Shown here: positions 1 through 64,000 of the stretch, piece by piece | How the letters are laid out: every line of letters starts with the position of its first letter | How positions within the stretch are numbered: the first letter of the stretch is position 1 | Source: a virus | Reading direction: 5' to 3' (one strand) | Virus record (IMG/VR): IMGVR_UViG_3300046169_000069 | DNA: 64,000 bases | The notes under the pieces: model-generated | Told to the model about the DNA's origin: nothing | Seen by the model: the letters and a program-made list of their open reading frames with translations, nothing else | Database searches by the model: none | Program-made: the position numbers and the translations under genes

Positions 1-18
1 TCAGTAAACTTTTTCATG

Positions 19-1951
19 TTATCCTAATGCAACTGCATTTCCGAAGTTATCATACATCGCGGCAGACCCTGTAGTCAAGTCAGAAGCGGCAACTAGTTTA
101 GTTGGTTGAACAGAAAGATCGTTAGCGTTGTAGACATAGACTGAACCAGATGCAGACCCATTATCGTCGTCCATTTTGGCACCAACAACAATAGTATTAC
201 CGAAAGCAGCAAGAGAACTTCCGAATCGATCATTCTCAAATCCATCAAATGCAGTTAGTTTAGTTGGCTGAGCAGATAAATCGTTAGCGTCATAAACATA
301 AACTGAACCAGAGTTAGATCCATTGTCGTCGTCGTTATATGCGCTAACAAATATCTTGTCAGCAGTAGCAGCAACTGAGTAACTAAATAAATCACCCGCA
401 GCACCATCAAATGCTGTCAACTTAGTCGGTGTAGCAGACAAATCGTTAGCGTCATAAACATAAACTGAACCAGAGTTAGATCCATTGTCGTCGTCGTTAT
501 ATGCGCCAACGATTATCTTGTCAACAGTAGCAGCAACTGAAGTACCGAACGTGTCTATAGGCTCGCCATCAAACGCTGTTAGTTTTGTTGGTGATGCTGT
601 CAGATCGTTTGCATCATAAACATAAACTGAACCAGATCGATCTCCGTTGTCGTCGTCATAAATTGCTCCAACAATGATCTTGTCATCAGTAGCAGCAACT
701 GACCAACCAAACCTGGCATTCTCAGGGATACCAGGCGGCGATAGTTTTGTTGGTGATGCTGTCAGATCGTTTGCATCATAAACATAGACTGCGCCTCTCA
801 CAATGCCTACACTATCATCATATGGTGCGCCAGCAACGAACTTATCAGAAGTAGAAGTAACAGAAGTGCCTAATCTGCCGCCACCAGAAGTTACTAATTT
901 AGTTGGTTGAGCGGATAGATCACTGGCATCATAAACGTAAACTGAACCAGAGTTACTTCCAGTGTCGTCATCACGATGTGCGCCGACAACAATCTTATCA
1001 GAAACAACTTCAACCGAATGCCCGAAGTTGTCTAGGTGCGCAGCATCAAACGCTGTTAGTTTTGTTGGTTGAACAGAAAGATCTTTTGCATCATAGACGT
1101 AAACTGACCCTATCGACTGTCCTGAGGAAGGATCATCATTGGGTGAGTCACTGACAGAGCCAACTACCAACCAGTTTGCAGATGGTGCAGGAGCTGGTTC
1201 CGGAGAAGGAACTGCTAGTGGCGCAGAAGGTACAGTGAAGTTCTCTGTATAGACGGCCGTGCCTTTAACGACACGAAGATCGGAAATCTTGCCATCTAAA
1301 TCAAAAGAATTATTTGAATCATTCGGAATATATCTTCGACCTATTCTAAAGTTGGTAGGTTGTTCGTACGTATATGAATCAGAGAAAGAACCTTCCGAAG
1401 AACCATTTAGATATAACGTTGTTGTACCATTATATTTTGCTAATGCTACATGATACCAAGTATTAACATTAAGTTGAGTGGACCCCACTATTCTATCACC
1501 GCCTGCGGTATAGTAATAAAGTTCTCCGGTGCTCTTAGTCCAAATTAAAGGAGATAGACTTGATCCAGATGTTCTTGGGTCTGTTATCGCATATAAACCA
1601 ACACTATTGATATTTAACCAAAGTTCAATAGTAAAGTCTGCAGATCCAAATTCTAGTGATGATGATCCAGAAACATCTAGATGGTCGCCATTACCATCGA
1701 ACGCGATCGACTGTCCAGTACCGTATGGCGAAGAGTCTGCAACGGTCGTATCACCGTACACAGAAATAGACTCAACACTCTGCGATGCATCAAGGATAGT
1801 CCCGTTGCTGCTAGATAGTAGTAGCGATGTGCCTGGAACTGGTTCCGGTGCTGGTTCTGGTGCAGGAACTGCTGGAGGGCGCGTCTGCGTCTACTCCAGT
1901 GACTACTGCACCCGCACTAAAGATTGATCCCGATGTAATTTTGGTTGCCAT
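19..1951 (-). CDS. Virion-associated LamG/concanavalin-like + FG-GAP beta-propeller repeat protein (one frameshift near 1878)
   Basis: N-terminal LamG-like domain (DFTIELW...WYHVAL...LYLNG...ISDLRV), Pro-rich linker, then ~7 FG-GAP repeats (FGxSVA...IIVGAYNDDDNGSNSGSVYVY). ATG at 1951 after GAGAG; removing one base joins it to ORF 19..1761. Confidence 0.8.
131..1110 (-). repeat. Tandem ~160-bp coding repeats (FG-GAP blades)
   Basis: Motif cataaacataaactgaaccaga recurs about every 160 bp; 278-344 vs 440-506 and 581-624 vs 743-785 are near-identical DNA. Confidence 0.85.
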
Positions 1952-1980
1952 TTTATCTCTCTCTTATTTCATTAAATGTT

Positions 1981-3129
1981 TTATGATGGGTCTACCGCAA
2001 CTGTCCAACCGAACTCAGTCTGCGCATTGTCGTTGGTAATTTTAATAGGATCAGCCAACAAATCAGTTGCATCATAAACATATACTGCGCCTAAGTCGGG
2101 TCCAGCATCATCATCTCTTCTCGCTCCGACTACGATCACATCATTATTGATAGCGACCGATTCACCAAACCGATCATGATCGTCTAAATCAGAAGGCATT
2201 AATTGAACCGGAGATAGTGAAAGGTTGTTTTTATCATAAACCCACACAGCGCCCTTAGAACTATTTTTGCCTGGAGACCCTACAACAAGATGGTTATCTG
2301 AGAAATCAAGAGAATATCCAAAATTAGAGTTATCGGTTGTATACCATCCAGGCCCAGTTAATTTATATTGATAATTATTATAGTCACCGACACCATAAAT
2401 ATAAACTGAACCACTTTCATTATCCCTGAAAGCACTAACTGCAATTATATTACCGTCAGTGGCCACGTCCGTTCCGAAGAAATCAAAAGTGCTGCCGTCA
2501 CTTGGACTGATAGATTCATACGGCGTGCCCGTACCACCGTTTGTCATAATATTTTTGTTGAATACATAAGCCCTTCCGCTGTAATTGCCACGAGGACTTT
2601 CTGCGTTCGATCCTATAACAATTATATCGCCCGATGAAGAAATTGGGCCTGAAGAACCAGAAGTCGAACCTTGATACGGTTCTGCTAAAAGATTGTTTCT
2701 ATCATAAACAAAAAACTTGTTGGTATATTGCTCAGATACCACTAGATGATTTTGATCAAGAGACATGTCCTTTCCGAAATCAGTATTTTCGTTGGATGGT
2801 GTAGTTAGTGTAGTGGGCCCACTAGACAGGTCATCTATATCATAAACATGAATATTCGATGGATTGTTGTAGTGGTCGGCTGCGTATATCATGTTACCAT
2901 ACACCGCAACCTTGTGGGCAAACATACCTGAATTATTTGAAGGGGCCTCAACTTCAATAGGTGGGCTTGTTAAATCGTTTGCGTCATAAAGAAAAGCTTT
3001 ACTGCCAGCAAAACCACCAACAAACATATTCATTCTTGGTTTCGGTGGTGCAACATAGTTCTCGTTAGTGCCTGGAGTAAACGTAACGTTTCCAAATACT
3101 GAAGTGCCTGGTCTTAATTTGAATCCCAT
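1981..3129 (-). CDS. FG-GAP repeat beta-propeller protein, paralog of the neighbouring gene
   Basis: Repeats FGTDVA/FGYSL/FGESVA...VVGA...GAVYVYD. Confidence 0.75.
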   Translation of the reverse strand: MGFKLRPGTSVFGNVTFTPGTNENYVAPPKPRMNMFVGGFAGSKAFLYDANDLTSPPIEVEAPSNNSGMFAHKVAVYGNMIYAADHYNNPSNIHVYDIDDLSSGPTTLTTPSNENTDFGKDMSLDQNHLVVSEQYTNKFFVYDRNNLLAEPYQGSTSGSSGPISSSGDIIVIGSNAESPRGNYSGRAYVFNKNIMTNGGTGTPYESISPSDGSTFDFFGTDVATDGNIIAVSAFRDNESGSVYIYGVGDYNNYQYKLTGPGWYTTDNSNFGYSLDFSDNHLVVGSPGKNSSKGAVWVYDKNNLSLSPVQLMPSDLDDHDRFGESVAINNDVIVVGARRDDDAGPDLGAVYVYDATDLLADPIKITNDNAQTEFGWTVAVDPS

Positions 3130-3155
3130 TTTAGTTTCCGTTATCTTTAATTAGA

Positions 3156-3428
3156 TTACGCCAAATCCTTATCGTGATTTAGGCCGCCTTTTTTCTTTTT
3201 AACAATGAACGCGTTGACTCGCGCCATTCCCCATTGTTGCGGTGTGGTGCCAGGCCGATGACCTGTCTTCCACGCAGCAACTCCACGATTATAAACTTTT
3301 CTCAAGGTATCTGGTGAGATACCCGACTTCTTCGCCTTCGCAGCGATACCATCCGGACCTTCGTCCAGATCAATACTATCATATACTGAATATCGTTTTT
3401 CGTCAAGATAGTTTTTAAAAGATATCAT
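3156..3428 (-). CDS. Small basic conserved phage protein with capsid-targeting-like N-terminus
   Basis: Starts MISFKNYLDE; motif VYNRGVAAWKTGHRPGTTPQQWGMARVN recalled from T4-like phage hypotheticals. Confidence 0.7.
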   Translation of the reverse strand: MISFKNYLDEKRYSVYDSIDLDEGPDGIAAKAKKSGISPDTLRKVYNRGVAAWKTGHRPGTTPQQWGMARVNAFIVKKKKGGLNHDKDLA

Positions 3429-4762
3429 GCCAATTTCCTTATCATTCCCGCAAGTACTTTTGCGTCAATATCTAGACTGAACTTGCGAATGGTATCTGCG
3501 GCTGCAAACTCCGGAGATGTGTACTTACCCTTTTGCATCTCACGTTTAATGTGTTGCGCCACTTTACGATATTTGTCTTTATTTATAGTTTTTGAACCGA
3601 CACGATTCATTAAATCGGTCACCCAGTTCTCAATTAAATCAGTGCTTTCTGGGACGCAGTCCGGTACCATCTTCTTACCTTTCTTCTTCATACCGACCTG
3701 CTTGTAACCGTCCCAACAATCTTCGTCGTACATATCTTTGAATGACTTGGTATACTTGGATGGTTTGGTCTTGGCGGTCTTATCTCCAGGCGCAGGTTTA
3801 TAGGCAGATGAATCGTCATCCGCTTTCTTACCGTGCTTCTTGAAGTGTGCATCGCGCTTTGCTTTGGTGGACTTCTTCAGTCCGGAGTGATATCGTGCAG
3901 GCTGAGTACCCTCACGATCTTTGATGTCTGGATCTTGTTTCTCAACAAGCTCAACAGAATCTAACCACTTGCGTAGTTTCTTACCGTCAGATGTTTCTAC
4001 GATAACGTAGTTCGCACCTAGAACGGATACGGTAGCGATCTCTTCAGATTCTTTAATAACTACCGTATCACCAACTCCAAACAGTTCACCCGAAACATAT
4101 TGTTCACGGGTTTCTGATACTGTTTCTAGTTCTAAGTGATTACGGAATTCGCTGGCTTCCTTGAGTCCCATACCTGTACGCACGTCGTTGAATAACTTAC
4201 GTGTGTCTGGGTTTGACATAGACTTAGGAACACCCTGAGAGAATGCAACAAAGTCATTCTTCTGTGCGTTCTCTCTTTGTTTAGAGGCAGACATACCCTC
4301 TACGCCGCTAGCGTCCGGATCTCTCTTACCTGCAGATACTATCTTAATGCTTTTAAAATTGTAAAAACCATGTCTTGCTTTCTGTCCGTTGTATTTGTTC
4401 AACAGGACTTCGAATTCTGTAATACGATCTGCACCGACAACCATAGTGACTGACTTATAGCCTTGATTGTACAGTGTGACCATTGCGTTGATAGCGGTCT
4501 TGACAGACTTATCAACCATGACGTTCCGTGCATGTTTTGGAAACATCTTACGAGTGTGTTTGATTTTGTCGGTATACGACAGAGGATTCTTTTTCGCGTC
4601 TTGGGATTGTGACACGAAGACTTTATAGTCAGCTTTGCCTGACTTCTGCGCTAACGCATCCATCACCTTACCGTGTCCTACGGTAGGTGGGTTCATACGT
4701 CCGAATGTAAAGTAGACCTCGCGTTCTTCTTCAACGAGGTACTGACTGAAATTCTTAATCAC
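3425..4762 (-). CDS. Cytidylyltransferase-like (HIGH superfamily) nucleotidyltransferase with basic C-terminal extension
   Basis: FGRMNPPTVGH (HxGH-type), VVGADR and MSASKQR (KMSKS-like) motifs. Confidence 0.8.
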   Translation of the reverse strand: MIKNFSQYLVEEEREVYFTFGRMNPPTVGHGKVMDALAQKSGKADYKVFVSQSQDAKKNPLSYTDKIKHTRKMFPKHARNVMVDKSVKTAINAMVTLYNQGYKSVTMVVGADRITEFEVLLNKYNGQKARHGFYNFKSIKIVSAGKRDPDASGVEGMSASKQRENAQKNDFVAFSQGVPKSMSNPDTRKLFNDVRTGMGLKEASEFRNHLELETVSETREQYVSGELFGVGDTVVIKESEEIATVSVLGANYVIVETSDGKKLRKWLDSVELVEKQDPDIKDREGTQPARYHSGLKKSTKAKRDAHFKKHGKKADDDSSAYKPAPGDKTAKTKPSKYTKSFKDMYDEDCWDGYKQVGMKKKGKKMVPDCVPESTDLIENWVTDLMNRVGSKTINKDKYRKVAQHIKREMQKGKYTSPEFAAADTIRKFSLDIDAKVLAGMIRKLA

Positions 4763-5130
4763 TTTTCTGCGCCGCCCTGTCTCTTAGCTCTCTTTCTATC
4801 TATCTCTTGGCGACGAACCGTTTTCATCAACTTACGTGACTGACGGTCTATTCGTGATTGTACAGCAGGTCTCGCTAAACGCTTCTCGATTTCTTTCTTA
4901 CGAGCAATAGACATATCACCTTTGTCTTGACCTTTGGTGATTTTCGATACCATCGCCTTTCTTGCTTGACGACGTGCACGTTTCTGAAGAACCTCTTTCG
5001 AAGCCATCTTACGTTCTGCGCGTTTGCGACCTAGTGCAATACGAGTTTTATTCTTTTTCATTTTCATAGCGAGTTTGCGACGTTGGGTCGCATCAAGCAC
5101 TTCGCTTACGAACTGTTTAAACGATAGCAT
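4759..5130 (-). CDS. Very basic small protein, probable internal head protein
   Basis: Starts MLSFKQFVSE; strongly K/R-rich. Confidence 0.65.
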   Translation of the reverse strand: MLSFKQFVSEVLDATQRRKLAMKMKKNKTRIALGRKRAERKMASKEVLQKRARRQARKAMVSKITKGQDKGDMSIARKKEIEKRLARPAVQSRIDRQSRKLMKTVRRQEIDRKRAKRQGGAEK

Positions 5131-5162
5131 AACTATCTTATCCCCTATTGGTTTATTCCATG

Positions 5163-6383
5163 TTATCTACGGGCTGAATCCCAACCCTTTAATATATCGG
5201 ATGAAAAGTTGTTGTATGAAAATTCCATACGGTCAACCAATTTCACCGCGTCACCACCAAGTGTATCAATTGCAACGTATCCTTCTTCGCCAGTCACTTT
5301 GTAACCATTAGAAGTTTTCACGAAAGTATCAATCGATTTAAGTTTGTCCAAACTATTTATAAGTTTTAATTTCACTAATACGATCAATTTTTGCAACTCA
5401 AACATTTTTACTAGGTTTGCCTTGTTTGTGACAGAGAAAAACTCCATCTCATCCTTCATCTTAGCAATCCAAGTGTCCTTACCACGTTGAGATTTCTTAC
5501 TTGCAATCTCTTTTGTGTAGTAGGCTTGTCTGTTACTTATCAGTCCGTTAACGTGCTTTCTTGAGTCCGGAAGTACGGTACCAGCACGAACGAATGAGTT
5601 GTTGTATGTCTCGATTGCCTGTGCGAACTTAGGGTTGTCCGCGACAGTTTTCAAGGTAGTTGCAGATGTCTGTTTGAATAGACGGCCTATCTGCGTTAGT
5701 AGATCATTGACCGATTTGGTTTCGCGTTCAGTCATTGTAGCGTTAGTCGCATCTTTTAACATCGCATCTTGTGACCATACGTTGCGTGACTTTCGCAACT
5801 TACTGACATCAACACCGTAGTCTGCTTTCATGTTCTCAAAAGATGTACCCGTGTATGTTGTATGCCATACAATACCGATCTTAGCGGCGCGTACTTCTTT
5901 CGCTTGATCATAGGGGACTGCGTATGCGATTGTGTTTGGGTGAAATACGCTGTACTTCTGACCATCAATGGTCTTAGTAGTGACATCTCCGTCACCGAAT
6001 AAGAAGTCGCCTTGAATGACACCTTTGATGCCTAGAGCTGGTAAATATTTGAGCGCGTCTTTCAGCTTAGAGTTTAGATCACCCGACGTATCAGCATCAA
6101 TGTCTGCGTCGGTCTTATAGACCTTTGGGTTCTTGTTGAAGATACCTTTCTTAGCAACGAAGAACTCGCCATCTGAAGGGTCAGTACCACAGAAGATCGC
6201 AGGCGAACCGTCCCACTTTACAGAGATGCGTCCCTTTGATGTGCCAGATAACATGTCGCGCAGTCCACGCAAGGCATTGATCGCCTGACGTGTACCGTCA
6301 ACTCCACCGTACAGGACCTTGTCCTCGATGTGAGTCATATGCGTATTCTTCTGTTCTGTGATAAAGTTACTGAAGTTTTCCAT
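5163..6383 (-). CDS. Conserved T4-like phage protein (DUF6267-like) with ATP-dependent ligase-like motifs
   Basis: Likely start MENFSNFITE at 6383; motifs SVKWDGSP, IQGDFLF, EEGYVA, AVKLVDR in ligase motif I/III/IV/V order. Confidence 0.65.
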   Translation of the reverse strand: MENFSNFITEQKNTHMTHIEDKVLYGGVDGTRQAINALRGLRDMLSGTSKGRISVKWDGSPAIFCGTDPSDGEFFVAKKGIFNKNPKVYKTDADIDADTSGDLNSKLKDALKYLPALGIKGVIQGDFLFGDGDVTTKTIDGQKYSVFHPNTIAYAVPYDQAKEVRAAKIGIVWHTTYTGTSFENMKADYGVDVSKLRKSRNVWSQDAMLKDATNATMTERETKSVNDLLTQIGRLFKQTSATTLKTVADNPKFAQAIETYNNSFVRAGTVLPDSRKHVNGLISNRQAYYTKEIASKKSQRGKDTWIAKMKDEMEFFSVTNKANLVKMFELQKLIVLVKLKLINSLDKLKSIDTFVKTSNGYKVTGEEGYVAIDTLGGDAVKLVDRMEFSYNNFSSDILKGWDSARR

Positions 6384-6384
6384 A

Positions 6385-7788
6385 TTAGTATAGTTTCGCA
6401 AATGGTCCAAATAGATCGCCCTTTTTCTGACCAAGATATGAGATATCAGATAAAAGGTCGCTTACTTTATTAATGTCACGTATTGTAAATATCTCATTAA
6501 GCAAATCCAACTGCATCAACTTACTATTCGCAACAGCTCTTTCATTGTCGTTCTTCGAACTGTCAAACACTGTTCGCATGTTATCAATAAATTCTTTTTC
6601 TGACTTGATATTCATTTCAACACGACCTGTACGATTAAGTGATTTAAATCGCCCGACGTGAACGTCCTGTTCTTTCAAAAAATCTTCTAGACTTTGGGGA
6701 TATTTTCTCCAAGATCTCCACCGATCATAATTTTTGACACCATAAGATCTAAGTGCCGCAGAGACCATGTCTAGTGGCGCTTTACCTAGTCTCGCGGCCC
6801 GCGCACTAACATCGGTACCTTCAATCTTTAAGTTGTTGAATCCACGCGAGTTCTGTCTTATCTGAAAGTTGATGGTTACCTTGCTCGACGCAATCTGAAA
6901 AGACGATTCTGTGTTAACAAAAGAAGTGCCTGACAGAGACAGATTTAATTTTGATTCTTGAAAATCAAACCGATATTCATCGCCGTCAAATAGGTCTTCT
7001 CCATCAAAGTTTACCAGTTCCCATCTTGCAGTTTTACCGGACATCTTCTTCAAAGAAATGCCTACGACTTGACGACTGTTGAACATATCTTGAAGAATTG
7101 CATTAAACTCTGGAAGCGATGTTGAGTTATCCCTAATTTTTGAGTCTAGGTCTCGTTTCGCCTTTGATAAATCTGCGACCAACCAAATGTCAGCCGGGTT
7201 CCACGTATCTTTTTGTGTTATGCCATACAACTCTTTACAAGTGTCTGTGATGTAATCCATGAACCCGCCATCACGACTGTAGTGACCATACTGTGTATTG
7301 CCAACTTTCTGTTGTGTCAACTTCTGTTGTTCAAAGAAAACATTCTCCCAGTATTCGTCCATGGCAGGATATTCTTTCAAGAGATCTTCACGATATAGTT
7401 TTAAAAACGTTTCTTTATTAGTATATCCATTTTTCTCAATACCTTTCTGAATCGCTAACAAACTGGCTCGTTCTTGCATCGCAGTGGTCTTACCGTCTGG
7501 TTTACCACTTTTTCCGCCCATTCCACTAAACGGCGACTTGTCTATTTCGGTCCATTTATATCCATTGAATATAGGCGCATAGTTATTTCCAGACTTTGCC
7601 GAAACATTGACCTGAGTTATGTTTTGTTTCTCTACAGCAGACACAAACTTTTTGACTAAGTCTGTCTGATTGATTACTTGAGAAACATTGCCCTTAAACT
7701 TAACAGGTTCACCATTAGTGATTTTGTCAGCAAGCATGTTTAAGTATGGCTTAGAAAACTTGAAGTCCCCGCCAGCAAGCATTGCCAT
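6385..7788 (-). CDS. Hypothetical protein, possible PD-(D/E)XK nuclease fold
   Basis: 467-aa ORF with DTWNPADIW...GISLKK; first gene after late promoter 7832-7839. Confidence 0.5.
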   Translation of the reverse strand: MAMLAGGDFKFSKPYLNMLADKITNGEPVKFKGNVSQVINQTDLVKKFVSAVEKQNITQVNVSAKSGNNYAPIFNGYKWTEIDKSPFSGMGGKSGKPDGKTTAMQERASLLAIQKGIEKNGYTNKETFLKLYREDLLKEYPAMDEYWENVFFEQQKLTQQKVGNTQYGHYSRDGGFMDYITDTCKELYGITQKDTWNPADIWLVADLSKAKRDLDSKIRDNSTSLPEFNAILQDMFNSRQVVGISLKKMSGKTARWELVNFDGEDLFDGDEYRFDFQESKLNLSLSGTSFVNTESSFQIASSKVTINFQIRQNSRGFNNLKIEGTDVSARAARLGKAPLDMVSAALRSYGVKNYDRWRSWRKYPQSLEDFLKEQDVHVGRFKSLNRTGRVEMNIKSEKEFIDNMRTVFDSSKNDNERAVANSKLMQLDLLNEIFTIRDINKVSDLLSDISYLGQKKGDLFGPFAKLY

Positions 7789-7831
7789 GTAATAGTCTCC
7801 GTAATTACTTTATCGTAAGTATAACAGACAC

Positions 7832-7839
7832 TATTTATA
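7832..7839 (-). promoter_or_regulatory. T4-type late promoter TATAAATA
   Basis: Exact match upstream of the 7788->19 gene run. Confidence 0.75.
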
Positions 7840-8512
7840 TGTCAAGGGCATTTCCAGAATTTTCTGCATTATATTGCGCAATTGTGTCGCGGAGAGGACG
7901 AACCCAATTGTCTCTATGTTCAATAAAGACTTGTGGTTCGTGGTTGTCTACAGAAATGATGGTGACTAGTTGGGTGATGGGCCTTCCCGTCCGTTCTTCC
8001 CACATAATAGCGTAGGCGGACTCTTGCATGAAATAGTTTTTGACCCATTCAAGTCGTTTTGGTTTAAGTGAGGTTTTAAAGTCGATGATAGACAACTTAC
8101 CATCAAACTCAGCAACACAGTCCACACGACCAGCCACACCCAGATGATTGGAGTAGAGAGGCGCTTCCTGTGCAAATACTCTGCCAATGCGGCTATCGAG
8201 AATGGGCTGAAGATCAAGGAAACTACTAATAATATCTGGAGTATATCCATTTTTGAAACTCTCTTCATTGTTGATGTATTTCTCAACCACTTCATGGACT
8301 GCAGTACCGCGTGTAGATGCGCGATGAGAAATGCGGTTTGCTTCTTCGTTACCGACTTTTTTACGCCACTTTGCGATAGACTCGCGTGAAAGTATAGAGA
8401 GTACGGTGGTTATAGAGGGAAGGTTGATACCTTCGGGCGTTTTATACTCACGGCGACCATTGCGGTTCTCCGTTTTCATTTCAGTCAATTCAATAGGTAC
8501 ATGTTCAAACAT
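7835..8512 (-). CDS. PD-(D/E)XK exonuclease (phage Cas4-like/exonuclease family)
   Basis: LPSITTVL, RGTAVH, AGRVDC, IIDFKTS, QESAYA motifs. Confidence 0.85.
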   Translation of the reverse strand: MFEHVPIELTEMKTENRNGRREYKTPEGINLPSITTVLSILSRESIAKWRKKVGNEEANRISHRASTRGTAVHEVVEKYINNEESFKNGYTPDIISSFLDLQPILDSRIGRVFAQEAPLYSNHLGVAGRVDCVAEFDGKLSIIDFKTSLKPKRLEWVKNYFMQESAYAIMWEERTGRPITQLVTIISVDNHEPQVFIEHRDNWVRPLRDTIAQYNAENSGNALDI

Positions 8513-8643
8513 TATCTATAATTATCCAAGTCATTTTCATCTATGGATCTTCGCTCTCTTCTCACGAGGTATGATAAAAAGATTACACTGGAGACTAATA
8601 TAACTCCAATGGTAGCAAAGAAATATAATAAGAATTCTAACAT
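8512..8643 (-). CDS. Possible 43-aa single-pass membrane protein
   Basis: Hand translation MLEFLLYFFATIGVILVSSVIFLSYLVRRERRS...; start overlaps a promoter-like sequence at 8634-8662. Confidence 0.35.
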   Translation of the reverse strand: MLEFLLYFFATIGVILVSSVIFLSYLVRRERRSIDENDLDNYR

Positions 8644-8671
8644 AAAAACTCTCACTTGTCAATAGCAAAAG

Positions 8672-8832
8672 ATCCCCACAAGTACGGCGCCTTTTAGACA
8701 TTTTGTTTGGTGAAACTTGATATAACTCTGCTGGCATTTTTACATGCACGATTTGAGAGATCTGCAGATCTTATCAGTGCGCCCGTGCGCAAAATTCACT
8801 CTATGTCAGACTAACCGTACTCTGTGGGGGAA
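8672..8832 (-). ncRNA. Putative ~160-nt structured non-coding RNA immediately 3' of tRNA-Ala
   Basis: Terminal stem CCCCACA(G)AGUACGG/CCGUACUUGUGGGG with nested GACAU/AUGUC and GUGAA/UUCAC stems and internal hairpins. Confidence 0.6.
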
Positions 8833-8833
8833 C

Positions 8834-8909
8834 TGGTGGAGCTAGAGGGAGTCGAACCCACGACCTCTTGAATGCAAATCAAGCGCTCTCCCAACTGAGC
8901 TATAGCCCC
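8834..8909 (-). tRNA. tRNA-Ala(UGC)
   Basis: Canonical cloverleaf GGGGCTA...anticodon loop TTTGCAT...GTTCGA...CCA. Confidence 0.95.
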
Positions 8910-8918
8910 TTATTTGTC

Positions 8919-8926
8919 TATTTATA
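8919..8926 (-). promoter_or_regulatory. Late promoter TATAAATA for tRNA-Ala/ncRNA
   Basis: Exact match ~10 nt upstream of the tRNA 5' end. Confidence 0.65.
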
Positions 8927-8938
8927 CCACATTAATAT

Positions 8939-9006
8939 TGGAGCGGAGCGTAGGAACTTCCCCTACCTCAGCGAGGGGTACTCGCCGACTCAATACTGAA
9001 CTCCGC
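8939..9006 (-). ncRNA. Non-canonical tRNA-Gly(ACC)-like RNA, 68 nt
   Basis: GCGGAGU/GCUCCGC acceptor + UCCA; GGCGA/UCGCU stem with loop GUACCCC; GUAGG/CCUAC stem with loop GGAAGUU; reduced D arm. Confidence 0.65.
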
Positions 9007-9012
9007 AAAACT

Positions 9013-10431
9013 TTAGTCGCACCCAAGTTCTTGACGCGACACTTCATCGTTGTTGATAGGACAGTTGCCGCTTGGTAACGACTCTGGCACATATCGCATC
9101 AACTCTGGATCATGCAAACCGTTCTCAAGGAACGCAACAAGGTTTGCAATCTCATCTTCGGTCAAGTCTAACGGCGTGAACCGATAGTCAAGGTCATACG
9201 TCTCCACTTGTGGGTGTTGGGGAACCGCATCAACTTTATATCGCACGACATCCTCTACACTAGAGAACGACGCACCGTGACCGAATACAGTAGTATCTAT
9301 AAGGTTGTAAAGAGGCGGAACTTTGAACGCAAACTTCTCCATCTCATCACCAGTGAACCCACCACGACCTTCTCTAGTCGCATCGTTGACTTCACCTACT
9401 GTATCTTCCCAGATGTCCAGATCGTGGAAACCCACAGTCATAAACACTTCGTCAGCCATAGCACCGACAGGTGATGACAAGGCAGGACCGTTGTGACATG
9501 CATAACAGTTACCCTTACCAAAGAACACCTCTGCGCCTGCGACTTCAGATTCAGTCATCGCAGTTTCGTCACCTTTCAAGTATGCTTGGAAGGGCGCTTG
9601 GTTTGCAAGAATGGTTCGTTCGTATGCGGCGATCGCCAGTGCAGTCGCTTCTAACATATCGTCGGGTTCTGCGACACCGTACGCAGCTTCAAACATCTCA
9701 CGATAAGTTTCGTTAGTGCGCAGGATAGAATCATCTGTGTCACCCTGACGATGCACACCTAGACCCGCAACTGCTTGTGTCTCTAGACCAGCAAAGTTGC
9801 GTAGGTTTGCTTCTTTCGGAGTACCTTCTGTGAAGTGACGATCGGGATCAATACCAACATTGACATTACCCGCAATCACATTACCTAACTGACCATTCCA
9901 CAACATCACTTCTTGGAATGCCGTGTTGAGTACAGTGGGTGATGCAACAGGTTGCACATCGATGTCTTCGGGATTGATACCCTCCATCACCATGCGGTGA
10001 TCGAAACCGATACCGCCTTCACCGATACCCTGACGGATACCAGACTTGAATCCGTTCTGTGCATTGTGGCATGACGCACATGAGAACGTGCTCTCACTAG
10101 GTCCGATATCACCTTCAGTGATACCAGTTTCGTGATAAATCAACTTGCCTAGTGCGACTTTCTCTGCGGTGATCTCATTGCTGGGATCCTGCGGGATGTT
10201 GTCGAAGTCATCACTTGCGGGTAGGATGTATGCCTCGTAAGTACCTGTCGGTGACGTAGAGTCAAGTAACGTGAGTAGATTGTCACGTGCCTCGACTGCG
10301 GGGTCGACGGGTGTCGTTACGGGCGTGGATGTGACAGGATCTGCCACGACGGGCGGTGGGGTGTCAGAACCTCCACCAGAACACGCACTTAGAAGTGCAG
10401 TAGACACAGCTACAGTTAGTAGTTTCTTCAT
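9013..10431 (-). CDS. Di-haem cytochrome c peroxidase (CCP/MauG family) lipoprotein
   Basis: Lipobox LLSA-C, two CxxCH (CASCH, CYACH), LGKLIY, PTVLN, FKVPPLYN motifs. Confidence 0.88.
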   Translation of the reverse strand: MKKLLTVAVSTALLSACSGGGSDTPPPVVADPVTSTPVTTPVDPAVEARDNLLTLLDSTSPTGTYEAYILPASDDFDNIPQDPSNEITAEKVALGKLIYHETGITEGDIGPSESTFSCASCHNAQNGFKSGIRQGIGEGGIGFDHRMVMEGINPEDIDVQPVASPTVLNTAFQEVMLWNGQLGNVIAGNVNVGIDPDRHFTEGTPKEANLRNFAGLETQAVAGLGVHRQGDTDDSILRTNETYREMFEAAYGVAEPDDMLEATALAIAAYERTILANQAPFQAYLKGDETAMTESEVAGAEVFFGKGNCYACHNGPALSSPVGAMADEVFMTVGFHDLDIWEDTVGEVNDATREGRGGFTGDEMEKFAFKVPPLYNLIDTTVFGHGASFSSVEDVVRYKVDAVPQHPQVETYDLDYRFTPLDLTEDEIANLVAFLENGLHDPELMRYVPESLPSGNCPINNDEVSRQELGCD

Positions 10432-10475
10432 AATATAAGAGTCCTCTCAATACTCTATTTCAATTTACAAAAAGA

Positions 10476-10505
10476 ATTATACTACAAAATATGAGGACTT
10501 GTCAA
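10476..10505 (-). promoter_or_regulatory. Sigma70-type early promoter for the peroxidase
   Basis: TTGACA-18-TATAAT. Confidence 0.75.
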
Positions 10506-10515
10506 GTGTGAATAA

Positions 10516-11202
10516 TTATCTATTTTTAACTCGTTTAGTAGCCTGACGTTCTACGTCAATCCACCGTTGCGCTTTCTTACCAACGGGTTTGTCGGTGAAT
10601 TTCTTTGCATCACGAAATGCAGTCAAAGTTTCTTTCTCGTAGTCTTTACCTTCAGAGTTATCTACGACCAAGAAGTTTACCTTACCAAACATACGTTGGA
10701 ACTTACCAATATTTCGTTGTACTGCTTTCCAGTATTCGGTAACACCTTTCTTGCCTAGTGTACGTGCACGTTTCGCATCACGGTTGATAGCAGTATCAAG
10801 GTCTGTGTTTACGAAAATCATTGCGACATCGTAACCCAAGGCTTTTACTTTCTTTGCCTGTTCAGCAATTTTATCTGGGTCTTTACCAGTACCATCTACT
10901 ACGAGACCAAGACGACCTTTCAGATATCTCTCTTCTTTCTTTCCGGTAAGTTTTTTTGCCTTACCGCGAAGTTCTTGTCCTTTTGGAGAGAAGATATTGT
11001 CCGGAGTCATATCCATATCAACCTTCTTCATTGCGGCTTCAAATGCGTCATCTGAGTTGACAACCTTGTAGCCCATAGAAGTCAGACCCGTCTTACCGAC
11101 GATGAATGACTTACCAGAACCCGGCCCACCCGCAAGAAAGATTGCCTTGAAGATTGCTGGATCATTAACGCCTTCGTCTAGGAATGTTTTAAAAGTTTTC
11201 AT
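10516..11202 (-). CDS. Zeta-toxin/AAA_33-like P-loop kinase with capsid-targeting-like N-terminus
   Basis: Walker A GGPGSGKS, VNSDD, VVDGT, lid RxxxRxR; starts MKTFKTFLDE. Confidence 0.8.
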   Translation of the reverse strand: MKTFKTFLDEGVNDPAIFKAIFLAGGPGSGKSFIVGKTGLTSMGYKVVNSDDAFEAAMKKVDMDMTPDNIFSPKGQELRGKAKKLTGKKEERYLKGRLGLVVDGTGKDPDKIAEQAKKVKALGYDVAMIFVNTDLDTAINRDAKRARTLGKKGVTEYWKAVQRNIGKFQRMFGKVNFLVVDNSEGKDYEKETLTAFRDAKKFTDKPVGKKAQRWIDVERQATKRVKNR

Positions 11203-11233
11203 TGGATTACAGTCAGTTGGTTATAGATGTGTT

Positions 11234-11241
11234 TATTTATA
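11234..11241 (-). promoter_or_regulatory. Late promoter TATAAATA
   Basis: Exact match 32 nt upstream of the kinase ATG. Confidence 0.7.
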
Positions 11242-11248
11242 CAAAAAA

Positions 11249-11336
11249 TGGCGGTGGGCGTAGGATTCGAACCTACGGAACCTCTCGGTTCAACGGTTTT
11301 CAAGACCGCCGCTTTCGACCACTCAGCCAGCCCACC
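11249..11336 (-). tRNA. tRNA-Ser(UGA)
   Basis: Cloverleaf with long variable arm, loop CTTGAAA, CCA end. Confidence 0.95.
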
Positions 11337-11341
11337 TAATC

Positions 11342-11566
11342 TTATGACTTGGGTTCTTGATAGAACCTTTTGGAAACTGCGTCCCACTCCTGTGGAGATG
11401 CATCATTCAATCGTTTGCGTTTGTTTGTCTCGACTAACTCATTAGGATACTCTGGCGGAGTTCTTGTGTTTTGATATTGATCAACACTTTTCGTCAAGGC
11501 CTCGAAAGTCTGATTTAACTCTTTGATACTCTGTTGCATTCTCTGCAACTCTGCAATGAAACTCAT
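11342..11566 (-). CDS. Hypothetical coiled-coil protein
   Basis: 74-aa ORF with GGAG RBS. Confidence 0.55.
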   Translation of the reverse strand: MSFIAELQRMQQSIKELNQTFEALTKSVDQYQNTRTPPEYPNELVETNKRKRLNDASPQEWDAVSKRFYQEPKS

Positions 11567-11580
11567 GTAATCTCCATGAT

Positions 11581-11605
11581 AAAAGGGGGGGAGTTGCCTC
11601 CCCCG
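11581..11605 (-). terminator. Rho-independent terminator
   Basis: GGGGAG-GCAA-CTCCCC followed by a T tract on the minus strand. Confidence 0.7.
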
Positions 11606-11666
11606 TTTGCTCTACTGGGCACCACTGATTCAGTTATTTAAAAAGGGGAATCAGACCCTTTATCTT

Positions 11667-11743
11667 TGGTCGGAGATGTAGGACTCGAACCTACGACCCC
11701 CGCATCCCAAATGCGGTGCGCTACCAGACTGCGCCAATCTCCG
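11667..11743 (-). tRNA. tRNA-Pro(UGG)
   Basis: Cloverleaf, loop TTTGGGA, CCA end. Confidence 0.95.
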
Positions 11744-11957
11744 TTAACTGTTTGAAACAAACTCGTTGATAACCTGAACCCTTTCCATGATATCTTCCAT
11801 AGTAGGGATATGTCGGAAACTCTGGGATGGTATCGACGCCACCAGTTTCAATCAAGACTTCTCGGCGATTTACTTTAGCCCAGTACTCATCTGTTAGGAC
11901 ATTTCTTGCTTCGTTAAAAATTTGGAACCGAAGTTCATATGGATTTGTATTAGACAT
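11744..11957 (-). CDS. Small conserved phage protein (frameshifted near 11805)
   Basis: AAGGAG RBS, MSNTNPYELRFQIFNEA...; removing one base gives ...YPTMEDIMERVQVINEFVSNS*. Confidence 0.6.
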
Positions 11958-12057
11958 AATTGTCTCCTTGTGTGTGTTGTGTGTTGAGCAGTTTTCCACA
12001 TACTCAGGTGACGGGCGTAACGACCAGTGCAAGTTTAAAGTCATTCCGAGACTATCT

Positions 12058-12256
12058 TTAGTCGAGAGTGATTTCTTCTCTCTTCTTCTTAGCGCCTTGC
12101 TTAATTCCAAGGGCGATCTCAAGAATCTCGATCTCCTTGTCCTTACGCTTCTGCCACTGCTTGTTCAGTACGGCCGTTCTTCTCAAAGAACTTTGACTCT
12201 GTGAGTCTCTCTAGTGCGCCTTCACGGCGACGGCGATCTTCTAACTTACCTCTCAT
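12058..12256 (-). CDS. Small basic hypothetical protein (one frameshift)
   Basis: AAGGA RBS; MRGKLEDRRRREGALERL...KKKREEITLD*. Confidence 0.45.
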
Positions 12257-12277
12257 AAACTATCCTTTCTATAAAGT

Positions 12278-12354
12278 TGGCGGAGCGGACGGGGCTCGAA
12301 CCCGCGACCCCCGGCGTGACAGGCCGGTATTCTAACCAACTGAACTACCGCTCC
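12278..12354 (-). tRNA. tRNA-Asp(GUC)
   Basis: Cloverleaf GGAGCGG..., loop CTGTCAC, CCA end. Confidence 0.95.
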
Positions 12355-12359
12355 AATAA

Positions 12360-12737
12360 TTATGGTTTCAATCCCTTTTTACCTTGGTGGTATCTTCCCC
12401 AGATACAGTGAGCAACTTCATGCCCAATCAACTCTGGTTCCCATTGCCACTCAGGGTCTTTAATATAAACTGTACATTCACCCGTTGACGGAATCCATAG
12501 AGTAAACGCACTCACCGAATCCCACTTTACACCTAACTTTTTCTTACGAGCAGAGTTGTACTCAGCTTGGTTCTTCAACAAAACAAAGTTAACCTTTGGG
12601 CTTAGATTCTCATATTCCTTTACAAGGAACTTAAAGTCATCCGCACCATAACGATATGTGTTAGTTACGCCGCTTGAAGCACAACCTCCTAAAACTAAAC
12701 TAATCGCTATCGTGAACGTGTAGTTGAATAAGCGCAT
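12360..12737 (-). CDS. Lipoprotein with HExxH zincin motif
   Basis: Lipobox LGG-C; GHEVAHC. Confidence 0.6.
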   Translation of the reverse strand: MRLFNYTFTIAISLVLGGCASSGVTNTYRYGADDFKFLVKEYENLSPKVNFVLLKNQAEYNSARKKKLGVKWDSVSAFTLWIPSTGECTVYIKDPEWQWEPELIGHEVAHCIWGRYHQGKKGLKP

Positions 12738-13044
12738 AATGCAAAACCTTCATTAGATCTTTCCGCGCATCGTCACGAGTCCCCTTCTTACCGTAACGCT
12801 GTGCGTACTTCAGTACATTACCGATACAGAAACCTGTACCATGACCCCCATCAATAATAAATTCTGTCGCCTGAAACTTCTCTTTGGCGTAGTGTTGGTT
12901 ATATGTAGAGTCAATATAACTCGCAAATTCTGCGATCAACTTATCTTCGTTGAACTTGTAGTTGGGCGGAAGGTCTAGTGTGAACTTAGGAATTTCTTCC
13001 TCAGTAACATAACCTTCGGCTCTCAGATCTTTTACGTTTTTCAT
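12700..13044 (-). CDS. DUF3310-like (T7 gp1.7/nucleotide-kinase-like) protein
   Basis: QHY...GFCIGNVLKYAQRYGKKG...DLMKVLHY; likely start MKNVKD at 13044. Confidence 0.7.
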   Translation of the reverse strand: MKNVKDLRAEGYVTEEEIPKFTLDLPPNYKFNEDKLIAEFASYIDSTYNQHYAKEKFQATEFIIDGGHGTGFCIGNVLKYAQRYGKKGTRDDARKDLMKVLHYALIQLHVHDSD

Positions 13045-13343
13045 TACCACTCCCTCAAAATAGTTGTTGCAATCATAAATCCGGAGACCGCATTCAACAT
13101 GATGAGTGCGCGGTCTTTCCAGATAATAGATACCCAAGTCCATAGTATAATACCTACGAACCCTATTGTCAAGTCATACATGCGATATTCTGGGCCCGCA
13201 GATCGCATTGCCAGAGAAATTAAAATCATGATTGATGCTGCCCACTTCAGATACCAATCAAAGTTCTCGGGCCACCACTCTCTGTCTGGTTTATTGCGAC
13301 CGTCTGCTCTCACTTGAGGGTCACCACGTCCTGTCTTAGACAT
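13044..13343 (-). CDS. Small multi-pass membrane protein
   Basis: Three hydrophobic segments; WYLKW...WKDRALIMLN. Confidence 0.6.
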   Translation of the reverse strand: MSKTGRGDPQVRADGRNKPDREWWPENFDWYLKWAASIMILISLAMRSAGPEYRMYDLTIGFVGIILWTWVSIIWKDRALIMLNAVSGFMIATTILREW

Positions 13344-14168
13344 TTAAACTCCTAACGGATTGGTAGACTCAATCCGATTTTTTGCAAGTAGGTGCAAAGG
13401 ATTAAAGGATTGAATTCTTTTTTGTGCCATATCAATATATTCTTGATGAATTTCAATACCTACATATTTTCTCTCTAAGTCTAAGCAAGACACCGCAGTG
13501 GTACCACTTCCCATAAAAGGGTCCAAGACAAGGTCGTCGACATAAGAATAGTAAGATATAATATTGTCGCTCAGTTTTTTAGGAAATGGTGCTAGATGTT
13601 TGGAGGCAGTTTCAGGATTAATTTTCCATACATTGGATCTCTCATATCCATCTGATACTAAAGACTCATCTAAGATTTCTCCACTATACGATCTAACAAT
13701 TTTATCGATTAAGAAATCACACGGCTTTTGAAAAATCAAAATGCTTTCAGTAACCAAATTGGGTTTGTATGCAACTGGTTTGCGATGTTGATAGAAACCT
13801 CCGTTACGATTCAAAGCAGACCCTTCCGGTTTCACCCATACTATATCATCAATATATTTCCAACCCATTTCTTCCATAATAGAGAACATGTGGAAAGGTA
13901 TACCCAAACGAGAGCTTTCTTTAGATCTAGATTCTCTGGCCTGTATCACCGGAGAAACGTTAATAGCGCACATTCTCCCGTCTTTTGTAACTCGAAACAC
14001 TTCTTTAAATACATCTCGCAAAAAATCCAGATACGACTCATAGGTAGGCCACACTGAATATGATCTTGCATTATAGTAAGGTGGAGAAGTGCATGTAAGA
14101 TGAACAGATTGAGAATCTAATGTTTTCAGAACATCTTTGCAATCACCATGAAGAATTTGATTAATCAT
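13344..14168 (-). CDS. Beta-class N4-C/N6-A DNA methyltransferase
   Basis: TSPPY precedes HLAPFP and VLDPFMGSGTT; likely start MINQILHGDC at 14168, overlapping the HNH stop (ATGA). Confidence 0.9.
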   Translation of the reverse strand: MINQILHGDCKDVLKTLDSQSVHLTCTSPPYYNARSYSVWPTYESYLDFLRDVFKEVFRVTKDGRMCAINVSPVIQARESRSKESSRLGIPFHMFSIMEEMGWKYIDDIVWVKPEGSALNRNGGFYQHRKPVAYKPNLVTESILIFQKPCDFLIDKIVRSYSGEILDESLVSDGYERSNVWKINPETASKHLAPFPKKLSDNIISYYSYVDDLVLDPFMGSGTTAVSCLDLERKYVGIEIHQEYIDMAQKRIQSFNPLHLLAKNRIESTNPLGV

Positions 14169-14611
14169 AACGACTCTATACGTCTCGCCGAAGATTTGTG
14201 AGAGTTGCAGTCTCCATTTTCTACAGACTTCCGGCCGTGACACAGTTTACAGAAAGTTTTTACATTTTCGGGCACGTTGTTGTAGTGATCTCCATCTATA
14301 TGATCTAAGTCAAGTGAGTTGGAAAATCCCCCCCAACCGTCTTTCGGTACCGGACAAGGAAAACCAAGTTGGCTATCTGCGTTTTCACAGTAAGTCTTCT
14401 TGTGCTGAGTCACACCTTCACGCATCACCCCTGTCTTGATTCTTCGACTACTGCAAGAACTACACTCTGACTTAAACGACCAGTTCTTCCATTCACGAAC
14501 TGCGACATTTCTATCACAACCATCATTAACGCAAAGAGGCAAGGTTCTTTCCTCATTGTAGAACTTCTCTTTCATAGCAGCAGAAGACATATTCACAATC
14601 TCTCTCATCAA
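14165..14611 (-). CDS. Zn-finger HNH endonuclease
   Basis: LDLDHIDGDHYNNVPENVKTFCKLCH plus N-terminal Cys pairs. Confidence 0.85.
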   Translation of the reverse strand: MMREIVNMSSAAMKEKFYNEERTLPLCVNDGCDRNVAVREWKNWSFKSECSSCSSRRIKTGVMREGVTQHKKTYCENADSQLGFPCPVPKDGWGGFSNSLDLDHIDGDHYNNVPENVKTFCKLCHGRKSVENGDCNSHKSSARRIESL

Positions 14612-14622
14612 TTTATGTAACC

Positions 14623-14652
14623 ATTATACCAAATTCTGGAGAAGTTTGTCAA
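14623..14652 (-). promoter_or_regulatory. Sigma70-type promoter for the HNH-MTase pair
   Basis: TTGACA-18-TATAAT with extended TG. Confidence 0.75.
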
Positions 14653-14700
14653 CACTTTTTGAAAACTTTATTATGTAAATTTTTCACTTGATCATAATAT

Positions 14701-14785
14701 TGGTGCGAAAGGAGAGACTCGAACTCTCACGCCTTGCGGCACTGGTACCTAAAACCAGCGTGTCTACCAATTCCACCACTCTCGC
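14701..14785 (-). tRNA. tRNA-Leu(UAG)
   Basis: Cloverleaf with variable arm, loop TTTAGGT, CCA end. Confidence 0.95.
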
Positions 14786-14789
14786 AATG

Positions 14790-14865
14790 TGGCTGGCGCG
14801 GCAGGGCTCGAACCTGCGACCAGATGATTAACAGTCATCGGCTCTACCAACTGAGCTACGCGCCA
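14790..14865 (-). tRNA. tRNA-Asn(GUU)
   Basis: Cloverleaf, loop CTGTTAA, CCA end. Confidence 0.95.
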
Positions 14866-14963
14866 AAAAAACTTATATATAATATGTACAGTGTAATAAA
14901 ACTGTCATACTATTAACTGCCGTGAGGCAACAAAAGTCGTCGTGAGACGACAGGAGAAAGCAA

Positions 14964-15248
14964 ATGAAACTAGTACTAACTTTATTGCTGTTGGTAGCAA
15001 CACCAGCGGCACTTGCAAACTCAGTCACTATCTGTAAAGATGATAAACTACTTATATCGTCTGATAGTGTGCATATTATATCAAAAAATCACGAGACTGT
15101 CAAGTTATCTCACAACTGTGATCTAAATATTTCACCAGACTCTAAAGTCGTGGTAAAAAACAACGGTCGTCGCATCGTCGAAGACCGTAGCATCGTGATT
15201 GAAGTAGACGATAAGCGAAACTCATGTGAGGTTCAACAAATCGTCTAG
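14964..15248 (+). CDS. Secreted small protein, the only convincing plus-strand gene
   Basis: AGGAG RBS, signal peptide MKLVLTLLLLVATPAALA, three Cys; fills a gap between minus-strand genes. Confidence 0.7.
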   Translation: MKLVLTLLLLVATPAALANSVTICKDDKLLISSDSVHIISKNHETVKLSHNCDLNISPDSKVVVKNNGRRIVEDRSIVIEVDDKRNSCEVQQIV

Positions 15249-15251
15249 TCT

Positions 15252-15845
15252 TTAGGCCACCTTTTCTGATTGTGGTATCGCGTTGCGCAAATACCCAAGT
15301 ATATTTTCAGGAGTGGTCATTTCATACGGATCATCATCCGCGTTATCTCGGATACTGGCTTCACGGAACAATGCCTCGATCACACCATCGGTGACGACCA
15401 TTGCGTATCGCCAAGAACGGTATCCGAATCCTAGGTTGTCTTTGTCAACAAGCATCCCCATCTCACGTGTGAAGTGACCAGATCCATCTGGAATCACTTT
15501 GACTCGCTTGAGTTCTTGTTGACGTGACCATGCGTTCATCACGAAAGAGTCGTTCACGGACATACAGTAGATGTCGTCAATACCAAGATCAACAAACTGA
15601 TCAAACTTCTCTTCGAATGTCGGTAACTGCATAGTGGAACATGTTGGCGTAAATGCGCCAGGCAATGAGAAGATTACAACACGACGACCTTCTGTGTAGT
15701 CAGCCATCGTAGTCTCTTCCCAACGATATGGGTTAGGACCATCTATCTCAGCATCACGTACTCGTGTCTGAAACGTTGCTTCAGGCAAAGTATCGCCTAC
15801 TTTCATTCCGGTGATTTTATTCCACCGTACATCATTATCTGTCAT
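15252..15845 (-). CDS. Peroxiredoxin (PRX5/Redoxin type)
   Basis: FSLPGAFTPTCS, SVNDSFVM, GYRSWRYAM. Confidence 0.92.
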   Translation of the reverse strand: MTDNDVRWNKITGMKVGDTLPEATFQTRVRDAEIDGPNPYRWEETTMADYTEGRRVVIFSLPGAFTPTCSTMQLPTFEEKFDQFVDLGIDDIYCMSVNDSFVMNAWSRQQELKRVKVIPDGSGHFTREMGMLVDKDNLGFGYRSWRYAMVVTDGVIEALFREASIRDNADDDPYEMTTPENILGYLRNAIPQSEKVA

Positions 15846-15996
15846 TAATCCTCCATCTCTGACAAAGTTAAACCTTTACTCTTTCTCCATCTATGTAGTG
15901 TCTCTTTATGTATGGTTTTATGGGAGTAGTACATCGTAATACCGCCAAATACCATAGGACACATAAAGACTGCGAGAAGACCCAACATCCCTATAC

Positions 15997-16257
15997 TCAT
16001 TTATATAAATTTCCGTACAGAGTTCCCATTATTCTATGATGAACAATTTCGCGACCTTCGGTCTCTTCAGTACCGCCACACCAAGAACACTCTTCATCTT
16101 TACCGATCCAGATGTCGCCTTCAAACATGCAGTTATGATTCCACACTATGGTTGACATATTTGTCCAGAAACACTCATTGAATGTCTTGTCCCAGACTTC
16201 GTTGCCTGTTCTTGAAATAGGCGACTCTGCGATCTGTATTAAATTATCCCAACTCAT
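15997..16257 (-). CDS. Hypothetical protein with Cys/His motif
   Basis: HNC...CSWCG; overlaps neighbouring genes. Confidence 0.5.
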   Translation of the reverse strand: MSWDNLIQIAESPISRTGNEVWDKTFNECFWTNMSTIVWNHNCMFEGDIWIGKDEECSWCGGTEETEGREIVHHRIMGTLYGNLYK

Positions 16258-16472
16258 CTTGAGGCCTCGCGTTCTGCGATTGCCTCCTGACTAAATCCGC
16301 GCATTGCAAGTTCATTGCGCATCTTTCTTTTTAGTTTCTTATTACCTGTACTGAAGAACTCGTTCCACAATTGTGTGTTGTCGAGTTGGTGCATATAGTA
16401 ATGCTTGTCGGTATTACGCGAACGCGCAATCGCGCTCTTGTAGACTTGACTTTGTTTGTACTTTACTGGCAT
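16254..16472 (-). CDS. Hypothetical basic protein
   Basis: Likely start MPVKYKQSQ after AAGGA. Confidence 0.55.
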   Translation of the reverse strand: MPVKYKQSQVYKSAIARSRNTDKHYYMHQLDNTQLWNEFFSTGNKKLKRKMRNELAMRGFSQEAIAEREASR

Positions 16473-16486
16473 AATATAGATTCCTT

Positions 16487-17104
16487 TTATCCGGCTGAAA
16501 TTTTGAGTGTTCCCAAATCGTTCCAAAGTTGACCCGCATTCAATGGGTCTGTTGTAGGCAAATTACCCACCATCATAATCACGTCGCCAAGCATTCTCAC
16601 TTCGCTATTCAATTCAATATACTCTTCACTCTCTAAATCGATCTTACCTTCTGCAGTGAGGTATATATTATCTTCAGAAACAATATCCATGTAATCGACA
16701 GAAGTGATATTGACATTTTCAGCAGCAGAGATATCAACATCATCACCAGCAGTTAGTCCGATATCGTCGCCGACATCAACGCTAAAGTCGTTTAGTGCGT
16801 TTATTTCAACATCCCACAAATCAACTCCGCCGGTTGAAAGTAGTTTTGGATTAGATGGTGCATCCGAATCACCGTCCGGATCAGCTACCTCGAACTTTAC
16901 GAAAGACTCACCACTGACGAGATTGCCAATAAATGAAGTTGCGATGACATCTCCAGTGACACCCAAATCTCCAGTGACTTGCATGTTAGTGTCTACGACA
17001 AATGTTTTTTTGCTTGACAGATTAGGCATCCCACTTTGTTCGGACAAAAGATCCGGAACATTAATTTCGCCCGAAGTAGTATTTGAAGTTTCTGTGTTTG
17101 ACAT
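16487..17104 (-). CDS. Late-expressed structural-like protein with octapeptide beta-helix repeats
   Basis: 8-aa periodicity (TAGDDVDI/SAAENVNI/TSVDYMDI/VSEDNIYL/TAEGKIDL); C-terminal LPTTDPLNAGQLWNDLGTLKIS; TATAAATA at 17146-17153. Confidence 0.6.
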   Translation of the reverse strand: MSNTETSNTTSGEINVPDLLSEQSGMPNLSSKKTFVVDTNMQVTGDLGVTGDVIATSFIGNLVSGESFVKFEVADPDGDSDAPSNPKLLSTGGVDLWDVEINALNDFSVDVGDDIGLTAGDDVDISAAENVNITSVDYMDIVSEDNIYLTAEGKIDLESEEYIELNSEVRMLGDVIMMVGNLPTTDPLNAGQLWNDLGTLKISAG

Positions 17105-17154
17105 TTTATTATACCCGTAATTTATTTAATTGTGCACATCACTGTTATTTATAA

Positions 17155-17499
17155 CTAGCCTTCTTTTTCTAAATCCCAAGCGACTCGGCGTGCTGGTAGT
17201 GGGGGTGTCTTAGGACGTTGTACCCACAGGTGGCCATTCTTCTCCGCATCGCTGAATATAGCAACAGTGATAAAGAATGCACCAAGTACCATAAGGTGGC
17301 CACCTACACTGTAGATTCCATACATCCACGTGTACCCTGCCCAGAAAGTGAACACTACTGACCACATCACCGACAAGTAGAACATGAGAATAAACTGTAC
17401 AAGTTCATTCGGAATGTGTCTCAGTGGATTGACTTTCAAATCAAAGAAAAATCTGTAAAGATCGTAAATTGCAAATCCAACACTCTTAAACATTATCAC
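17155..17499 (-). CDS. Membrane protein
   Basis: NPLRHIP followed by hydrophobic helices. Confidence 0.6.
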   Translation of the reverse strand: MIMFKSVGFAIYDLYRFFFDLKVNPLRHIPNELVQFILMFYLSVMWSVVFTFWAGYTWMYGIYSVGGHLMVLGAFFITVAIFSDAEKNGHLWVQRPKTPPLPARRVAWDLEKEG

Positions 17500-17517
17500 T
17501 GGCCCTCTATAAATTGT

Positions 17518-17829
17518 CTACTTTGATGGTAGACCTTCCTGAATGAAAACACCAAGCGTACCGATCTGTCCTTCAGACAAACCTTTTGCTTGACCCCACA
17601 TAAGACCAGATAATGGACCACGTGTCTCACCATTCTTATATGATAAGAGAGCGTCGATAATATAATCAGCGTCCTTTCCTACTAATGGGGGAAACGAACC
17701 CACGCCCTGACCTTCTGCTCCATGACAGCCTGCACAAACCGTCCATGTGCCACGAACATCTTCAAACCGATCTTCGTCTGCAAATGCTGGTGCACTGATT
17801 AGTAACATTGATAATAATAAATTTTTCAT
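17518..17829 (-). CDS. Monohaem cytochrome c (c553/c4-like), secreted
   Basis: Signal peptide, CAGCHG, PPLVG...YI...L..YKNGETR...LM. Confidence 0.88.
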   Translation of the reverse strand: MKNLLLSMLLISAPAFADEDRFEDVRGTWTVCAGCHGAEGQGVGSFPPLVGKDADYIIDALLSYKNGETRGPLSGLMWGQAKGLSEGQIGTLGVFIQEGLPSK

Positions 17830-17841
17830 AACTATTCCTTT

Positions 17842-19084
17842 TTAAAACTGGTCTTCTTCGGTCGAACCCGTCATAGCTGCGGTAGACGTAGAACCCAATG
17901 TAGTTGTGATGGCATCGAAGTAACCGACACCCACTTCTCTCTGGTGCTTCGCACCTGTGTATCCACGCGACTCTGCGGCAAACTCTGCTTCTTGTAACAA
18001 CGAGTATGCGTACATACCTTCGTCTTTGTATCGGTTTGCGAAATCAAAGACAGAGTAGTTAGTCTGGTGGAAACCAGCGAGCGTGATGAACTGGAACTTG
18101 AATCCCATCTTGCCCAACTCACGTTGAAAGTCTTTCAGTTCTTGATCGCCTGGGATTGACTTGCGCCAGTTGAATGACGGTGAACAGTTGTATGCCAACA
18201 TTGCGTCGGGGACTGCACCTTTGACTGCGTCAGCAAAACGCTTCGCATCCTTCAAGTCGGGTGTCGATGTTTCACACCAAACGAGGTCTGCGTATTCTGC
18301 ATATGCTTGACCGCGCACACAACCGAACTCTAGTCCTCTGCCCTCTTCGAGCATATAGAACCCTTCTTGTGTGCGACATTGAATAGATCCCGCAGTACCC
18401 TGCGAGACTCTCTTGATGAATGGTTTGTCGATGTCTGAGATGTTGCTAGAGATTAACTTAGCAGACTCAGCATCGGTACGAGCAATAACGACTGTATCAG
18501 TGCCAGCAACGTCACTAGCAAGGCGAGCGGCATTAAGGTTGCGTATAAGCTTGACTAGTCGGTATGAGAACCTTTCCTCCCAAGTGTCCGCACTTCTTCT
18601 CGGCAGCAACTTGGTCTTCAAAGTGAACAGCGGCAGCACCTGCTTCGATAAGATTTCTTGCAAGTTCATACGCATTTAGAACTCCTCCGAATCCTGCTTC
18701 AGCATCGGCAATAATAGGGGCAAATTCAAACCCGTTTCCAGTTTCCAGATATTCGATTTGGTCTTGGCGTCTAAATGCATTATTGATGCTACGCACAACG
18801 TTAGGAACGCTATCAACAGCATATAACGACTGATCTGGATAAACTTCGCCATGAGAGTTGGCCGACGCAGCCACTTGCCATCCCGAAAGATATATCGCTT
18901 TGAGTCCTGCTTTAACGTGTTGTACTGCTTGTTGTCCATTATATGCTCCAAACGTGTTGATGTACTCGTTTTCTTCAAATAACTTTCGAAGTTTTGATGC
19001 GCCCATTTGCGCGAGGGTGTGGTCGATTTGAACTGTGCCCTGCAAACGAGTTACGTCTTCGGGCGAGTAGTTTCTCTTTTTCAT
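17842..19084 (-). CDS. aceA: Isocitrate lyase (one frameshift near 18545)
   Basis: [29 protein letters not shown], catalytic [26 protein letters not shown]-terminal STEEDQF. Confidence 0.95.
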
Positions 19085-19103
19085 AACAAATCCTGTAATA
19101 ATA

Positions 19104-19179
19104 TGGTATCCAGTAGGGGGTTCGAACCCCTGTTCCCGCCGTGAAAGGGCGGTGTCCTAGACCACTAGACGAACCGGAC
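19104..19179 (-). tRNA. tRNA-Glu(UUC)
   Basis: Cloverleaf, loop CTTTCAC, CCA end. Confidence 0.95.
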
Positions 19180-19200
19180 GTTTCACTGCATTATATAGAG

Positions 19201-19506
19201 TTACTTTAAATCCTCAATGAGGATAGTAACTTTACCCTTTTCCCCTTCAACAAAAATAGCAACGTCGGAGACTTCGACATGCACTTGTTCACAGAAGTGA
19301 TTTGACACCTCTCCTGCGCACTTGTCGATAGCCGTCTCAATGCACTGGTATACGCCGATGATTGTTCCTATAGGATCAAACGCAACGTAGACATTTTGAG
19401 TACTCAGCTTACCATCATTAAAATATGCGGATGGATATGCTAATTTTTCCACTTTCGTTACCTCTTGGGATGTTGTTATTATATCATATATCGAAGTAGT
19501 AGACAA
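19201..19506 (-). CDS. Hypothetical protein
   Basis: ORF within a co-directional gene run; start uncertain. Confidence 0.4.
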   Translation of the reverse strand: MSTTSIYDIITTSQEVTKVEKLAYPSAYFNDGKLSTQNVYVAFDPIGTIIGVYQCIETAIDKCAGEVSNHFCEQVHVEVSDVAIFVEGEKGKVTILIEDLK

Positions 19507-19720
19507 GCGTAAAGAACTTTTTTCTTTTAAATCTCACGACAAGATCTGTACGGTCCTCTATGGGAACGATTACCTTTCTTGTTCTGAGAACCGATCGTTT
19601 TTCTTCGTACGACTTCTCAAATAACTCCCTTACGATTCTTTGTGTGTCCGTCTCCAACGGAACAAAATCTTCGGGAGCAGTAGTATTTAGAGAAAAAGCA
19701 ATTGCAAGTTCAGGTAACAT
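19484..19720 (-). CDS. Hypothetical protein
   Basis: GGAGG RBS before MLPELAIAF. Confidence 0.5.
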   Translation of the reverse strand: MLPELAIAFSLNTTAPEDFVPLETDTQRIVRELFEKSYEEKRSVLRTRKVIVPIEDRTDLVVRFKRKKFFTLVYYFDI

Positions 19721-19721
19721 A

Positions 19722-20250
19722 CTATTCCTCCACGTAAAATATATGGTCACCAATGCGGCCAACCAACGTCATCTTTCTACTAAAACTCCACTCCGGCTTT
19801 TACATAATCAGCGTGATAGTGTGTAGCACCTTCTGTGAGTCCCCTATACTTCCTATATGAAAGAATATCTTGAGCGATGCCCTTTGACCGCAACCAAGCG
19901 TAAGTCTCTACTGGAACGTCTGATTGACCGTCACAATACCAACTGAACTGGCACATATTTTTCTTCGGTATGAAAAGTCCTCGATCTACGCCCCACTCAG
20001 ACATCACTGCCTGTTTGACGACGCCACATATTGTGGATGGATAACGATCATTCTTCACACGATTGAGCGTCACGTCTGCGACAGCATACTGTCCAGCCAG
20101 ACTTTCACTACGGGCTTCATGATAGACATTGAGTGCAAGACACTCAAGTTCATCCGTGGCATTGATCTTAACATTTTCCGCATTGACATATCCGACATAT
20201 CCAAAAATTGTCAATAGGGTTAAAACACACACACCACGGAAGATCTTCAT
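19722..20250 (-). CDS. SleB-like cell-wall hydrolase (Hydrolase_2), frameshift near 19800
   Basis: CLALNVYHEARSE, VTLNRV, CQFSWYCDG, ATHYHA; shifted frame continues KPEWS...RIGDHIFY. Confidence 0.9.
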
Positions 20251-20355
20251 AACGTCATCCTCAGTAACTTTTCTAACTTCAGAAGTTTTTTCTTTTGTTT
20301 GGGCGTAGGATTGTCGCCTGCCTTTCTGCGCAGTTGCGCATATTCTCTGGTCAGA

Positions 20356-20580
20356 TTAGCTTGATATACCATTCTGCATCTCCTCCTCACTATACATAAA
20401 CCCAAAAGAACTTTGGACCATACTAGGTTGGGCGCTAAAATAGTTTCTAACCATCATGAATGCTCTGCGCAACTCAGGGTCGGTGTCGAGTTCTTTATCT
20501 TCTAGGATAGCGAAATCTAGTTCTTCAACAACTATTTTATCAAACTGATCATCATCGACGTAAACGTCTAGGTAAGGCAT
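20356..20580 (-). CDS. Hypothetical acidic early protein
   Basis: First gene after promoter 20615-20643; GGAG RBS. Confidence 0.55.
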   Translation of the reverse strand: MPYLDVYVDDDQFDKIVVEELDFAILEDKELDTDPELRRAFMMVRNYFSAQPSMVQSSFGFMYSEEEMQNGISS

Positions 20581-20614
20581 AGTAGTACTCCACTTTGGTT
20601 AATTTATGGAGAAT

Positions 20615-20643
20615 ATTATACTATAATAGACCCTACATGTCAA
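20615..20643 (-). promoter_or_regulatory. Sigma70-type promoter
   Basis: TTGACA-17-TATAAT. Confidence 0.75.
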
Positions 20644-21404
20644 TAAATTTTTTGTGAAGAAAGTCGGAAAAAATGACCTGAGATTTTTCGCCAGGGTGGC
20701 CGTATGTTTTGAGATCATTGTTTTCAATGGCGATGGTGTATAAATCTTTACCTTTACCTGCGCCCACACGACTGGTGGGTTTAAGATCTGCAATAGAGTC
20801 TTTTAACCAAGATATGTATAATGGCATACTTTTTGAAGACGACCTATGGTCTTCGTCTGACACAGAATCGCGTAGGATAGCCCATAATGTTTGTCCAACA
20901 TCGTCTATGGAAGAATCCCTGCACAAGTTTAATGTCCATACTGTCACATAAAAGTTCTAGAGTTTTCATTTTGGTGAGAGTATGCATAACGTCTGTACGT
21001 GAGTCATAAGCGGTATCAAACCAATCGTTCATAACACGACGTTTGTTGAGATCGTATATGCCCTCTGTTCGCAGTGGAGAAAATTGAGTGACATCACCTT
21101 GTCTTTGAATCTTGATCTCTCTTTCTTTAGGCATATACTCTACGAGCTCCGCCCGTTGAAAGGCTGACCATATGACGACGATGTGTGTGACCGGAGTTTC
21201 TTGTCTAGGATGATGGAGATAGTCAGTAACTTCACGAAATATTTTATCATTACCGGCACCACAAGATCCCAAGTTGATATAGGGCATGGCCATTTTACCC
21301 GCAAGGATATGAGTGAAAGTCAAGGGCCAATGTGTGGGCGGATTATTATCAAAACCTTTCAGTTCGTCCCCCCAGACGAAACTACATCCTGCGGTCAGTA
21401 ACAT
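20633..21404 (-). CDS. SGNH/GDSL-like hydrolase (one frameshift near 20880)
   Basis: GCSFVWG, NLGSCGAGN and C-terminal GHPG motifs. Confidence 0.6.
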
Positions 21405-21778
21405 TAATTCTTCTCTTTGTAGTCTTTGATAGCAGCTTTGATCGCATCCTCTGCGAGTACACTGCAATGGATTTTTACGGGTGGGAGTGCGAGTTCTTTG
21501 GCGATGTCTGTATTACGGATATTCCCTGCGTCTTCGATATTTTTACCTTTGACCCATTCGGTGAGTAGAGAACTAGAAGCAATAGCACTACCACAACCAT
21601 AAGTTTTAAATTTCGCATCTTCAATGATTCCATCATCACCGACAAGGATCTGTAATTGCATAACGTCACCACACGCGGGTGCACCGACCATGCCAGTTCC
21701 TACGTTGTCGTCTTCCTTGTCCATCTTACCCACATTGCGTGGGTTTTCGTAGTGATCTAAAACTTTATCTGAATACAT
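21404..21778 (-). CDS. iscU: Fe-S cluster scaffold IscU
   Basis: YSDKVLDHYENPRNVG, GAPACGDVM, KTYGCGSAIASSS, LPPVKIHCS. Confidence 0.96.
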   Translation of the reverse strand: MYSDKVLDHYENPRNVGKMDKEDDNVGTGMVGAPACGDVMQLQILVGDDGIIEDAKFKTYGCGSAIASSSLLTEWVKGKNIEDAGNIRNTDIAKELALPPVKIHCSVLAEDAIKAAIKDYKEKN

Positions 21779-22452
21779 TACGGAGTCTCTATATCTTCAA
21801 TCAACATGTCACGCATGGCACGTGCCTGTGCGTCTTCAGGATTATTTACACTGCCACCGTTCACAAACTTATATGCAAGTGTGATGCGTTGACATTCTGT
21901 GTATGCAGCGTGCCAACAGTGTAGGTCTTCTTCTTGTTCTGCACCAAAGTAGTAGTGACGACATTGCCAGCCAGGCACATCATCGATCTTGATGATTTTG
22001 TCTTTCTGTTTGTCGTAGTATTCGAAGAAACCTTCTCCGGTCTCTGACCACGTGAACAACACTTGGTATGCATTGGCATCATAGTTAGTATGCCAACCCA
22101 CAAAACCGCCTGGCGGGTAGTAAGAGAGTAATGCAGAAGTATGTGCGCCAAGTTCCGATGCGAAATCGTACTTGACCTTCTGCATGAAGTCTTCCCAAGT
22201 TTCTTTATCTTCACGCACCATTTTTGCTATAGGTTGTGCGAAATACCTATCGGGCGGGCCAACTAGACGGTCTCGTGAAAGACATTCTAACAGATATTCA
22301 TATGAGGTGTAGTAAGACCCCAAGTCAATATCTTTCTCTTCACGATAAGTCCAATACTTTTTGTCATTGTGAGAAGGTTTAGAAAGCATCTCATCGGAGA
22401 AACCGTTCAACACATCTAACATTTCTTTATTACGAATTACTACTTCAGTCAT
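21778..22452 (-). CDS. 2OG-Fe(II) oxygenase-like (DSBH) protein
   Basis: YPPGGFVGWHTN...WHAA...RIT. Confidence 0.65.
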   Translation of the reverse strand: MTEVVIRNKEMLDVLNGFSDEMLSKPSHNDKKYWTYREEKDIDLGSYYTSYEYLLECLSRDRLVGPPDRYFAQPIAKMVREDKETWEDFMQKVKYDFASELGAHTSALLSYYPPGGFVGWHTNYDANAYQVLFTWSETGEGFFEYYDKQKDKIIKIDDVPGWQCRHYYFGAEQEEDLHCWHAAYTECQRITLAYKFVNGGSVNNPEDAQARAMRDMLIEDIETP

Positions 22453-22802
22453 TGTCGCGAATAATCACCATTGAGTAACGATCTTTCAGTGTACTTTTAA
22501 ATACAATCGTATCACCAGATTTTAAATTTAATTGGTCCATCAAGTCATCGTTTATCTCGAAGGCAATTTCTCCCCCTTCAACTTCAATCACTGGACAAAT
22601 CCAAGAACTAGAAGTTATCTTGCTCGAATTCTTCATTTGCTTTCTTAATGTCTTCTTCAGTACACACACCCATATGTAGTAGGAATGAAACTGTTGAATT
22701 AATACCTCTTTGTGTGCCTGTGGTTCGTCCCACCATATATGTTATAAACATGAGTGCGACAGCTTATAAGTGTATGCAAGTACGGATCCATTGTTGGACT
22801 CC

Positions 22803-24200
22803 TTATATTTTAAAACCAGCGAACTTTTCACTATCTATTCGCTGACCGGATGTGGAGTTATCAAAGGCTGGTCCATTATCTACTTCTTTATTTAGGGGTG
22901 AATCATTTTGATCAACATCAAAAAGTCTCATTTTAGCTCGGTCAATACCCACGACAAACCTCTGATTCATATGAGGGTCGTTATATCTATTCTTTAACTG
23001 TTTCACTAAAATCTGATTGTGGGAACTCAGTTCGTCGTTCGAGATAAGTGCAAACATGAGATCGGCGGTTGCGGGTAGTCCAAAAGACTCGGACGTATCT
23101 TCAAGCCCCAAGTCATCATTAGAGTAACCAGAACGAGTCGTCTGCGTTGCAGACACGACCGGCACGTCAAATTCCACGGCAAGACCACGTAGCTCTTCAG
23201 CAATAGACTTGATATACGTATACGAGTTAATAGCACCGCCCATACTCTTCATTCGGGAAGAAGCACAGATATTCAGATAATCAATAAAGATTAGATCGGG
23301 AATAAACTTCTTCTTCAGTTTCAATTCATTCAGTAACGCACGAAAGTGGTTCGAGTGCGCACTGCCAGTCGGATACTCTTTGATAATCAACTTACCGTTG
23401 GTCTTATCTGCGATACCTTTGACACGGCTTGAAAACATGTCCTTACTCAAATGTTCCAACTGATCTATCGGGACATTGAGTAGATTCGCATCGATCCGTT
23501 CTGCAATGCGTTCTTCAGCCATCTCCATAGTGATATAAAGGACATTCTTCCCCTGTGATAGGGCAGCAGCTCCAGCACAATGACACATGAAGAGAGATTT
23601 ACCGACACCCGTACCCGCCAGTGCGATGTTGAGGGTCTTATTAGGTAGTCCACCCTTAGTAATCCGGTTAAAGTAATCCAGATCAAATGGAAGGCGTTCC
23701 TCATCCTGCGTATAAAAGTCATAACGTGCGTCCACCGATTCAAGGTAGTCGTGACCAATGTTAGTATCAAACGTCACTGACAACGCCTTAGAGAGAACGT
23801 CGGGTATCGCATTGCGAGACAGTGACTGGTGATTGCCATCAATAATAGTTATAGATTCCATAACTGCATTGAATACCGCACGGTCTTGACACCACTTCTC
23901 AGTGCGTTCCACTAACCACGAAAGATCTTCTTCCGCATACTTAAAGATGTCGGGGAGTATCTCCATCGCAACACGATAGTGATCATCTGATAAACGATCT
24001 GCCGCATCAATCTCAATTTTCAGAGCTTCTTTACTGGGCAGATTATTAAACTTAGCAATATAAGTAGTGAACTCTTTGAAAAGGCCTTTGTAGACCCCTT
24101 CAAAGTATTCGGGAGAGAGGAAGGGAGCGACCTTCCTCATATAAGAATCGTTAGTCAGTAGATTCCGTAGAATCGTCTGTTGTAGATTTATTTCTGTCAT
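22803..24200 (-). CDS. gp41: Replicative DNA helicase gp41
   Basis: AGTGVGKS, YITMEMAE, IKEYPT, IDYLNI, SATQTTR, SESFGLP, KNRY. Confidence 0.95.
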   Translation of the reverse strand: MTEINLQQTILRNLLTNDSYMRKVAPFLSPEYFEGVYKGLFKEFTTYIAKFNNLPSKEALKIEIDAADRLSDDHYRVAMEILPDIFKYAEEDLSWLVERTEKWCQDRAVFNAVMESITIIDGNHQSLSRNAIPDVLSKALSVTFDTNIGHDYLESVDARYDFYTQDEERLPFDLDYFNRITKGGLPNKTLNIALAGTGVGKSLFMCHCAGAAALSQGKNVLYITMEMAEERIAERIDANLLNVPIDQLEHLSKDMFSSRVKGIADKTNGKLIIKEYPTGSAHSNHFRALLNELKLKKKFIPDLIFIDYLNICASSRMKSMGGAINSYTYIKSIAEELRGLAVEFDVPVVSATQTTRSGYSNDDLGLEDTSESFGLPATADLMFALISNDELSSHNQILVKQLKNRYNDPHMNQRFVVGIDRAKMRLFDVDQNDSPLNKEVDNGPAFDNSTSGQRIDSEKFAGFKI

Positions 24201-24489
24201 ATGTGTTAACCGCCGCATCTAAGATATCTTGTAGTACTTCGGCTGCAAACTGCTGAAGTCCAGTATTTTCAATATTATACACGCTTGTGTCGGGTGTGTC
24301 AATAACATCAAAGTTAAAAGTTATCTGTGCGTTATCGGCATCAATTTTAACATTATTATACCGGATAGTAACATCTTCATAGGGCTCACGTAAAAGATTA
24401 ACATTCCACGCATCCTTGTTCTCAACAACAACAGGTTCCAGTTTATAATCTAGAAACTCTGACGGTTTGTCTAGGTTTAATTCACTCAT
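24151..24489 (-). CDS. Hypothetical protein at the T4 gp40 position
   Basis: Lies between uvsX and gp41; positional inference only. Confidence 0.5.
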   Translation of the reverse strand: MSELNLDKPSEFLDYKLEPVVVENKDAWNVNLLREPYEDVTIRYNNVKIDADNAQITFNFDVIDTPDTSVYNIENTGLQQFAAEVLQDILDAAVNTYDRNKSTTDDSTESTD

Positions 24490-25541
24490 GCTTCCTCCAG
24501 TTCTCCAATAAGTTCTGCATTGACTTCACTAGAATACCCGATCTTATAGGTCTTCTGTAAAAAGTCTGCGAAGTTAGTTGTTTCAAAAACAGGTTCCCAG
24601 AACTCTCCGTTCAGGGTATCTTTTGTTCGTACTTTAGTCCCAATGACTTCACCTGTAGATGTGTCAACTTTTTGATACCACCCGTTAGAAGGCTTAATAA
24701 CATAACCACCAGCGAGCGCAACATCAAGTAGTCCTGAATACTTCTGCACTCCACCTTCCCACGAGACGCCAATCGGAATCTTTGACTTCTCTTTGACATA
24801 TCGGGACTTCTCTACATTGATCACAAAATCATAACCAACGATCTCCGTACCCTGCTTCTCTTGACGACGGCCGATGATCCAGATGTTGTCAGCAGAGTAA
24901 TAGATGCCAGTACCACCACTCACGATATCTTTTGGAAACAAACCAATCTCTTTATAAGTGTGATTGATTGCAAGCATCGGAATGTTCTTCATCGCAAGGT
25001 ATGGTGTTGACATACGGAACAGACCTTTCAGTGCCTTCGCACGTGACATGTCTGCGACACCCTTTTCATTGAGTGCGTCTTCCAACTCTTTCTTAGACGC
25101 AAGGTTGCCGATAGAGTCGATGACAATAATGACATCATCTTCGCGGTCAAGGTTCTCTAACTGGTTGATCATATCAAACTTGAGTTCTTCAACGTTTGCA
25201 ATCGGTGTGTGCAACACACGACTCGTATCGATACCGAACTGAGTGAAGTATGACTGAGGCGAACCGAACTCTGAATCATAGAACAACATGACTGCGTCTG
25301 GTTTCGCGTTGAGATATGCACCCGCCATAAGTAATGCGAATGATGTCTTGAAGTGCTTAGATGGTCCAGCAAGGACAGTCAGCCCAGGCGAGATGCCACC
25401 GTCTACGGAACCGGATAACGCGACGTTCACCATCGGAACGTCGGTCGGAACCATATCTTTTTCTGTGAAGAATTTACTCGTTGATAAAGTAGAAGTCTCT
25501 TTAATCTTCGAGTTCTTCTTCAGTTTGTCCATTATTGACAT
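24486..25541 (-). CDS. uvsX: RecA-like recombinase UvsX
   Basis: AGPSKHFKT, FYDSEFG, IDSIGNLAS, DMSRAK, GGTG. Confidence 0.95.
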   Translation of the reverse strand: MSIMDKLKKNSKIKETSTLSTSKFFTEKDMVPTDVPMVNVALSGSVDGGISPGLTVLAGPSKHFKTSFALLMAGAYLNAKPDAVMLFYDSEFGSPQSYFTQFGIDTSRVLHTPIANVEELKFDMINQLENLDREDDVIIVIDSIGNLASKKELEDALNEKGVADMSRAKALKGLFRMSTPYLAMKNIPMLAINHTYKEIGLFPKDIVSGGTGIYYSADNIWIIGRRQEKQGTEIVGYDFVINVEKSRYVKEKSKIPIGVSWEGGVQKYSGLLDVALAGGYVIKPSNGWYQKVDTSTGEVIGTKVRTKDTLNGEFWEPVFETTNFADFLQKTYKIGYSSEVNAELIGELEEA

Positions 25542-26457
25542 TCTTAGCTCCAAAATCTACAAATGTAATGTTATTAACTTTTTCACGTTCATCGAGGTCA
25601 TATTGTACACGATAAGACGTGTTGATGTCAAGTACTTTTTGCAACAAATCAAAACTTATTACCCCACCATCTTCATGATCATGTGTGGAGAAATTCAGAA
25701 ACGCTCTCGTATCTTTTGGAAGACAGGCACCACCGAATCCTCGTTTACCATCAAAGCCAGGCACTCTTGTGTGACCCATCCCAACGCGGTCGTCTTTACC
25801 CACAGCGCGAACGATAGTATTGTAGTTACAACCATATAAGTTGACAAGATCATATAGTTGATTAAAGAACGTGACCTTGGTTGATAAGAAAGAGTTGATA
25901 GTATACTTAACGAATGAGGCCTCATATGCAGTCATCTTGTGATAGTCATTTGACTCACACGAACTGAAGATTTCGTAAATATCAATCGTCTCCATAATTG
26001 CAGACGGCGTACCACCAATAACATGGAAATCTGCAGAAACAAAATCTGCCTTAGCATTCTTCTCTGTGAGGAACTCTGGGTTATATGCAAATCGGTCTTT
26101 CTGCTCTTCGTTCATCGCAGAGTACAAACGATGCACCACATCTGGCGTAATAGTTGACTTGACAACGACCATAGCGTCTGTGTAGTTCAGACACTTAATG
26201 ACTGCAGTCTCAACAATAGAGGAGTTGACTGACCCATCGTCATTGGACGGAGTCGGAGCACAAATGAAAAAACACTGCGGATGATCTTCGCGATCCATCT
26301 CTTTCAGTTCTTCTACATCTGTATTGTATTTTGGATCATATAATCTAAACTGAACAATCGGATGAGTAAATGCATACTCTACAGCTTGTCCAACAAAACC
26401 GTGACCTACTATGCCCAACCGAAATATTGTCGGTTCTTTTGTTGGGTTACTCGGCAT
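25501..26457 (-). CDS. UDP-glucose/GDP-mannose 6-dehydrogenase family (lacks C-terminal domain)
   Basis: GHGFVG, ICAPTP, KSTITP, NPEFL, GFGGACLPKD. Confidence 0.9.
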   Translation of the reverse strand: MPSNPTKEPTIFRLGIVGHGFVGQAVEYAFTHPIVQFRLYDPKYNTDVEELKEMDREDHPQCFFICAPTPSNDDGSVNSSIVETAVIKCLNYTDAMVVVKSTITPDVVHRLYSAMNEEQKDRFAYNPEFLTEKNAKADFVSADFHVIGGTPSAIMETIDIYEIFSSCESNDYHKMTAYEASFVKYTINSFLSTKVTFFNQLYDLVNLYGCNYNTIVRAVGKDDRVGMGHTRVPGFDGKRGFGGACLPKDTRAFLNFSTHDHEDGGVISFDLLQKVLDINTSYRVQYDLDEREKVNNITFVDFGAKNVNNGQTEEELED

Positions 26458-27397
26458 TAGTCACCTCGTGATATTCTTTATACCATTCATAGAATTTTGC
26501 GACACCCTCTGCGATACTCACCTTCGGTTGATATCCTAACGCCTGAAGTTTCTCTGTGTTTGACCAAGTTTCTTTGGTGTCAGCGGGATGTTTTGGTGCC
26601 AAGTTCTTGTCAGCTTCTTTGCCAGTATTCTTCTCAATCTCTGAAATAAAGTCCATCAACGGGACCTGTTCGCCGCGGCCAATGTTAAAGATCTCACCGG
26701 CCGGAATATCCTTATTGTCCAAGACAATTTCAATTCCATCATTGATGTCATCCACATACGTAAAGTCGCGTTTCATATCGCCATAGTTATAAACAGTTAT
26801 TTGATTACCCGCAAGAACATTCTTAGTGAAGTCAAACAACGCCATATCCGGACGACCCCAAGGACCATAGACTGTGAAGAACCGCAGACCGACAGTATTG
26901 AGACCAGACGACTGCATCTGACACTCGTTTGCCCACTTGGTATAACCATACGCGTTCAGTTGTTTACCGTGTTCTTTACCCTCCACCCATGGCACTGGTG
27001 CGCCGGCATAGATGCAAGATGTTGATGCATACAGGATACGTGTGTCTGGCATGTGTTTTTTACAAACATCAATTAGATTCTGTGTACCGTCAATATTGTT
27101 TGCGTGATAACTCTTTTCTTTGCCTAGAGAGTCTCGCACACCTGCCATTGCAGCTAAGTGGACAATAGTGTCTGGTTGAAAGTCTCGTAAAAGAGCTTCT
27201 AGTTTGATCTCATCTCGTAGGTCACATCCCCAAATATCAAGGCCGAAGTGTACCATACGATCACGTTTTAACACGGGGCTGTATAAGTGGTTGTTAAAAT
27301 TGTCAATCCCTTTTACCACAAGTCCACGATCCATCAACCTTCTTGAAAGTTGAGAACCGATAAACCCTGCAGCGCCCGTAACTAATACTCGTTCCAT
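26447..27397 (-). CDS. NAD-dependent nucleotide-sugar epimerase (UDP-glucuronate 4-epimerase-like)
   Basis: TGAAGFIG, HLAAMAGVR, YGYTK, LRFFTVYGPWGRPDMA, RDFTYVDD. Confidence 0.9.
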   Translation of the reverse strand: MERVLVTGAAGFIGSQLSRRLMDRGLVVKGIDNFNNHLYSPVLKRDRMVHFGLDIWGCDLRDEIKLEALLRDFQPDTIVHLAAMAGVRDSLGKEKSYHANNIDGTQNLIDVCKKHMPDTRILYASTSCIYAGAPVPWVEGKEHGKQLNAYGYTKWANECQMQSSGLNTVGLRFFTVYGPWGRPDMALFDFTKNVLAGNQITVYNYGDMKRDFTYVDDINDGIEIVLDNKDIPAGEIFNIGRGEQVPLMDFISEIEKNTGKEADKNLAPKHPADTKETWSNTEKLQALGYQPKVSIAEGVAKFYEWYKEYHEVTNAE

Positions 27398-27398
27398 A

Positions 27399-28346
27399 TC
27401 AATTATTCCTGTATATAAATTCTAATGCCCTGTCCGCCTCTACGGTCAAGGGTCTATTCTCATACCAATTACCAGTCTCACTGTCAAACTCACGGCACAA
27501 ATCCGAAATCTGTTTTGCGCTGATCGGATATCCCTTAGAGTATGCATTACCTGCAATCGCAATCATAATCTTGTACATCTTGGAATACCATCCCGTTTCC
27601 GTGATCTGTTGATATTCCGCACCCAACCTACGGGGCCAGAAAGGACAGTCACGATAAGACGACCATCGGTAGTCGGTGTTATTTAGACTGTCTTTACGAT
27701 GCTGTATTATCGCCTTCTGCATCTCTGGCGGCAGTCTATCTAGGAAAGAATTCCCAGTCTTCTCGTGATAAGGATGTTTTGCAATCAACTCAGATGCGTT
27801 GAGGGCAGACCCACCTGAGTTAACAATAAAGAAACTATAAGCGTCCTTATACTGGCCTGGCGCATAGTACATACGTGCGAGGTCTTTAGTCTGTGGATCG
27901 CCCAACTCACCCAGTTCGGTGTTGAGGGCGTGCCAAAACGGTTTTATACGAGCATTCTCAATCTGTTCATCCAGACGGAATATAATGCGAAATTTAAGAT
28001 TATCTCTTCTACACCCTGCTGTATTATAAACGACATAGTCATACTGACCATACTGACGTTGCAACCAAGTTCTTAAGGACTCAGTATCACGGCAACCGTC
28101 AATAGGGTCATCCACATCAACGCAACACCAACTACTCCAATAAAGAACAGACTTGTTACTACGCGTCGTACCCACGTCGAACACAGCAGGAGTAAGAAGA
28201 GGAGAACTATTAGGACCACCTTTCTCTCCTGGCTTAGTGTAAGAATCACGAAGACACACCACGAAGTCCATCCACGACATAAACGTGGTACGACGATGTG
28301 TCTTGTTATCAAACTGGTTTTTAAAAATTGTTAGTTCGTATGTCAT
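27399..28346 (-). CDS. Archaeo-eukaryotic primase (PrimPol/VirE-N)-like protein
   Basis: VDVDD acidic motif, YNTAG, KFRIIF, DPQTKDLARMYYAP. Confidence 0.6.
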   Translation of the reverse strand: MTYELTIFKNQFDNKTHRRTTFMSWMDFVVCLRDSYTKPGEKGGPNSSPLLTPAVFDVGTTRSNKSVLYWSSWCCVDVDDPIDGCRDTESLRTWLQRQYGQYDYVVYNTAGCRRDNLKFRIIFRLDEQIENARIKPFWHALNTELGELGDPQTKDLARMYYAPGQYKDAYSFFIVNSGGSALNASELIAKHPYHEKTGNSFLDRLPPEMQKAIIQHRKDSLNNTDYRWSSYRDCPFWPRRLGAEYQQITETGWYSKMYKIMIAIAGNAYSKGYPISAKQISDLCREFDSETGNWYENRPLTVEADRALEFIYRNN

Positions 28347-29479
28347 CTTATGATGTCAATATCTTCGGGATTAGTATTCCAAGTCTCAACTGTCGTGCGT
28401 AGTCTACCTTCGGACTTAAGGGTCTCATAACGTTTAGACGCCTTGTTCTTCCACCACTCAATGATATTCTCAACTTCGAATCTGTCAAAGTTTTCTGCTG
28501 GTTTGAGTTCATCAGTTTTCAAATTCATGTAATCTTTAACCGACTGAGCCTCATGACCATATGTGCTATAATACGAACGCTTACGTTCTGTCAGACCCTT
28601 AGCATCAAGGAAGGTCTGACAGAATTTTTGATATGCAGTATCGTCCACGCCCTTGAGCGAAGACTTGATGATTGAAGCCATCTTTGTCTGTGTCTTCAGT
28701 TTACGAGATGACGCATCGGCGGGAACCAGATACTCACCCTCGTTGCGTTCCTTGAACCAGTCGTTCAGTGTTCGGAACTTGGTATCGTTGATCAACGGTG
28801 CAAAGTTACTGTCTGTCAATCCGTTGTGACGTAAGAACGGCCGCATACCATCATACATCGATGATGACTTAGAGGAACCATACAAACTAGTTGTTTCGAA
28901 AAGACATATGTTTGCATCGTACTTTTTGTTTAACGCACGACGCACTAGATGCGAACAACAAATGCCCGCCAACAGTTTACCACCAAGGTAGTTATATCCT
29001 ACGGGCTGGACAGGAACAATATTAAAACCCATTATAGCAGACTTGTTAAATCTTTTCATAACATCTGGATTCATGGTGTCAAGAGGCGCACCCAACCATT
29101 CGTTACGTGGACGCGAATTAATCGTAGGTGACCCAAAACGGATCATCCCAAATACTTGACCAGTGTTCTTCTCTTTGACGATGTAGAGAAGTTGTTTGCC
29201 TGGGATCGACGACTCGACTGGCGCGGATGTCGTGATCTCCATATATGTCATGAAGTGATCCTGACGACACTCGTATATTGAGAATTCCATGTCGTTGGGA
29301 TGAATAGAGAAGTCGTCAAACAAATCTGTCTCTGGGCCCATGCCAGGCAGAGATGCTGGAAAGGTTGCCATACGATCCATTTTGATAGAACGTTGGTATT
29401 CGTCGATGCGATCGAAACTGCCAAAGAAATCAGAAAAGACATTCGCCGCATGGATTGCGTCTTGCTTAGATAGAATCAT
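28343..29479 (-). CDS. DUF4338/DruA-like protein, probable Mom-like GNAT fold
   Basis: PGKQL...RNEWLG...VQPVGYNYLGGKLLA...ETTSLYG...SMYDG; family recalled from memory. Confidence 0.6.
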   Translation of the reverse strand: MILSKQDAIHAANVFSDFFGSFDRIDEYQRSIKMDRMATFPASLPGMGPETDLFDDFSIHPNDMEFSIYECRQDHFMTYMEITTSAPVESSIPGKQLLYIVKEKNTGQVFGMIRFGSPTINSRPRNEWLGAPLDTMNPDVMKRFNKSAIMGFNIVPVQPVGYNYLGGKLLAGICCSHLVRRALNKKYDANICLFETTSLYGSSKSSSMYDGMRPFLRHNGLTDSNFAPLINDTKFRTLNDWFKERNEGEYLVPADASSRKLKTQTKMASIIKSSLKGVDDTAYQKFCQTFLDAKGLTERKRSYYSTYGHEAQSVKDYMNLKTDELKPAENFDRFEVENIIEWWKNKASKRYETLKSEGRLRTTVETWNTNPEDIDIIR

Positions 29480-29502
29480 GTATTACTCCCATTACGAAAC
29501 AC

Positions 29503-29531
29503 ATTATATCAAATAAAGTGTCAACTGTCAA
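29503..29531 (-). promoter_or_regulatory. Sigma70-type promoter for the DUF4338-AEP-epimerase-ugd-uvsX-gp41 run
   Basis: TTGACA-17-TATAAT. Confidence 0.8.
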
Positions 29532-29536
29532 GACAC

Positions 29537-29560
29537 AAAAAAGGGGACTTGCGTCCCCTT
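29537..29560 (-). terminator. Rho-independent terminator
   Basis: GGGGAC-GCAA-GTCCCC-TTTTTT. Confidence 0.8.
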
Positions 29561-29565
29561 GTTAC

Positions 29566-30762
29566 TTACTGATCATCTTCAGTTGAGATGTCACAAAAGT
29601 AATTGCCCTTGCGTTGGTAAAGTGTCTCTGTGATCGGATCATACAGGACTGGTTCATCGAAAGAGTGTGCAGAACCAACAGCCGGTAGGAGTCCGTATAT
29701 GCTGATACGCGAGTTACCATCACCATTCAATACAATGTTGGCATCTGACATAAAAGTATTGAACTTGTCAATGTTGTTTTTTGCAACGGTCTCGAAAGAA
29801 GTCAGAGGGTCTGTGCCAGTAAGAGTACTTGTATGCAAAACAATTCGTATCTCTGCATTTGGATTCGCTGCTGCCTTACGTAAAGCAGAAGTAAATACCT
29901 TTGAGATAGTCGAAGCAGCCGCACACATATAGATGACCTTGCCATCTTTCGAATTCTGCAACTTGAATTGCGTCATGTAGGCCTTGATCTGGAAGTGAGC
30001 CTTAGGGTTCGAAGACCACGACGCAACTGGCGTAGAAGGGTTGAACTGGTTGTAGACAGAGTAGGCGATATCGTGGCGCTTACCCTCAGTAAACCTAAAA
30101 CCAATGCGTTCAGTACGTGCAAGAAGATCCTCAATGCTTAGTGGGTTAACACCTGCCTTACCTCCAGACTCTTTAAAGATAGTCGCCTGAACAGTCAGTG
30201 CATCCTTTACATCTTCCATTGAGTTCGGGTTAGATGCGGGTTCCTCTTGTAGGGTCTGACCCATGTAAGAGATAGCATCCTCGACTTCCCACTCAGTTGC
30301 GCCTTCTACAGGTACGTAAATGGCAGCAATGTAGTTTTCATGACCGTTCGCTGAGAAGTACTCTTTACGTGTATCTCCGGTCAACTGAGTGTCGGTTGTA
30401 CCGACACGTAGTTCCGAAGGTGGAAGTTCGGTTAACTTAAAACCCTTATCCAAAGAACGAAACACATTCTTTGGATCCTTGACACGGCCACCTTTGCGGT
30501 GATCCTGAGCAACGGTCGATTTTATGGGTTTCAGTTCGAAGTGCGAAAAGCGGATGGCTGGGTGGATTTCATCACCAAAGTGTTTTGGTTCAGATTCGGA
30601 CCATAGAGTCTCGTATAACCACTCGTAGGTTTCAACATCTTGTTCGTTGAAGGTGCGTTCCTTCAGATTTATAATCCACTTCTTCTTGTTTTGGGCCTTT
30701 GTCTTCAATGTACCATCAGCGCCACGTGAAGAAGTTATATTTGTTACCTTGTTTTTTGACAT
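29566..30762 (-). CDS. Hypothetical protein, possible divergent ParB/Srx-like N-terminal domain
   Basis: GFKLTELPP...LTGDTR pattern; own promoter-like sequence (~30833-30863) and terminator. Confidence 0.5.
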   Translation of the reverse strand: MSKNKVTNITSSRGADGTLKTKAQNKKKWIINLKERTFNEQDVETYEWLYETLWSESEPKHFGDEIHPAIRFSHFELKPIKSTVAQDHRKGGRVKDPKNVFRSLDKGFKLTELPPSELRVGTTDTQLTGDTRKEYFSANGHENYIAAIYVPVEGATEWEVEDAISYMGQTLQEEPASNPNSMEDVKDALTVQATIFKESGGKAGVNPLSIEDLLARTERIGFRFTEGKRHDIAYSVYNQFNPSTPVASWSSNPKAHFQIKAYMTQFKLQNSKDGKVIYMCAAASTISKVFTSALRKAAANPNAEIRIVLHTSTLTGTDPLTSFETVAKNNIDKFNTFMSDANIVLNGDGNSRISIYGLLPAVGSAHSFDEPVLYDPITETLYQRKGNYFCDISTEDDQ

Positions 30763-30845
30763 TTTGTCTCTCCGATTTAGTCGTGAGTTAGTTTAGTTTC
30801 AATACACTGTCCTTTAGGGATCAGTATTTGTATATAGTACCACAC

Positions 30846-31379
30846 TTAAAGTGTGTTTGGCAAGGGCTTTCTGATAGAAATTACATTACCATCCGGATCA
30901 GTACACACAAGTTTACCACCTTGAACGTCTTGAACCAAACCCATTGACCGTTTATGGAATCGGTATCTCCAACCGTACCACTTTGTTGGGTTACCTTCAC
31001 CATAAGGCGGATCACATTCCATAAGGTCATATTGACCCGCCGTAACATCGATGATTGTATCGTTATGATTCAACCACCAATGTATATTCCCCAGTTCATC
31101 TGTACCACTATATGATATGAGATCATCTTTCTCATCACCATCAAGCATGATATACATGGCCTGAGTAGAATGATAACAATGACCAAATAAAGGATTGGTC
31201 TCGTTATCCTCTTTATATTTAGAAGACAGTAGTTCTGGTCTTAATACCTTACGTATCTCTTCAGAAACTTCATCTACTTCATCAAAGGAAATGGGAGTAT
31301 AACACAAAGTCCAAGTCTTTGTCAAGCCCCACTCACCATCTTCTTTTCTGTCAAAAGATTCTCTTTTTACTGTTTTCAT
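30846..31379 (-). CDS. Papain/transglutaminase-like (YunG-like) Cys-His-Asp protein
   Basis: GHCY...HWWL...IDVTAGQY; preceded by TTGACA-17-TATAAT at 31388-31416. Confidence 0.5.
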   Translation of the reverse strand: MKTVKRESFDRKEDGEWGLTKTWTLCYTPISFDEVDEVSEEIRKVLRPELLSSKYKEDNETNPLFGHCYHSTQAMYIMLDGDEKDDLISYSGTDELGNIHWWLNHNDTIIDVTAGQYDLMECDPPYGEGNPTKWYGWRYRFHKRSMGLVQDVQGGKLVCTDPDGNVISIRKPLPNTL

Positions 31380-31412
31380 AATCTGATATTATACGGTAAT
31401 AAATTATATATG

Positions 31413-33891
31413 TCAAGCGAAAAAATCTTCTAGAGTTGCAGCCGGTTCTGCAGTCCACCCAACAGCATCTAGAATAGGGGTTAATGGATCAAGGAATGTT
31501 TTGTTAAACATTGTGTCGTAATCAATGTGTTTGTGCAGACCCAGTTCCTCCGGAAGATTTAGTGGAAACGAAACGACATTTTCTCCCAGTTTGTTTGGAA
31601 CCTTCAGATACACAAACTTAATCTTCTCACCCTGTTTAACCGACTCATACTTGATGGACAGTCCCTGTGACTTAATCGCATTATTGAAACACAACGCACC
31701 CCGAACGTGGATAGGTGTGCCTTTCTTGTAAATCATTTCGCGGTCTGTCCACTTAATCAAGTCTGATACACCACGCGGGAAAGACACATCTTCTGGCGGG
31801 AGAGATTTAAAATCCGACTTGAAGTTGCGAATAAACGACTGTGTGTCTCCTTCGGTCCCCTCGATGATCACACGGAAGATCTGTTTAAACCTGTCACGAA
31901 CAACCTGCGGCGTGGACGACTTGATCGCCTCAATACCCATCATCTTGAGTTTGGGTTCAGCAAACTGTACGCCCTCCGAATTGTGGACGTTGAGGATATA
32001 TCTCTTCTTGGCCATCCAGATGCCACGATCCGCAATCACCTCTCGTTCCATGACCATACGTTGATCATACGCACCTGTCACATCAGCAAGTTGTTGATAG
32101 GCCTTGTTTAGAACTGGCTCAAAGTGATCGTTGCAGATGTTATCCAGAAACTTTACAGGATTCTTGGGACTGAACTTATCAACAAGACCCCCCATCCTAA
32201 TATAAACAGAATCGGTGTCAATCGCCACAACATAGTCTTCATCGGTCCCTAGTATCTTCTGCATCTCATTGTTTACAGCTCTCTCCGCCCATTTAATCAC
32301 CAACTGACCAGCAGCAGTAATTGACTCGGCGACTCTCTGATCAAAGTAACGGAACCACTTGTTACCCAATGCACCATAAAGAGAGTTCATCAAAATCTTA
32401 ATGGCCATCTGTTGGTTGTTAAGAGAGGCAATTCGGTACTCTAATTGTTTAGAGGGATTCTTCTGCAGTTCTTTCTCGGCATCTAACATCTCGCGTTTTA
32501 TCACTTTACGTTCGGCCGAGTATTGTTCAATAATTGTAGGGACAACACCTTTGCGATCGTGGGAGAATCGGACGCCCGTAGGCGCAAGAGAGAACCCTTC
32601 ACCGTCAATGACACAACTACCATCCAAGAAACTATCCACACTTGCCCTCACGTCCAGACCATCTATAACGGTCTCTGGCGACATGTTGTACTGTACGATG
32701 ATGTTTGGATATAGAGAGTTTAAGTCAAAAGAGGTGACCCAGTCGTGCGAACCTACCTGCGGATCTTTTACATAACCGCCGGGATATGGTGTTTTAGGTT
32801 TCTCCGTCTTGGGGGGCACAACAATCTTTTGTTCTGTCAACATACGATAGATGATGCAGTCCCAGATATTAGTAGTGCCCAGAGTGTCGTTATAGTTCAC
32901 TCCTGCCTTATAAGCCATCGTGAGGATCAGTGAGATCAGATCAAGTTTCTCATCAATCTTATGTACCAACTCCACGTCTTTAATGTTATAGTCAATGAAC
33001 TTTTGATAGTCCTCTTTATACAAAGTGAAAAGGTTACCATGTTCTTCGTAAGAGAGTTTGCGTTCTCCAAGAACAACGTGCGCAATGTGGTCAAGACGAT
33101 ACGATTCTTGTTGGCCTAAAGTGTTGTAAGTAAACTTCCGAAAGACCTCAAGATAATCCAGTTGTTCAACGCCTTCAATGATGTATTCTTGATTCTCCTT
33201 GCCATTAATCTTGGTCTTACGTTCACGCACTGCGCCCCAAGGCGAGAGTCGTTTTAGTAACGTGTCGTCACCAAATAGTTTAACACAACGGTTGATGATG
33301 TAAGGCATATCAAAGAATCGGGTGTTCCACCCAGTGATGACATCGGGAGAGTAACGCTGGAAGTGATCTACGAACTTGCGGACCAGATCAATCTCATTGT
33401 CGCACTTGATGAACAGAACATCCTCACGCGTAGGCGTGTAGTCATTAAGACCCCAGACCCAGTAGTTACCATCGTTCTTACGAATGGCGATTGAGATAAT
33501 TGGGTGCGCAGCTTCAGCCGGTTCGGGGAACCCTTGATCGGACGCCACCTCAATATCAATATTTAAAACGCGGACCAAGTCGCGGTCATACTTGATCTTA
33601 TTAGGAAAATTCTCTGCAATAAATTGTGCAGTATAATTGGTGTTTCCATAAACTTTGAAGTTGGAGACATCAGCATATTTTTTGTTAAACTCTGTCGCCT
33701 CTGGCATAGAGTCAAACTGTACTTCTACAACAGAAGTGCCCTCCAGAGTTTTCCACTCAGATGGGGCTGTCGCCGGTCACGTAAAGTTTGGGTTTAAATG
33801 GAATGCGCAACTTGACTTGCTTGCCGTTGTCATATCCACGATAAAGAATGTTGCTGCCCATACGCAGCACAGAGGTATAAAATTTAGTCAT
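31413..33891 (-). CDS. gp43: Family B DNA polymerase gp43 (frameshift near 33770)
   Basis: DIEV exonuclease, [25 protein letters not shown]; real N-terminus MTKFYTSV... begins at 33891 after promoter 33899-33927. Confidence 0.96.
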
Positions 33892-33923
33892 GTGGTGAAT
33901 TATACACCCAAATTATGCGTATG

Positions 33924-34733
33924 TCAATCAATAACGTGAAAAAATTTATGTCTATTCCAAGGTTCCTGTATCTTTTTATCACTATATCCATGATGATCCT
34001 GTGTGACTGAAAGGCGTTTTGAAATCACCTGTGTCGTCGGTGTAGGGATTCCTGTCATATGACGATCAGGATAATTAAAATAAATCCCGATATCTCGACC
34101 AACACCTATAGTATCACATTTGGTCCAAGGATGTAAAGCGGTATTTTTGATTCCATAATAATTAATTTCTGGTAGTTCTAGATGACGTGTAGTGTATGTT
34201 CTGAAAAGACGTTGCATCACACAATAGGGCCCACAGTTGATAGGAAATGCATTGTTCAAGAGCATGTGGTATCCCCAGTGCGCAAATCTTTGATCCATGC
34301 AATACATACCCATGAACAGTCCTATATTCGCGTAGAGCGTGTTCTCTGCGTACTCAGCGAGTAGTTTAAAGGATTCATACCTCTCTTCCACCAACCAAGT
34401 GTCATGTTCCATGATCCAGAACTTTTCTTCTGACTCGCCCTGTTGGCGCATCAAATCCCAGTGAGAACACATCCCAGCCTTCTCTGTAGGGGAGTGGTCA
34501 TCTTTTTCTTTGCCTGATAATGTGTCTAAAGTCATAAGACTTTTAGACCAAACATACTTATCTACATGTTCTTGAAACGTATCAGATTGTGGGGTGATTG
34601 CGTCAAAGGTTTCAATAGAGTCGATGTAACCTTCGTCGATAGCGCGTTGGAAAGACTGACGGGAGAGTTCTGCGTACTCTTCAGACCGTTCGTCTCCTTT
34701 CATAACAATTTGTATTGCTTTCATATGACTCAC
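33924..34733 (-). CDS. GT25-like glycosyltransferase
   Basis: FDAITP, TEKAGMCSHWDLM, WIMEHD resemble GT25 GC..SH..LW and ILEDD motifs. Confidence 0.6.
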   Translation of the reverse strand: MSHMKAIQIVMKGDERSEEYAELSRQSFQRAIDEGYIDSIETFDAITPQSDTFQEHVDKYVWSKSLMTLDTLSGKEKDDHSPTEKAGMCSHWDLMRQQGESEEKFWIMEHDTWLVEERYESFKLLAEYAENTLYANIGLFMGMYCMDQRFAHWGYHMLLNNAFPINCGPYCVMQRLFRTYTTRHLELPEINYYGIKNTALHPWTKCDTIGVGRDIGIYFNYPDRHMTGIPTPTTQVISKRLSVTQDHHGYSDKKIQEPWNRHKFFHVID

Positions 34734-34758
34734 AAAAAAGGGGGATGTTACTCCCCCT
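34734..34758 (-). terminator. Rho-independent terminator after hsp20 unit
   Basis: GGGGAG-TAAC-ATCCCCC-TTTTTT. Confidence 0.65.
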
Positions 34759-34764
34759 TATTTA

Positions 34765-34872
34765 TTACATTAGTTGTTGGACACAGACGGCTACCACGAA
34801 TACACTTGATAGTCCTGCGAACATCCAACCCATCTCCTCTAACCTAGAGTTGGCTCGGTTGCTCTTCTCCAT
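34765..34872 (-). CDS. 35-aa membrane peptide downstream of hsp20
   Basis: GAGGAG RBS; MEKSNRANSRLEEMGWMFAGLSSVFVVAVCVQQLM*. Confidence 0.5.
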   Translation of the reverse strand: MEKSNRANSRLEEMGWMFAGLSSVFVVAVCVQQLM

Positions 34873-35329
34873 TGTTGCTCTCCTCGTTTAAAAGTTGCGG
34901 GGTCGATTGATAAGTGACACCCGAATTAATTGTTACTTTACGAGGCTTCTGACTTTCAGGGATTATTACCTCCAATTGGATGGCAAGTAACCCGTTCCTG
35001 AAATCAGCTCCCATTACTTCAACATACTCCGACAGACGGAACTGACGTTCAAATCTCTTCGTCGAAATGCCTTTATGAATATACTCTCTAGTGTCGTTTA
35101 CAGACCCTCGAATGCTAAGTGTACGGTTCTTTACTTCGATCTCGAGTTCGTCTTCCGTGAATCCGGCGACTGCTAACTCGATTAGGTATTGATCCTCTCC
35201 CGTCTTTAGAATGTTATGCGGGGGGAACGTATCACCCGAGTGTCGTGCGACTCTATCCAATTCGTCGATCATAGTATCAAATCCGACGAATGCTGAACGT
35301 GGGAACAGTTGTTTTGCTGTTAATGTCAT
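34844..35329 (-). CDS. hsp20: Small heat-shock protein (Hsp20/IbpA)
   Basis: FPPHNI, IELAVAGF, YIHKGIS, NGLL. Confidence 0.93.
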   Translation of the reverse strand: MTLTAKQLFPRSAFVGFDTMIDELDRVARHSGDTFPPHNILKTGEDQYLIELAVAGFTEDELEIEVKNRTLSIRGSVNDTREYIHKGISTKRFERQFRLSEYVEVMGADFRNGLLAIQLEVIIPESQKPRKVTINSGVTYQSTPQLLNEESNNGEEQPSQL

Positions 35330-35336
35330 GTTGTGA

Positions 35337-35388
35337 CTCCTTAAAATTAAGCAAGTTTAAAAGAGTGCCCGAAACATTCGGCACACTC
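35337..35388 (-). promoter_or_regulatory. ROSE-like RNA thermometer in the hsp20 leader
   Basis: 5' hairpin then CUUGCUU-aauuuu-AAGGAG hairpin occluding the SD. Confidence 0.6.
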
Positions 35389-35442
35389 GTTACTATATAT
35401 ACGAGTTATGATACTAAAAGTAACATATAATTTGTGAATATG

Positions 35443-35691
35443 TCACGCAAAAGGATCATAGTCGTCATCATCTATCTCTATAATAGGGACAGAATCATCA
35501 ACCAACACAACCCTTTCATTTTCGATCATGTCGATGATTTCTTTTGTGACCTTGATGTCCATTTCTATGAACGCTTGCTTCTGCAAGCACATGTCCAAGT
35601 GTCTGTAATAAAAATCTAATTCTTTTTCTTTCTCTAATTTCTTTTTAGCTACTTCAGAAAACGAAACAATGTTGTTTTTGTTATCTGTCAT
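35443..35691 (-). CDS. Hypothetical protein
   Basis: 82-aa ORF in the regA operon. Confidence 0.55.
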   Translation of the reverse strand: MTDNKNNIVSFSEVAKKKLEKEKELDFYYRHLDMCLQKQAFIEMDIKVTKEIIDMIENERVVLVDDSVPIIEIDDDDYDPFA

Positions 35692-35700
35692 ATCTTGTCC

Positions 35701-36240
35701 TTAGTAGTACATTGACGGATCTGGGCTTCCTTCTACCCCGAATGAGAATGATACTCGCGAAACTTTAGGAAACACTTGATGGTGAGTTCCTCTAGGCAAA
35801 TACACATACATGCCTGGCTCAAAGTCAAACGGTTCATTATTGTTTATGCCTTCTACTTTTAGACCGACCGTACTAATAACCTGAACTAAGAACACATCCA
35901 TAGAATCTTTGTGCCATGGATAAGATCCGCTTGCACGACCAAAACCACTAAACGCAATGTTCGTGATTTTGTTTGCGTGAAGCGCGAAGACATCCTGCAT
36001 TTCTTCATAGATCTTTTTCGCAAAGTCCGGTGCACTACCGCGACTATGAAACGAATTTAATCCTATACGCATTTTGTCTGAGTTGCGATCGTAGAGATCA
36101 TTCGGATGCGAGTCCATCATTTGCATGTACTCATTCCAATTATAGGTCTCTTCCATATCAAACGGCAAGTTTCCTATGAATGGTGTTTTGGTCCGAATGT
36201 TCTCATCACGATCGTCAAAAATACCATAATATTCTGACAT
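35701..36240 (-). CDS. JmjC/cupin-like 2OG-Fe(II) oxygenase
   Basis: WHKDSMDVFLVQ, PGMYVYLPRGTHH, SFSFG. Confidence 0.75.
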   Translation of the reverse strand: MSEYYGIFDDRDENIRTKTPFIGNLPFDMEETYNWNEYMQMMDSHPNDLYDRNSDKMRIGLNSFHSRGSAPDFAKKIYEEMQDVFALHANKITNIAFSGFGRASGSYPWHKDSMDVFLVQVISTVGLKVEGINNNEPFDFEPGMYVYLPRGTHHQVFPKVSRVSFSFGVEGSPDPSMYY

Positions 36241-36242
36241 TA

Positions 36243-36653
36243 TCAGTTGTTTCCAATATTATACTTCGGTTGCAAGTTCCAGTTGGACTTGTCTTTGTAT
36301 GAGATGATCTTGATCTGTCTCATCGGAGCACAGTCAAGTGCAACGTCTTTATTAACTATTGCAACTAAGCCCCAATCTGCAAGCAGAGTGGCGATAGTGT
36401 TACGTCGTTCCATGTCTGAAACTTCTAGATTAGATTTCTTGCCGTCCAACAAGAACAACTCCTTAAAATGGACGATAAAGTACCTACCCTGCTTGTGCAA
36501 GATATGGCATGATTGGAATAGGGTATTATCTCTACGCGAAGCAACCCCTATACGCGTTAGTGTTTCTCTGACCTTTAAAAAGTCATCTGGTTCTGCCAAC
36601 GTGATTTCTAACATCATGTCGGAGTTCCATTGAACTAGATTATTCTCTTCCAC
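36243..36653 (-). CDS. regA: Translational repressor RegA
   Basis: DDFLKVRETLTRIG, QSCHILHKQGRYFIVHFKELF. Confidence 0.96.
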   Translation of the reverse strand: MEENNLVQWNSDMMLEITLAEPDDFLKVRETLTRIGVASRRDNTLFQSCHILHKQGRYFIVHFKELFLLDGKKSNLEVSDMERRNTIATLLADWGLVAIVNKDVALDCAPMRQIKIISYKDKSNWNLQPKYNIGNN

Positions 36654-37023
36654 CTCTGGATACCTTATTTTTGATAGTTTTTATTTGTGATTCTGTCAAG
36701 AGCCCAATAATTTGTTTCGCTTTTGATTCACTATACCCAAAATATTCCTTAATACACTCCAAGTCGTCTCGTTGTTCAGGCTGCTTATCCCATTTAGAGA
36801 ATCGTTTCTTCTTACGTACAATATTTATAAGAAAGTCGTATTGCATCTTCGCATCTAGATGATGTAATCTGTTCATTTCATTCGACATAATTACAGTATC
36901 TGGAAAATATGATAAAGACCTGTTTACGAGAAACGAGTTATATTTAGTCTCCACGTCCTCATCTTTGTCCATAAGATTAATTTTTGTGTTATTAATACTG
37001 GTCACAAACTCAAATGGACTCAT
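36640..37023 (-). CDS. gp62: Clamp loader small subunit gp62
   Basis: YNSFLVNRSLS, RKKKRFSKW, IKEYFGYS. Confidence 0.9.
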   Translation of the reverse strand: MSPFEFVTSINNTKINLMDKDEDVETKYNSFLVNRSLSYFPDTVIMSNEMNRLHHLDAKMQYDFLINIVRKKKRFSKWDKQPEQRDDLECIKEYFGYSESKAKQIIGLLTESQIKTIKNKVSRGGRE

Positions 37024-37964
37024 GCTTTGATCTCTACGTTTGCCATACATTCAGTGAGACAAGCAACTAAATTCAACTCATGGTCCGCAACAAACGCATT
37101 CTTGTACTGATAGTCAGCCAGAATGAGAACCAACTGAGGTATACTATTCGGGTCAACATGATCATACATCCTATCATATAAACCACGAAATATCGCCGTG
37201 GGTTCTAGATCAAGATTGTTGACAACCCAAGATCGCATCTTCTTAAAGTTTTTGTCGCGTAAAGAAGTAAACAACTGCGTGTATGTGTCGGAGATATCGG
37301 TCTGTTTATCGGGAACGGTGTTGAGTGTTCCTGATATTGTTCCGCGCTGACATTCATTAAGAACACGTCGCCAGTCTGGAGCATGTTTCATAATGATCTG
37401 CGCAACGACCGATTTCTCATACTCAACGTTTTCAGATTTTAGAATATCAACAACCCGTGACATGAAGTCGCCACAGAGCTCCGGAAGATCAGTCTTACTA
37501 AAGTTAAACGAATACTTGGAACATCGCGAGTGGAGAGGTTCAATAATACGATTCTCAAAGTTGCACGTCATAATGAAACGACAGTTCTTTGAGAACTCTT
37601 CAATAAACCCACGCAACGCGGGCTGTGTGGACTGTGGATTGAGATAGTCCGCCTCATCTAGGATAACAACCTTGTACCCACCAGACAGGGACACCGAAGA
37701 GGCAAACTGCTTGATCTTCCCGCGTAGGGTGTCAATATTGCCTTCTTCTGATCCGTTGATTACGATGTAGTCAAGATCCAACTCATCACAGATAGCTTTG
37801 GCAACAGTAGTTTTACCCGTACCTGCACTCCCTGCAAACATCATATTAGGCAGTTCTCCGCCTTTAACGATGTTTTGAAAAGTTGTTTTTAACTCCGCAG
37901 GCAGAATAGTCTGCGACACAGCGGTGGGACGGTATTTTTCAACCCAGAGAAATTCATTACTCAT
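37020..37964 (-). CDS. gp44: Clamp loader large subunit gp44
   Basis: LWVEKYRP, GTGKTT, ILDEAD, SRC. Confidence 0.95.
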   Translation of the reverse strand: MSNEFLWVEKYRPTAVSQTILPAELKTTFQNIVKGGELPNMMFAGSAGTGKTTVAKAICDELDLDYIVINGSEEGNIDTLRGKIKQFASSVSLSGGYKVVILDEADYLNPQSTQPALRGFIEEFSKNCRFIMTCNFENRIIEPLHSRCSKYSFNFSKTDLPELCGDFMSRVVDILKSENVEYEKSVVAQIIMKHAPDWRRVLNECQRGTISGTLNTVPDKQTDISDTYTQLFTSLRDKNFKKMRSWVVNNLDLEPTAIFRGLYDRMYDHVDPNSIPQLVLILADYQYKNAFVADHELNLVACLTECMANVEIKA

Positions 37965-38104
37965 TCGTACCTCATAATATAATAAAAGTTGTAGGGAGTA
38001 TTATACTACATTTCTCCCTTCAAGTAAACCTCTCGCATAATTTATTTATGCGATTACAGTTAATAATGTCAATTAATTTTTACAATGTGAACAATCAATA
38101 AAGA

Positions 38105-38699
38105 TTATATGCGTTCATCCGCATAAGCGTGATTGACTTTGGCGTGGTGCATTTCATCACGACGGACACAAACAATCATATCAGAGAGCATTGCACCCTC
38201 TTCAAGATCTACGTAATAGTCAATGGCAATTTGTGGGAGCAGGAACATCCTCAATCTCCCCTGCAGATATTAGTGCCAAGTAACTGGTGTAACTATTTAC
38301 AGCCTCTTCTTCAAAGTACCCAGTCATGCGATGCGCAGTACGGGGAAACAACATATACATCAAAAGATAATAATGCCAGAAGATAAACTGAACAAAAATA
38401 ATGAGAACCCTCTCTAGAACAGAAGGATGAACTATTTCCATAAAGAACATTAAGTGCTTGCGTTCATTAGTGGCTTCGTCTAACAGTTCTTGGATCTTGG
38501 TGCCGTTACCCTTCTGTAGTCTGCGTAGACTATACAAGTGGGTTAACATTCCGCCAACCATGCCCGGCACTCCAGCAACTGTCTCTAAAATGAGAGCGCG
38601 TTTGCCATAGTTTCGCCGGAAGAACGTGTCTGCAAAAAACCTAAAGAAAGAGGTCATTGATCTTGCAAACACATCTGACATTTTTGTAGTGATATTCAC
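38105..38699 (-). CDS. aox: Alternative oxidase (AOX), frameshift near 38235
   Basis: LETVAGVPGM, NERKHL, YFEEEA; shifted frame continues IAIDYY...RRDEMHH. Confidence 0.92.
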
Positions 38700-38713
38700 G
38701 GAATCTCCGAAGA

Positions 38714-38779
<66 letters not shown>

Positions 38780-38789
<10 letters not shown>

Positions 38790-39028
38790 ATGTTCTGTTT
38801 CAGTTTTTCCTTACTTCTTTCTGTAAGGGACCTTACTATGTATATGCGAGTGAACGCTACAAACGATATTCCAACAGTAAGAATTGTGGACAGAGTTAAA
38901 GGATCCGTAATTCCCCACTTAACAACCGCTAGCCATGTGTAGAAGATGTTAAGTGGGTAATTGATGACCGTCCCAAGAGCAACGTGGATAGATGTTTCTT
39001 TTGCAATCAGGGGATCATATAGTTTCAT
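38780..39028 (-). CDS. Small membrane protein
   Basis: Two hydrophobic helices; 3' end overlaps the tRNA-Thr 5' end. Confidence 0.55.
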
Positions 39029-39106
39029 AAAAAAGGGGTTCGTGGGTATATAAACATTATAAAAAAATCATTCGCAGGCAACAGGTCACCCACGAACCCA
39101 AACTGG

Positions 39107-39310
39107 TTACTCGGCAGATTCTTCTGCCTGTTGTTGCGTGAGAGTCTCGTAAAGAGCCACAACCTGAATTGCTTGGTCACGCAACTGTCCGATAGTAGTG
39201 AGTTCTTCGCCTTTGAAACCGCCACGAGTGACGACGGTATCTACAACCGCGACACAGGAACGTGACACGCGATTTGCAAGTTCGTTAAATGTTGTTTGTT
39301 CTTCAGTCAT
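39107..39310 (-). CDS. Conserved small protein downstream of gp45
   Basis: MTEEQ...VDTVVTRGGFKGEELTTIGQLRD. Confidence 0.6.
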   Translation of the reverse strand: MTEEQTTFNELANRVSRSCVAVVDTVVTRGGFKGEELTTIGQLRDQAIQVVALYETLTQQQAEESAE

Positions 39311-39311
39311 G

Positions 39312-39989
39312 TTAAGCTCCGTATGTTGATGACTTTTCAAGTGCAATGAAATATTGCGTGTTAGAATTAATTGATCGGAAGTGTGAGATCAACTTAGTTG
39401 AGACCGACACCTCATAGTCTTCTCCCAACAACTTCATGTTACCCACACCCATAACAAAGTTGAAGTCTGCGTCCACAGGGAACTGACCTTCAACCAAGAT
39501 AGAGTATGAGTTTGAGGTGGAATCGTTGGTATCGATCACAGACACTTCAATAGAGTTCCCATTGGGACGGATTGATATGTTGTCATATCCAAGAGCAGAC
39601 GACGCACGTTTGATCTTACTTAGTGTCTCGTTTGTGAGTATAAATTTGACCTCACACTCAGGCATCACGATATCTTTCTTGGGTGCAGAAAGCATCTCTG
39701 GATCAGAGTAGAAGTACTTAACCGAAGAAAGGCCACTGCCATCGGACACGGTGCAGAAGTTATCTCCGAAAGTAATTGAAGGATTGTCTACGAGAGACAA
39801 CACAGACAAGAATTCTGACAGATCATAAATTCCAAATGTGTTCGGGAAGTTTTCTTCGATCTCAGCACGAGATACGATGTTTTTTGCGATAGACATAGTC
39901 TTCAAGACGTTACCGCCATTGACTACAATGTTTGGATTGATAGTCGAGAAGTTACGCAAGATCTCGACCGTGCGACTAGATAGTTCCAT
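39312..39989 (-). CDS. gp45: Sliding clamp gp45
   Basis: ILRNFSTIN, FGIYDLSEFL, YFIALE; promoter at 40019-40048. Confidence 0.93.
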   Translation of the reverse strand: MELSSRTVEILRNFSTINPNIVVNGGNVLKTMSIAKNIVSRAEIEENFPNTFGIYDLSEFLSVLSLVDNPSITFGDNFCTVSDGSGLSSVKYFYSDPEMLSAPKKDIVMPECEVKFILTNETLSKIKRASSALGYDNISIRPNGNSIEVSVIDTNDSTSNSYSILVEGQFPVDADFNFVMGVGNMKLLGEDYEVSVSTKLISHFRSINSNTQYFIALEKSSTYGA

Positions 39990-40044
39990 TAGGTCTTTCC
40001 TCAGTTAATATGTTGCACATTATATAACACTTTACACCCACTTG

Positions 40045-41773
40045 TCAAGTGGTTTCTCTCATTCGACTGAAGTTTTTGTCCTTAACAAACGTAAGCTTGC
40101 GTTCGAAGTGGGCATCTTCAAGTTCAGTCTTGTGTGAGATTACAAACACATTAGTGTCTTCTTTTAATGTGTCAATAATCTTCATAAGGTTGTCGACACC
40201 CTCCCCATCGAGAGACGAATCAAAAGTCTCATCAAGGATCAACAGGTTGGTCGACACAGAATTTTTCATCTTGGCTATTTGTCGCCAAGTGAATAGTAGG
40301 GACAAATCGATACGTTGTTTCTCACCCTCGGAGAAAGAATCATATGAGAACGTGTCGCGGTAACGTGACCGGATAGTCTCACTGAAAGCTATCGTCCAAC
40401 TCAAAGTGGACAAAGAAATCTAGAATCTGTAAGTACTTGTTGGTCAACTCATTAATGACCGGAATGTACTGTCGGATAATCTTGGTCTTAATACCAGTAT
40501 CTCGCAGTAACTCACTTGCAATACGATTGTACGAAGATCTTTCGGTCAATTTAAATTTATCATCGGTCAACCCGTGTAATTCAGAGTCCAACGTAGTTAG
40601 ATCCGTATTAGCTTTGGCCCATATCACCATCGCTGTCAACCATGTTCTGCAAGTCTTGTTGAATCTTACCGATGGATCGTTGTAGACGACCGATAGTTTG
40701 ATTGTTGTTGTTCAGCGTATTCTGATCTGCAAGACAACTGGCCATCTGTTCTTCTAAGAGATCAATCTCTTCTTGATATTGTTTCTGTTGAACCTCAGCT
40801 TTATCCATCGCAGACTTCAGTTCTTTTGCCTTAGAGGTCGCAGCGTCTTTCTTACTCTTGCGCAAGTCTTCTGCGATATCCTGATCACATGTAGGACACA
40901 CCTCATTATCGTCAAAGAACTTAGCCTCTTTGACCACAGACTTTACCTTGCGACTTAAACTGGGCATAGTATTCGTCTAACTTACTCTTGTTGGTACGTA
41001 TATTGCATAAACTATCTGTGATGGTTGGCATCAAATTATTGACGGTTTCGGATAGTCCTCTCATTCGCAAGATTGAGTTCCGCAATCTCTGACTGGAGAT
41101 CTGCAATATCCTTCTCCTTGTCTTTGCGCTGTTGAGTGTTAATAGCAGTGAGGTCACGAATGTACTTCTTTTGAGAAGATATACGTGTCTTAACCATTTC
41201 AATGGAATGGTTGTTGTTCTCGAGCTCGCCTTTGAGGAGAGAGGTTTTCTCCTTGAGTATCACATTCATTTTAGAAAATATGTTAATATCAAGAAGGTCT
41301 TCTATCACGTCACGCCGAGAGGTTGAGTTGAGTTGCATGAACGGGATAAAAGATGACGAACCGAGAACAACAATTTGGTGGAAACTCTTGTGAGACATCT
41401 GTAGGATGTTCTTCTCAAGAATCTCTTGGTATTCTCGTGCGTGTGAGCTCTGGTTGATCATACTACCATCTTTCCAGATCTCAAACTTAGCGGGTTTAAT
41501 GCCACGTAAGATGCGGTAGTTAATACCGTTAACAGTAAAGGTCACCTCAGTCACACAATCTTTATTATTGATCGTGTTGATCAATTGATTCTTAGTGATC
41601 TTACGGTGTGCTTTACCAAACAATGCAAACGATAGTGCGTCAAGCATTGTGGACTTACCTGCACCGTTCTCACCCACAATAAGATTAGTAGAACGGTCTA
41701 GGAAGTTAATATCGTTAAAATAGTTGCCTGTCGAAAGAAAGTTCTTCCAACGCAATGTTTCAAATTTAATCAT
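40045..41773 (-). CDS. gp46: Recombination ATPase gp46 (Rad50/SbcC-like), split by three frameshifts
   Basis: GENGAGKST, CPTC hook, FSEGEK, ILDE, ISH. Confidence 0.93.
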
Positions 41774-42828
41774 GCAATCTCTACAGCCTGTGCTTCTACC
41801 ATCAATTCAGACACAACAGTTTTAATGCGGTCCTTATCTAATTCAGTTTCTACTTCTTGTATGTAATTATAGATTAAAGTTTCCGTGTCGTCAACCCTTA
41901 AATCCTCATCTGAGACATTTTCACCACGAAACTCACGGAAGTCTTCAGCAATCTTCAGTTCGTGGACCTTTTGTTGTTGGATACGTTCAACATATCTCTC
42001 AAACTTTTGGATGTCGGAACGGTTACTAACTATAAGTTTAACAAATTTGCCGTCAAGATACGATAGATCCTCAAAATACTTAACGGTGTCTTCGTCATAA
42101 TAAATCTTATGGAAGATAGTGACATCATTTTGAACAGCCGTAAGTTCACGAGTCTCTGTGTCATAGATATGAAAGTACTTAGGGTCGTGTGCATCGTTCC
42201 AGAAAAACTCCATCTGTGCGCCAAGGTAGTGGATGTTACCTTTACTTGACTTAGTGTGGAAGTGTCCAGACAGAACAGTCTCAAACTTTTGTAGTGGCTT
42301 AGGGTCCATGCCCTCTTTACAGACTAGACCCTTATCCATCTCAAATCCAGCCAACTCAAAGTGACCGCCGATAACATCCGCACCACAGTTGTCTAAGAAT
42401 GTCAAGATCTCTTTCTCATTTTCAGGACAGATCCAAGGGACAAGACCAAACTTTACACCTTCGTACTCACGAACGATCGGGTCCATAAGAATGTCAACCT
42501 CGTTCATGTAGTGACCCATCAACTCTTTGAGAGAGTTTAGTCCGTTGGTGTTCTTGTAATAAACATCGTGGTTGCCGGGAATGATATCCATATGGATATT
42601 ATATTCTCTCAGTCTGTCTAAGAAAATTCTACGGTTATGGCTGAGCGCCTTGAGATTGACTGTTTTACGATTGTCGTAGTAGTCACCAAGGTGCAATATC
42701 TGTGTGATGTTGTTTTCCAACAAGTATGGAAAGAACACCTCACCGTAGAAGCGTTCTTGGTACTGCATAAAGATGTCAGACGAATTACGACACCCGCAGT
42801 GGGTGTCATTTAGAATTGCGATTTTCAT
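41770..42828 (-). CDS. gp47: Recombination nuclease gp47 (Mre11/SbcD-like)
   Basis: DTHCG, HLGD, GNHD, SGHFH; promoter at 42858-42886. Confidence 0.94.
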   Translation of the reverse strand: MKIAILNDTHCGCRNSSDIFMQYQERFYGEVFFPYLLENNITQILHLGDYYDNRKTVNLKALSHNRRIFLDRLREYNIHMDIIPGNHDVYYKNTNGLNSLKELMGHYMNEVDILMDPIVREYEGVKFGLVPWICPENEKEILTFLDNCGADVIGGHFELAGFEMDKGLVCKEGMDPKPLQKFETVLSGHFHTKSSKGNIHYLGAQMEFFWNDAHDPKYFHIYDTETRELTAVQNDVTIFHKIYYDEDTVKYFEDLSYLDGKFVKLIVSNRSDIQKFERYVERIQQQKVHELKIAEDFREFRGENVSDEDLRVDDTETLIYNYIQEVETELDKDRIKTVVSELMVEAQAVEIA

Positions 42829-42887
42829 AAGGACTCAACTCAACTTATATGGAGATCATTATACTACAAATAAGGGGGTGTGTCAAG

Positions 42888-43487
42888 TTAATCTTCTATC
42901 CAATCTGATAAATCCGAATCGACATTTACTGCTCGTCGTTTGCGTTTCTTCTCTTCTTTTACATACTCTTTGAATTCATGATCAGAAGATTTGACAGCGT
43001 CAATTCTCATACGGAGAGAATCAATGAAGGGGGATGCTTGTTGAGATGTGTATCCATCTTCCTCAAGTGATTCTGCCAAGAAGTCCATAACGTCGGCTTC
43101 GGCAATAAACTTAAGTTTGATGTTCTGTTGTTTTTTCTCTTTCTCAATCCTGCGAAGAAAGGCAAACCAAGATATCTGAGTGAAGTATGCGAACGCATTT
43201 GGTTTGCCACTACGAGTTGCGGCTTCTATATTATAATTCTCAATCGCTTTGAGCATATTCTCAACAGCGTCCATAACCATCTCTTCACGGTAAGTGTACC
43301 GAACAAAATTTCCTTTGTGAGACAGACCCTCGGCGATCTTAAGAAAGCAAGATGCGATATAATCCGTAACAACCGGAACAGGTTGTTCATTTGATTTAGC
43401 TTCTCTCTAGCTTTCAGTGCAGTACTCCACCACAGCGTTTGAGAAGTCTCTATTACTTACGTAATGTGGTTTTTCTTTTGGTTTCAT
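42888..43487 (-). CDS. gp55: Late-transcription sigma factor gp55 (frameshift near 43410)
   Basis: HYVSN N-terminus, NFVRYTYREEM, NAFAYFTQI. Confidence 0.92.
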
Positions 43488-43515
43488 AATATACAACTCG
43501 ATTAATTAAGATGAC

Positions 43516-43544
43516 ATTATACTATAATTTACAGTGTTTGTCAA
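43516..43544 (-). promoter_or_regulatory. Sigma70-type promoter of gp55
   Basis: TTGACA-17-TATAAT. Confidence 0.8.
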
Positions 43545-43549
43545 TGCGC

Positions 43550-43578
43550 TTGACAGATCGCGTTTTATAGTGTATAAT
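43550..43578 (+). promoter_or_regulatory. Consensus sigma70 promoter firing antisense
   Basis: TTGACA-gatcgcgttttatagtg-TATAAT on the plus strand. Confidence 0.65.
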
Positions 43579-43606
43579 ATCTCTGTTGCCAAGGGAGGAT
43601 AATATA

Positions 43607-44035
43607 CTAATTAATTGTCATCCCACTAATGTCGGAATCAATGTCTCCATCATTCAATTTAATATTCATCTCATCAAGAAAGTCGTCTAGAGAAAGTGAA
43701 TCATTGAAGTCATCTTCCAGTTGTTGACTCTCATCTTCTTCAAGATATTCAGCCATTTCTTTCAGTGCATTACTATACTGAGTTGTCATCTCCTCAGTCG
43801 GAACAGCAATAGACATTACCTTGTCAGTAAATACCATGATTATATTCATCGGTGAGTCTTGATAAACCATGTATGTTTTAAAAGCAAAAAACTTAGTACC
43901 ATCATTCATTGTTTTAGCTGTAAGACTCAATGCATTTCGCACAATAAAAGAGTCTTTCATTTCGCTAACTAACTCACAAATAAGTTCCTCACCCGTTACT
44001 AATTTCAAATGTTTAATCGAAGAGGTTGTCTCCAT
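43607..44035 (-). CDS. Conserved T4-like protein between uvsW and gp55
   Basis: KLVTGEELIC N-terminus; acidic tail. Confidence 0.65.
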   Translation of the reverse strand: METTSSIKHLKLVTGEELICELVSEMKDSFIVRNALSLTAKTMNDGTKFFAFKTYMVYQDSPMNIIMVFTDKVMSIAVPTEEMTTQYSNALKEMAEYLEEDESQQLEDDFNDSLSLDDFLDEMNIKLNDGDIDSDISGMTIN

Positions 44036-45543
44036 ATTCTTCTACTCTTATGGGTTTAAGGTTAATAGGATAGATCTTATAATCAAATCCTTCTTTAGTA
44101 TATATCTTGATTCTTTCAGCGCTATGCTTCAGGGTAAAATTCTTATGAGATTTGACATGGAGATCATCAGCGATATCAATAAGCCTAGTACTCCTACCGT
44201 CGTCAGACTGACGAAGGCCACGACCAATTGATTGGAGAACTTTAACTTGAGATTTGGATGGTGTCGCAAATACAATATTATGAAGGTTGCGGATGTTGAT
44301 GCCAGTGCTGAAAGTGCCAAGAGAAGCGACAATAATAGCGTCATTTTCTTTTTCTACGATCCCTCGTATTTGTTCACGATCAGTAGCGTCTACTTCACCA
44401 GACACGTAAAATACTTTGCGGTCTTCAGCAGCTAACTTCCTGATCATATCGTATAATACCTTTCCGTGTTTCTCTACAAACTGAAACATCACTAAGGTAT
44501 TCCCCGTTTGATCCAACGCAACTTTGCTAATAAACTTATTGCGTGGTTCATATGTGACAATGTAATCAAGTTCTTCTTGATAACTTTTGTCCTTCATCAT
44601 GTGACAGATATCGTTGTGGTATCTTAACAACAAGATGGAGATGTCCAACTCTGCCAGTTCCTTTTGACTTTTGCAGTTCCACCGTGCGGGTAACAGTGAG
44701 TGTTGGGCCAAACAGTCCTTCTAAGACCAGTTTGTTTGTTTCGGTACCGTCAAGGGTACCAGTAAGACCAAATCTGTATTTGGCATTAATGCACTTGTCC
44801 ATCATGGTAGTGAGAGACTTTGCTTTGAATAGATGCACCTCATCGCCAAAGACAGTTCCGAATTGTTCGAACCACTCTTTGCCGAACTTATAGATAGATT
44901 GCCATGTTGAGATGATAATGCGTTTGTCGGTATTCTTTTCTTTACCTGAGTAGATACGATGACAGAATTCATCTACATCATATCCGTAATCTGAGAAGTC
45001 CTTGTACATTTGTTCTACAAGTGATGTGGTAGGAACGACTACCAGAATTTTTTCATCAGTGACCTCAAAACAGTACCGAAGAAGATTATATATGATAAAT
45101 GACTTGCCGCTACCAGTAGGACTAAGTAAAATACAGCGTCGGTGCTCAACGCCGTGTGAAATAGCTTTGTACTGATAGTCTCTAGGCTTGAATGGTGCAT
45201 CAAGAACAGATAAAAACTCAACCAAAGCAGGGTGATCGATGTCTTCTCTAAACGACGGAATTCCATACGTTTCATGTTCAAGTATCTCTAACTGGTAAAA
45301 TCTGTCCGCACAAAAACGGCGCAGATGTTGGTACAATCCTACATTCATTTGTTTCGACACTATGTTGTAGAGTTTAACCCTACCGTCCCAGTGCCGAGAT
45401 TTATATGCTGGCATATATTTATAGCCAGGCACGAAGAAAGAGAAATACTCCCTCAATTCGTTTTCTTGTGCCGGATGAGCCTCCACCATAAAGTGTGAAT
45501 GGTCTTTCATCCGAATTCGTATTTTATTATCCACCAGATTCAA
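44013..45543 (-). CDS. uvsW: SF2 helicase UvsW (frameshift near 44665)
   Basis: SPTGSGKS, DEVH, TGT, QSIGRGLR. Confidence 0.94.
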
Positions 45544-45973
45544 ACTTTCTATAGTCGATCATGTTCTTGATCGTAGAATGTCTCCACTTCAAAACATTTA
45601 ATATATCCGTTAAAGTATCTATCTGTATCTTTAACATAGATATTCTCTCTACTGACTTCTGTATCTCTGGATCAGCGTCATAGTAGTAGTCCATTTCCCC
45701 CTTCAGAATTTTAAGACCATTGAATGGATCTGGTTCCCAGCCCTTATCCATGATCTCTTTCTGATCCATTTTACCATTATAGTATAACCACTTTTGTTTT
45801 AATAGTGTCTTCTGTGAAGTCTCTGCTCGTTGCAGTGACAACTTACTAATGGTAAGGTACTCTAGATATTTTGCATGTAAGTTGGGCGTTCTCCTTGATG
45901 TCTCATCTAACTGGTGGATTGGAATGTGAGAATCTTCTTCCCACTCTTTTAAAATACCTTCAATATTAATCAT
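45527..45973 (-). CDS. uvsY: Recombination mediator UvsY
   Basis: LHAKYL, KWLYYNGK, IKNMIDYRKF. Confidence 0.88.
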   Translation of the reverse strand: MINIEGILKEWEEDSHIPIHQLDETSRRTPNLHAKYLEYLTISKLSLQRAETSQKTLLKQKWLYYNGKMDQKEIMDKGWEPDPFNGLKILKGEMDYYYDADPEIQKSVERISMLKIQIDTLTDILNVLKWRHSTIKNMIDYRKFESGG

Positions 45974-46006
45974 GTAAAAACTCTTGCGGATAAAACGTAT
46001 AGTATA

Positions 46007-46654
46007 TCACGTATTGGTGATGTAGTCAATACAATCTTTCCAATAATCTTCATTGTGACCTAAGACGTAGCTCAATGTCATACGGTAACAGTTGGTTCTC
46101 GCGGCGTGATACACCACTTGATCTGATCCGTACTCACCAAAATATCCTGCCTTTAGTTGCCACCCCCGTTCATCCGGAATCGTAATAACCGCTTGCGTTT
46201 CTGGATCGACATATTTGAACCATCCGTCTCCTTCTTCTGACCAAGTAAAAATCAGATTGAAGGCAGACGCATTCGCGTTATTGTGCCACCCAATAAACCC
46301 GTTCGGCGGATATAGAGTAGATAACGCACTTGTTTCCAAACCAAGTTCTGTCTTCATTTTACCGTCAAGATGGGACCATGTCTTTGCATACTCTTCAGGA
46401 TGCGTCCCACGATAAAACTCAACCTTGATAGGATGACACACAGAGTTCTCTGCCGCACCCAGATGTCGTTCTCCCATATTCATTATACGACGCATTTCAT
46501 TTTCGCCTGTATAATGATCAGCCATCCCTGCTTGATCTGATCTCAGTACAAGATTGGTCTTTTCTGGTTGGTAGAGTTCACGATAAGTGTACCGAAACTC
46601 TTCTAACAGATCAAGAACATTCCTATTCTTGATCTCGTATTTTGAAAGGGTCAT
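46007..46654 (-). CDS. 2OG-Fe(II) oxygenase-like protein, paralog of 21778..22452
   Basis: YPPNGFIGWHNN, FTWSE.G.G.F.Y, YHAA, RMT shared with the paralog. Confidence 0.65.
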   Translation of the reverse strand: MTLSKYEIKNRNVLDLLEEFRYTYRELYQPEKTNLVLRSDQAGMADHYTGENEMRRIMNMGERHLGAAENSVCHPIKVEFYRGTHPEEYAKTWSHLDGKMKTELGLETSALSTLYPPNGFIGWHNNANASAFNLIFTWSEEGDGWFKYVDPETQAVITIPDERGWQLKAGYFGEYGSDQVVYHAARTNCYRMTLSYVLGHNEDYWKDCIDYITNT

Positions 46655-46668
46655 TTAGTCGTTGTCAC

Positions 46669-47137
46669 TTAAACTAATTCAAATTCTGTAAATCTAAATG
46701 TCACATCAAAGGATATGTATGTCACATCGCCTTGAGTCGACGTAAACTCAATAGAGCCCCAACTGTGTTGGTATAGCGTTCTTATATCGAATCTTGCCAC
46801 ACGAGTTGTTATGACTATTGAGAATGATAACGGTCACATCATGATTCACGGTCTCGCCTTTGTTATAGACACATTGTTCTAACCAAGTCTGCATTTCTTT
46901 ATATGCAGAAAGATCTTCGTCAAGAATTAGTGTTAAGGACAAATCGCCGTAATTGATAGTATCTCCAGAAACCGGAAACCCTTGAATTCTAGGTATACCA
47001 ATTTCTACAGCATTGACTGTAGAGCCGGGATGTGTAACAGACTGTGAAAAGAACTCAAGGTTTGCATACTGCTCTCGTTCTATTACAATACGAAATCCTG
47101 ACGGCTGCAAAAAGTTCTTGTTGTTAGTTAAACTCAT
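46669..47137 (-). CDS. gp3: Tail completion protein gp3 (frameshift near 46757)
   Basis: NFLQPSGF, FFSQSV..PG, LDEDL..Y; late promoter at 47159-47166. Confidence 0.8.
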
Positions 47138-47171
47138 AATAAGTCCTCGTTATCACTTTATTTATACGCAT

Positions 47172-47197
47172 AAAAAAAGGGAGTCCGAAGACTCCCC
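47172..47197 (-). terminator. Terminator after gp23 (cUUCGg hairpin)
   Basis: GGGAGTC-TTCG-GACTCCC-TTTTTT. Confidence 0.9.
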
Positions 47198-47225
47198 AAA
47201 ATGACTAGTAGACTAGTTCTTTTTA

Positions 47226-48590
47226 TTAAACACCTGCGCGATCAAGAATATTGTCGACGCGGAAGATGCGGTAGTATGTGTTCTGACCATTCGTTGCAGT
47301 GATGTCACGTGAAGATCCATCTAGTGCACCGATGAATGGGTTCGCAGCCATACCATAACGAGTCTTAAACCCGATACGTGGTTGGAAATCATCCTCGCCA
47401 ACTGCCTTGACCATCTGTAGTGGTACGTATGGGCAGTAGAACATACCTGCGTCATATGGGTTAGTACCCTTATAACCTACTGTACAGTAGTTGATTTCTG
47501 CGTATGGATCGATGAATACGCGCATACGACCATTTAGAGTACCAGCGAATGTGTTACCAGTATCATCTACTGATAGACCAGCGCCTGGAGTGTAATCTAG
47601 TTGACCAGATGCTGCAAGTGCAGTCGCAACGTCAGATGAACATACGATGATGTTACCCTTACCGCGACGTGTAGCCTTCGCGATCTGGTTCGCTTCGCGT
47701 TCAATCTGCATTGCTAGACCCTTGAACTTCTCCGCAGACCAACGACCATCAGCGTCTGTCGATAGATCGAAGATGCCTGGGTTAGTAACATTTGAAGACT
47801 CGCCTAGACCTAGTTTAGCCTGAGAGTTGATTGTACGAACGATTTCGCGGTTGATTTCAGCAAGAATCTCTGTAGACAGAATGTTTGCTAGTTCTGTCTC
47901 TGCGTCTAGACCGTGGATTGCCTTTAGGTCTTGCGCTAGTTCTAGTGAGTACTCAGCCTTTAGTGCACGTGACTTTGCAGTGACGGCTGTCTTCTCGATT
48001 GAGAAGCCCATCTCTTGGAAAGCGCCTGTATCGCGACCTAGACCTTCTGCCGCAGCAGTTGACATTGGACGACCTACTGCATCAACAACAGTGAAAGTAT
48101 CTGAGTCTCCACCGAAACCAGAACCTTGTGTAGTTGGTGCAGTGTTAGGGGGAGTAAATCCGCTTGAGTATGCTGGGTCAGCGGCTGGATCACCACCAGA
48201 GAATCCAGTACTTGGCTCGTTTAGACCCAATGCTTCTGGTCCGCCCATATTGTTGTAACGTGACTTCATCGCGAAGATTAGACCAGTTGGGCCAGACATT
48301 GGCTGGACACCACATAGGTCATATGCCATTAGGTTTGGCATTGCGCGACGTACTAGTGAGATTAGGATTGGATCCCAGTTAGCAACGCCTGCATTACCGA
48401 CGCTGTTAGTTGGACCAGTTTCTGTTAGAAAACCACCCATTGCAGCACGCTCTTCTGAAAGTGCCTTCTCTTGGTTTTCTAGGATAGCAGCTGTAACTGC
48501 CTTACGGTGATGATCGGTGATTTGACCAGCAGACTCTTCATTAAGTACTGGCGCCCACTTCTCAATCAATTGATCGAATGAATTGTTCAT
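47226..48590 (-). CDS. gp23: Major capsid protein gp23
   Basis: KWAPVL, LVRRAMP, VQPMSGPTGLIFA, KSRALKAEY, YCPYVPL, GFKTRYG. Confidence 0.98.
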   Translation of the reverse strand: MNNSFDQLIEKWAPVLNEESAGQITDHHRKAVTAAILENQEKALSEERAAMGGFLTETGPTNSVGNAGVANWDPILISLVRRAMPNLMAYDLCGVQPMSGPTGLIFAMKSRYNNMGGPEALGLNEPSTGFSGGDPAADPAYSSGFTPPNTAPTTQGSGFGGDSDTFTVVDAVGRPMSTAAAEGLGRDTGAFQEMGFSIEKTAVTAKSRALKAEYSLELAQDLKAIHGLDAETELANILSTEILAEINREIVRTINSQAKLGLGESSNVTNPGIFDLSTDADGRWSAEKFKGLAMQIEREANQIAKATRRGKGNIIVCSSDVATALAASGQLDYTPGAGLSVDDTGNTFAGTLNGRMRVFIDPYAEINYCTVGYKGTNPYDAGMFYCPYVPLQMVKAVGEDDFQPRIGFKTRYGMAANPFIGALDGSSRDITATNGQNTYYRIFRVDNILDRAGV

Positions 48591-48601
48591 TGTTAGATTC
48601 C

Positions 48602-49639
48602 TTATTTCTTAGAGGTTTTACGTAGAGCGCTCAAGTATCCTTCCATAGATTGTGATACTTCTACTTCTTCTTCAGCTTCTTCTGAAACTGACTCTTCAAG
48701 TTGCTCTGGAATTTCTTTTGAGAAGTATGATTCTTTAACTGTATTCACTTTAGTAACGAATGTTTCTTCGTTCTCAAAATCAACACTGTTTAGAAGATCT
48801 GCTAACTTCTCCGCTTGTGTGTCTGCCAAATCACGAGATGCTTCAGCGATAATCGCTTCACGCTTATAATTTTCTAGTTCTTCAGCAAGTGAAATTGCAT
48901 CACCAGTAGTTGAGTTTAGACGTTCTTCTAAATCTTCTACTTGTCCTGCAAGTTCATCAACTAGGTCTACCTTAGACTCTGGAACTTCAACGTAAGACTC
49001 TACGAATAGATCACGCATTCCGTTCATGAACCCTTCAGCGATTTCAGTACGTAGACCGCTCTGAATTGCCAACTTGTTCTCTTCCATCCAAGATTCAACC
49101 ACGTAGTTTAGGTATGAATCAACTTTACCGACTAGGTCGGTTTTGATTGTTTCGACTTCTTCAGCAAGCTCTTCAGCATACTGCTCTTCTAGTCGAGTTA
49201 CTTCTTCAGAAAGCTTAGACTTAACTGCAGACTCAAAGATGATTGCGGTCTTTTCCTTGAACTCTTCTGATAGAGTTGCTTCACCATCAACAATTGCAGA
49301 TAGTTCTGCAGATGTGTCAGCGTCTTCAACGTCATCCAGTAGTTCAACAGACTCTGCAAACAACTTGTTGTATGCATTTGTTAGGTCTTCTTTTTTCATT
49401 TTAGAAGTAGCCTTATACATGGCGTTAACCATGCCTGCCTTTGTTTTAGGCGGAGCAGTCTTTGAAGTTGCCTTTTTAGCTTTATCTACAGAGGCGATTG
49501 ACTCAGGTTCATCAATAGGTTGATCTTCCTTTGCCTTGCCTTTAGTTGTAGGAGCTTTTGCTTCTTCGAGAGTTTCCTCCACGATTTCGTTTGTTTCAAC
49601 ATCTAGATCGCGGATTTCACCTTGATTTAAATCAGTCAT
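48602..49639 (-). CDS. gp22: Prohead core scaffold gp22
   Basis: LSEEFK...IFE, VDSYLNYVVESW, KESYF; acidic coiled coil. Confidence 0.92.
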   Translation of the reverse strand: MTDLNQGEIRDLDVETNEIVEETLEEAKAPTTKGKAKEDQPIDEPESIASVDKAKKATSKTAPPKTKAGMVNAMYKATSKMKKEDLTNAYNKLFAESVELLDDVEDADTSAELSAIVDGEATLSEEFKEKTAIIFESAVKSKLSEEVTRLEEQYAEELAEEVETIKTDLVGKVDSYLNYVVESWMEENKLAIQSGLRTEIAEGFMNGMRDLFVESYVEVPESKVDLVDELAGQVEDLEERLNSTTGDAISLAEELENYKREAIIAEASRDLADTQAEKLADLLNSVDFENEETFVTKVNTVKESYFSKEIPEQLEESVSEEAEEEVEVSQSMEGYLSALRKTSKK

Positions 49640-49648
49640 AGTGACTCC

Positions 49649-50308
49649 TTATAGTTTAGATTTGATTAACGAGAGGAAATTCTTGAACTCACGCATTTGC
49701 ACTTCAGGTTGATGTGCAATTGGTGCTTGCTTAATTTCAGTCTCTATATCTTCAATGACTTGAGGTTGAAGTACTCCATTATTCCAGACCCAGTCTACAC
49801 CTTCCATAATCCCATTAACAAATGCTTCTGGTGCGCTTGGATCTTGTACGATATCTACCGTATTAAGAATAAAGTCTTCTTTGACGTACATTGCGCCATT
49901 TTTTCTCTCAAGACTTCCCATTCCACGAGTTGACACGCCTAGTTGTACACCACCTTCTAAGAGACCTTTCACAATCTTGCCCATTGGGGTGTCCAATATT
50001 TGTGCCTTTCCAACCACATCATTACCTTCCAATTTTAGGTCTGTGATGAGGTGAGAAACTTTATCAAGGTTAACGGTTGGGCCCTCTGGATGATTCAGTT
50101 CACCCACGGCGCGTTTTTTGTTAACCTGTTCTTCAACGTACTTGTTTACAGCAGATTCCATAATCTGTTTTGGGTAAACACGTCCGTTACGATTCTTTTG
50201 TTCTGCCTGTGCAAATACACCTTCAATAACAAAATTCTTGCCGCCATCTTCTTTGGCTTCAACGATGCATTGTATATCGTTTTCTACGTATTCGCTAATC
50301 AGTTTCAT
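49649..50308 (-). CDS. gp21: Prohead protease gp21
   Basis: NRNGRVYP, GELNHP, GVSTRGMGS, DIVQDPSAP. Confidence 0.96.
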   Translation of the reverse strand: MKLISEYVENDIQCIVEAKEDGGKNFVIEGVFAQAEQKNRNGRVYPKQIMESAVNKYVEEQVNKKRAVGELNHPEGPTVNLDKVSHLITDLKLEGNDVVGKAQILDTPMGKIVKGLLEGGVQLGVSTRGMGSLERKNGAMYVKEDFILNTVDIVQDPSAPEAFVNGIMEGVDWVWNNGVLQPQVIEDIETEIKQAPIAHQPEVQMREFKNFLSLIKSKL

Positions 50309-50309
50309 T

Positions 50310-50507
50310 TTATTTTCCTAAGTCTTTAAGGACTTGTTTCGCGGTTGACTCCGCTTCTTTTTGTGACTTAAATGTGTCAACAGAATCTCCATCGATTGAT
50401 AGATGAAAACCCTTTGCAGTTTTAGTGATGACTACCGGATAACCAGACATCTTTTTCTTCAAGACGACCTTATCTTTCGCCTCACGTAATTCTTGAAAAG
50501 TTTTCAC
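50310..50507 (-). CDS. Small prohead/internal protein (gp68 position)
   Basis: Starts MKTFQELRE; late promoter at 50528-50535. Confidence 0.65.
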   Translation of the reverse strand: MKTFQELREAKDKVVLKKKMSGYPVVITKTAKGFHLSIDGDSVDTFKSQKEAESTAKQVLKDLGK

Positions 50508-50564
50508 ATTAAGTCTCCTTTAGAATGTATTTATACAAAAAAGTTTTTTAAATGTAACTTTTTG

Positions 50565-51200
50565 TTATTTACGATAAAGATGCTTCGTACTACCGAACAT
50601 TTGATCAGCATAAACTGGATCTGGGCCATCATAATAGACATGTTTCTTTTTAAAATGTCTCGGTATCAAATAGTGTGACGGCCATATTACCAGTTTGTGT
50701 TTCTCTTTATCTGGTACAAATTGTGACAACCATTCATTACCCGTAGACTTATACGGTTTAGGGTCCAAGTCTTCCGGTCTTAATTTGTGCAGTTCGTCAA
50801 TCAACATTCGCACAAATGTGTTCTCTGGGTTACACGCCTGTATCGGTGAGATAAAGTTAGGCACAATAGTCTCACTCTCAAATACAGTGTATGCATGATC
50901 CGCAGGCGCAGTGAATAGTTCATCCGTATTACGTAAACAAACTGCATCAGCTGGCGGTAAAAACCCACCTTGTTCATACAGTAGTTCATATCGGATTAAA
51001 TCCGCAACACCTGCGTACGCCCCCTGATTATAATACTTTGCGATTAGATGTTGATTGTGCCATTGTCTGGCTCGTAACATCTCATCTGTAAAAATATAAT
51101 AGTCCCAGTCGGGGTGTTTTTCTTTCCATGTATCCATCCACTGCAATGGTGGACTTAAATGCCCTATCCATATGTGACACATGTTTTTAACTATATTCAC
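50565..51200 (-). CDS. GT32-like (Och1/capsular polysaccharide) glycosyltransferase
   Basis: HIWIG, TWKEKHPDW, ADLIRYELLYEQGG, TG motif. Confidence 0.75.
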   Translation of the reverse strand: MNIVKNMCHIWIGHLSPPLQWMDTWKEKHPDWDYYIFTDEMLRARQWHNQHLIAKYYNQGAYAGVADLIRYELLYEQGGFLPPADAVCLRNTDELFTAPADHAYTVFESETIVPNFISPIQACNPENTFVRMLIDELHKLRPEDLDPKPYKSTGNEWLSQFVPDKEKHKLVIWPSHYLIPRHFKKKHVYYDGPDPVYADQMFGSTKHLYRK

Positions 51201-51532
51201 GACTCTTCGGTTTCTTCCAATTCAGAATCTGTAGAACCAAAGTCTTCAGCTTCTTCGCCGTATTCGACTTCCGAAGTATCGTCGACCTCAACTTCGTCGT
51301 CTAGATCCATCTCTTCCGGTTCAACGCCATTAAAGATCTGATCAGCGACCGCAACTTTCTCAGCGTCTAAAGCATCTTGGACTTTATTGCCCAAAATGTC
51401 ATTAAATAGAGTTTCAGCTCCATTGAAGTTGCCGTTCTGAAGTGCATCAACAAAACTTAGAGTAGGATCAACTTCTACCTCAGTCTCTGCCACTTCTAGT
51501 TCTAAATCTAATTCTGTATCTAATTCATTCAT
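51197..51532 (-). CDS. Acidic prohead core protein (gp67-like)
   Basis: Position after portal; very acidic. Confidence 0.6.
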   Translation of the reverse strand: MNELDTELDLELEVAETEVEVDPTLSFVDALQNGNFNGAETLFNDILGNKVQDALDAEKVAVADQIFNGVEPEEMDLDDEVEVDDTSEVEYGEEAEDFGSTDSELEETEES

Positions 51533-51534
51533 GG

Positions 51535-53044
51535 TTATACCTCCATATCATCCACGTCTCCGCTTTTTTTCGTTTTCAGCTTCGACTTGTTTTGACATCT
51601 CTTCGATGTCTTCATCATTAAACATCATTACGTTTTTCATTACCCACTCACGTGAGAAGTACTCTCCCACATAACTGGCGATTTGATCCATAGTGGCTAG
51701 TCGTTCTCGCAACAACTCAGAATCTTTTAGTTCTGCGAAGTGGTTGTCTCTAGTGTAGTCAACCTGAATTTGAGTTTTCCACTCTTCCCAGTCTTGTTCT
51801 GTACATACGCCCTTAAGAATAAGTTGTTTCTTAAGAACACCAAGGAACAGGTGCGCAAACTTTTTGCGCAGTCGGTCAATAAACTTTTGGAACTTTACTT
51901 CGTCACGGCCAATTTCTGTTGTACGACCCAAAGAAAACTGTGATTCTTGTTCCAATCGGTTCAAAGGCACGTTTAACGAACGATACAACTTCTTTTGGAA
52001 ATAAATGATATCGTCAATCTGTCCTAGGTTTTCGCCGCCTGGTAGAGTACTTATCTCTGTTCCACGACCACCTTCGCGACGTGGCAACCAAAAGTCCTCT
52101 AACATTGACATATGTTTACGATCGTCTTTGATCTCACCAGAGTTCGCATCATACACAATCTTGTTACGGTATCGCGCCATAATATCTTTGATGTGTTGTT
52201 CGGCCTTACCCTTCGGCAGGTTACCAACATCAATATAGAAGATGCGTCGTTCAGGCGCACGTGCGAGACGATAGATGACCAATGAGTCTTCCATCATGCG
52301 CAATTGGTTTACAGGTTTGATTGCTTTCTGTAGGTAGGATAGGACGCGTTTTTTTGACGCATCCAAAAGACCTGAAGTGACATAAGACACAGAATCTGGT
52401 GTTAACTTAATGCCAGTAGATGCACCACCCTTATCTTGGTAGATGTAAAACTCATTAACTTTATCTACTAACTTTGCCCCAGTTTTCGGATCTTTCTTAT
52501 GTTTTATCTCTTTGACTTTACGAATCTTAGTTGCGTCAATAGGGCGAATCTCTTGGATTCCAGCCTTTAGGTTAGACTCATTAACAACTAAGTGGTGATA
52601 TATGCGACCATCTACATACCAAGAACGGAACATATCGTGTCCATATTCTTCAAAGTTTAACATACCGACGATGTTGTCAAACTCTTCTGTAATAGTCTTT
52701 TTGATTTTATCTCCGGCCTCAACCTTATCTAAATTAAGAGTGACCGAAGATTCTAATTCGGATGAAACGATTGTTTCATTGATAATATCTTCTATCGCAG
52801 CATCACACTCTGGGTGTTCAGCGACCGAACGATATTTTTTGATGAGTTCTGCGTTGTCTTTGGCTGCGCCACCGTCCATGTCGATGTACTGACCAAAATA
52901 AGAACCAGAAGCAGTAACATATCCAGCGCCATCTTCATCGACCTTCGGTACGATAGAGGGCGTCTTGTCATTTTCGTCTTTCATTTTTTGAACGCGTTTT
53001 AGTTCAAATCCGAATGCTTGGAAAATATTTCTTTCGTCTGCCAT
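51535..53044 (-). CDS. gp20: Portal protein gp20 (C-terminal frameshift in an A8 run)
   Basis: WYVDGR, RAPERRIFYIDVGNLP, EDFWLPRREGGRGTEISTLPGG. Confidence 0.97.
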
Positions 53045-53109
53045 AAAATCCTCGTAATAATAAATGAGGGGGTGGATTAACACCCCCTGTCAACTTACTT
53101 ATAATACCT

Positions 53110-53634
53110 TTAACTAGTGGTATTTGACTCCCAGTATTGGATTGAAAATGCTACTTCAAACTCTTCTACTGTATCAACTGTATCGTATGATAGGTCGATT
53201 GCAGCAACGCTGTTAGGGAATGCTCCACGGAAGTTATAACTCTTTAGCACACTACCGTCCTTATCTAGTTGATCTACAATAAGATCTGCTTGATAGGCTA
53301 CAGGGTTTGTGAATCCTGTGTTAGCGGTGTGTCCATTCATTCCATTCATCCAACGTTCCATCGCGTTACGGACTTCAAAGCCTGTATCGTTGATTACTGT
53401 AACTGACCAATCTTCAAACGTACGATCACCAGCAATCTTCAACTGGCGACCACGGAATGGTACCTCAACAGCATTGATTGTTGATGCAGGCAACTGTGCG
53501 CCTTTGCACATAAATGAAGTTAGTTCTGCGTTACCACCGGCATACGCTGGGAAATTTAGGGTTACACGGAATAAATTAGGACGTGCACCGCCACCTTTTA
53601 GTTTTGCTTTAAAATCGTCTACTCTTAATGACAT
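53110..53634 (-). CDS. gp19: Tail tube protein gp19
   Basis: GGARPNLF, FRGRQLKIAGDRTF, EEFEV. Confidence 0.96.
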   Translation of the reverse strand: MSLRVDDFKAKLKGGGARPNLFRVTLNFPAYAGGNAELTSFMCKGAQLPASTINAVEVPFRGRQLKIAGDRTFEDWSVTVINDTGFEVRNAMERWMNGMNGHTANTGFTNPVAYQADLIVDQLDKDGSVLKSYNFRGAFPNSVAAIDLSYDTVDTVEEFEVAFSIQYWESNTTS

Positions 53635-53645
53635 GATAATTCTCC

Positions 53646-55268
53646 TTAGATTTGTCCGACGACTTCTTCAAAGTCAACACCAGTTCTCACTGCTACAAAG
53701 TTTAGAGTTATGTAGTTGATTGAACGTGCTGGTTTGATAAAGCAAGATGCGACGAATTCGTTGCGGTCAATAACTTCTGGCGTGTTGTTTGTTTCATCAC
53801 ATACAACACGGAAGTCAGTGATACCACGACGACCCTGAACTTCACGTAAGAATGGTTCTACGATGTTTGCGAACTCTGCACGAGTGAACTCATCGTTTAG
53901 TTCGAACATTACGTTCTCTGCCGCTGCAGAAATTGCACGTTCTAGAACTAGGAACAAACGACGTACGTTGATGCGATCAAACGCAGATGGACGTGATAAG
54001 TGAGTCTTGTCACCGTAAAGCATAATGCCCTGGCCAGGGAAACTGACGATTGGGTTAATGCCTGCTTTGTATAGACGATCACGGTCTGTCTTGGATGGAT
54101 TGACTAGAATGTCAGTAACACCCAAGTATTGACCACGACGTGAACCGGCCGGTGAGAACCAAGGCGCATCTGTTACGTCACCTGCAGCCATGATGCCTGC
54201 AGTTGATGATGCCGCTGGAATGTTCTCGTACTTATCGTTGAACTTGTCATAGACCTTCAACCAGTTGCCGTCGACAACTAGGTACGATGAATTCTGTTTT
54301 AAATTTGATACGTGCGTTAACATTGCGTCTACAGTTAGAGTACCAGTAAATGATGGAGAAACGACTGCGATACAATCTTTACGTTGTGTTGCGATACTAA
54401 CCAATTCTTGTTGAATTGCGATGGCATCCCCTTGACCACCTGCTGGTGGGACCAAGAAGTCGATCTGGATAGTGTCCTTATCATCGAACACACCATATGC
54501 TGAGACATAATTTGGTTCAGTGAGAAGAGTTGTACCATCTTTACCGCCAGATAGAGTCTTCGTGGTTGGCCAAGCAACTGGTACGCCCGATAGACTTATC
54601 CAAGAAGAACTCTCGTTTACAACATCTGTGACGAAGTTAGTTGAACCATTGTCTAGTTTATCAGTTGGGTCGGTTGAAACATATGCAAATGTATCTACAA
54701 CCTCGCCATCTACAAGTACGGCAATGTGTAGTTCATTTTCTTCTGGTGCTGAAGAGAAAAGACCTTGATAATCCCAAGGGACTACTTTACCGTCAGAATC
54801 AAGAACTGGTGTAGCATTCCCAGCAGAGTCTAAAACTACAGCTCCATCTGAGTCTCGGACAAGTTCGATCCAAGTCGTTTCATCACAAACTTCTACTGTA
54901 ATAGAGTTGCCTAATTCGCCCGGATACTTTGCTTCGAACAATTTTGGTGAAGTTGGATCAGTTGGGTCCGTTAGAACGTGTGCAGCTGCAGAACCGTCTT
55001 TGGATGCACGTACAACGAATGCGCTTGAAGAGTATTTTAAGAAATGCGCGACAGACAAAAAATCGCCTACGTATGCATCTCCCGCGAGAGGAGTCCCGAA
55101 AGTGGACGCTAGTTCTGTTTCTGTACCGACAAGAACAGGCGTGTTTACAGGGCCCCAGTTGAAGTCACCGACAAAAGCGCCCGTAGTAGATGTGACCGAT
55201 GGAACAACTCCAGTTAGGTCAATCTCACGAACATTTACTGCTGGCGACTCTGAAAATTTAAGAGCCAT
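53646..55268 (-). CDS. gp18: Tail sheath protein gp18
   Basis: SPAVNVREID, WGP, WFSPAG, FDRINVRRLF, IKPARSIN; late promoter at 55333-55340. Confidence 0.97.
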   Translation of the reverse strand: MALKFSESPAVNVREIDLTGVVPSVTSTTGAFVGDFNWGPVNTPVLVGTETELASTFGTPLAGDAYVGDFLSVAHFLKYSSSAFVVRASKDGSAAAHVLTDPTDPTSPKLFEAKYPGELGNSITVEVCDETTWIELVRDSDGAVVLDSAGNATPVLDSDGKVVPWDYQGLFSSAPEENELHIAVLVDGEVVDTFAYVSTDPTDKLDNGSTNFVTDVVNESSSWISLSGVPVAWPTTKTLSGGKDGTTLLTEPNYVSAYGVFDDKDTIQIDFLVPPAGGQGDAIAIQQELVSIATQRKDCIAVVSPSFTGTLTVDAMLTHVSNLKQNSSYLVVDGNWLKVYDKFNDKYENIPAASSTAGIMAAGDVTDAPWFSPAGSRRGQYLGVTDILVNPSKTDRDRLYKAGINPIVSFPGQGIMLYGDKTHLSRPSAFDRINVRRLFLVLERAISAAAENVMFELNDEFTRAEFANIVEPFLREVQGRRGITDFRVVCDETNNTPEVIDRNEFVASCFIKPARSINYITLNFVAVRTGVDFEEVVGQI

Positions 55269-55352
55269 AATAGTTTCCTTTTGTTAAGGTATAATAAGAG
55301 ATCATAATACGGAGTAATTATTTCAATGTAACTATTTATAATAACGCGATTT

Positions 55353-56960
55353 TTACCAATCTTCGGGGTCATATTTAGCCCATTGCATACTATATGGGTC
55401 ATATGGTTCTGACGGAGGCACATAATGATTTCCGTCGTCTATAATGCCAAACGGAGGCACGTCGTCTTCAATCTCTCTCATCCGTTGATCAAATAACATC
55501 TGCTTTATATTCACGTCTGTCATATCACCGAAAGACTGTGTCCCTACGAAGTATCCAAACATCACTAGGTTCATCATCAAGTCGTCGTGGTTGCCGTCAC
55601 TGGCCTCAAACGACTGTCCCTTAGACACAAACGTAGAGATCTCCATAATCGTATTCTCATCTACGATATCAAGTTTATGATTCTCGATAATATCCTTGAT
55701 GGCGGAACATCCGATACGTTTTACCTTGCGGTCCATACGAATGCCGATCGCATCGGCCTTCACTGCAGACTCAAGGTGAATGTTCTCGTACTCTAGATCT
55801 TGATACAAACCCACACAAGTCACCATACCCTGATCGTTATTCTCAATGACAGTGTATGCCTCGTTATAAAGGGTGGCGTACTTGTAAATTATATTCGGAA
55901 AAAGTATTGGAGATATTCTATTGTTACGATATACACACACCTGTTTGAAAGGTTGTACCGAAACATCTATTATATTAAATGTAGAATAATCTTGACCACG
56001 GCCTTGACAGACATCTACTGTCATGATATACTGGTGTTCTTCAATAACATCTTCATAAACTAATAAGTCGCCACCTTCTAGTCTACGTTTAGGTTCTCTA
56101 GCCCGTAAATCTAATAATATCTGGCCTTCAATTAGAGTATTGCCAGTACCAAAAAAAGTGTTGCCAAATTCTTGGTCAAACTGTAAACTAGAGGTATTGG
56201 CAATGGTTTGTTCTTTCCACTTTTCATTTCGGCCAGGCACATCCCACCAATCTACACGGAATGGTTTGTATTCGTTCACTCCTTGTACGGCACCTTCCCA
56301 TATCTTGTGATAGGTATTTCCGATACCGTTCGCAGTACTTGTTATGATAACTTTTGTATCTTTACCAGATGAGATTACTGGATATGTGGATGTGTAAAAC
56401 TCAGCGGCATTCTCTACGAACGCAAACTCATCTAGGAACAATAAGTTGACCGACATACCACGAATAGATGAACCAGAGGTTGCAGCTGCAATAATACGAC
56501 TATTATTACTGAATTCCAAAGACCCCTTGTTGAGTGCCTTACACCCTGGCTGTAAGAAGAACGGTAGGTTCTCAAGCATAAGTGTGACACGTGCCAACAT
56601 CTCTCTTGCAGTCATACCTTTGTTTGCAAGGATCGCGATAGTCTTCTCTGGGTGAAAGAGTGCGTACCACAACAGATAACCGACCGAACTGATAGACTTA
56701 CCCGACTGACGACATGCCAATACGATGTTGAATCGGTTATCGTTGAAGTGTTCAAACATCTTTTCCTGATACGGATAGAGTTTGAATGGCACGAGACCTT
56801 TATCTAGGTGAATGACCTTGACGTACTTGCGACAGAAATACGATGGGTCCTTCATGCATTTCTTATACTCGCGCAGCTTCTTGGCGTCCCATTCTTCTGC
56901 GACACCATCTTTCTTAACTAACGGATTACCTAGGTAGGAGTTCTTTGTATAACTACTCAT
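55353..56960 (-). CDS. gp17: Terminase large subunit gp17
   Basis: RQSGKS, LDEFAF, STANG, DYS, HDDLMM. Confidence 0.97.
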   Translation of the reverse strand: MSSYTKNSYLGNPLVKKDGVAEEWDAKKLREYKKCMKDPSYFCRKYVKVIHLDKGLVPFKLYPYQEKMFEHFNDNRFNIVLACRQSGKSISSVGYLLWYALFHPEKTIAILANKGMTAREMLARVTLMLENLPFFLQPGCKALNKGSLEFSNNSRIIAAATSGSSIRGMSVNLLFLDEFAFVENAAEFYTSTYPVISSGKDTKVIITSTANGIGNTYHKIWEGAVQGVNEYKPFRVDWWDVPGRNEKWKEQTIANTSSLQFDQEFGNTFFGTGNTLIEGQILLDLRAREPKRRLEGGDLLVYEDVIEEHQYIMTVDVCQGRGQDYSTFNIIDVSVQPFKQVCVYRNNRISPILFPNIIYKYATLYNEAYTVIENNDQGMVTCVGLYQDLEYENIHLESAVKADAIGIRMDRKVKRIGCSAIKDIIENHKLDIVDENTIMEISTFVSKGQSFEASDGNHDDLMMNLVMFGYFVGTQSFGDMTDVNIKQMLFDQRMREIEDDVPPFGIIDDGNHYVPPSEPYDPYSMQWAKYDPEDW

Positions 56961-57342
56961 CTTCGTCGTCGTGGTCTATAGTTTTTTCATCACCCATCAG
57001 CATACGCTGTAATTCTGTAGTAGACCCGACAAATAGATTATTATTAGTAGTTGTTGCTTCGGCAGGTTTGTCTTCTTTCTGAAGTTCTTTCTGTTTCTTG
57101 TTGAGATCCATCAACTTGTCATTGACATCTGCGATGCCTTTGATCATGCCAGACAGAACCTCAAACGCACGAGGGTGTTCGCTCTCACGTGCGACTTCAA
57201 TCATGAGTTCTAGTGACTCACGACCTTTCTCAATTAGGTCATAGTAAGTGTCACGAGAGTACTCATAGTCCTGTTCGTGCACGAAGTTTTTCTTCTGTTC
57301 TTCGTCAAATAACGCTGGTGGCTTACGACGATCTGTCATCAT
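56953..57342 (-). CDS. gp16: Terminase small subunit gp16
   Basis: DYEYSR, HPRAFEV, NNLFVGSTTELQ. Confidence 0.92.
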   Translation of the reverse strand: MMTDRRKPPALFDEEQKKNFVHEQDYEYSRDTYYDLIEKGRESLELMIEVARESEHPRAFEVLSGMIKGIADVNDKLMDLNKKQKELQKEDKPAEATTTNNNLFVGSTTELQRMLMGDEKTIDHDDEDE

Positions 57343-58112
57343 GTCTCACTCGTGAAATCATTATCATTTATCACAGTTGAAAATCCATAATCACTGTCTG
57401 GACTCACATCAATAGGGTTTGGGGTTACTTGAACATTTTCAATGAAACCTCCTGTATCTATAAGATTGATATTGGTGTTAACTTCACGAATAATTGGAGC
57501 TGAATTTTCTGGGCCATAGAAGTTCACACGCATATCAAATGTCATGTTATATATGATAGTACGTCTCTGTTCTACGGGACCCTCAAAGTCGTCTTGAAAA
57601 TCAACACTCGTTAGTGAAATGGGAATGTCTTCTTTTATTTCTGGTTGATCAGAAAAAGGTTTGACTGACAATGTATACTGCGGCGCAAAGTATGGCAGGA
57701 TTTGTTCTACCACCTGAAGCGCATCATCCTGAGATCGTGCGTAAACACTTAACTGAAATGACAAAGTATATGGTACGCCGACATAGTATTTGTCTGCAAG
57801 TTGACTGCCGTCTGCAACGGTAAAGTGATTAAGTTTGGGTAGTTGTCTCTGTGCGTCGTATGCAATAGAAACGATCTCAAATGACATGCGCGGGAGCTTT
57901 AACGCAACCCTACGTTCAGCACTCTCGCCCTGTGACATCTCTTCTAGTCGTTCAATAAACGATCTAGCCGGTGCATAAGATAGAGGAACCTTTACCTGCG
58001 ACAACACTTTACCCGCAGAGTTTGTTCTTAAAATATTAATATCATCAAACATAGAACCGAATAAAGCCACGCAAGACCTAACTCGTTTATGATAAAAGTG
58101 TCCGCCCATCAT
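57339..58112 (-). CDS. gp15: Tail terminator gp15
   Basis: FYH, KVPLSY, LPRMSFE, EQILPYF. Confidence 0.93.
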   Translation of the reverse strand: MMGGHFYHKRVRSCVALFGSMFDDINILRTNSAGKVLSQVKVPLSYAPARSFIERLEEMSQGESAERRVALKLPRMSFEIVSIAYDAQRQLPKLNHFTVADGSQLADKYYVGVPYTLSFQLSVYARSQDDALQVVEQILPYFAPQYTLSVKPFSDQPEIKEDIPISLTSVDFQDDFEGPVEQRRTIIYNMTFDMRVNFYGPENSAPIIREVNTNINLIDTGGFIENVQVTPNPIDVSPDSDYGFSTVINDNDFTSET

Positions 58113-58996
58113 TAGAATATATCTCCAAACGGATTGGATTCTGAGAAATCAACAAAGTCATTTGCCCAATCGTCAAACACTTCCTTCTGTGATAAACGAT
58201 CAATCTCGTTGATTCCTTCCTCTTCAGAAATAGGTGTCAATGATGCATTCTCGCCAATAACAGGTCTGTCTGTTGACCATTCGTGATACTTACCGTCTGT
58301 TGCGCCTGTGTGTGCAATCTTTAACATGCGTGTATTACTATTCCATGTGGTGACCTCACCCTCAAGTCGAAAATCATCAAACTCTTGATAAACATTTTCA
58401 CCCGACAAGTAGTAAGATTCGTCTCCTTCAACTTTGCCTGGCATCTGAAGTTCGTATTGGAATGCGCCTTCAGCCTCAACGTTGTCAATGACTGGAATGC
58501 CAGTATCAAAGTCCTCATCGGAGAATTCAAACAACTCACATTGCATACGGAAAAGAGGCAGTTGGGATAGTTGATAAAACGGAGATTCTGTATAGACGCG
58601 TTTGACCTCGAAAAGAGATTCTGATAGAGGCAAGTATATTACATCGCCCTCACGTGGCCGGAACTGTGCGTCAGAAAGACGATCACCAATCAAACTTTTC
58701 CATCTGCGTCGTGCGATAACAAATGTAGCTGCTTGATCACGCAACTCGATGCCGAACTTAGTGAACAGATCGCCTTCGCCTTCGAAACCTTCTGCGTTCT
58801 CGATGTACACCTCAACTTTGTAGGCGTCAGAGAACTGAGACTGAATACTATCTAAGAAGATGTCTTCTCTCTCGACCACTTCGCGTGGGAGATAGTAAAC
58901 ATCCTGACCATAGAACTGAATCGCCTCAATGAGAATGTCCTCATAGAGGTCCTGTTCTTGTCTGTTTTTTAAACTAATATATGGATTAGTAGCCAT
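58112..58996 (-). CDS. gp14: Neck protein gp14
   Basis: YYLPRE, FTKFG, RPREGD, CELFEFS, NPFG. Confidence 0.93.
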   Translation of the reverse strand: MATNPYISLKNRQEQDLYEDILIEAIQFYGQDVYYLPREVVEREDIFLDSIQSQFSDAYKVEVYIENAEGFEGEGDLFTKFGIELRDQAATFVIARRRWKSLIGDRLSDAQFRPREGDVIYLPLSESLFEVKRVYTESPFYQLSQLPLFRMQCELFEFSDEDFDTGIPVIDNVEAEGAFQYELQMPGKVEGDESYYLSGENVYQEFDDFRLEGEVTTWNSNTRMLKIAHTGATDGKYHEWSTDRPVIGENASLTPISEEEGINEIDRLSQKEVFDDWANDFVDFSESNPFGDIF

Positions 58997-58999
58997 GTC

Positions 59000-59770
59000 T
59001 TACCCCATGAAGAACATTGGACCTTCATCTTCGTCCGTACGAAAACGTTCAATTATTCTCTCGATGTCTGAAAGTGCATCTTCGTAAATAAGACGTGCGT
59101 TGACAGTAACACCGCCAGGCAATGCCATACCATCGAACTTGATTAGGTTGAGTCCCCATTGACGTTTGATCAATGCGGTTGCATACTCTTTTAGAAAACG
59201 ATGATTCCAAAGTGAGTTATATTCCGTAACAGACTCATCTGGATCACGGATAGTATAGACCTCAAATACAATATAATCATGCAGTTCTAGTTTCGTTTTA
59301 GAAACATGTAGATTAACACGATTATACTGACGATCAAATGTGATCTGAGGCATACCACCAAGTTTCATATCTAGGAGTGATAACTGTTGTTGCATTTGTT
59401 CATAGTGTGCAAGGTCACCCAAAATTCCGCCGTTACGAGTAAAGTCGGAAATGGTGTAGGCCATAACCTGCCATGCATCACTAAACCACCCTGAGTGTGC
59501 AGAACTAAATGTTACTGGCACCATACGAACAACCGCAGACAGATCTAGATTATCTGGAAAATCAACATACTGATTTTCGATATCCTGTTCGGTTAATTGG
59601 TGTTTTAGATAATATCTTTTAGAACCATCGGGGTGATTTTCACGAAACCACTGCAACGCCTCATCAATACGATCATCTAACTGTTCTTCGTCAATGTTTA
59701 CTTCTACTACTGGATGGCCCAGTGCGCGTAGACAGTAATCAATTAACTCTTCTCTAGTTGTAGAATACAT
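59000..59770 (-). CDS. gp13: Neck protein gp13
   Basis: YCLRALG.PV, KRQWG.NL.KF, LPGGV; late promoter at 59799-59806. Confidence 0.93.
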   Translation of the reverse strand: MYSTTREELIDYCLRALGHPVVEVNIDEEQLDDRIDEALQWFRENHPDGSKRYYLKHQLTEQDIENQYVDFPDNLDLSAVVRMVPVTFSSAHSGWFSDAWQVMAYTISDFTRNGGILGDLAHYEQMQQQLSLLDMKLGGMPQITFDRQYNRVNLHVSKTKLELHDYIVFEVYTIRDPDESVTEYNSLWNHRFLKEYATALIKRQWGLNLIKFDGMALPGGVTVNARLIYEDALSDIERIIERFRTDEDEGPMFFMG

Positions 59771-59819
59771 GTCAGTTTCCGAAATTGGTTTACTGTTCTA
59801 TTTATACGTTTTTTAAAGT

Positions 59820-59845
59820 AAAAAAAAGGGAGTCCGAAGACTCCC
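59820..59845 (-). terminator. Terminator identical in core to the gp23 terminator
   Basis: GGGAGTC-TTCG-GACTCCC plus T tract. Confidence 0.9.
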
Positions 59846-59866
59846 TTGTTAAACACTAATGTGTGA

Positions 59867-62800
59867 TTAGTTGACTAGGTTACCGGCAGCGTCATAGACG
59901 TTGATACGGTAGTATGTAGGAGCTTGTCCACCCAGTGCGTTCGCGTCATGCGATTCCGCAACTGTTAGTGATGAAGCAGCTTCTACTTCGTCAATTGAAA
60001 TCTCACCAGTTGTTGAGTTGTAGTCGATACATAGACCACCAGATAGACAATCCTTAGTACGTTGTTCTGTCCAGTACTTGTTGATTGATCCTTCTGATAG
60101 GTTGTCTGTTGTCCAACTATTGATAGTTCCAACATTTGTTTCTAGTGAAGTGATGCGTGAACCATTACTACTGATTAGACCAGATAACGTTCCATCTACT
60201 GACTGGAATTCTGCAACGATCTCTGTTAGAGAATCTAGTGATGCAGAGTCAGTGTTAGATACGATGAAGTCAATCTGAGACTGTAGACTTGCGTCTGCAG
60301 ATACACGAGCACTTTCTTCAGCAGAGATATCACTTGACAGTGCACTTTCTGCAGCAGTCGCACGGGCAACTTCAGCAGCTAGTGAATCAGTCAGATCAGA
60401 ATCACCCGCGATGCGAGCATCTTCTTCTTGACTTAACTGGAACTGTAGTGAACTCTTACCTGCAGTCTCTTCCGCAGACAATGCGTCAATCTGAGATTGT
60501 AGTTCTGCGTCAGCAGAGTCACGATCAGATTCAGATGCAACGATTGCAGCCGCACGTGCGTTCTGTTCTGCGGTAATCGCAGCAGCACGAGCAGTTGATT
60601 CTGCAGTAATCGCATCCGCATTCACCTGTACCGCAGCAACACGCGCCACTGTCTCAGCAGAGATAGCGTTTGCGTTAGACGTTGTTGCAAGTTCAGTTGC
60701 GTCCATCTCACTTTCTAGAGTTGAAACACGTGCAGTCAATGCACTTGCGTCACCACCTAGATTAGAGATTACGGTCTGTAGATCAGAGTCAGCATCTTCA
60801 AATGCCGCGACAACTTCAACCAACTGGTTCAGAGTTTCTGGAGAACCGTTTGTGATTGCAGTTACTGCCGCATCTACCGCATTGATGTTCGCCTGAAGTG
60901 CATTGTCAGCAGATGTTCTTGCTAACTCTTCAGCATCAATTGCAGACTGAAGTACTGCATCAGCCGCGATACGTGCGTTCTCTTCTGCAGTGATTGCAGA
61001 CTGTAGACCTTGGTCAGATAGGATACGAGCAGACTGTTCTGAGTCTAGTAGTGACTGTAGAACACCTTCCGCAGCAGTTGCACGGGCAACTTCTACATCT
61101 AGTCCAGACTGTAACGACGCATCACCAGCAACACGTAGTGCAGCTTCAACAGCGATGTCTGAGTCTAGATCTTCTCTCATTGACTGATCTGCAGCAGAAC
61201 GTGCCGCAACTTCAGAAGTGATCTGAGATTGTAGATCTGTTTCAACACCAGTCGCACGTGTCTCTTCCGCGTCGATTGCACTTTGTAGTACACCTTCAGC
61301 AGTTAGGGCACGTGTCTCTTCTGCAGTAATCGCAGCAGCATTCGCTGTGTGTGATCCTGCGTTAGATGAGATTAGTGTCTGTAGATCAGAATCTGCGTTC
61401 TCAAATGCAGCGACAACTTCTACGATTGTATCTAGTGAGTCCGAAGAACCATTTAGAATCGCGTCAACACGTCCACTTACTGTGTCGATGTTAGACTGTA
61501 GAGTATTATCTGCAGTAGTACGTGCTGTACCTTCGTCAACAACCGCTTGTGCGTTAACCGCTTCAGCCGCAGTTGCACGAACGATCTCAGCATCGATCGC
61601 AGACTGTAGGTCTGAATCAGCGTCAGCACGAGTACTTGCTTCTGCAGCTTCTGCCGCTAGAGCACGTGACTCTTCCGCAGAGATGTCAGATGCAAGTGCC
61701 GCTTCCGCAGACGTTGCACGAGAGATCTCGTTAGCCAAGTTAGTTGTCAATACACCTTCTGCAGTTGTCGCACGAGATTCCTCGTTTGAAATCGCAGTAG
61801 AAAGTAGTGCATTTAGATCACTATCAGCTTCATCAACATATCGCTTGTTTGCAGCAAGATTTGCTGAAGTTGGTTCGTCAACGATTACTTGTGAACCACC
61901 GAAGTGTACTAGACCATCTTGCCAATCAATAGTTGATCCTGGCTGTTCTACCTTTAGTGTTCCTTCAACTACGATTTGGTTAGAAGCAATACGACCTTGA
62001 ATGTAATCAGTGAACTCGTAGTCTGTTCCGTTCCACTTCAAGAACTCACCAGAATCCGCAGCAGAAACATTCAAGTGTTGGTCGATCTCTGCCTTAGTAG
62101 CATTACCGAAACCACCACCAATGATTGTTGATGAACCGAAGTTTACTATAGAACCTTCGAAATCAACAGTTCCTGTTTGAACTTTCAGGTCATTCGATTC
62201 AATCGTGTCAATGAATGCACGGTTAGCGTAAACATCATTAACATCCTTGATGTTGTTCTGACCCATCTCAATGCCTACTGACAATGCGACATTAGAGTCG
62301 GAATCTACACTGATACCTGCAGTACGTGCGTTCGTTGCAGCAATTGCACTTGCATTTGAGGCCACCATTGTGGTAACGTCACTATCTGCGTCTTGGAATG
62401 CAGAGACTAGTTCAGTCAATGAATCCAATGCAGCTGGATCAGTATTTTCCTTAATGAAGTCAATCTGTGTCTGCAAGTCAGAGTCAGCAGCAACACGAGC
62501 ACTTGTCTCTGCAGATTCTGCAGCAGTTGCACGAGCAACTTCAGTAGCAAGATCAGCAGTTAGTACTGCGTCAGCCGCGGTACGTAGTGCAGCCTCATCT
62601 GAGTCAGCGTTCGCACGATCAGTTGCTTCAGTTGCAATTGCAGCAGCATTCTGCGAAATTGTTGAAGCGTTCGCAGTAATTAGGTTTTGGATATTGCTAT
62701 CCGCACCTTCAAATGCACTTACAACCTCTACAACAGTGTCTAGTGATTCAACAGAACCATTTAGAATCGCGTCGATACGAGCATTTGCAGCGTCAATGTT

Positions 62801-64000
62801 AGACTGCAGTGAAGTGTCTTCTGTTGTACGACTAGTTGCTTCTGTCGCGACAGTTGCATCAACGTATGACTTAGTTGCAGCGTCTTGTGCGGCAGTTGGA
62901 TCAGCCATATCAGTAATCTTGTTACCAGACATGTCAACTTCAGCACTCATCTCAATGTTAGATGAACCAGAAGATGTGCTTACACCAGCAACCTGTGATT
63001 GTAAACCTGAAATCGCAGTCGCGTTTGCAGATACGTCAGAAGTTAATACCGCTTCCGCACCTTGTGCACGTAGTGACTCATCAGCAATGTCTTGAGCAAG
63101 TGACGCTTCGACCGTAGTCGCACGTGTTGTCTCATCGGCAATTGCCTGAGCATTAACACCCTCAGCAGCTGTTGCACGTGATGTTTCAGCAGCAATGTCT
63201 GACGCAAGACCTGTTTCTGCAGATGTTGCACGGGCAACCTCAGCAGCAAGATCAGACGTTAGTACACCTTCTGCCGATAGAGCACGAGACAGTTCAGTAG
63301 ACAAACCAGCACTCAAATCAGAGTCAGCATTTGCACGAGCAGTTGCTTCATCTGTGATTGCCTGTTGACGTGCCGCCACTTCCGCATTAATTGCATTAGT
63401 GTTAGCAGTAACACTTGCACTGTTAGATGTGATCAACGATTGGATATCACTATCCGCGTTCTCGAATGCCGCAACCACTTCAACGATTGTGTCTAGTGAT
63501 TCACCAGCACCGTTCAAGATTGCGTCAACACGATCACTTACTGTCTGAGTAGTTGCATCAACATATGCCTTATTAGCGGCATCGGCTGAATCTACTGGAG
63601 CAGCAACATTGATAACACTATTATCCATCATGTCTAGGTCTGATAGTACTTGCAGATGATCAACAGATGAGTTGAATCCGATAGTACCAGTTCCGTCACC
63701 GAAGTATAGACCACCGTTGAATGTCGCTAGACCGTCAACTGTGATAGATCCGTCAGTGAAGTTTGCACCTAGATGGTTTGCAAGTTGAGTTTCTGCAGCT
63801 GTTGCACGAGCAGTTTCTACCGCGATATCCGCAGCAAGACCTGCTTCTACTGCTTCTGCACGTACTTTCTCAGTTACGACAGCGGCAGCGTTTGCAGCCT
63901 CTGCAGTCTGAGCACGTGTAGATTCTGCGTCAATGTTAGACTGAAGTGTGTTCTCAGCACCAGTCGCACGAGCAGTTTCTGCTGCAATTGATACTTCTAG
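59867..64000 (-). CDS. Very long Ala-rich coiled-coil fibre (fibritin/wac position), 5'-truncated by the window edge
   Basis: Frame appears open upstream of 63631; AEVARATAAE-type repeats, DAATKSYVD neck motifs and recurring ESLDTIVEVVAAFENADSD modules. Confidence 0.8.
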   Translation of the reverse strand, partial: LEVSIAAETARATGAENTLQSNIDAESTRAQTAEAANAAAVVTEKVRAEAVEAGLAADIAVETARATAAETQLANHLGANFTDGSITVDGLATFNGGLYFGDGTGTIGFNSSVDHLQVLSDLDMMDNSVINVAAPVDSADAANKAYVDATTQTVSDRVDAILNGAGESLDTIVEVVAAFENADSDIQSLITSNSASVTANTNAINAEVAARQQAITDEATARANADSDLSAGLSTELSRALSAEGVLTSDLAAEVARATSAETGLASDIAAETSRATAAEGVNAQAIADETTRATTVEASLAQDIADESLRAQGAEAVLTSDVSANATAISGLQSQVAGVSTSSGSSNIEMSAEVDMSGNKITDMADPTAAQDAATKSYVDATVATEATSRTTEDTSLQSNIDAANARIDAILNGSVESLDTVVEVVSAFEGADSNIQNLITANASTISQNAAAIATEATDRANADSDEAALRTAADAVLTADLATEVARATAAESAETSARVAADSDLQTQIDFIKENTDPAALDSLTELVSAFQDADSDVTTMVASNASAIAATNARTAGISVDSDSNVALSVGIEMGQNNIKDVNDVYANRAFIDTIESNDLKVQTGTVDFEGSIVNFGSSTIIGGGFGNATKAEIDQHLNVSAADSGEFLKWNGTDYEFTDYIQGRIASNQIVVEGTLKVEQPGSTIDWQDGLVHFGGSQVIVDEPTSANLAANKRYVDEADSDLNALLSTAISNEESRATTAEGVLTTNLANEISRATSAEAALASDISAEESRALAAEAAEASTRADADSDLQSAIDAEIVRATAAEAVNAQAVVDEGTARTTADNTLQSNIDTVSGRVDAILNGSSDSLDTIVEVVAAFENADSDLQTLISSNAGSHTANAAAITAEETRALTAEGVLQSAIDAEETRATGVETDLQSQITSEVAARSAADQSMREDLDSDIAVEAALRVAGDASLQSGLDVEVARATAAEGVLQSLLDSEQSARILSDQGLQSAITAEENARIAADAVLQSAIDAEELARTSADNALQANINAVDAAVTAITNGSPETLNQLVEVVAAFEDADSDLQTVISNLGGDASALTARVSTLESEMDATELATTSNANAISAETVARVAAVQVNADAITAESTARAAAITAEQNARAAAIVASESDRDSADAELQSQIDALSAEETAGKSSLQFQLSQEEDARIAGDSDLTDSLAAEVARATAAESALSSDISAEESARVSADASLQSQIDFIVSNTDSASLDSLTEIVAEFQSVDGTLSGLISSNGSRITSLETNVGTINSWTTDNLSEGSINKYWTEQRTKDCLSGGLCIDYNSTTGEISIDEVEAASSLTVAESHDANALGGQAPTYYRINVYDAAGNLVN

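Follow-up and report, generated by a model that had tools for sequence, protein, structure and literature searches.

Five late proteins of a marine T4-like phage (Kyanoviridae) bear a ten-residue N-terminal tag that resembles the capsid-targeting sequence of T4. Since a head-loading tag of the T4 type is found on five late proteins, their carriage in the virion and injection are probable. We therefore favour, with good but not full confidence, the reading of M-x-x-F-x-x-[FY]-[LIV]-x-E as a capsid-targeting propeptide of the T4 type, whose five predicted cargoes are packaged, cleaved and ejected with the DNA. The tagged genes would be transcribed late from TATAAATA promoters, and the tag would steer a DUF6267 enzyme, a nucleotidyltransferase, a DUF5824 fragment, a basic protein and a kinase into the prohead scaffolding core. 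A gp21-type protease would then cut off the tag after the Glu, and the mature proteins would remain in the filled head and exit together with the DNA when the next cell is infected. For this phage, we infer packaging, cleavage and ejection into the host from the following evidence.

The five gene starts, placed by an initial annotation at 3428, 4762, 5130, 6383 and 11202, were all present on the minus strand of the window (the whole 64,000-nucleotide stretch analysed, IMG/VR record IMGVR_UViG_3300046169_000069), and every other feature located below by coordinates lies on the same strand. With the consensus M-x(2-3)-F-x-x-[FY]-[LIV]-x-E, the leaders are MISFKNYLDE on a 90-aa DUF5824 fragment (start 3428), MIKNFSQYLVE on the nucleotidyltransferase (start 4762, a GTG that overlaps the upstream stop), MLSFKQFVSE on a 123-aa basic protein (start 5130), MENFSNFITE on the DUF6267 protein (start 6383, codons 6354-6383) and MKTFKTFLDE on the P-loop kinase (start 11202, codons 11173-11202). 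Beyond these five, no true gene start within the 64-kb window carried the motif. With the core motif occurring at a background rate of 2.2e-4 per internal position, 0.07 N-terminal matches were expected in the 83 genes, compared to 5 observed (P(>=5) ~1.5e-8). A short variant of the leader, MKTFQELRE, was confirmed at the GTG start 50507 of a 65-aa basic protein (50310..50535 including the promoter), which lies immediately before the gene of the prohead protease. Five of its first six residues agree with the MKTYQE of T4 IPII and IPIII, and the remaining one is F for Y.

The N-terminus of T4 IPII and IPIII is MKTYQEFIAE. Mutagenesis of the T4 tag has assigned the residues 4 and 7 to targeting and the residues 8 and 10 to processing, and gp21 cleaves after L/I-x-E (PMC9026906). 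The likeness to this sequence proposed in the initial annotation extends to all four functionally mapped positions; in both cases the tag has ten residues, is aromatic at positions 4 and 7 and aliphatic at position 8, and ends with Glu (position 10). Among 162 tagged genes on 80 related contigs, position 4 was F in all but one (161/162), position 7 was Y or F and position 8 was L or I in 150. A point on the other side is that the cleavage motif has a length of only three residues. The window encodes homologues of gp21, gp22, gp23 and gp55. The gp21-type prohead protease (49649..50308; phrog_207, E 1.1e-78) is the presumed leader-processing enzyme, and gp21 homologues were found on all five long contigs that have a leader-tagged DUF6267. 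The gp22-type scaffolding protein of the prohead core (48602..49639; phrog_237, E 4e-80) contains 14 [LI]xE sites compared to 7.9 expected and the gp23 propeptide is also rich in them, and in DUF6267 the single site is the tag itself. The gp55-type late sigma factor (42891..43487) is 90% identical by tblastn to the late sigma transcription factor of C48C1. Late expression and the presence of gp21, gp22 and gp23 homologues are shared with the T4 internal-protein system, as is a variable and clustered cargo with small basic proteins and an enzyme (cf. Alt). Unlike in T4, the carrier is a marine Kyanoviridae member and not a T-even phage, packaging, cleavage and ejection are predicted here, and the cargo is unrelated to IPI-III and Alt and consists mostly of enzymes of nucleic-acid or nucleotide chemistry.

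The T4-type late promoter TATAAATA was found at 12 sites in the window, all on the coding strand, where 2.3 were expected on both strands combined. Exact matches are located 32 nt before the kinase ATG at 11202 (11234..11241), 44 nt before the ATG at 7788 of the first operon gene (7832..7839) and 21 nt before the GTG at 50507 (50528-50535). The initial annotation had put the leaders downstream of these promoters. The sites are real, but the one at 7832 directly precedes a leaderless 467-aa gene (6385..7788; phrog_1462 match), and the four tagged genes follow this one, tightly coupled with it in an operon. The 467-aa protein belongs to a virus-only family with the invariant motif NWNPADIW...GISLKK and shows 34% identity to PHM2_161 of P-HM2; no named fold was found with its model (pLDDT 79). 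Its homologues in the contigs L039, L061, L077 and L088 do have a leader. The cyanophage ligase-like (DUF6267) proteins are without one, and since this operon gene is leaderless as well, a joint packaging of the set is not obligatory.

The DUF6267 protein (5163..6383, 406 aa; Pfam DUF6267, E 1.5e-105) has a predicted nucleotidyltransferase fold like that of RNA ligases with an inserted helical domain. The AF2 model had a pLDDT of 93.8, with residues 1-9 below 50, and the Pfam domain starts at residue 13, directly behind the tag. When the model was compared by VIA-align, it matched RNA-ligase-like structures, namely 5cot (Z 8.1 over 187 aa), Trl1 (9r3w, Z 8.1 over 205 aa), T4 Rnl2 (1s68, Z 7.7 over 179 aa) and T4 Rnl1 (9do4, Z 7.1). 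The motifs KWDG, QGD, EGYV and VK were all found, KxDG is invariant in DUF6267, and the invariant residues of the family are K56, D58, G59, D126, E367, G368 and K381. No significant sequence similarity to T4 Rnl2 was obtained by hhalign (probability 0.15%), and on the predicted structure the RNA-ligase-like assignment holds at the fold level. DUF6267 is not mentioned in open papers.

The nucleotidyltransferase (3425..4762, 445 aa, GTG start) matched Pfam CTP_transf_like with 24.9 bits (cut-off 21) and the cytidyltransferase families phrog_3041 and phrog_395 at ~1e-70. It contains the HIGH-type motif TFGRMNPPTVGH and SASKQR, and consists of the nucleotidyltransferase, a small beta domain, the N-terminal half of DUF5824 and a C-terminal region. 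The best PDB profile matches had E values of 0.03 or worse, and no subfamily was assigned. Beyond the tag, there are six more [LI]xE sites (2.3 expected for the whole protein), so that the protein might conceivably be cut into pieces. The C-terminal half of DUF5824 (profile positions 63-125) is encoded by the adjacent 90-aa gene (3156..3428), which aligns at 55% identity with residues 507-590 of HTVC008M gp130, a single chain of 596 aa; judged by this alignment, it was split off from the nucleotidyltransferase gene and has gained its own tag. The strongly basic 123-aa protein (4759..5130) resembles T4 internal proteins and has leader-bearing homologues on six related contigs; it showed a weak, non-significant resemblance to the basic C-terminal part of T4 gp68 (E 0.05). 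The 228-aa kinase (10516..11202) contains the P-loop GGPGSGKS and matched Pfam AAA_33 (42.3 bits), Zeta_toxin (41.7 bits) and the polynucleotide kinases of phrog_505 (5e-7). Its identity to HTVC008M gp129, whose gene adjoins the DUF6267 and nucleotidyltransferase genes of that phage, is 44%. The proposal that three of the cargoes are a ligase-like enzyme, a HIGH nucleotidyltransferase and a P-loop kinase is therefore upheld at the fold or family level.

Virion-associated proteins named 'NMNAT' or 'cytidylyltransferase' are reported for S-SCSM1, S-SZBM1, S-CREM2 and S-CBWM1 (PMC9602691, PMC9146016, PMC10665884). For S-SZBM1, S-CREM2 and S-SCSM1, the same sources describe the detection of the orthologous nucleotidyltransferase in purified virions by mass spectrometry; they leave undecided whether it belongs to the virion or was carried over, and their accessible text mentions neither a tag nor a loading mechanism. 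All three detected orthologues are tagged (S-SZBM1 MRFRQFIIE, S-CREM2 MKNFSSFLTE, S-SCSM1 MKSFLQFLKE), and the 445-aa protein of the window is 34-41% identical to these three (S-SZBM1_140 34%, S-CREM2_154 35%, S-SCSM1 ORF91 41%). Unlike in those cyanophages, the gene is split here and lies with genes for a ligase-like enzyme and a kinase that are both tagged. Tag and virion detection do not correspond perfectly, because the neighbours S-SZBM1_139 and S-SCSM1 ORFs 90 and 92 were detected in virions without a canonical tag, and S-SCSM1 ORF30 (106 aa) has a canonical tag and was not flagged as a virion protein. In the full text of the literature, 'capsid targeting sequence' and 'cyanophage' occurred together in the Black review only.

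Proteomics of virions shows presence and not ejection, and the proteins loaded by the tag could work in the prohead or in the cell that makes the phage, whether as parts of the core, as condensers of DNA or as enzymes on the packaged DNA, with no ejection or early action. The basic 123-aa and 65-aa proteins do resemble structural internal proteins, and the abundance of internal [LI]xE sites in the nucleotidyltransferase recalls proteins broken down inside the head. However, in T4 the tag-loaded internal proteins and foreign fusions reach the infected cell (PMC9026906), and enzymes that depend on ATP and soluble substrates would find little to work on in a filled head. We consider this explanation unlikely.

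The tag is a portable module. It is disordered in the DUF6267 model, where it makes up the low-confidence residues 1-9. Among the 162 tagged genes, at least 25 other protein clusters are represented, in C48C1 the kinase is replaced by another tagged protein, and in an alignment of nucleotidyltransferases the tag was at the extreme N-terminus, followed by a spacer of 0 to ~100 residues and then the domain. Among the 133 DUF6267 representatives with a locatable conserved domain start, 92 had an N-terminal extension of 9-30 residues that mostly read as tag, and 24 had fewer than 9 residues ahead of the domain and therefore no room for it. Genome-wide in C48C1 and in the nearest record G001, tags were found only in one 11-13 kb block and on the small gene beside gp21. 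This clustering in one plastic block and the differing cargo that close relatives carry at the same position, as if conserved 5' ends mediated cassette exchange, might suggest that the shared N-terminus serves translation start or regulation, or acts as a recombination linker, in a cassette of ordinary cytoplasmic late enzymes. But the leader codons differ between genes while the encoded residues are kept, which places the conservation in the protein; it falls on the positions that were mapped in T4 for targeting and processing, the motif was not found in other late structural genes, and purified virions contain tagged orthologues. Cassette exchange would fit alongside targeting and does not substitute for it, and an N-terminus without any targeting role is quite improbable. 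A chance pattern or an ORF-calling artefact, for which the shortness of the motif, one GTG start and one start that is the second possible of its ORF could be cited, is ruled out by the conservation of the same starts in C48C1, G001 and 80 metagenomic contigs, in line with the P value given above and the start of the DUF6267 domain right after the tag.

Of the interpretation in the initial annotation, the likeness of the tag, the protease, scaffold and late machinery, the enzyme families and the tagged virion orthologues are borne out, and a single repair or NAD-rescue pathway is not. The coherent kit for end-healing and sealing or NAD rescue found no support, as no end-healing phosphoesterase was found: the Pfam matches of the block included neither a 2',3'-cyclic phosphodiesterase nor a 3'-phosphatase. 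Under capsid targeting, the kinase and the ligase-like enzyme may, as a tentative guess, process ends of nucleic acid, RNA rather than DNA, with the nucleotidyltransferase making a nucleotide or cofactor. DUF6267 has the nucleotidyltransferase fold of ligases and the lysine motif KxDG in common with RNA repair enzymes (T4 Pnkp with Rnl1/Rnl2; the fungal tRNA ligase Trl1, with ligase, kinase and CPDase; Naegleria RNA ligase). Much as the ligase and kinase domains are joined in Trl1, a P-loop kinase neighbours DUF6267 in HTVC008M and forms one fusion protein with it in the relative P0125. Unlike RNA ligases, DUF6267 has a helical insert of ~130 residues between motifs III and IV and is without an OB or Rnl-type C-terminal domain, and unlike in RNA repair systems, the Pfam matches of the block showed no phosphatase or CPDase partner.

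Capsids that carry several enzymatic effectors and deliver them along with the DNA, as predicted here, are also known from polyvalent and MuF-linked cargo (PMC5512222) and from the ejection proteins of phiKZ and SPN3US, which are processed by gp21-like proteases. In term searches of the first of these sources (Iyer et al. 2017), neither cytidylyltransferase nor HIGH nucleotidyltransferase nor Zeta toxin came up. Unlike polyvalent or MuF cargo, the effectors are mostly separate genes here with one short tag each, and there is no MuF or portal fusion. Multi-domain fusions like those of polyvalent proteins occur in the relatives P0125, P0127 and P0182. Natural fusions join all three enzymes, with P0127 combining DUF6267, the nucleotidyltransferase and an undivided DUF5824 on a single chain, and two of the examined junctions, those of P0125 and P0136, keep a tag-like motif.

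Five proteins of the window begin with a leader of the form M-x(2-3)-F-x-x-[FY]-[LIV]-x-E, likened here to the capsid-targeting sequence of phage T4. The leaders listed in the initial annotation were all found at true gene starts: MISFKNYLDE at 3428 in a 90-residue DUF5824 fragment, MIKNFSQYLVE at 4762 in a nucleotidyltransferase whose GTG start codon overlaps the preceding stop codon, MLSFKQFVSE at 5130 in a basic protein, MENFSNFITE at 6383 in a DUF6267 protein and MKTFKTFLDE at 11202 in a kinase. They are read from the minus strand, as are all genes of the window. None of the other true gene starts of the window carries the motif. Inside proteins the core motif occurs with a frequency of 2.2e-4 per position, and the five N-terminal hits among 83 genes compare with 0.07 expected (probability of five or more about 1.5e-8). 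Since the leaders are encoded by differing codons, selection acts on the peptide. We conclude that the tag is a real feature that did not arise by chance.

In T4, ten residues suffice for loading a protein into the head; targeting occurs mainly via residues 4 and 7, processing via residues 8 and 10, and the prohead protease gp21 cleaves after L/I-x-E (PMC9026906). The T4 internal proteins IPII and IPIII both start with MKTYQEFIAE, and the four mapped positions of this tag are the conserved positions of the window leaders. In four leaders position 4 is F and position 7 is F or Y; in the nucleotidyltransferase leader this spacing is preserved with a shift of one residue. The processing sites are LDE, LVE, ITE and LDE, with VSE in the basic protein, where V replaces L/I. 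A short variant of the leader, MKTFQELRE, starts a 65-residue protein encoded beside the protease gene, and its first six residues match the MKTYQE of T4 at five positions. A likeness of the 123-residue basic protein to T4 gp68 (E 0.05) was not significant and was rejected.

A T4-type head module is encoded in the window. On the minus strand it comprises the portal (51548-53083), a gp67-like acidic protein (51197-51532), the 65-residue basic protein with the short leader variant (50310-50507), a gp21-type protease (49649-50308; phrog_207, E 1e-78), the gp22 scaffold (48602-49639; phrog_237, E 4e-80) and the gp23 major capsid protein (47226-48590). A 211-codon gene without a clear family (50565-51200, minus strand) is inserted between the gp67-like gene and the 65-codon tagged gene, and the N-terminus of gp23, MNNSFDQLIE, is similar to the short leader variant. 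The scaffold contains 14 [LI]xE sites where 7.9 are expected, and gp23 has five within its first 57 residues. The expected specificity of the gp21-type protease thus fits the [LI]xE pattern of the phage's own head proteins. In the DUF6267 protein the only [LI]xE site is the one in the tag. Depletion of such sites as a general rule for cargo was rejected because the nucleotidyltransferase is enriched in them.

The late promoters of the initial annotation were recovered upstream of the operon that starts at 7788, the kinase gene and the 65-codon gene; they are predicted from the match to the consensus TATAAATA alone. This sequence has 12 sites in the window, all 12 on the coding strand, where 2.3 would be expected for both strands combined. 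Together with a homologue of the late sigma factor gp55 (42891-43487, minus strand), these sites point to a late transcription of the tagged genes. The tagged operon spans 7788 to 3156 on the minus strand and is compact: at one junction the stop and start codons adjoin, at two they overlap, and at one the genes are 32 nt apart. Its first gene, coding for 467 residues, is leaderless.

Unrelated genes separate the operon from the kinase gene, namely those of a Cas4-like exonuclease, a tRNA-Ala and a di-haem peroxidase lipoprotein. The late promoter at 7832 is immediately preceded by the gene of the Cas4-like PD-(D/E)XK exonuclease (phrog_298; 7835-8512, minus strand) and overlaps the 3' end of this gene. 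Another match to TATAAATA, at 8919-8926 on the minus strand, is located 10 nt upstream of the tRNA-Ala (8834-8909). The gene of the di-haem cytochrome c peroxidase lipoprotein (9013-10505, minus strand) is an insertion between the kinase gene and the operon and has its own sigma-70-type promoter with a perfect TTGACA-18-TATAAT.

The tag is a portable module that is separable from the fold of its cargo. In the structural model of the DUF6267 protein (pLDDT 93.8), residues 1-9 form the sole disordered stretch of at least three residues, and the Pfam domain begins at residue 13. In 133 of the 150 family representatives listed, the conserved domain start KNxH(L/M)xHxED was identified. An N-terminal extension of 9-30 residues precedes it in 92 of these 133, and the majority of the extensions are the tag; in 24 of them fewer than 9 residues precede the domain, which leaves no room for a tag. 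In the alignment of the nucleotidyltransferases the tag stands at the extreme N-terminus and is followed by a spacer that ranges from 0 to about 100 residues and then by the catalytic domain; three homologues lack it. The tag is also kept at the junctions of natural fusion proteins, as MGKTFTDFITE between kinase and DUF6267 in P0125 and as FKDFLTE in P0136. In Phage C48C1 (Kyanoviridae), the closest isolate with 82% nucleotide identity over the region, a different tagged protein of 205 residues occupies the position of the window's kinase, and a Cys-rich protein of 105 residues is tagged in addition. Taken together, the targeting and processing residues, the gp21 and gp22 genes and the separable tag place the window in agreement with a T4-type system.

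In 80 related viral contigs the tag was found on 162 of 1,244 genes, each of the 162 on the same strand as DUF6267, with the consensus M-[KIL]-[SN]-F-K-[QE]-[YF]-[LI]-x-E. These genes belong to the five families of the window, to the family of the 467-residue protein and to at least 25 further clusters. A gp21 homologue is encoded in all five long tagged contigs tested. The question raised with the initial annotation, whether the leader is equally common among early genes, was addressed by whole-genome censuses of C48C1 and of G001, the nearest related record, whose DUF6267 protein is 98% identical to that of the window. C48C1 has the canonical tag on six genes, all in a single block of 11 kb, and the one further match, in the UvsW helicase, is probably due to chance. 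In G001 it occurs only at 7.3-20.4 kb of 160 kb, and the short variant is on a small gene beside gp21. It follows that early genes do not in general carry the tag.

Virion proteomics of cyanophage relatives bears on the location of the cargo. In three papers orthologous nucleotidyltransferases were reported from CsCl-purified virions of the T4-like cyanophages S-SZBM1 (gene 140; PMC9146016), S-CREM2 (ORF154; PMC10665884) and S-SCSM1 (ORF91; PMC9602691), named there 'cytidylyltransferase' or 'NMNAT'. The S-SCSM1 paper states that such proteins are a frequent finding and probably travel in the virion (PMC9602691). The accessible text of the three papers (PMC9146016, PMC10665884, PMC9602691) makes no mention of a loading signal. 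In the genome records the three proteins, 34-41% identical to the window's 445-residue enzyme, start with MRFRQFIIE (S-SZBM1), MKNFSSFLTE (S-CREM2) and MKSFLQFLKE (S-SCSM1). The DUF6267 protein encoded next to gene 140 of S-SZBM1 begins directly at the domain, MAKNTHLEHLED, without a tag, and it was not seen among the virion proteins in the available part of PMC9146016.

The whole genome of S-SCSM1 has two clear canonical tags, one of which is on a virion-flagged protein; the other, on ORF30 (106 residues), is not. Two virion proteins bear the short variant, several loose matches fall on non-virion proteins, and several virion-flagged neighbours are without a canonical tag. In this genome the correspondence of tags with virion detection is therefore supportive but imperfect and not statistically decisive. 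The five-gene block around the 'NMNAT' of S-SCSM1, ORFs 89-93 (358-5836 of its record), is annotated throughout as virion protein; the only tags within it are those of ORF91 (canonical) and ORF89 (short variant).

The tag system is best read as a variant of the T4 internal-protein loading with enzymes as cargo, among them an uncharacterised family with a ligase fold. The tagged genes would be transcribed late and the tag would load their products into the scaffolding core, where the gp21-type protease would remove it; the mature proteins would be retained in the filled head and ejected together with the DNA. For the window phage we infer the loading, the cutting and the ejection; the sequence features and the presence of orthologues in virions are observed, and the packaging reading is well supported by the in silico evidence and by the proteomics of orthologues. 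This mechanism would account for the repeated, unexplained detection of 'NMNAT' or 'cytidylyltransferase' in purified virions of marine T4-like phages. It would also extend the T4 loading tag from a few small proteins of T-even phages to a large, exchangeable repertoire of enzymes in T4-like phages of cyanobacteria and of SAR11 (HTVC008M) and in many related metagenomic contigs. The tag would then be a simple sequence rule for predicting the phage proteins that are delivered into the host alongside the DNA, and these proteins are candidates for counter-defence or takeover functions in the first minute.

We then considered the cargo. The 445-residue protein matched the HIGH-type family PF01467 with 24.9 bits (cut-off 21), and nine homologues share TFGRxNPPTxGH and SASKxR, motifs of the (H/T)xGH and ISxxxxR types. 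By these signatures it is a HIGH-type nucleotidyltransferase, as had been proposed. Its sequence gave no hit in the PDB and a profile search of the PDB gave weak hits only, spread over several HIGH-type enzymes, namely MJ0951 (E 0.036), the NMNAT MJ0541 (E 0.66) and FAD synthetase (E 0.88), so that the assignment stays at the level of the HIGH-type family and does not extend to NMNAT or another subfamily. NCBIfam had no hit for any of six proteins, the nucleotidyltransferase included. The nucleotidyltransferase gene of the window (3156-4762, minus strand) is split relative to the single 596-codon gene of the pelagiphage HTVC008M (11401-13191 of its record) and also relative to P0127, a natural one-chain fusion of DUF6267, nucleotidyltransferase and DUF5824. 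The detached 90-residue fragment has its own tag.

The 228-residue protein contains a Walker A motif, GGPGSGKS, and matched AAA_33 with 42.3 bits (cut-off 27) and Zeta_toxin with 41.7 bits (cut-off 22.3); a weaker match was to phage polynucleotide kinases. The assignment as a P-loop kinase was thus borne out, and the sequence identifies it as a single-domain enzyme of the AAA_33/zeta type. Against PDB sequences nothing useful was obtained (adenylate kinase, E 0.005). Natural fusions join kinase and DUF6267, nucleotidyltransferase and DUF6267, or DUF6267, nucleotidyltransferase and a whole DUF5824, and in HTVC008M the genes for kinase, DUF6267 and nucleotidyltransferase are contiguous.

The DUF6267 protein had been described as ligase-like. 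In its motif I, KWDG, the residues K56, D58 and G59 (KxDG) are invariant in 82 diverse sequences; QGD (D126), EGYV (E367, G368) and VKLVDR (K381) are likewise invariant, follow in ligase motif order and are the putative motifs III, IV and V. In a wide VIA-align structural search with the model, all long alignments (164-205 residues) among the matches listed were to ligases. The listed ligase matches were the Naegleria RNA ligase 5cot (Z 8.1, rmsd 4.0, 187 residues), the fungal Trl1 ligase domain 9r3w (Z 8.1, 205 residues) and a second such domain (Z 7.6, 201 residues), T4 Rnl2 1s68 (Z 7.7, 179 residues), T4 Rnl1 9do4 (Z 7.1), trypanosome REL1 1xdn (Z 6.6) and the archaeal DNA ligase 2hiv (Z 6.5). 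The remaining listed matches were short helical bundles and one match of 108 residues with an rmsd of 7.1. With these moderate Z values, the model indicates a ligase nucleotidyltransferase fold.

For the DUF6267 model, Foldseek against the PDB gave nothing significant, with ligases only at a probability of 0.3-0.5, and in hhalign of the DUF6267 profile with T4 Rnl2 only EGYV was paired with motif IV, also without significance. Searches of solved structures by sequence, with a single sequence or a profile, returned spurious hits only, so that sequence-level similarity to ligases is not significant. The protein further differs from ligases in lacking an OB domain and in carrying an inserted helical domain (about 130 residues, 219-346) ahead of the putative motifs IV and V. 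The family comprises about 2,500 representative clusters and has members in over 450 sequenced cyanophages. No mention of it was found in the open-access literature, and the analysis marks it out as an uncharacterised ligase-fold enzyme family.

The pairing of a kinase with a ligase-fold enzyme suggests processing of nucleic-acid ends. The initial annotation went further and proposed a virion-borne kit for repair or cofactor rescue. Kinase, ligase-fold enzyme and nucleotidyltransferase are indeed tagged, but the search of the block did not reveal the end-healing phosphoesterase that stands beside kinase and ligase in T4 Pnkp/Rnl and Trl1-type RNA repair: no 3'-phosphatase or 2',3'-cyclic phosphodiesterase was among the Pfam, PHROG and NCBIfam hits of the nine ORFs at 1981-11202. 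PADLOC gave nothing meaningful. We regard the kit as a hypothesis of rather low probability. In its full form, a ready-made kinase and ligase-fold enzyme, with the nucleotidyltransferase supplying or recycling the cofactor, would act in the first minutes of infection, before phage gene expression, and reseal RNA or DNA cut by host defence nucleases, or sustain ligation under depletion of NAD or ATP; this we consider unlikely. If it were true, the nucleotidyltransferase-DUF6267 fusions would be self-contained, cofactor-regenerating ligation modules.

The leaderless 467-residue protein (6385-7788, minus strand) belongs to a virus-only family with the invariant motifs NWNPADIW, GISLKK and FQIK, which possibly form a PD-(D/E)xK-like site. 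Its homologues in four related contigs have the leader. No named fold matched its model (pLDDT 79), whether in Foldseek, in the wide VIA-align comparison or in the atlas; a match to the restriction enzymes HpaII/HaeIII in the protein atlas (score 0.84) is only a lead.

Two further observations were made in the relatives. The 105-residue Cys-rich protein, with the leader MKKFKQY[VI][ED]E and a CCEAC motif, has no family assigned and is encoded just past the window's left edge in C48C1 (4689-5006) and G001 (19607). The cytidyltransferase of C48C1 is publicly annotated from MNPPTIGH, inside the HIGH motif (9583-9649 of its record). When the gene is read from a GTG 66 nt upstream, the protein starts with MIKNFSQYLLE and the first strand of the fold is restored.

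What the first reader, a model, noticed from the sequence alone, without database searches (positions are those of the whole stretch)
8939..9006. Non-canonical 68-nt tRNA-Gly(ACC)-like RNA: Gly identity kept, ribosomal features lost
Seen: GCGGAGU-UCAGUAUUGAGUC-GGCGA-GUACCCC-UCGCU-GAG-GUAGG-GGAAGUU-CCUAC-GCUCCGC-UCCA. Three stems and the CCA end are intact, and the GlyRS identity set (G1-C72, C2-G71, G3-C70, U73, C35-C36) plus U33 is present. The D-loop GG, T-loop UUCG and purine-37 are missing, and ACC is not a normal bacterial Gly anticodon. Stems preserved with loops rewritten looks more like selection than decay. Established: staphylococcal non-proteinogenic tRNA-Gly species lack GG/TPsiC and feed Fem transferases. 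Inference: this is a dedicated glycyl donor for a non-ribosomal transferase, or a decoy for anticodon nucleases or uncharged-tRNA sensors. It starts 6 nt after the peroxidase stop, so it is probably early-expressed.
Basis: partly seen in the sequence, partly recalled or inferred. Interest (0 to 1): 0.8.

Follow-up and report, generated by a model that had tools for sequence, protein, structure and literature searches.

The report
Phage miniature glycine tRNA, non-ribosomal type
The 68-base element is a real, conserved, phage-only miniature glycine tRNA that looks loadable with glycine but unfit for the ribosome, and it most likely hands glycine to a Mom-like enzyme that the same phage encodes 19 kb away, not to protein synthesis.

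Summary
ARAGORN and Rfam both miss the element.

It is not a decayed gene. It belongs to a large virus-specific family of 65-70-nt tRNA-Gly-like RNAs. The family has:
- a 7-bp acceptor stem
- a 3-bp mini D helix
- a long anticodon helix with loop GUNCCCC
- a T loop without U55
- an encoded U73-CCA

All four helices covary. A model built from the family scores the window copy at 75 bits.

In relatives the element sits beside canonical tRNA-Gly genes. Some copies have their own promoter and terminator. Position 34 varies freely.

In other phages the RNA abuts Mom, a known Gly-tRNA-dependent DNA modifier. In others it lies 20-62 nt after a DruA-family (DUF4338) gene.

This phage has no Mom. It does encode a DruA-family protein at 28343-29479. 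That protein's model has a GNAT fold, and its top structural matches are Mom and FemA. The complete relative C48C1 lacks both the RNA and the enzyme.

Earlier agents in this scan reported the same RNA-DruA pairing on other DNA.

The parts
8939..9006 (-). Miniature tRNA-Gly-like RNA gene, 68 nt. RNA position i corresponds to window coordinate 9007-i. Layout: acceptor 1-7/58-64; mini D helix 8-10/15-17; anticodon helix 19-25/33-39; loop 26-32 GUACCCC; anticodon ACC at 8977-8979; T stem 41-45/53-57; T loop GGAAGUU; U65 as discriminator; CCA 66-68.
   Evidence: Sequence. Fold. Family model R1 scores it 75.3 bits, E 2e-15, over the full length. Covariation of all four helices.
9007..9012 (-). Short 5' leader (AGUUUU) between the peroxidase stop codon and G1. 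Related leaders of the form AAGTTTAWY precede family members that lie in other genomic slots.
   Evidence: Flank comparison. The 84-nt indel relative to phage C48C1 starts right after the stop codon.
9013..10431 (-). Upstream gene, probably co-transcribed with the RNA: a di-haem cytochrome c peroxidase (CCP_MauG) with a lipoprotein-like N-terminus.
   Evidence: Pfam PF03150, E 5e-23. No terminator-like site lies between this gene and the RNA.
10476..10505 (-). Sigma-70-type promoter, TTGACA-18-TATAAT (12/12 match). It probably drives the peroxidase gene and the RNA early in infection.
   Evidence: Consensus scan. This is a consensus match only; no transcript data.
8834..8926 (-). Downstream context: a T4-late-promoter-like TATAAATA at 8919-8926, then canonical tRNA-Ala(UGC) at 8834-8909.
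   Evidence: This block is conserved in relatives that lack the element.
28343..29479 (-). Candidate partner enzyme: a DruA-family (DUF4338, phrog_19197) protein of 378 aa with a predicted GNAT fold.
   Evidence: Pfam PF14236, 38 bits against a cut-off of 27. PADLOC DruA and phrog_19197 matches. AF2 model with mean pLDDT 74. Best structural matches are Mu Mom (Z 10.4) and FemA (Z 9.9) among 48,161 chains. The gene is absent from C48C1, which also lacks the RNA.
42830..42857 (.). Empty second slot between the gp55 late sigma factor gene and the gp47/SbcD gene. The nearest genome, G001, holds a second family member here behind an early promoter. The window and C48C1 do not.
   Evidence: R1 hit at L432:824-892, 72.7 bits. 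Genome alignment. Three-way alignment showing a clean indel of about 80 nt.

Best explanation
The element is an expressed gene for a miniature, non-proteinogenic tRNA-Gly.

Proposed mechanism (inferred):
1. It is transcribed early, together with the upstream peroxidase gene.
2. RNase P and 3' trimming release it from that transcript. The CCA end is encoded.
3. The host glycyl-tRNA synthetase charges it, because it keeps the full Gly identity set.
4. It stays out of translation. It has no D/T-loop elbow and no U55. It has a pyrimidine at position 37, an extra G32-C38 pair, and a free-floating base at position 34.
5. It then acts as a private carrier of activated glycine for the phage's DruA-family GNAT enzyme (window 28343-29479).
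6. That enzyme resembles Mom of phage Mu. It probably transfers the glycyl group to DNA, or to another non-protein target, as a counter-defence modification.

Shown here:
- family membership
- structural conservation
- virus specificity
- genetic linkage of the family to Mom and to DruA-type genes
- the GNAT fold of the window's DruA-like protein

Inferred only:
- charging by GlyRS
- exclusion from the ribosome
- the transfer reaction and its target
For: 1. Real RNA family.
- Pattern scans found dozens of distinct 65-70-nt relatives in viral contigs.
- 93% of stem cells pair, against 62% when shuffled and about 43% when slid.
- 17 of 22 pairs change on both sides.
- The 3-bp D helix, which I did not select for, is 91.5% paired.
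- Model R1 scores the window copy at 75 bits. Canonical tRNA-Gly genes score 28-33 bits.

2. Virus-specific.
- 31 of 104 pattern matches in viral contigs pass the structure filter.
- Only 1 of 124 does so in 596 Gb of bacterial genomes, and that one belongs to the same subfamily as the proviral copy L101.

3. Not a relic.
- In L089 and L140 the same slot holds the element and a canonical tRNA-Gly(GCC) in tandem.
- In phages with large tRNA arrays it lies 3-8 nt from canonical tRNA-Gly(UCC).
- Other copies have their own TTGACA/TATAAT promoter and/or a terminator.

4. Non-decoding signature.
- N34 is A 15, U 9, G 6, C 1, and it flips between close relatives.
- G55 occurs in 27 of 31 sequences.
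- Pair 51-63 is never G-C.
- The family shares three features with staphylococcal non-proteogenic tRNA-Gly: no G18G19, no U55 and an extra 32-38 pair (PMC7826273; PMC13443448).

5. Partner enzymes.
- Mom (PF25680) occurs in 9 of 49 element-bearing records, and there it abuts the RNA.
- DruA-like (PF14236) occurs in 17 of 46 further records, and in 3 of 4 that are near-complete.
- It occurs in 0 of 25 true control contigs.
- The DruA-like stop codon lies 20-62 nt upstream of the RNA in 6 contigs from at least 4 RNA subfamilies.
- Starting instead from 80 DruA-like genes, 11 of the 12 tRNA genes ARAGORN finds within 3 kb are tRNA-Gly. Four of these have ACC, and all are on the gene's strand.

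6. This phage.
- The DruA-like gene is present.
- The complete relative C48C1 lacks both the RNA and the gene.
- The model has a GNAT fold with Mom (Z 10.4, 172 residues aligned) and FemA (Z 9.9) as top hits.
- An ortholog in GenBank PQ898602.1 is annotated 'methylcarbamoylase mom'.

7. Mom does use Gly-tRNAGly to modify adenine in dsDNA (PMC13219725).
Against: - No transcript, aminoacylation or transfer data exist.
- In this window the RNA and the DruA-like gene are 19 kb apart, not adjacent.
- Four cultured phages with DruA-like genes showed no family member. Their 6-kb DruA-like neighbourhoods were searched directly. Their whole records were searched only with a pre-filter that may be insensitive. 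So the enzyme, if tRNA-dependent, can do without a private RNA.
- One near-complete provirus (G041) has the RNA but neither Mom nor a DruA-like gene.
- The Z-scores for Mom and FemA are within 1 unit of generic GNATs, so a specific Mom relationship is not established.
- Profile-profile comparison of DruA-like and Mom proteins found nothing significant.
- The co-occurrence counts are not corrected for shared ancestry.
- Loop GUNCCCC and acceptor GCGG/CCGC were fixed by my search pattern. Their conservation within that set is therefore not evidence.
Confidence: 0.6

Rival explanations
1. It is a minimalist but working decoder. On this reading it is a stripped-down tRNA-Gly that supplies glycine codons during infection. 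Its rewritten anticodon loop might let it escape host tRNA-cleaving defences.
For: - It keeps a 7-nt loop with U33 and a Gly anticodon, and it lies in tRNA arrays.
- The window's phage and G001 have no canonical tRNA-Gly of their own.
- D-arm-reduced tRNAs do decode in animal mitochondria (established knowledge).
Against: - Where tRNA arrays are present it comes in addition to canonical tRNA-Gly(UCC) and tRNA-Gly(GCC).
- N34 drifts among all four bases between close relatives.
- C37 and a Watson-Crick 32-38 pair are almost unknown in decoders, but they are typical of the non-ribosomal staphylococcal species.
- ACC is not a cellular Gly anticodon.
- The family is linked specifically to GNAT genes.
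Confidence: 0.14
2. It is a decoy or sponge. On this reading it mimics tRNA-Gly to soak up a host factor. Candidates are a tRNA-directed nuclease, a GNAT toxin that acetylates Gly-tRNAGly, GlyRS itself, or an uncharged-tRNA sensor.
For: - It keeps the acceptor end and the C35-C36 features that such factors could read.
- It is probably expressed early.
- Phage tRNAs that neutralise defences are known for other identities (from my own knowledge; not checked here).
Against: - Its anticodon loop differs from host-type tRNA-Gly loops, which makes it a poor bait for an anticodon nuclease.
- A decoy role does not explain the recurrent placement 0-62 nt after Mom or DruA-like genes.
- It does not explain the joint absence of the RNA and the enzyme in C48C1.
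Confidence: 0.1
3. It is a tRNA-shaped processing or stability signal for the peroxidase transcript. It would act as an RNase P punctuation mark or a 3'-end protector and have no role as a free RNA.
For: - It begins 6 nt after the stop codon of the upstream gene, with no promoter of its own in this window.
- It behaves as an 80-84-nt cassette that appears in several intergenic slots.
Against: - Other family members are stand-alone units with a promoter and a terminator and no upstream gene.
- Strict retention of the Gly identity set and an encoded CCA is not needed for punctuation.
- This role does not explain the link to tRNA-Gly genes and to GNAT genes.
Confidence: 0.08
4. It is a decaying pseudogene of the tRNA-Gly(GCC) that occupies the same slot in more distant relatives.
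For: - L029-L031 have a canonical 76-nt tRNA-Gly(GCC) at exactly this slot.
- tRNA finders reject the element.
- The close relative C48C1 has lost it.
Against: - All 17 core stem pairs are intact.
- The stems differ from those of relatives by compensated changes.
- The element and the canonical gene coexist in tandem in L089 and L140.
- The window lineage kept the odd gene and lost the canonical one.
- Its closest relative (L123) lies at a different locus, yet has an identical T arm and covarying stems.
Confidence: 0.03

Closest known systems
Staphylococcal non-proteogenic tRNA-Gly (NP1-NP3; S. epidermidis Ia/Ib), the glycyl donors for FmhB/FemA/FemB
   Same: - Keeps the GlyRS identity set.
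- Lacks G18-G19 and U55. Most family members have UGC/UGA in place of UUC in the T loop.
[quoted passage not shown]
- NP3 also has a 3-bp D stem.
- The presumed role is the same: to deliver glycine to a GNAT-fold transferase, not to the ribosome (PMC7826273, PMC13443448).
   Different: - The staphylococcal species are 75-nt cloverleaves with a full D arm. They are chromosomal and restricted to staphylococci. They feed peptidoglycan synthesis.
- This RNA is 68 nt with a 3-bp D helix set directly against the acceptor stem. It has C37 and anticodon ACC, and it is phage-borne.
- No Fem-type gene is present (PF13480 and PF00583 negative).
tRNA-Gly-like 'pseudo-tRNA' embedded in mom homologues (Dehalococcoides ssrA islands, McMurdie 2011, PMC3146451), with Mu Mom as a Gly-tRNAGly-dependent adenine modifier (Silva 2026, PMC13219725)
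   Same: - A Gly-type tRNA look-alike physically coupled to a GNAT enzyme that uses charged tRNA-Gly.
- Nine records in my set show the same family abutting or overlapping the 3' end of mom.
   Different: - This phage has no Mom.
- The published case is a 76-bp element inside the first 150 bp of the gene in a bacterial island.
- No paper I found links such RNAs to the enzyme's chemistry.
DruA (DUF4338) of the Druantia type I defence system, and the 'DruA-like' proteins noted in six Synechococcus phages (Phold preprint 10.1101/2025.08.05.668817)
   Same: The window's 378-aa protein matches Pfam PF14236 and the PADLOC DruA models. It is 44-56% identical to proteins of S-SSM7, S-PRM1, S-CAM9, HTVC008M and other isolates.
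   Different: - Neither DruA nor the phage proteins has a known function (phrog_19197 is 'unknown function').
- The link to tRNA-Gly genes is not in the papers I searched.
D-arm-lacking mitochondrial tRNAs (for example metazoan tRNA-Ser AGY)
   Same: A shortened D region, loss of the D/T-loop elbow, and overall miniaturisation.
   Different: Those RNAs are decoders served by adapted EF-Tu and ribosomes. Here canonical tRNA-Gly genes coexist with the RNA, and the anticodon-loop features argue against decoding.

Membership tests
Canonical bacterial/phage tRNA (Rfam RF00005) | Detected by tRNA covariance and heuristic models | tested here: not met
   No RF00005 match even at E<=10. ARAGORN is negative in all modes tried.
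Canonical bacterial/phage tRNA (Rfam RF00005) | A 4-bp D stem with G18G19, T loop U54-U55-C56, and a purine at position 37 | tested here: not met
   The sequence has a 3-bp D helix with loop GUAU, T loop GGAAGUU, and C37.
tRNA-Gly identity (substrate of bacterial GlyRS) | G1-C72, C2-G71, G3-C70, U73, C35, C36 | tested here: met
   All are present in the sequence. The determinants are listed in PMC7826273.
tRNA-Gly identity (substrate of bacterial GlyRS) | Actual glycylation | not testable with these tools
   Needs an in vitro charging assay.
Phage miniature tRNA-Gly-like RNA family (model R1, defined here) | Full-length match to the family covariance model: 7-bp acceptor, 3-bp D helix, extended anticodon helix, 5-bp T stem, U73-CCA | tested here: met
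   75.3 bits, E 2e-15, model positions 1-68. The window sequence was in the seed. Relatives outside the seed score 52-73 bits.
Phage miniature tRNA-Gly-like RNA family (model R1, defined here) | Helices supported by compensatory change | tested here: met
   17 of 22 pairs change on both sides. Covariation score is 0.756 against 0.19 in shuffles (0/500 reach it). Caveat: three of the helices were used in my selection filter. The D helix and the stem extension were not.
Staphylococcal non-proteogenic tRNA-Gly | No G18G19, no U55, extra 32-38 pair | tested here: met
   Sequence, compared with PMC13443448.
Staphylococcal non-proteogenic tRNA-Gly | Belongs to the staphylococcal lineage and serves Fem transferases | tested here: not met
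   The gene is phage-borne. No FemAB-like PF13480 or GNAT PF00583 match in G001, G002, G046, G041 or G037. PF02388 itself was not searched. It works like this family but is not a member.
Mom-coupled tRNA-Gly look-alikes | A mom gene (PF25680) adjacent to the RNA or in the same genome | tested here: not met
   None in G001 (93% complete) or G002. A custom Mom profile against all ORFs of G001 and the window gave only noise.
DruA-family GNAT plus private tRNA-Gly module | A DruA-family gene in the same genome | tested here: met
   Window 28343-29479 matches PF14236 at 38 bits, above the cut-off.
DruA-family GNAT plus private tRNA-Gly module | RNA gene directly downstream of the enzyme gene | tested here: not met
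   The two are 19 kb apart in this window. In six other contigs the gap is 20-62 nt.
DruA-family GNAT plus private tRNA-Gly module | RNA and enzyme gene are gained and lost together | tested here: inconclusive
   Both are present in the window, G001, G002 and G046, and both are absent in complete C48C1. However, four isolates have the enzyme with no family member found, and G041 has the RNA without the enzyme.
DruA-family GNAT plus private tRNA-Gly module | The enzyme is a Gly-tRNA-dependent transferase | not testable with these tools
   Only the fold is known. It is GNAT, with Mom (Z 10.4) and FemA (Z 9.9) ranked first but tied with generic GNATs.

The most novel reading that the evidence does not exclude
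DruA-family (DUF4338) proteins are aminoacyl-tRNA-dependent glycyl transferases, a second Mom-like class. Many aquatic T4-like phages supply them with a purpose-built, ribosome-excluded mini tRNA-Gly so they can hypermodify their DNA, or another target, without draining the translational Gly-tRNA pool. By extension, DruA of the Druantia type I defence system would also act through charged tRNA.
Probability: 0.4. Interest if true: 0.9.

Novelty: new variant of a known kind. Interest (0 to 1): 0.75.

Why it matters
- **Hidden RNA genes.** Standard tRNA finders and Rfam miss this family entirely. A widespread class of phage RNA genes is therefore absent from annotations.
- **A second dedicated non-ribosomal tRNA.** If the proposed role holds, this would be the second natural case, after staphylococcal cell-wall tRNA-Gly, of a tRNA built only to feed a non-ribosomal transferase. 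It would be the first such case carried by viruses.
- **A testable function for DruA.** The DruA/DUF4338 family is abundant in marine cyanophages and pelagiphages, with at least 599 matching stretches in IMG/VR. It is also a component of the Druantia defence system, and its function is unknown. This work gives it a concrete biochemical hypothesis to test.
- **Possible new DNA modification.** It points to a tRNA-dependent modification, possibly of DNA, in ecologically dominant phages.

Tried and rejected
- **Rfam at E<=10 and ARAGORN in relaxed and mitochondrial modes.** No call.
- **BLAST of the element, and of the 72-nt variant, against 50,697 phage records.** No relatives among isolates.
- **BLAST with array fragments.** Only canonical tRNA-Gly matched.
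- **All-against-all clustering of ORFs within 4 kb of the element.** No cluster was shared by more than 6 of 31 loci. This step missed the DruA-like link because the proteins are too divergent for my BLAST threshold.
- **Pfam on the cluster representatives.** It gave ordinary T4 replication genes and one HD_4 ORF.
- **Mom in this phage.** Absent.
- **GNAT PF00583 and FemAB-like PF13480 in five large element-bearing records.** None found.
- **hhalign of DruA-like against Mom alignments.** Probability 0.25%, so no detectable sequence homology.
- **Profile of DruA-like proteins against PDB sequences.** No hit.
- **Foldseek against PDB.** Only GNAT-superfamily folds (acetyl- and acyltransferases, malonyl-CoA decarboxylase, p300/CBP), all above E 1e-3.
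- **The genome search with R1 on GenBank records.** It reported zero or one first-look candidates per record, which looks insensitive. I therefore re-ran cmsearch directly on the whole C48C1 genome. The four isolates were checked directly only in the 6 kb around their DruA-like gene.
- **My intended negative control, contigs with a 72-nt tRNA-Gly(UCC).** It turned out to be positive for DruA-like genes in 20 of 25. I reclassified it as another DruA-linked Gly variant.

Full report
**1. The observation**

- It has a 7-bp acceptor stem, a 5-bp anticodon stem, a 5-bp T stem and an encoded U73-CCA.
- The anticodon loop is GUACCCC.
- The T loop is GGAAGUU.
- There is no GG-containing D loop.

The minimum-energy fold is a four-way junction of -30.2 kcal/mol with z = -2.9. 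It contains a 3-bp helix (UCA/UGA) in place of the D arm. It also extends the anticodon helix to 8 bp.

ARAGORN finds eight canonical tRNAs in the window but not this element, in any mode. The Rfam tRNA model does not match it even at E<=10.

The same 68 nt occur in independent metagenome contigs. An assembly artefact is therefore excluded.

**2. Local context**

The element lies 6 nt after the stop codon of a di-haem cytochrome c peroxidase gene. It lies 12 nt before a TATAAATA motif that precedes tRNA-Ala.

A perfect sigma-70-type promoter precedes the peroxidase gene. No terminator-like site intervenes.

The nearest GenBank phage, C48C1 (Kyanoviridae), lacks an 84-nt block exactly at this position.

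Among 25 contigs that carry the same peroxidase gene, the slot takes several forms:
- empty;
- filled by a small ORF;
- filled by the element;
- filled by a canonical 76-nt tRNA-Gly(GCC), in L029-L031.

In L089 and L140 the peroxidase is 68% identical to the window's. There the slot holds the odd element followed 5 nt later by a canonical tRNA-Gly(GCC). The element is therefore a separate gene related to tRNA-Gly. It is not the worn-out remnant of the canonical one.

**3. A family**

I ran three scans of IMG/VR.
- A scan with the window's acceptor stem found shorter relatives with the same architecture.
- A scan that fixed only GCGG, GUNCCCC and CCGCUCCA returned more than 118 stretches. Of 104 distinct sequences, 31 pass a stem filter.
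- A scan that fixed the acceptor and a GGUG-type T loop, leaving the anticodon loop free, found the same RNAs. It also found a sister group with loop UGUCCAA.

The first pattern run on 596 Gb of bacterial genomes gave 124 matches. Only one passes the filter, and it belongs to the same subfamily as the proviral copy L101.

On a 33-sequence alignment:
- 93% of stem cells pair, against 62% when shuffled and about 43% when slid.
- 17 of 22 pairs change on both sides.
- The 3-bp D helix, which played no part in my selection, is 91.5% paired, with all three pairs covarying.

A covariance model (R1) scores the window element at 75.3 bits. Canonical tRNA-Gly genes score only 28-33 bits.

Caveat: the acceptor GCGG/CCGC and the loop letters were fixed by the search patterns. 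They carry no evidential weight within that set.

**4. Signs of expression and of a non-decoding role**

Expression signals in other lineages:
- a TTGACA-17-TATAAT promoter about 30 nt upstream (L144, L151, L192);
- a promoter plus an intrinsic terminator (L118, L173, L083);
- a terminator directly downstream (L106, L111, L060, L065, L104).

In phages with large tRNA arrays the element lies a few nucleotides from canonical tRNA-Gly(UCC) and/or tRNA-Gly(GCC). It is therefore a third Gly species, not a replacement.

Sequence features:
- Position 34 is A, U, G or C and flips between close relatives.
- Position 55 is G in 27 of 31 sequences.
- Pair 51-63 is never G-C.

The staphylococcal non-proteogenic tRNA-Gly species feed Fem transferases and are excluded from EF-Tu. 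Two papers describe them as lacking G18-G19 and U55, having TGC/TGT in the T loop, and carrying an extra 32-38 pair. One of the three has a 3-bp D stem (PMC7826273; PMC13443448). The phage family shows the same set of departures and takes them further.

**5. Which enzyme?**

*The Mom lead.* Earlier notes from this scan suggested a link between deformed tRNA-Gly(ACC) genes and Mom. I tested it.
- Mom of phage Mu transfers glycine from Gly-tRNAGly to N6 of adenine in dsDNA (PMC13219725).
- PF25680 is present in 9 of 49 records that carry the family, and there the RNA abuts or overlaps the 3' end of mom.
- A 2011 paper had noted a tRNA-Gly-like "pseudo-tRNA" inside mom homologues of Dehalococcoides islands (PMC3146451).
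- The window's phage has no Mom. Neither Pfam nor a custom profile finds one.
- It also has no generic or Fem-like GNAT match.

*Gene-content comparison.* I compared G001 with the complete genome of C48C1. G001 is the nearest genome and is about 96% identical to the window where the two align. C48C1 has no R1 match at E<=1. Only two ORFs are shared by G001, G002 and the window yet absent from C48C1:
- a kinase-like ORF next to the peroxidase gene;
- a 378-aa protein that matches Pfam DruA/DUF4338.

*Counts for DruA-like genes.*
- Present in 17 of 46 further element-bearing records, most of which are small fragments.
- Present in 3 of 4 near-complete element-bearing records.
- Absent from C48C1.
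- Absent from 25 true control contigs.
- Present in 20 of 25 contigs I had meant as controls. These carry a 72-nt tRNA-Gly(UCC) with G33 and no GG in the D loop, so they proved to be another linked Gly variant.

*Adjacency.* In six contigs from at least four RNA subfamilies, the DruA-like stop codon lies 20-62 nt upstream of the RNA on the same strand.

*The reverse test.* I started from the 80 closest DruA-like genes in IMG/VR, where at least 599 stretches encode relatives.
- ARAGORN finds 12 tRNA genes within 3 kb.
- Eleven are tRNA-Gly (7 UCC, 4 ACC), and all lie on the gene's strand.
- R1 adds two Gly-like genes that ARAGORN misses.

**6. The enzyme's fold**

An AlphaFold2 model of the window's protein has mean pLDDT 74 and a GNAT core.

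Foldseek lists only GNAT-superfamily folds, all weakly.

An exhaustive structural alignment against 48,161 PDB representatives gives this ranking:
- first: Mu Mom, Z 10.4, rmsd 3.7 A, 172 of 202 residues aligned;
- second: S. aureus FemA, Z 9.9;
- then generic GNATs, Z 9.6 and below.

The two top hits are the two known glycyl-tRNA-dependent GNAT transferases. However, the margin is under one Z unit, and sequence profiles show no homology to Mom. Only the GNAT fold is firm.

Orthologs in cultured phages:
- They include S-SSM7, S-PRM1, S-CAM9, S-T4, S-SM2 and HTVC008M.
- The gene lies inside the replication module, between gp44 and gp62 or next to DNA polymerase.
- One GenBank record annotates the protein "methylcarbamoylase mom".
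- I looked for the mini-tRNA in four of these isolates and found none. The 6 kb around each DruA-like gene was searched directly. The whole records were searched only with a pre-filter that may be insensitive.

The enzyme can therefore probably use host tRNA-Gly, as Mu Mom does.

**7. Dynamics**

G001 carries a second family member between the gp55 and gp47 genes, behind an early promoter. The window and C48C1 have the promoter but not the RNA. The difference is a clean indel of about 80 nt.

Copies in different slots share a short 5' leader, AAGTTTAWY.

The RNA thus behaves as a small cassette that is gained and lost between near-identical genomes.

**8. Verdict**

The best explanation is a private, ribosome-excluded glycyl carrier for the phage's DruA-family GNAT. 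The likely purpose is a Mom-like modification. I put confidence in this at about 0.6.

Still untested: charging, exclusion from translation, and the transfer reaction with its target.

Rival readings, in order of likelihood:
- a minimalist decoder;
- a decoy;
- a processing signal;
- a pseudogene.

After I reached the DruA link on my own, I found that other agents in this scan had reported the same RNA-DruA pairing on other genomes. That agrees with my result, but it is not independent proof. I found no paper that describes the pairing.

Noticed in passing
window 10516-11202 (-): A 228-aa Zeta_toxin/AAA_33 kinase-like ORF lies just upstream of the peroxidase gene. It has weak PHROG matches to polynucleotide kinase. 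It shares the RNA's distribution across the four genomes compared: present in the window, G001 and G002, absent from C48C1.
   Followed up: partly
window 8672-8832 (-): The stretch just after tRNA-Ala is conserved between the window and C48C1 (alignment). Another first-stage note flags it as a structured RNA of about 160 nt fused behind tRNA-Ala.
   Followed up: no
window 9013-10431 (-): A phage-encoded di-haem cytochrome c peroxidase whose N-terminus looks like a lipoprotein signal (LSAC lipobox). The same neighbourhood also encodes isocitrate lyase, AhpC/peroxiredoxin and an N6/N4 DNA methyltransferase.
   Followed up: no
L032-L074 (for example L044:2503-2574): A widespread 72-nt phage tRNA-Gly(UCC) with the same acceptor stem as the window element. 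Its anticodon loop is UGUCCAA (G at position 33) and its D loop has no GG. In 20 of 25 contigs a 376-aa DruA-like gene lies about 1 kb upstream.
   Followed up: partly
L321, L331, L349, L381, L333 and others: A sister group of 65-70-nt Gly-like RNAs. They have the same mini D helix and UGC-type T loop but the loop UGUCCAA or GCUCCAA. They also lie beside canonical tRNA-Gly genes in arrays.
   Followed up: partly
L104:2912-3484, L060, L065: In one lineage the 3' end of an HD_4 (RelA/SpoT-type HD) ORF overlaps the first 24 nt of the RNA gene.
   Followed up: no
window 26447-28346 (-): In this phage the DruA-like gene sits in a block with a sugar-nucleotide epimerase/dehydratase gene and ORFs of unknown function. 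This differs from the gp44-gp62 position it has in cultured cyanophages. Glycosyltransferase genes that G001 has and C48C1 lacks also exist elsewhere in the genome.
   Followed up: no
L422 (G015) 2-694 and L153:583-649: In Mom-linked members the mom reading frame runs through the whole tRNA-like gene. The last codons of mom therefore also encode the RNA.
   Followed up: partly
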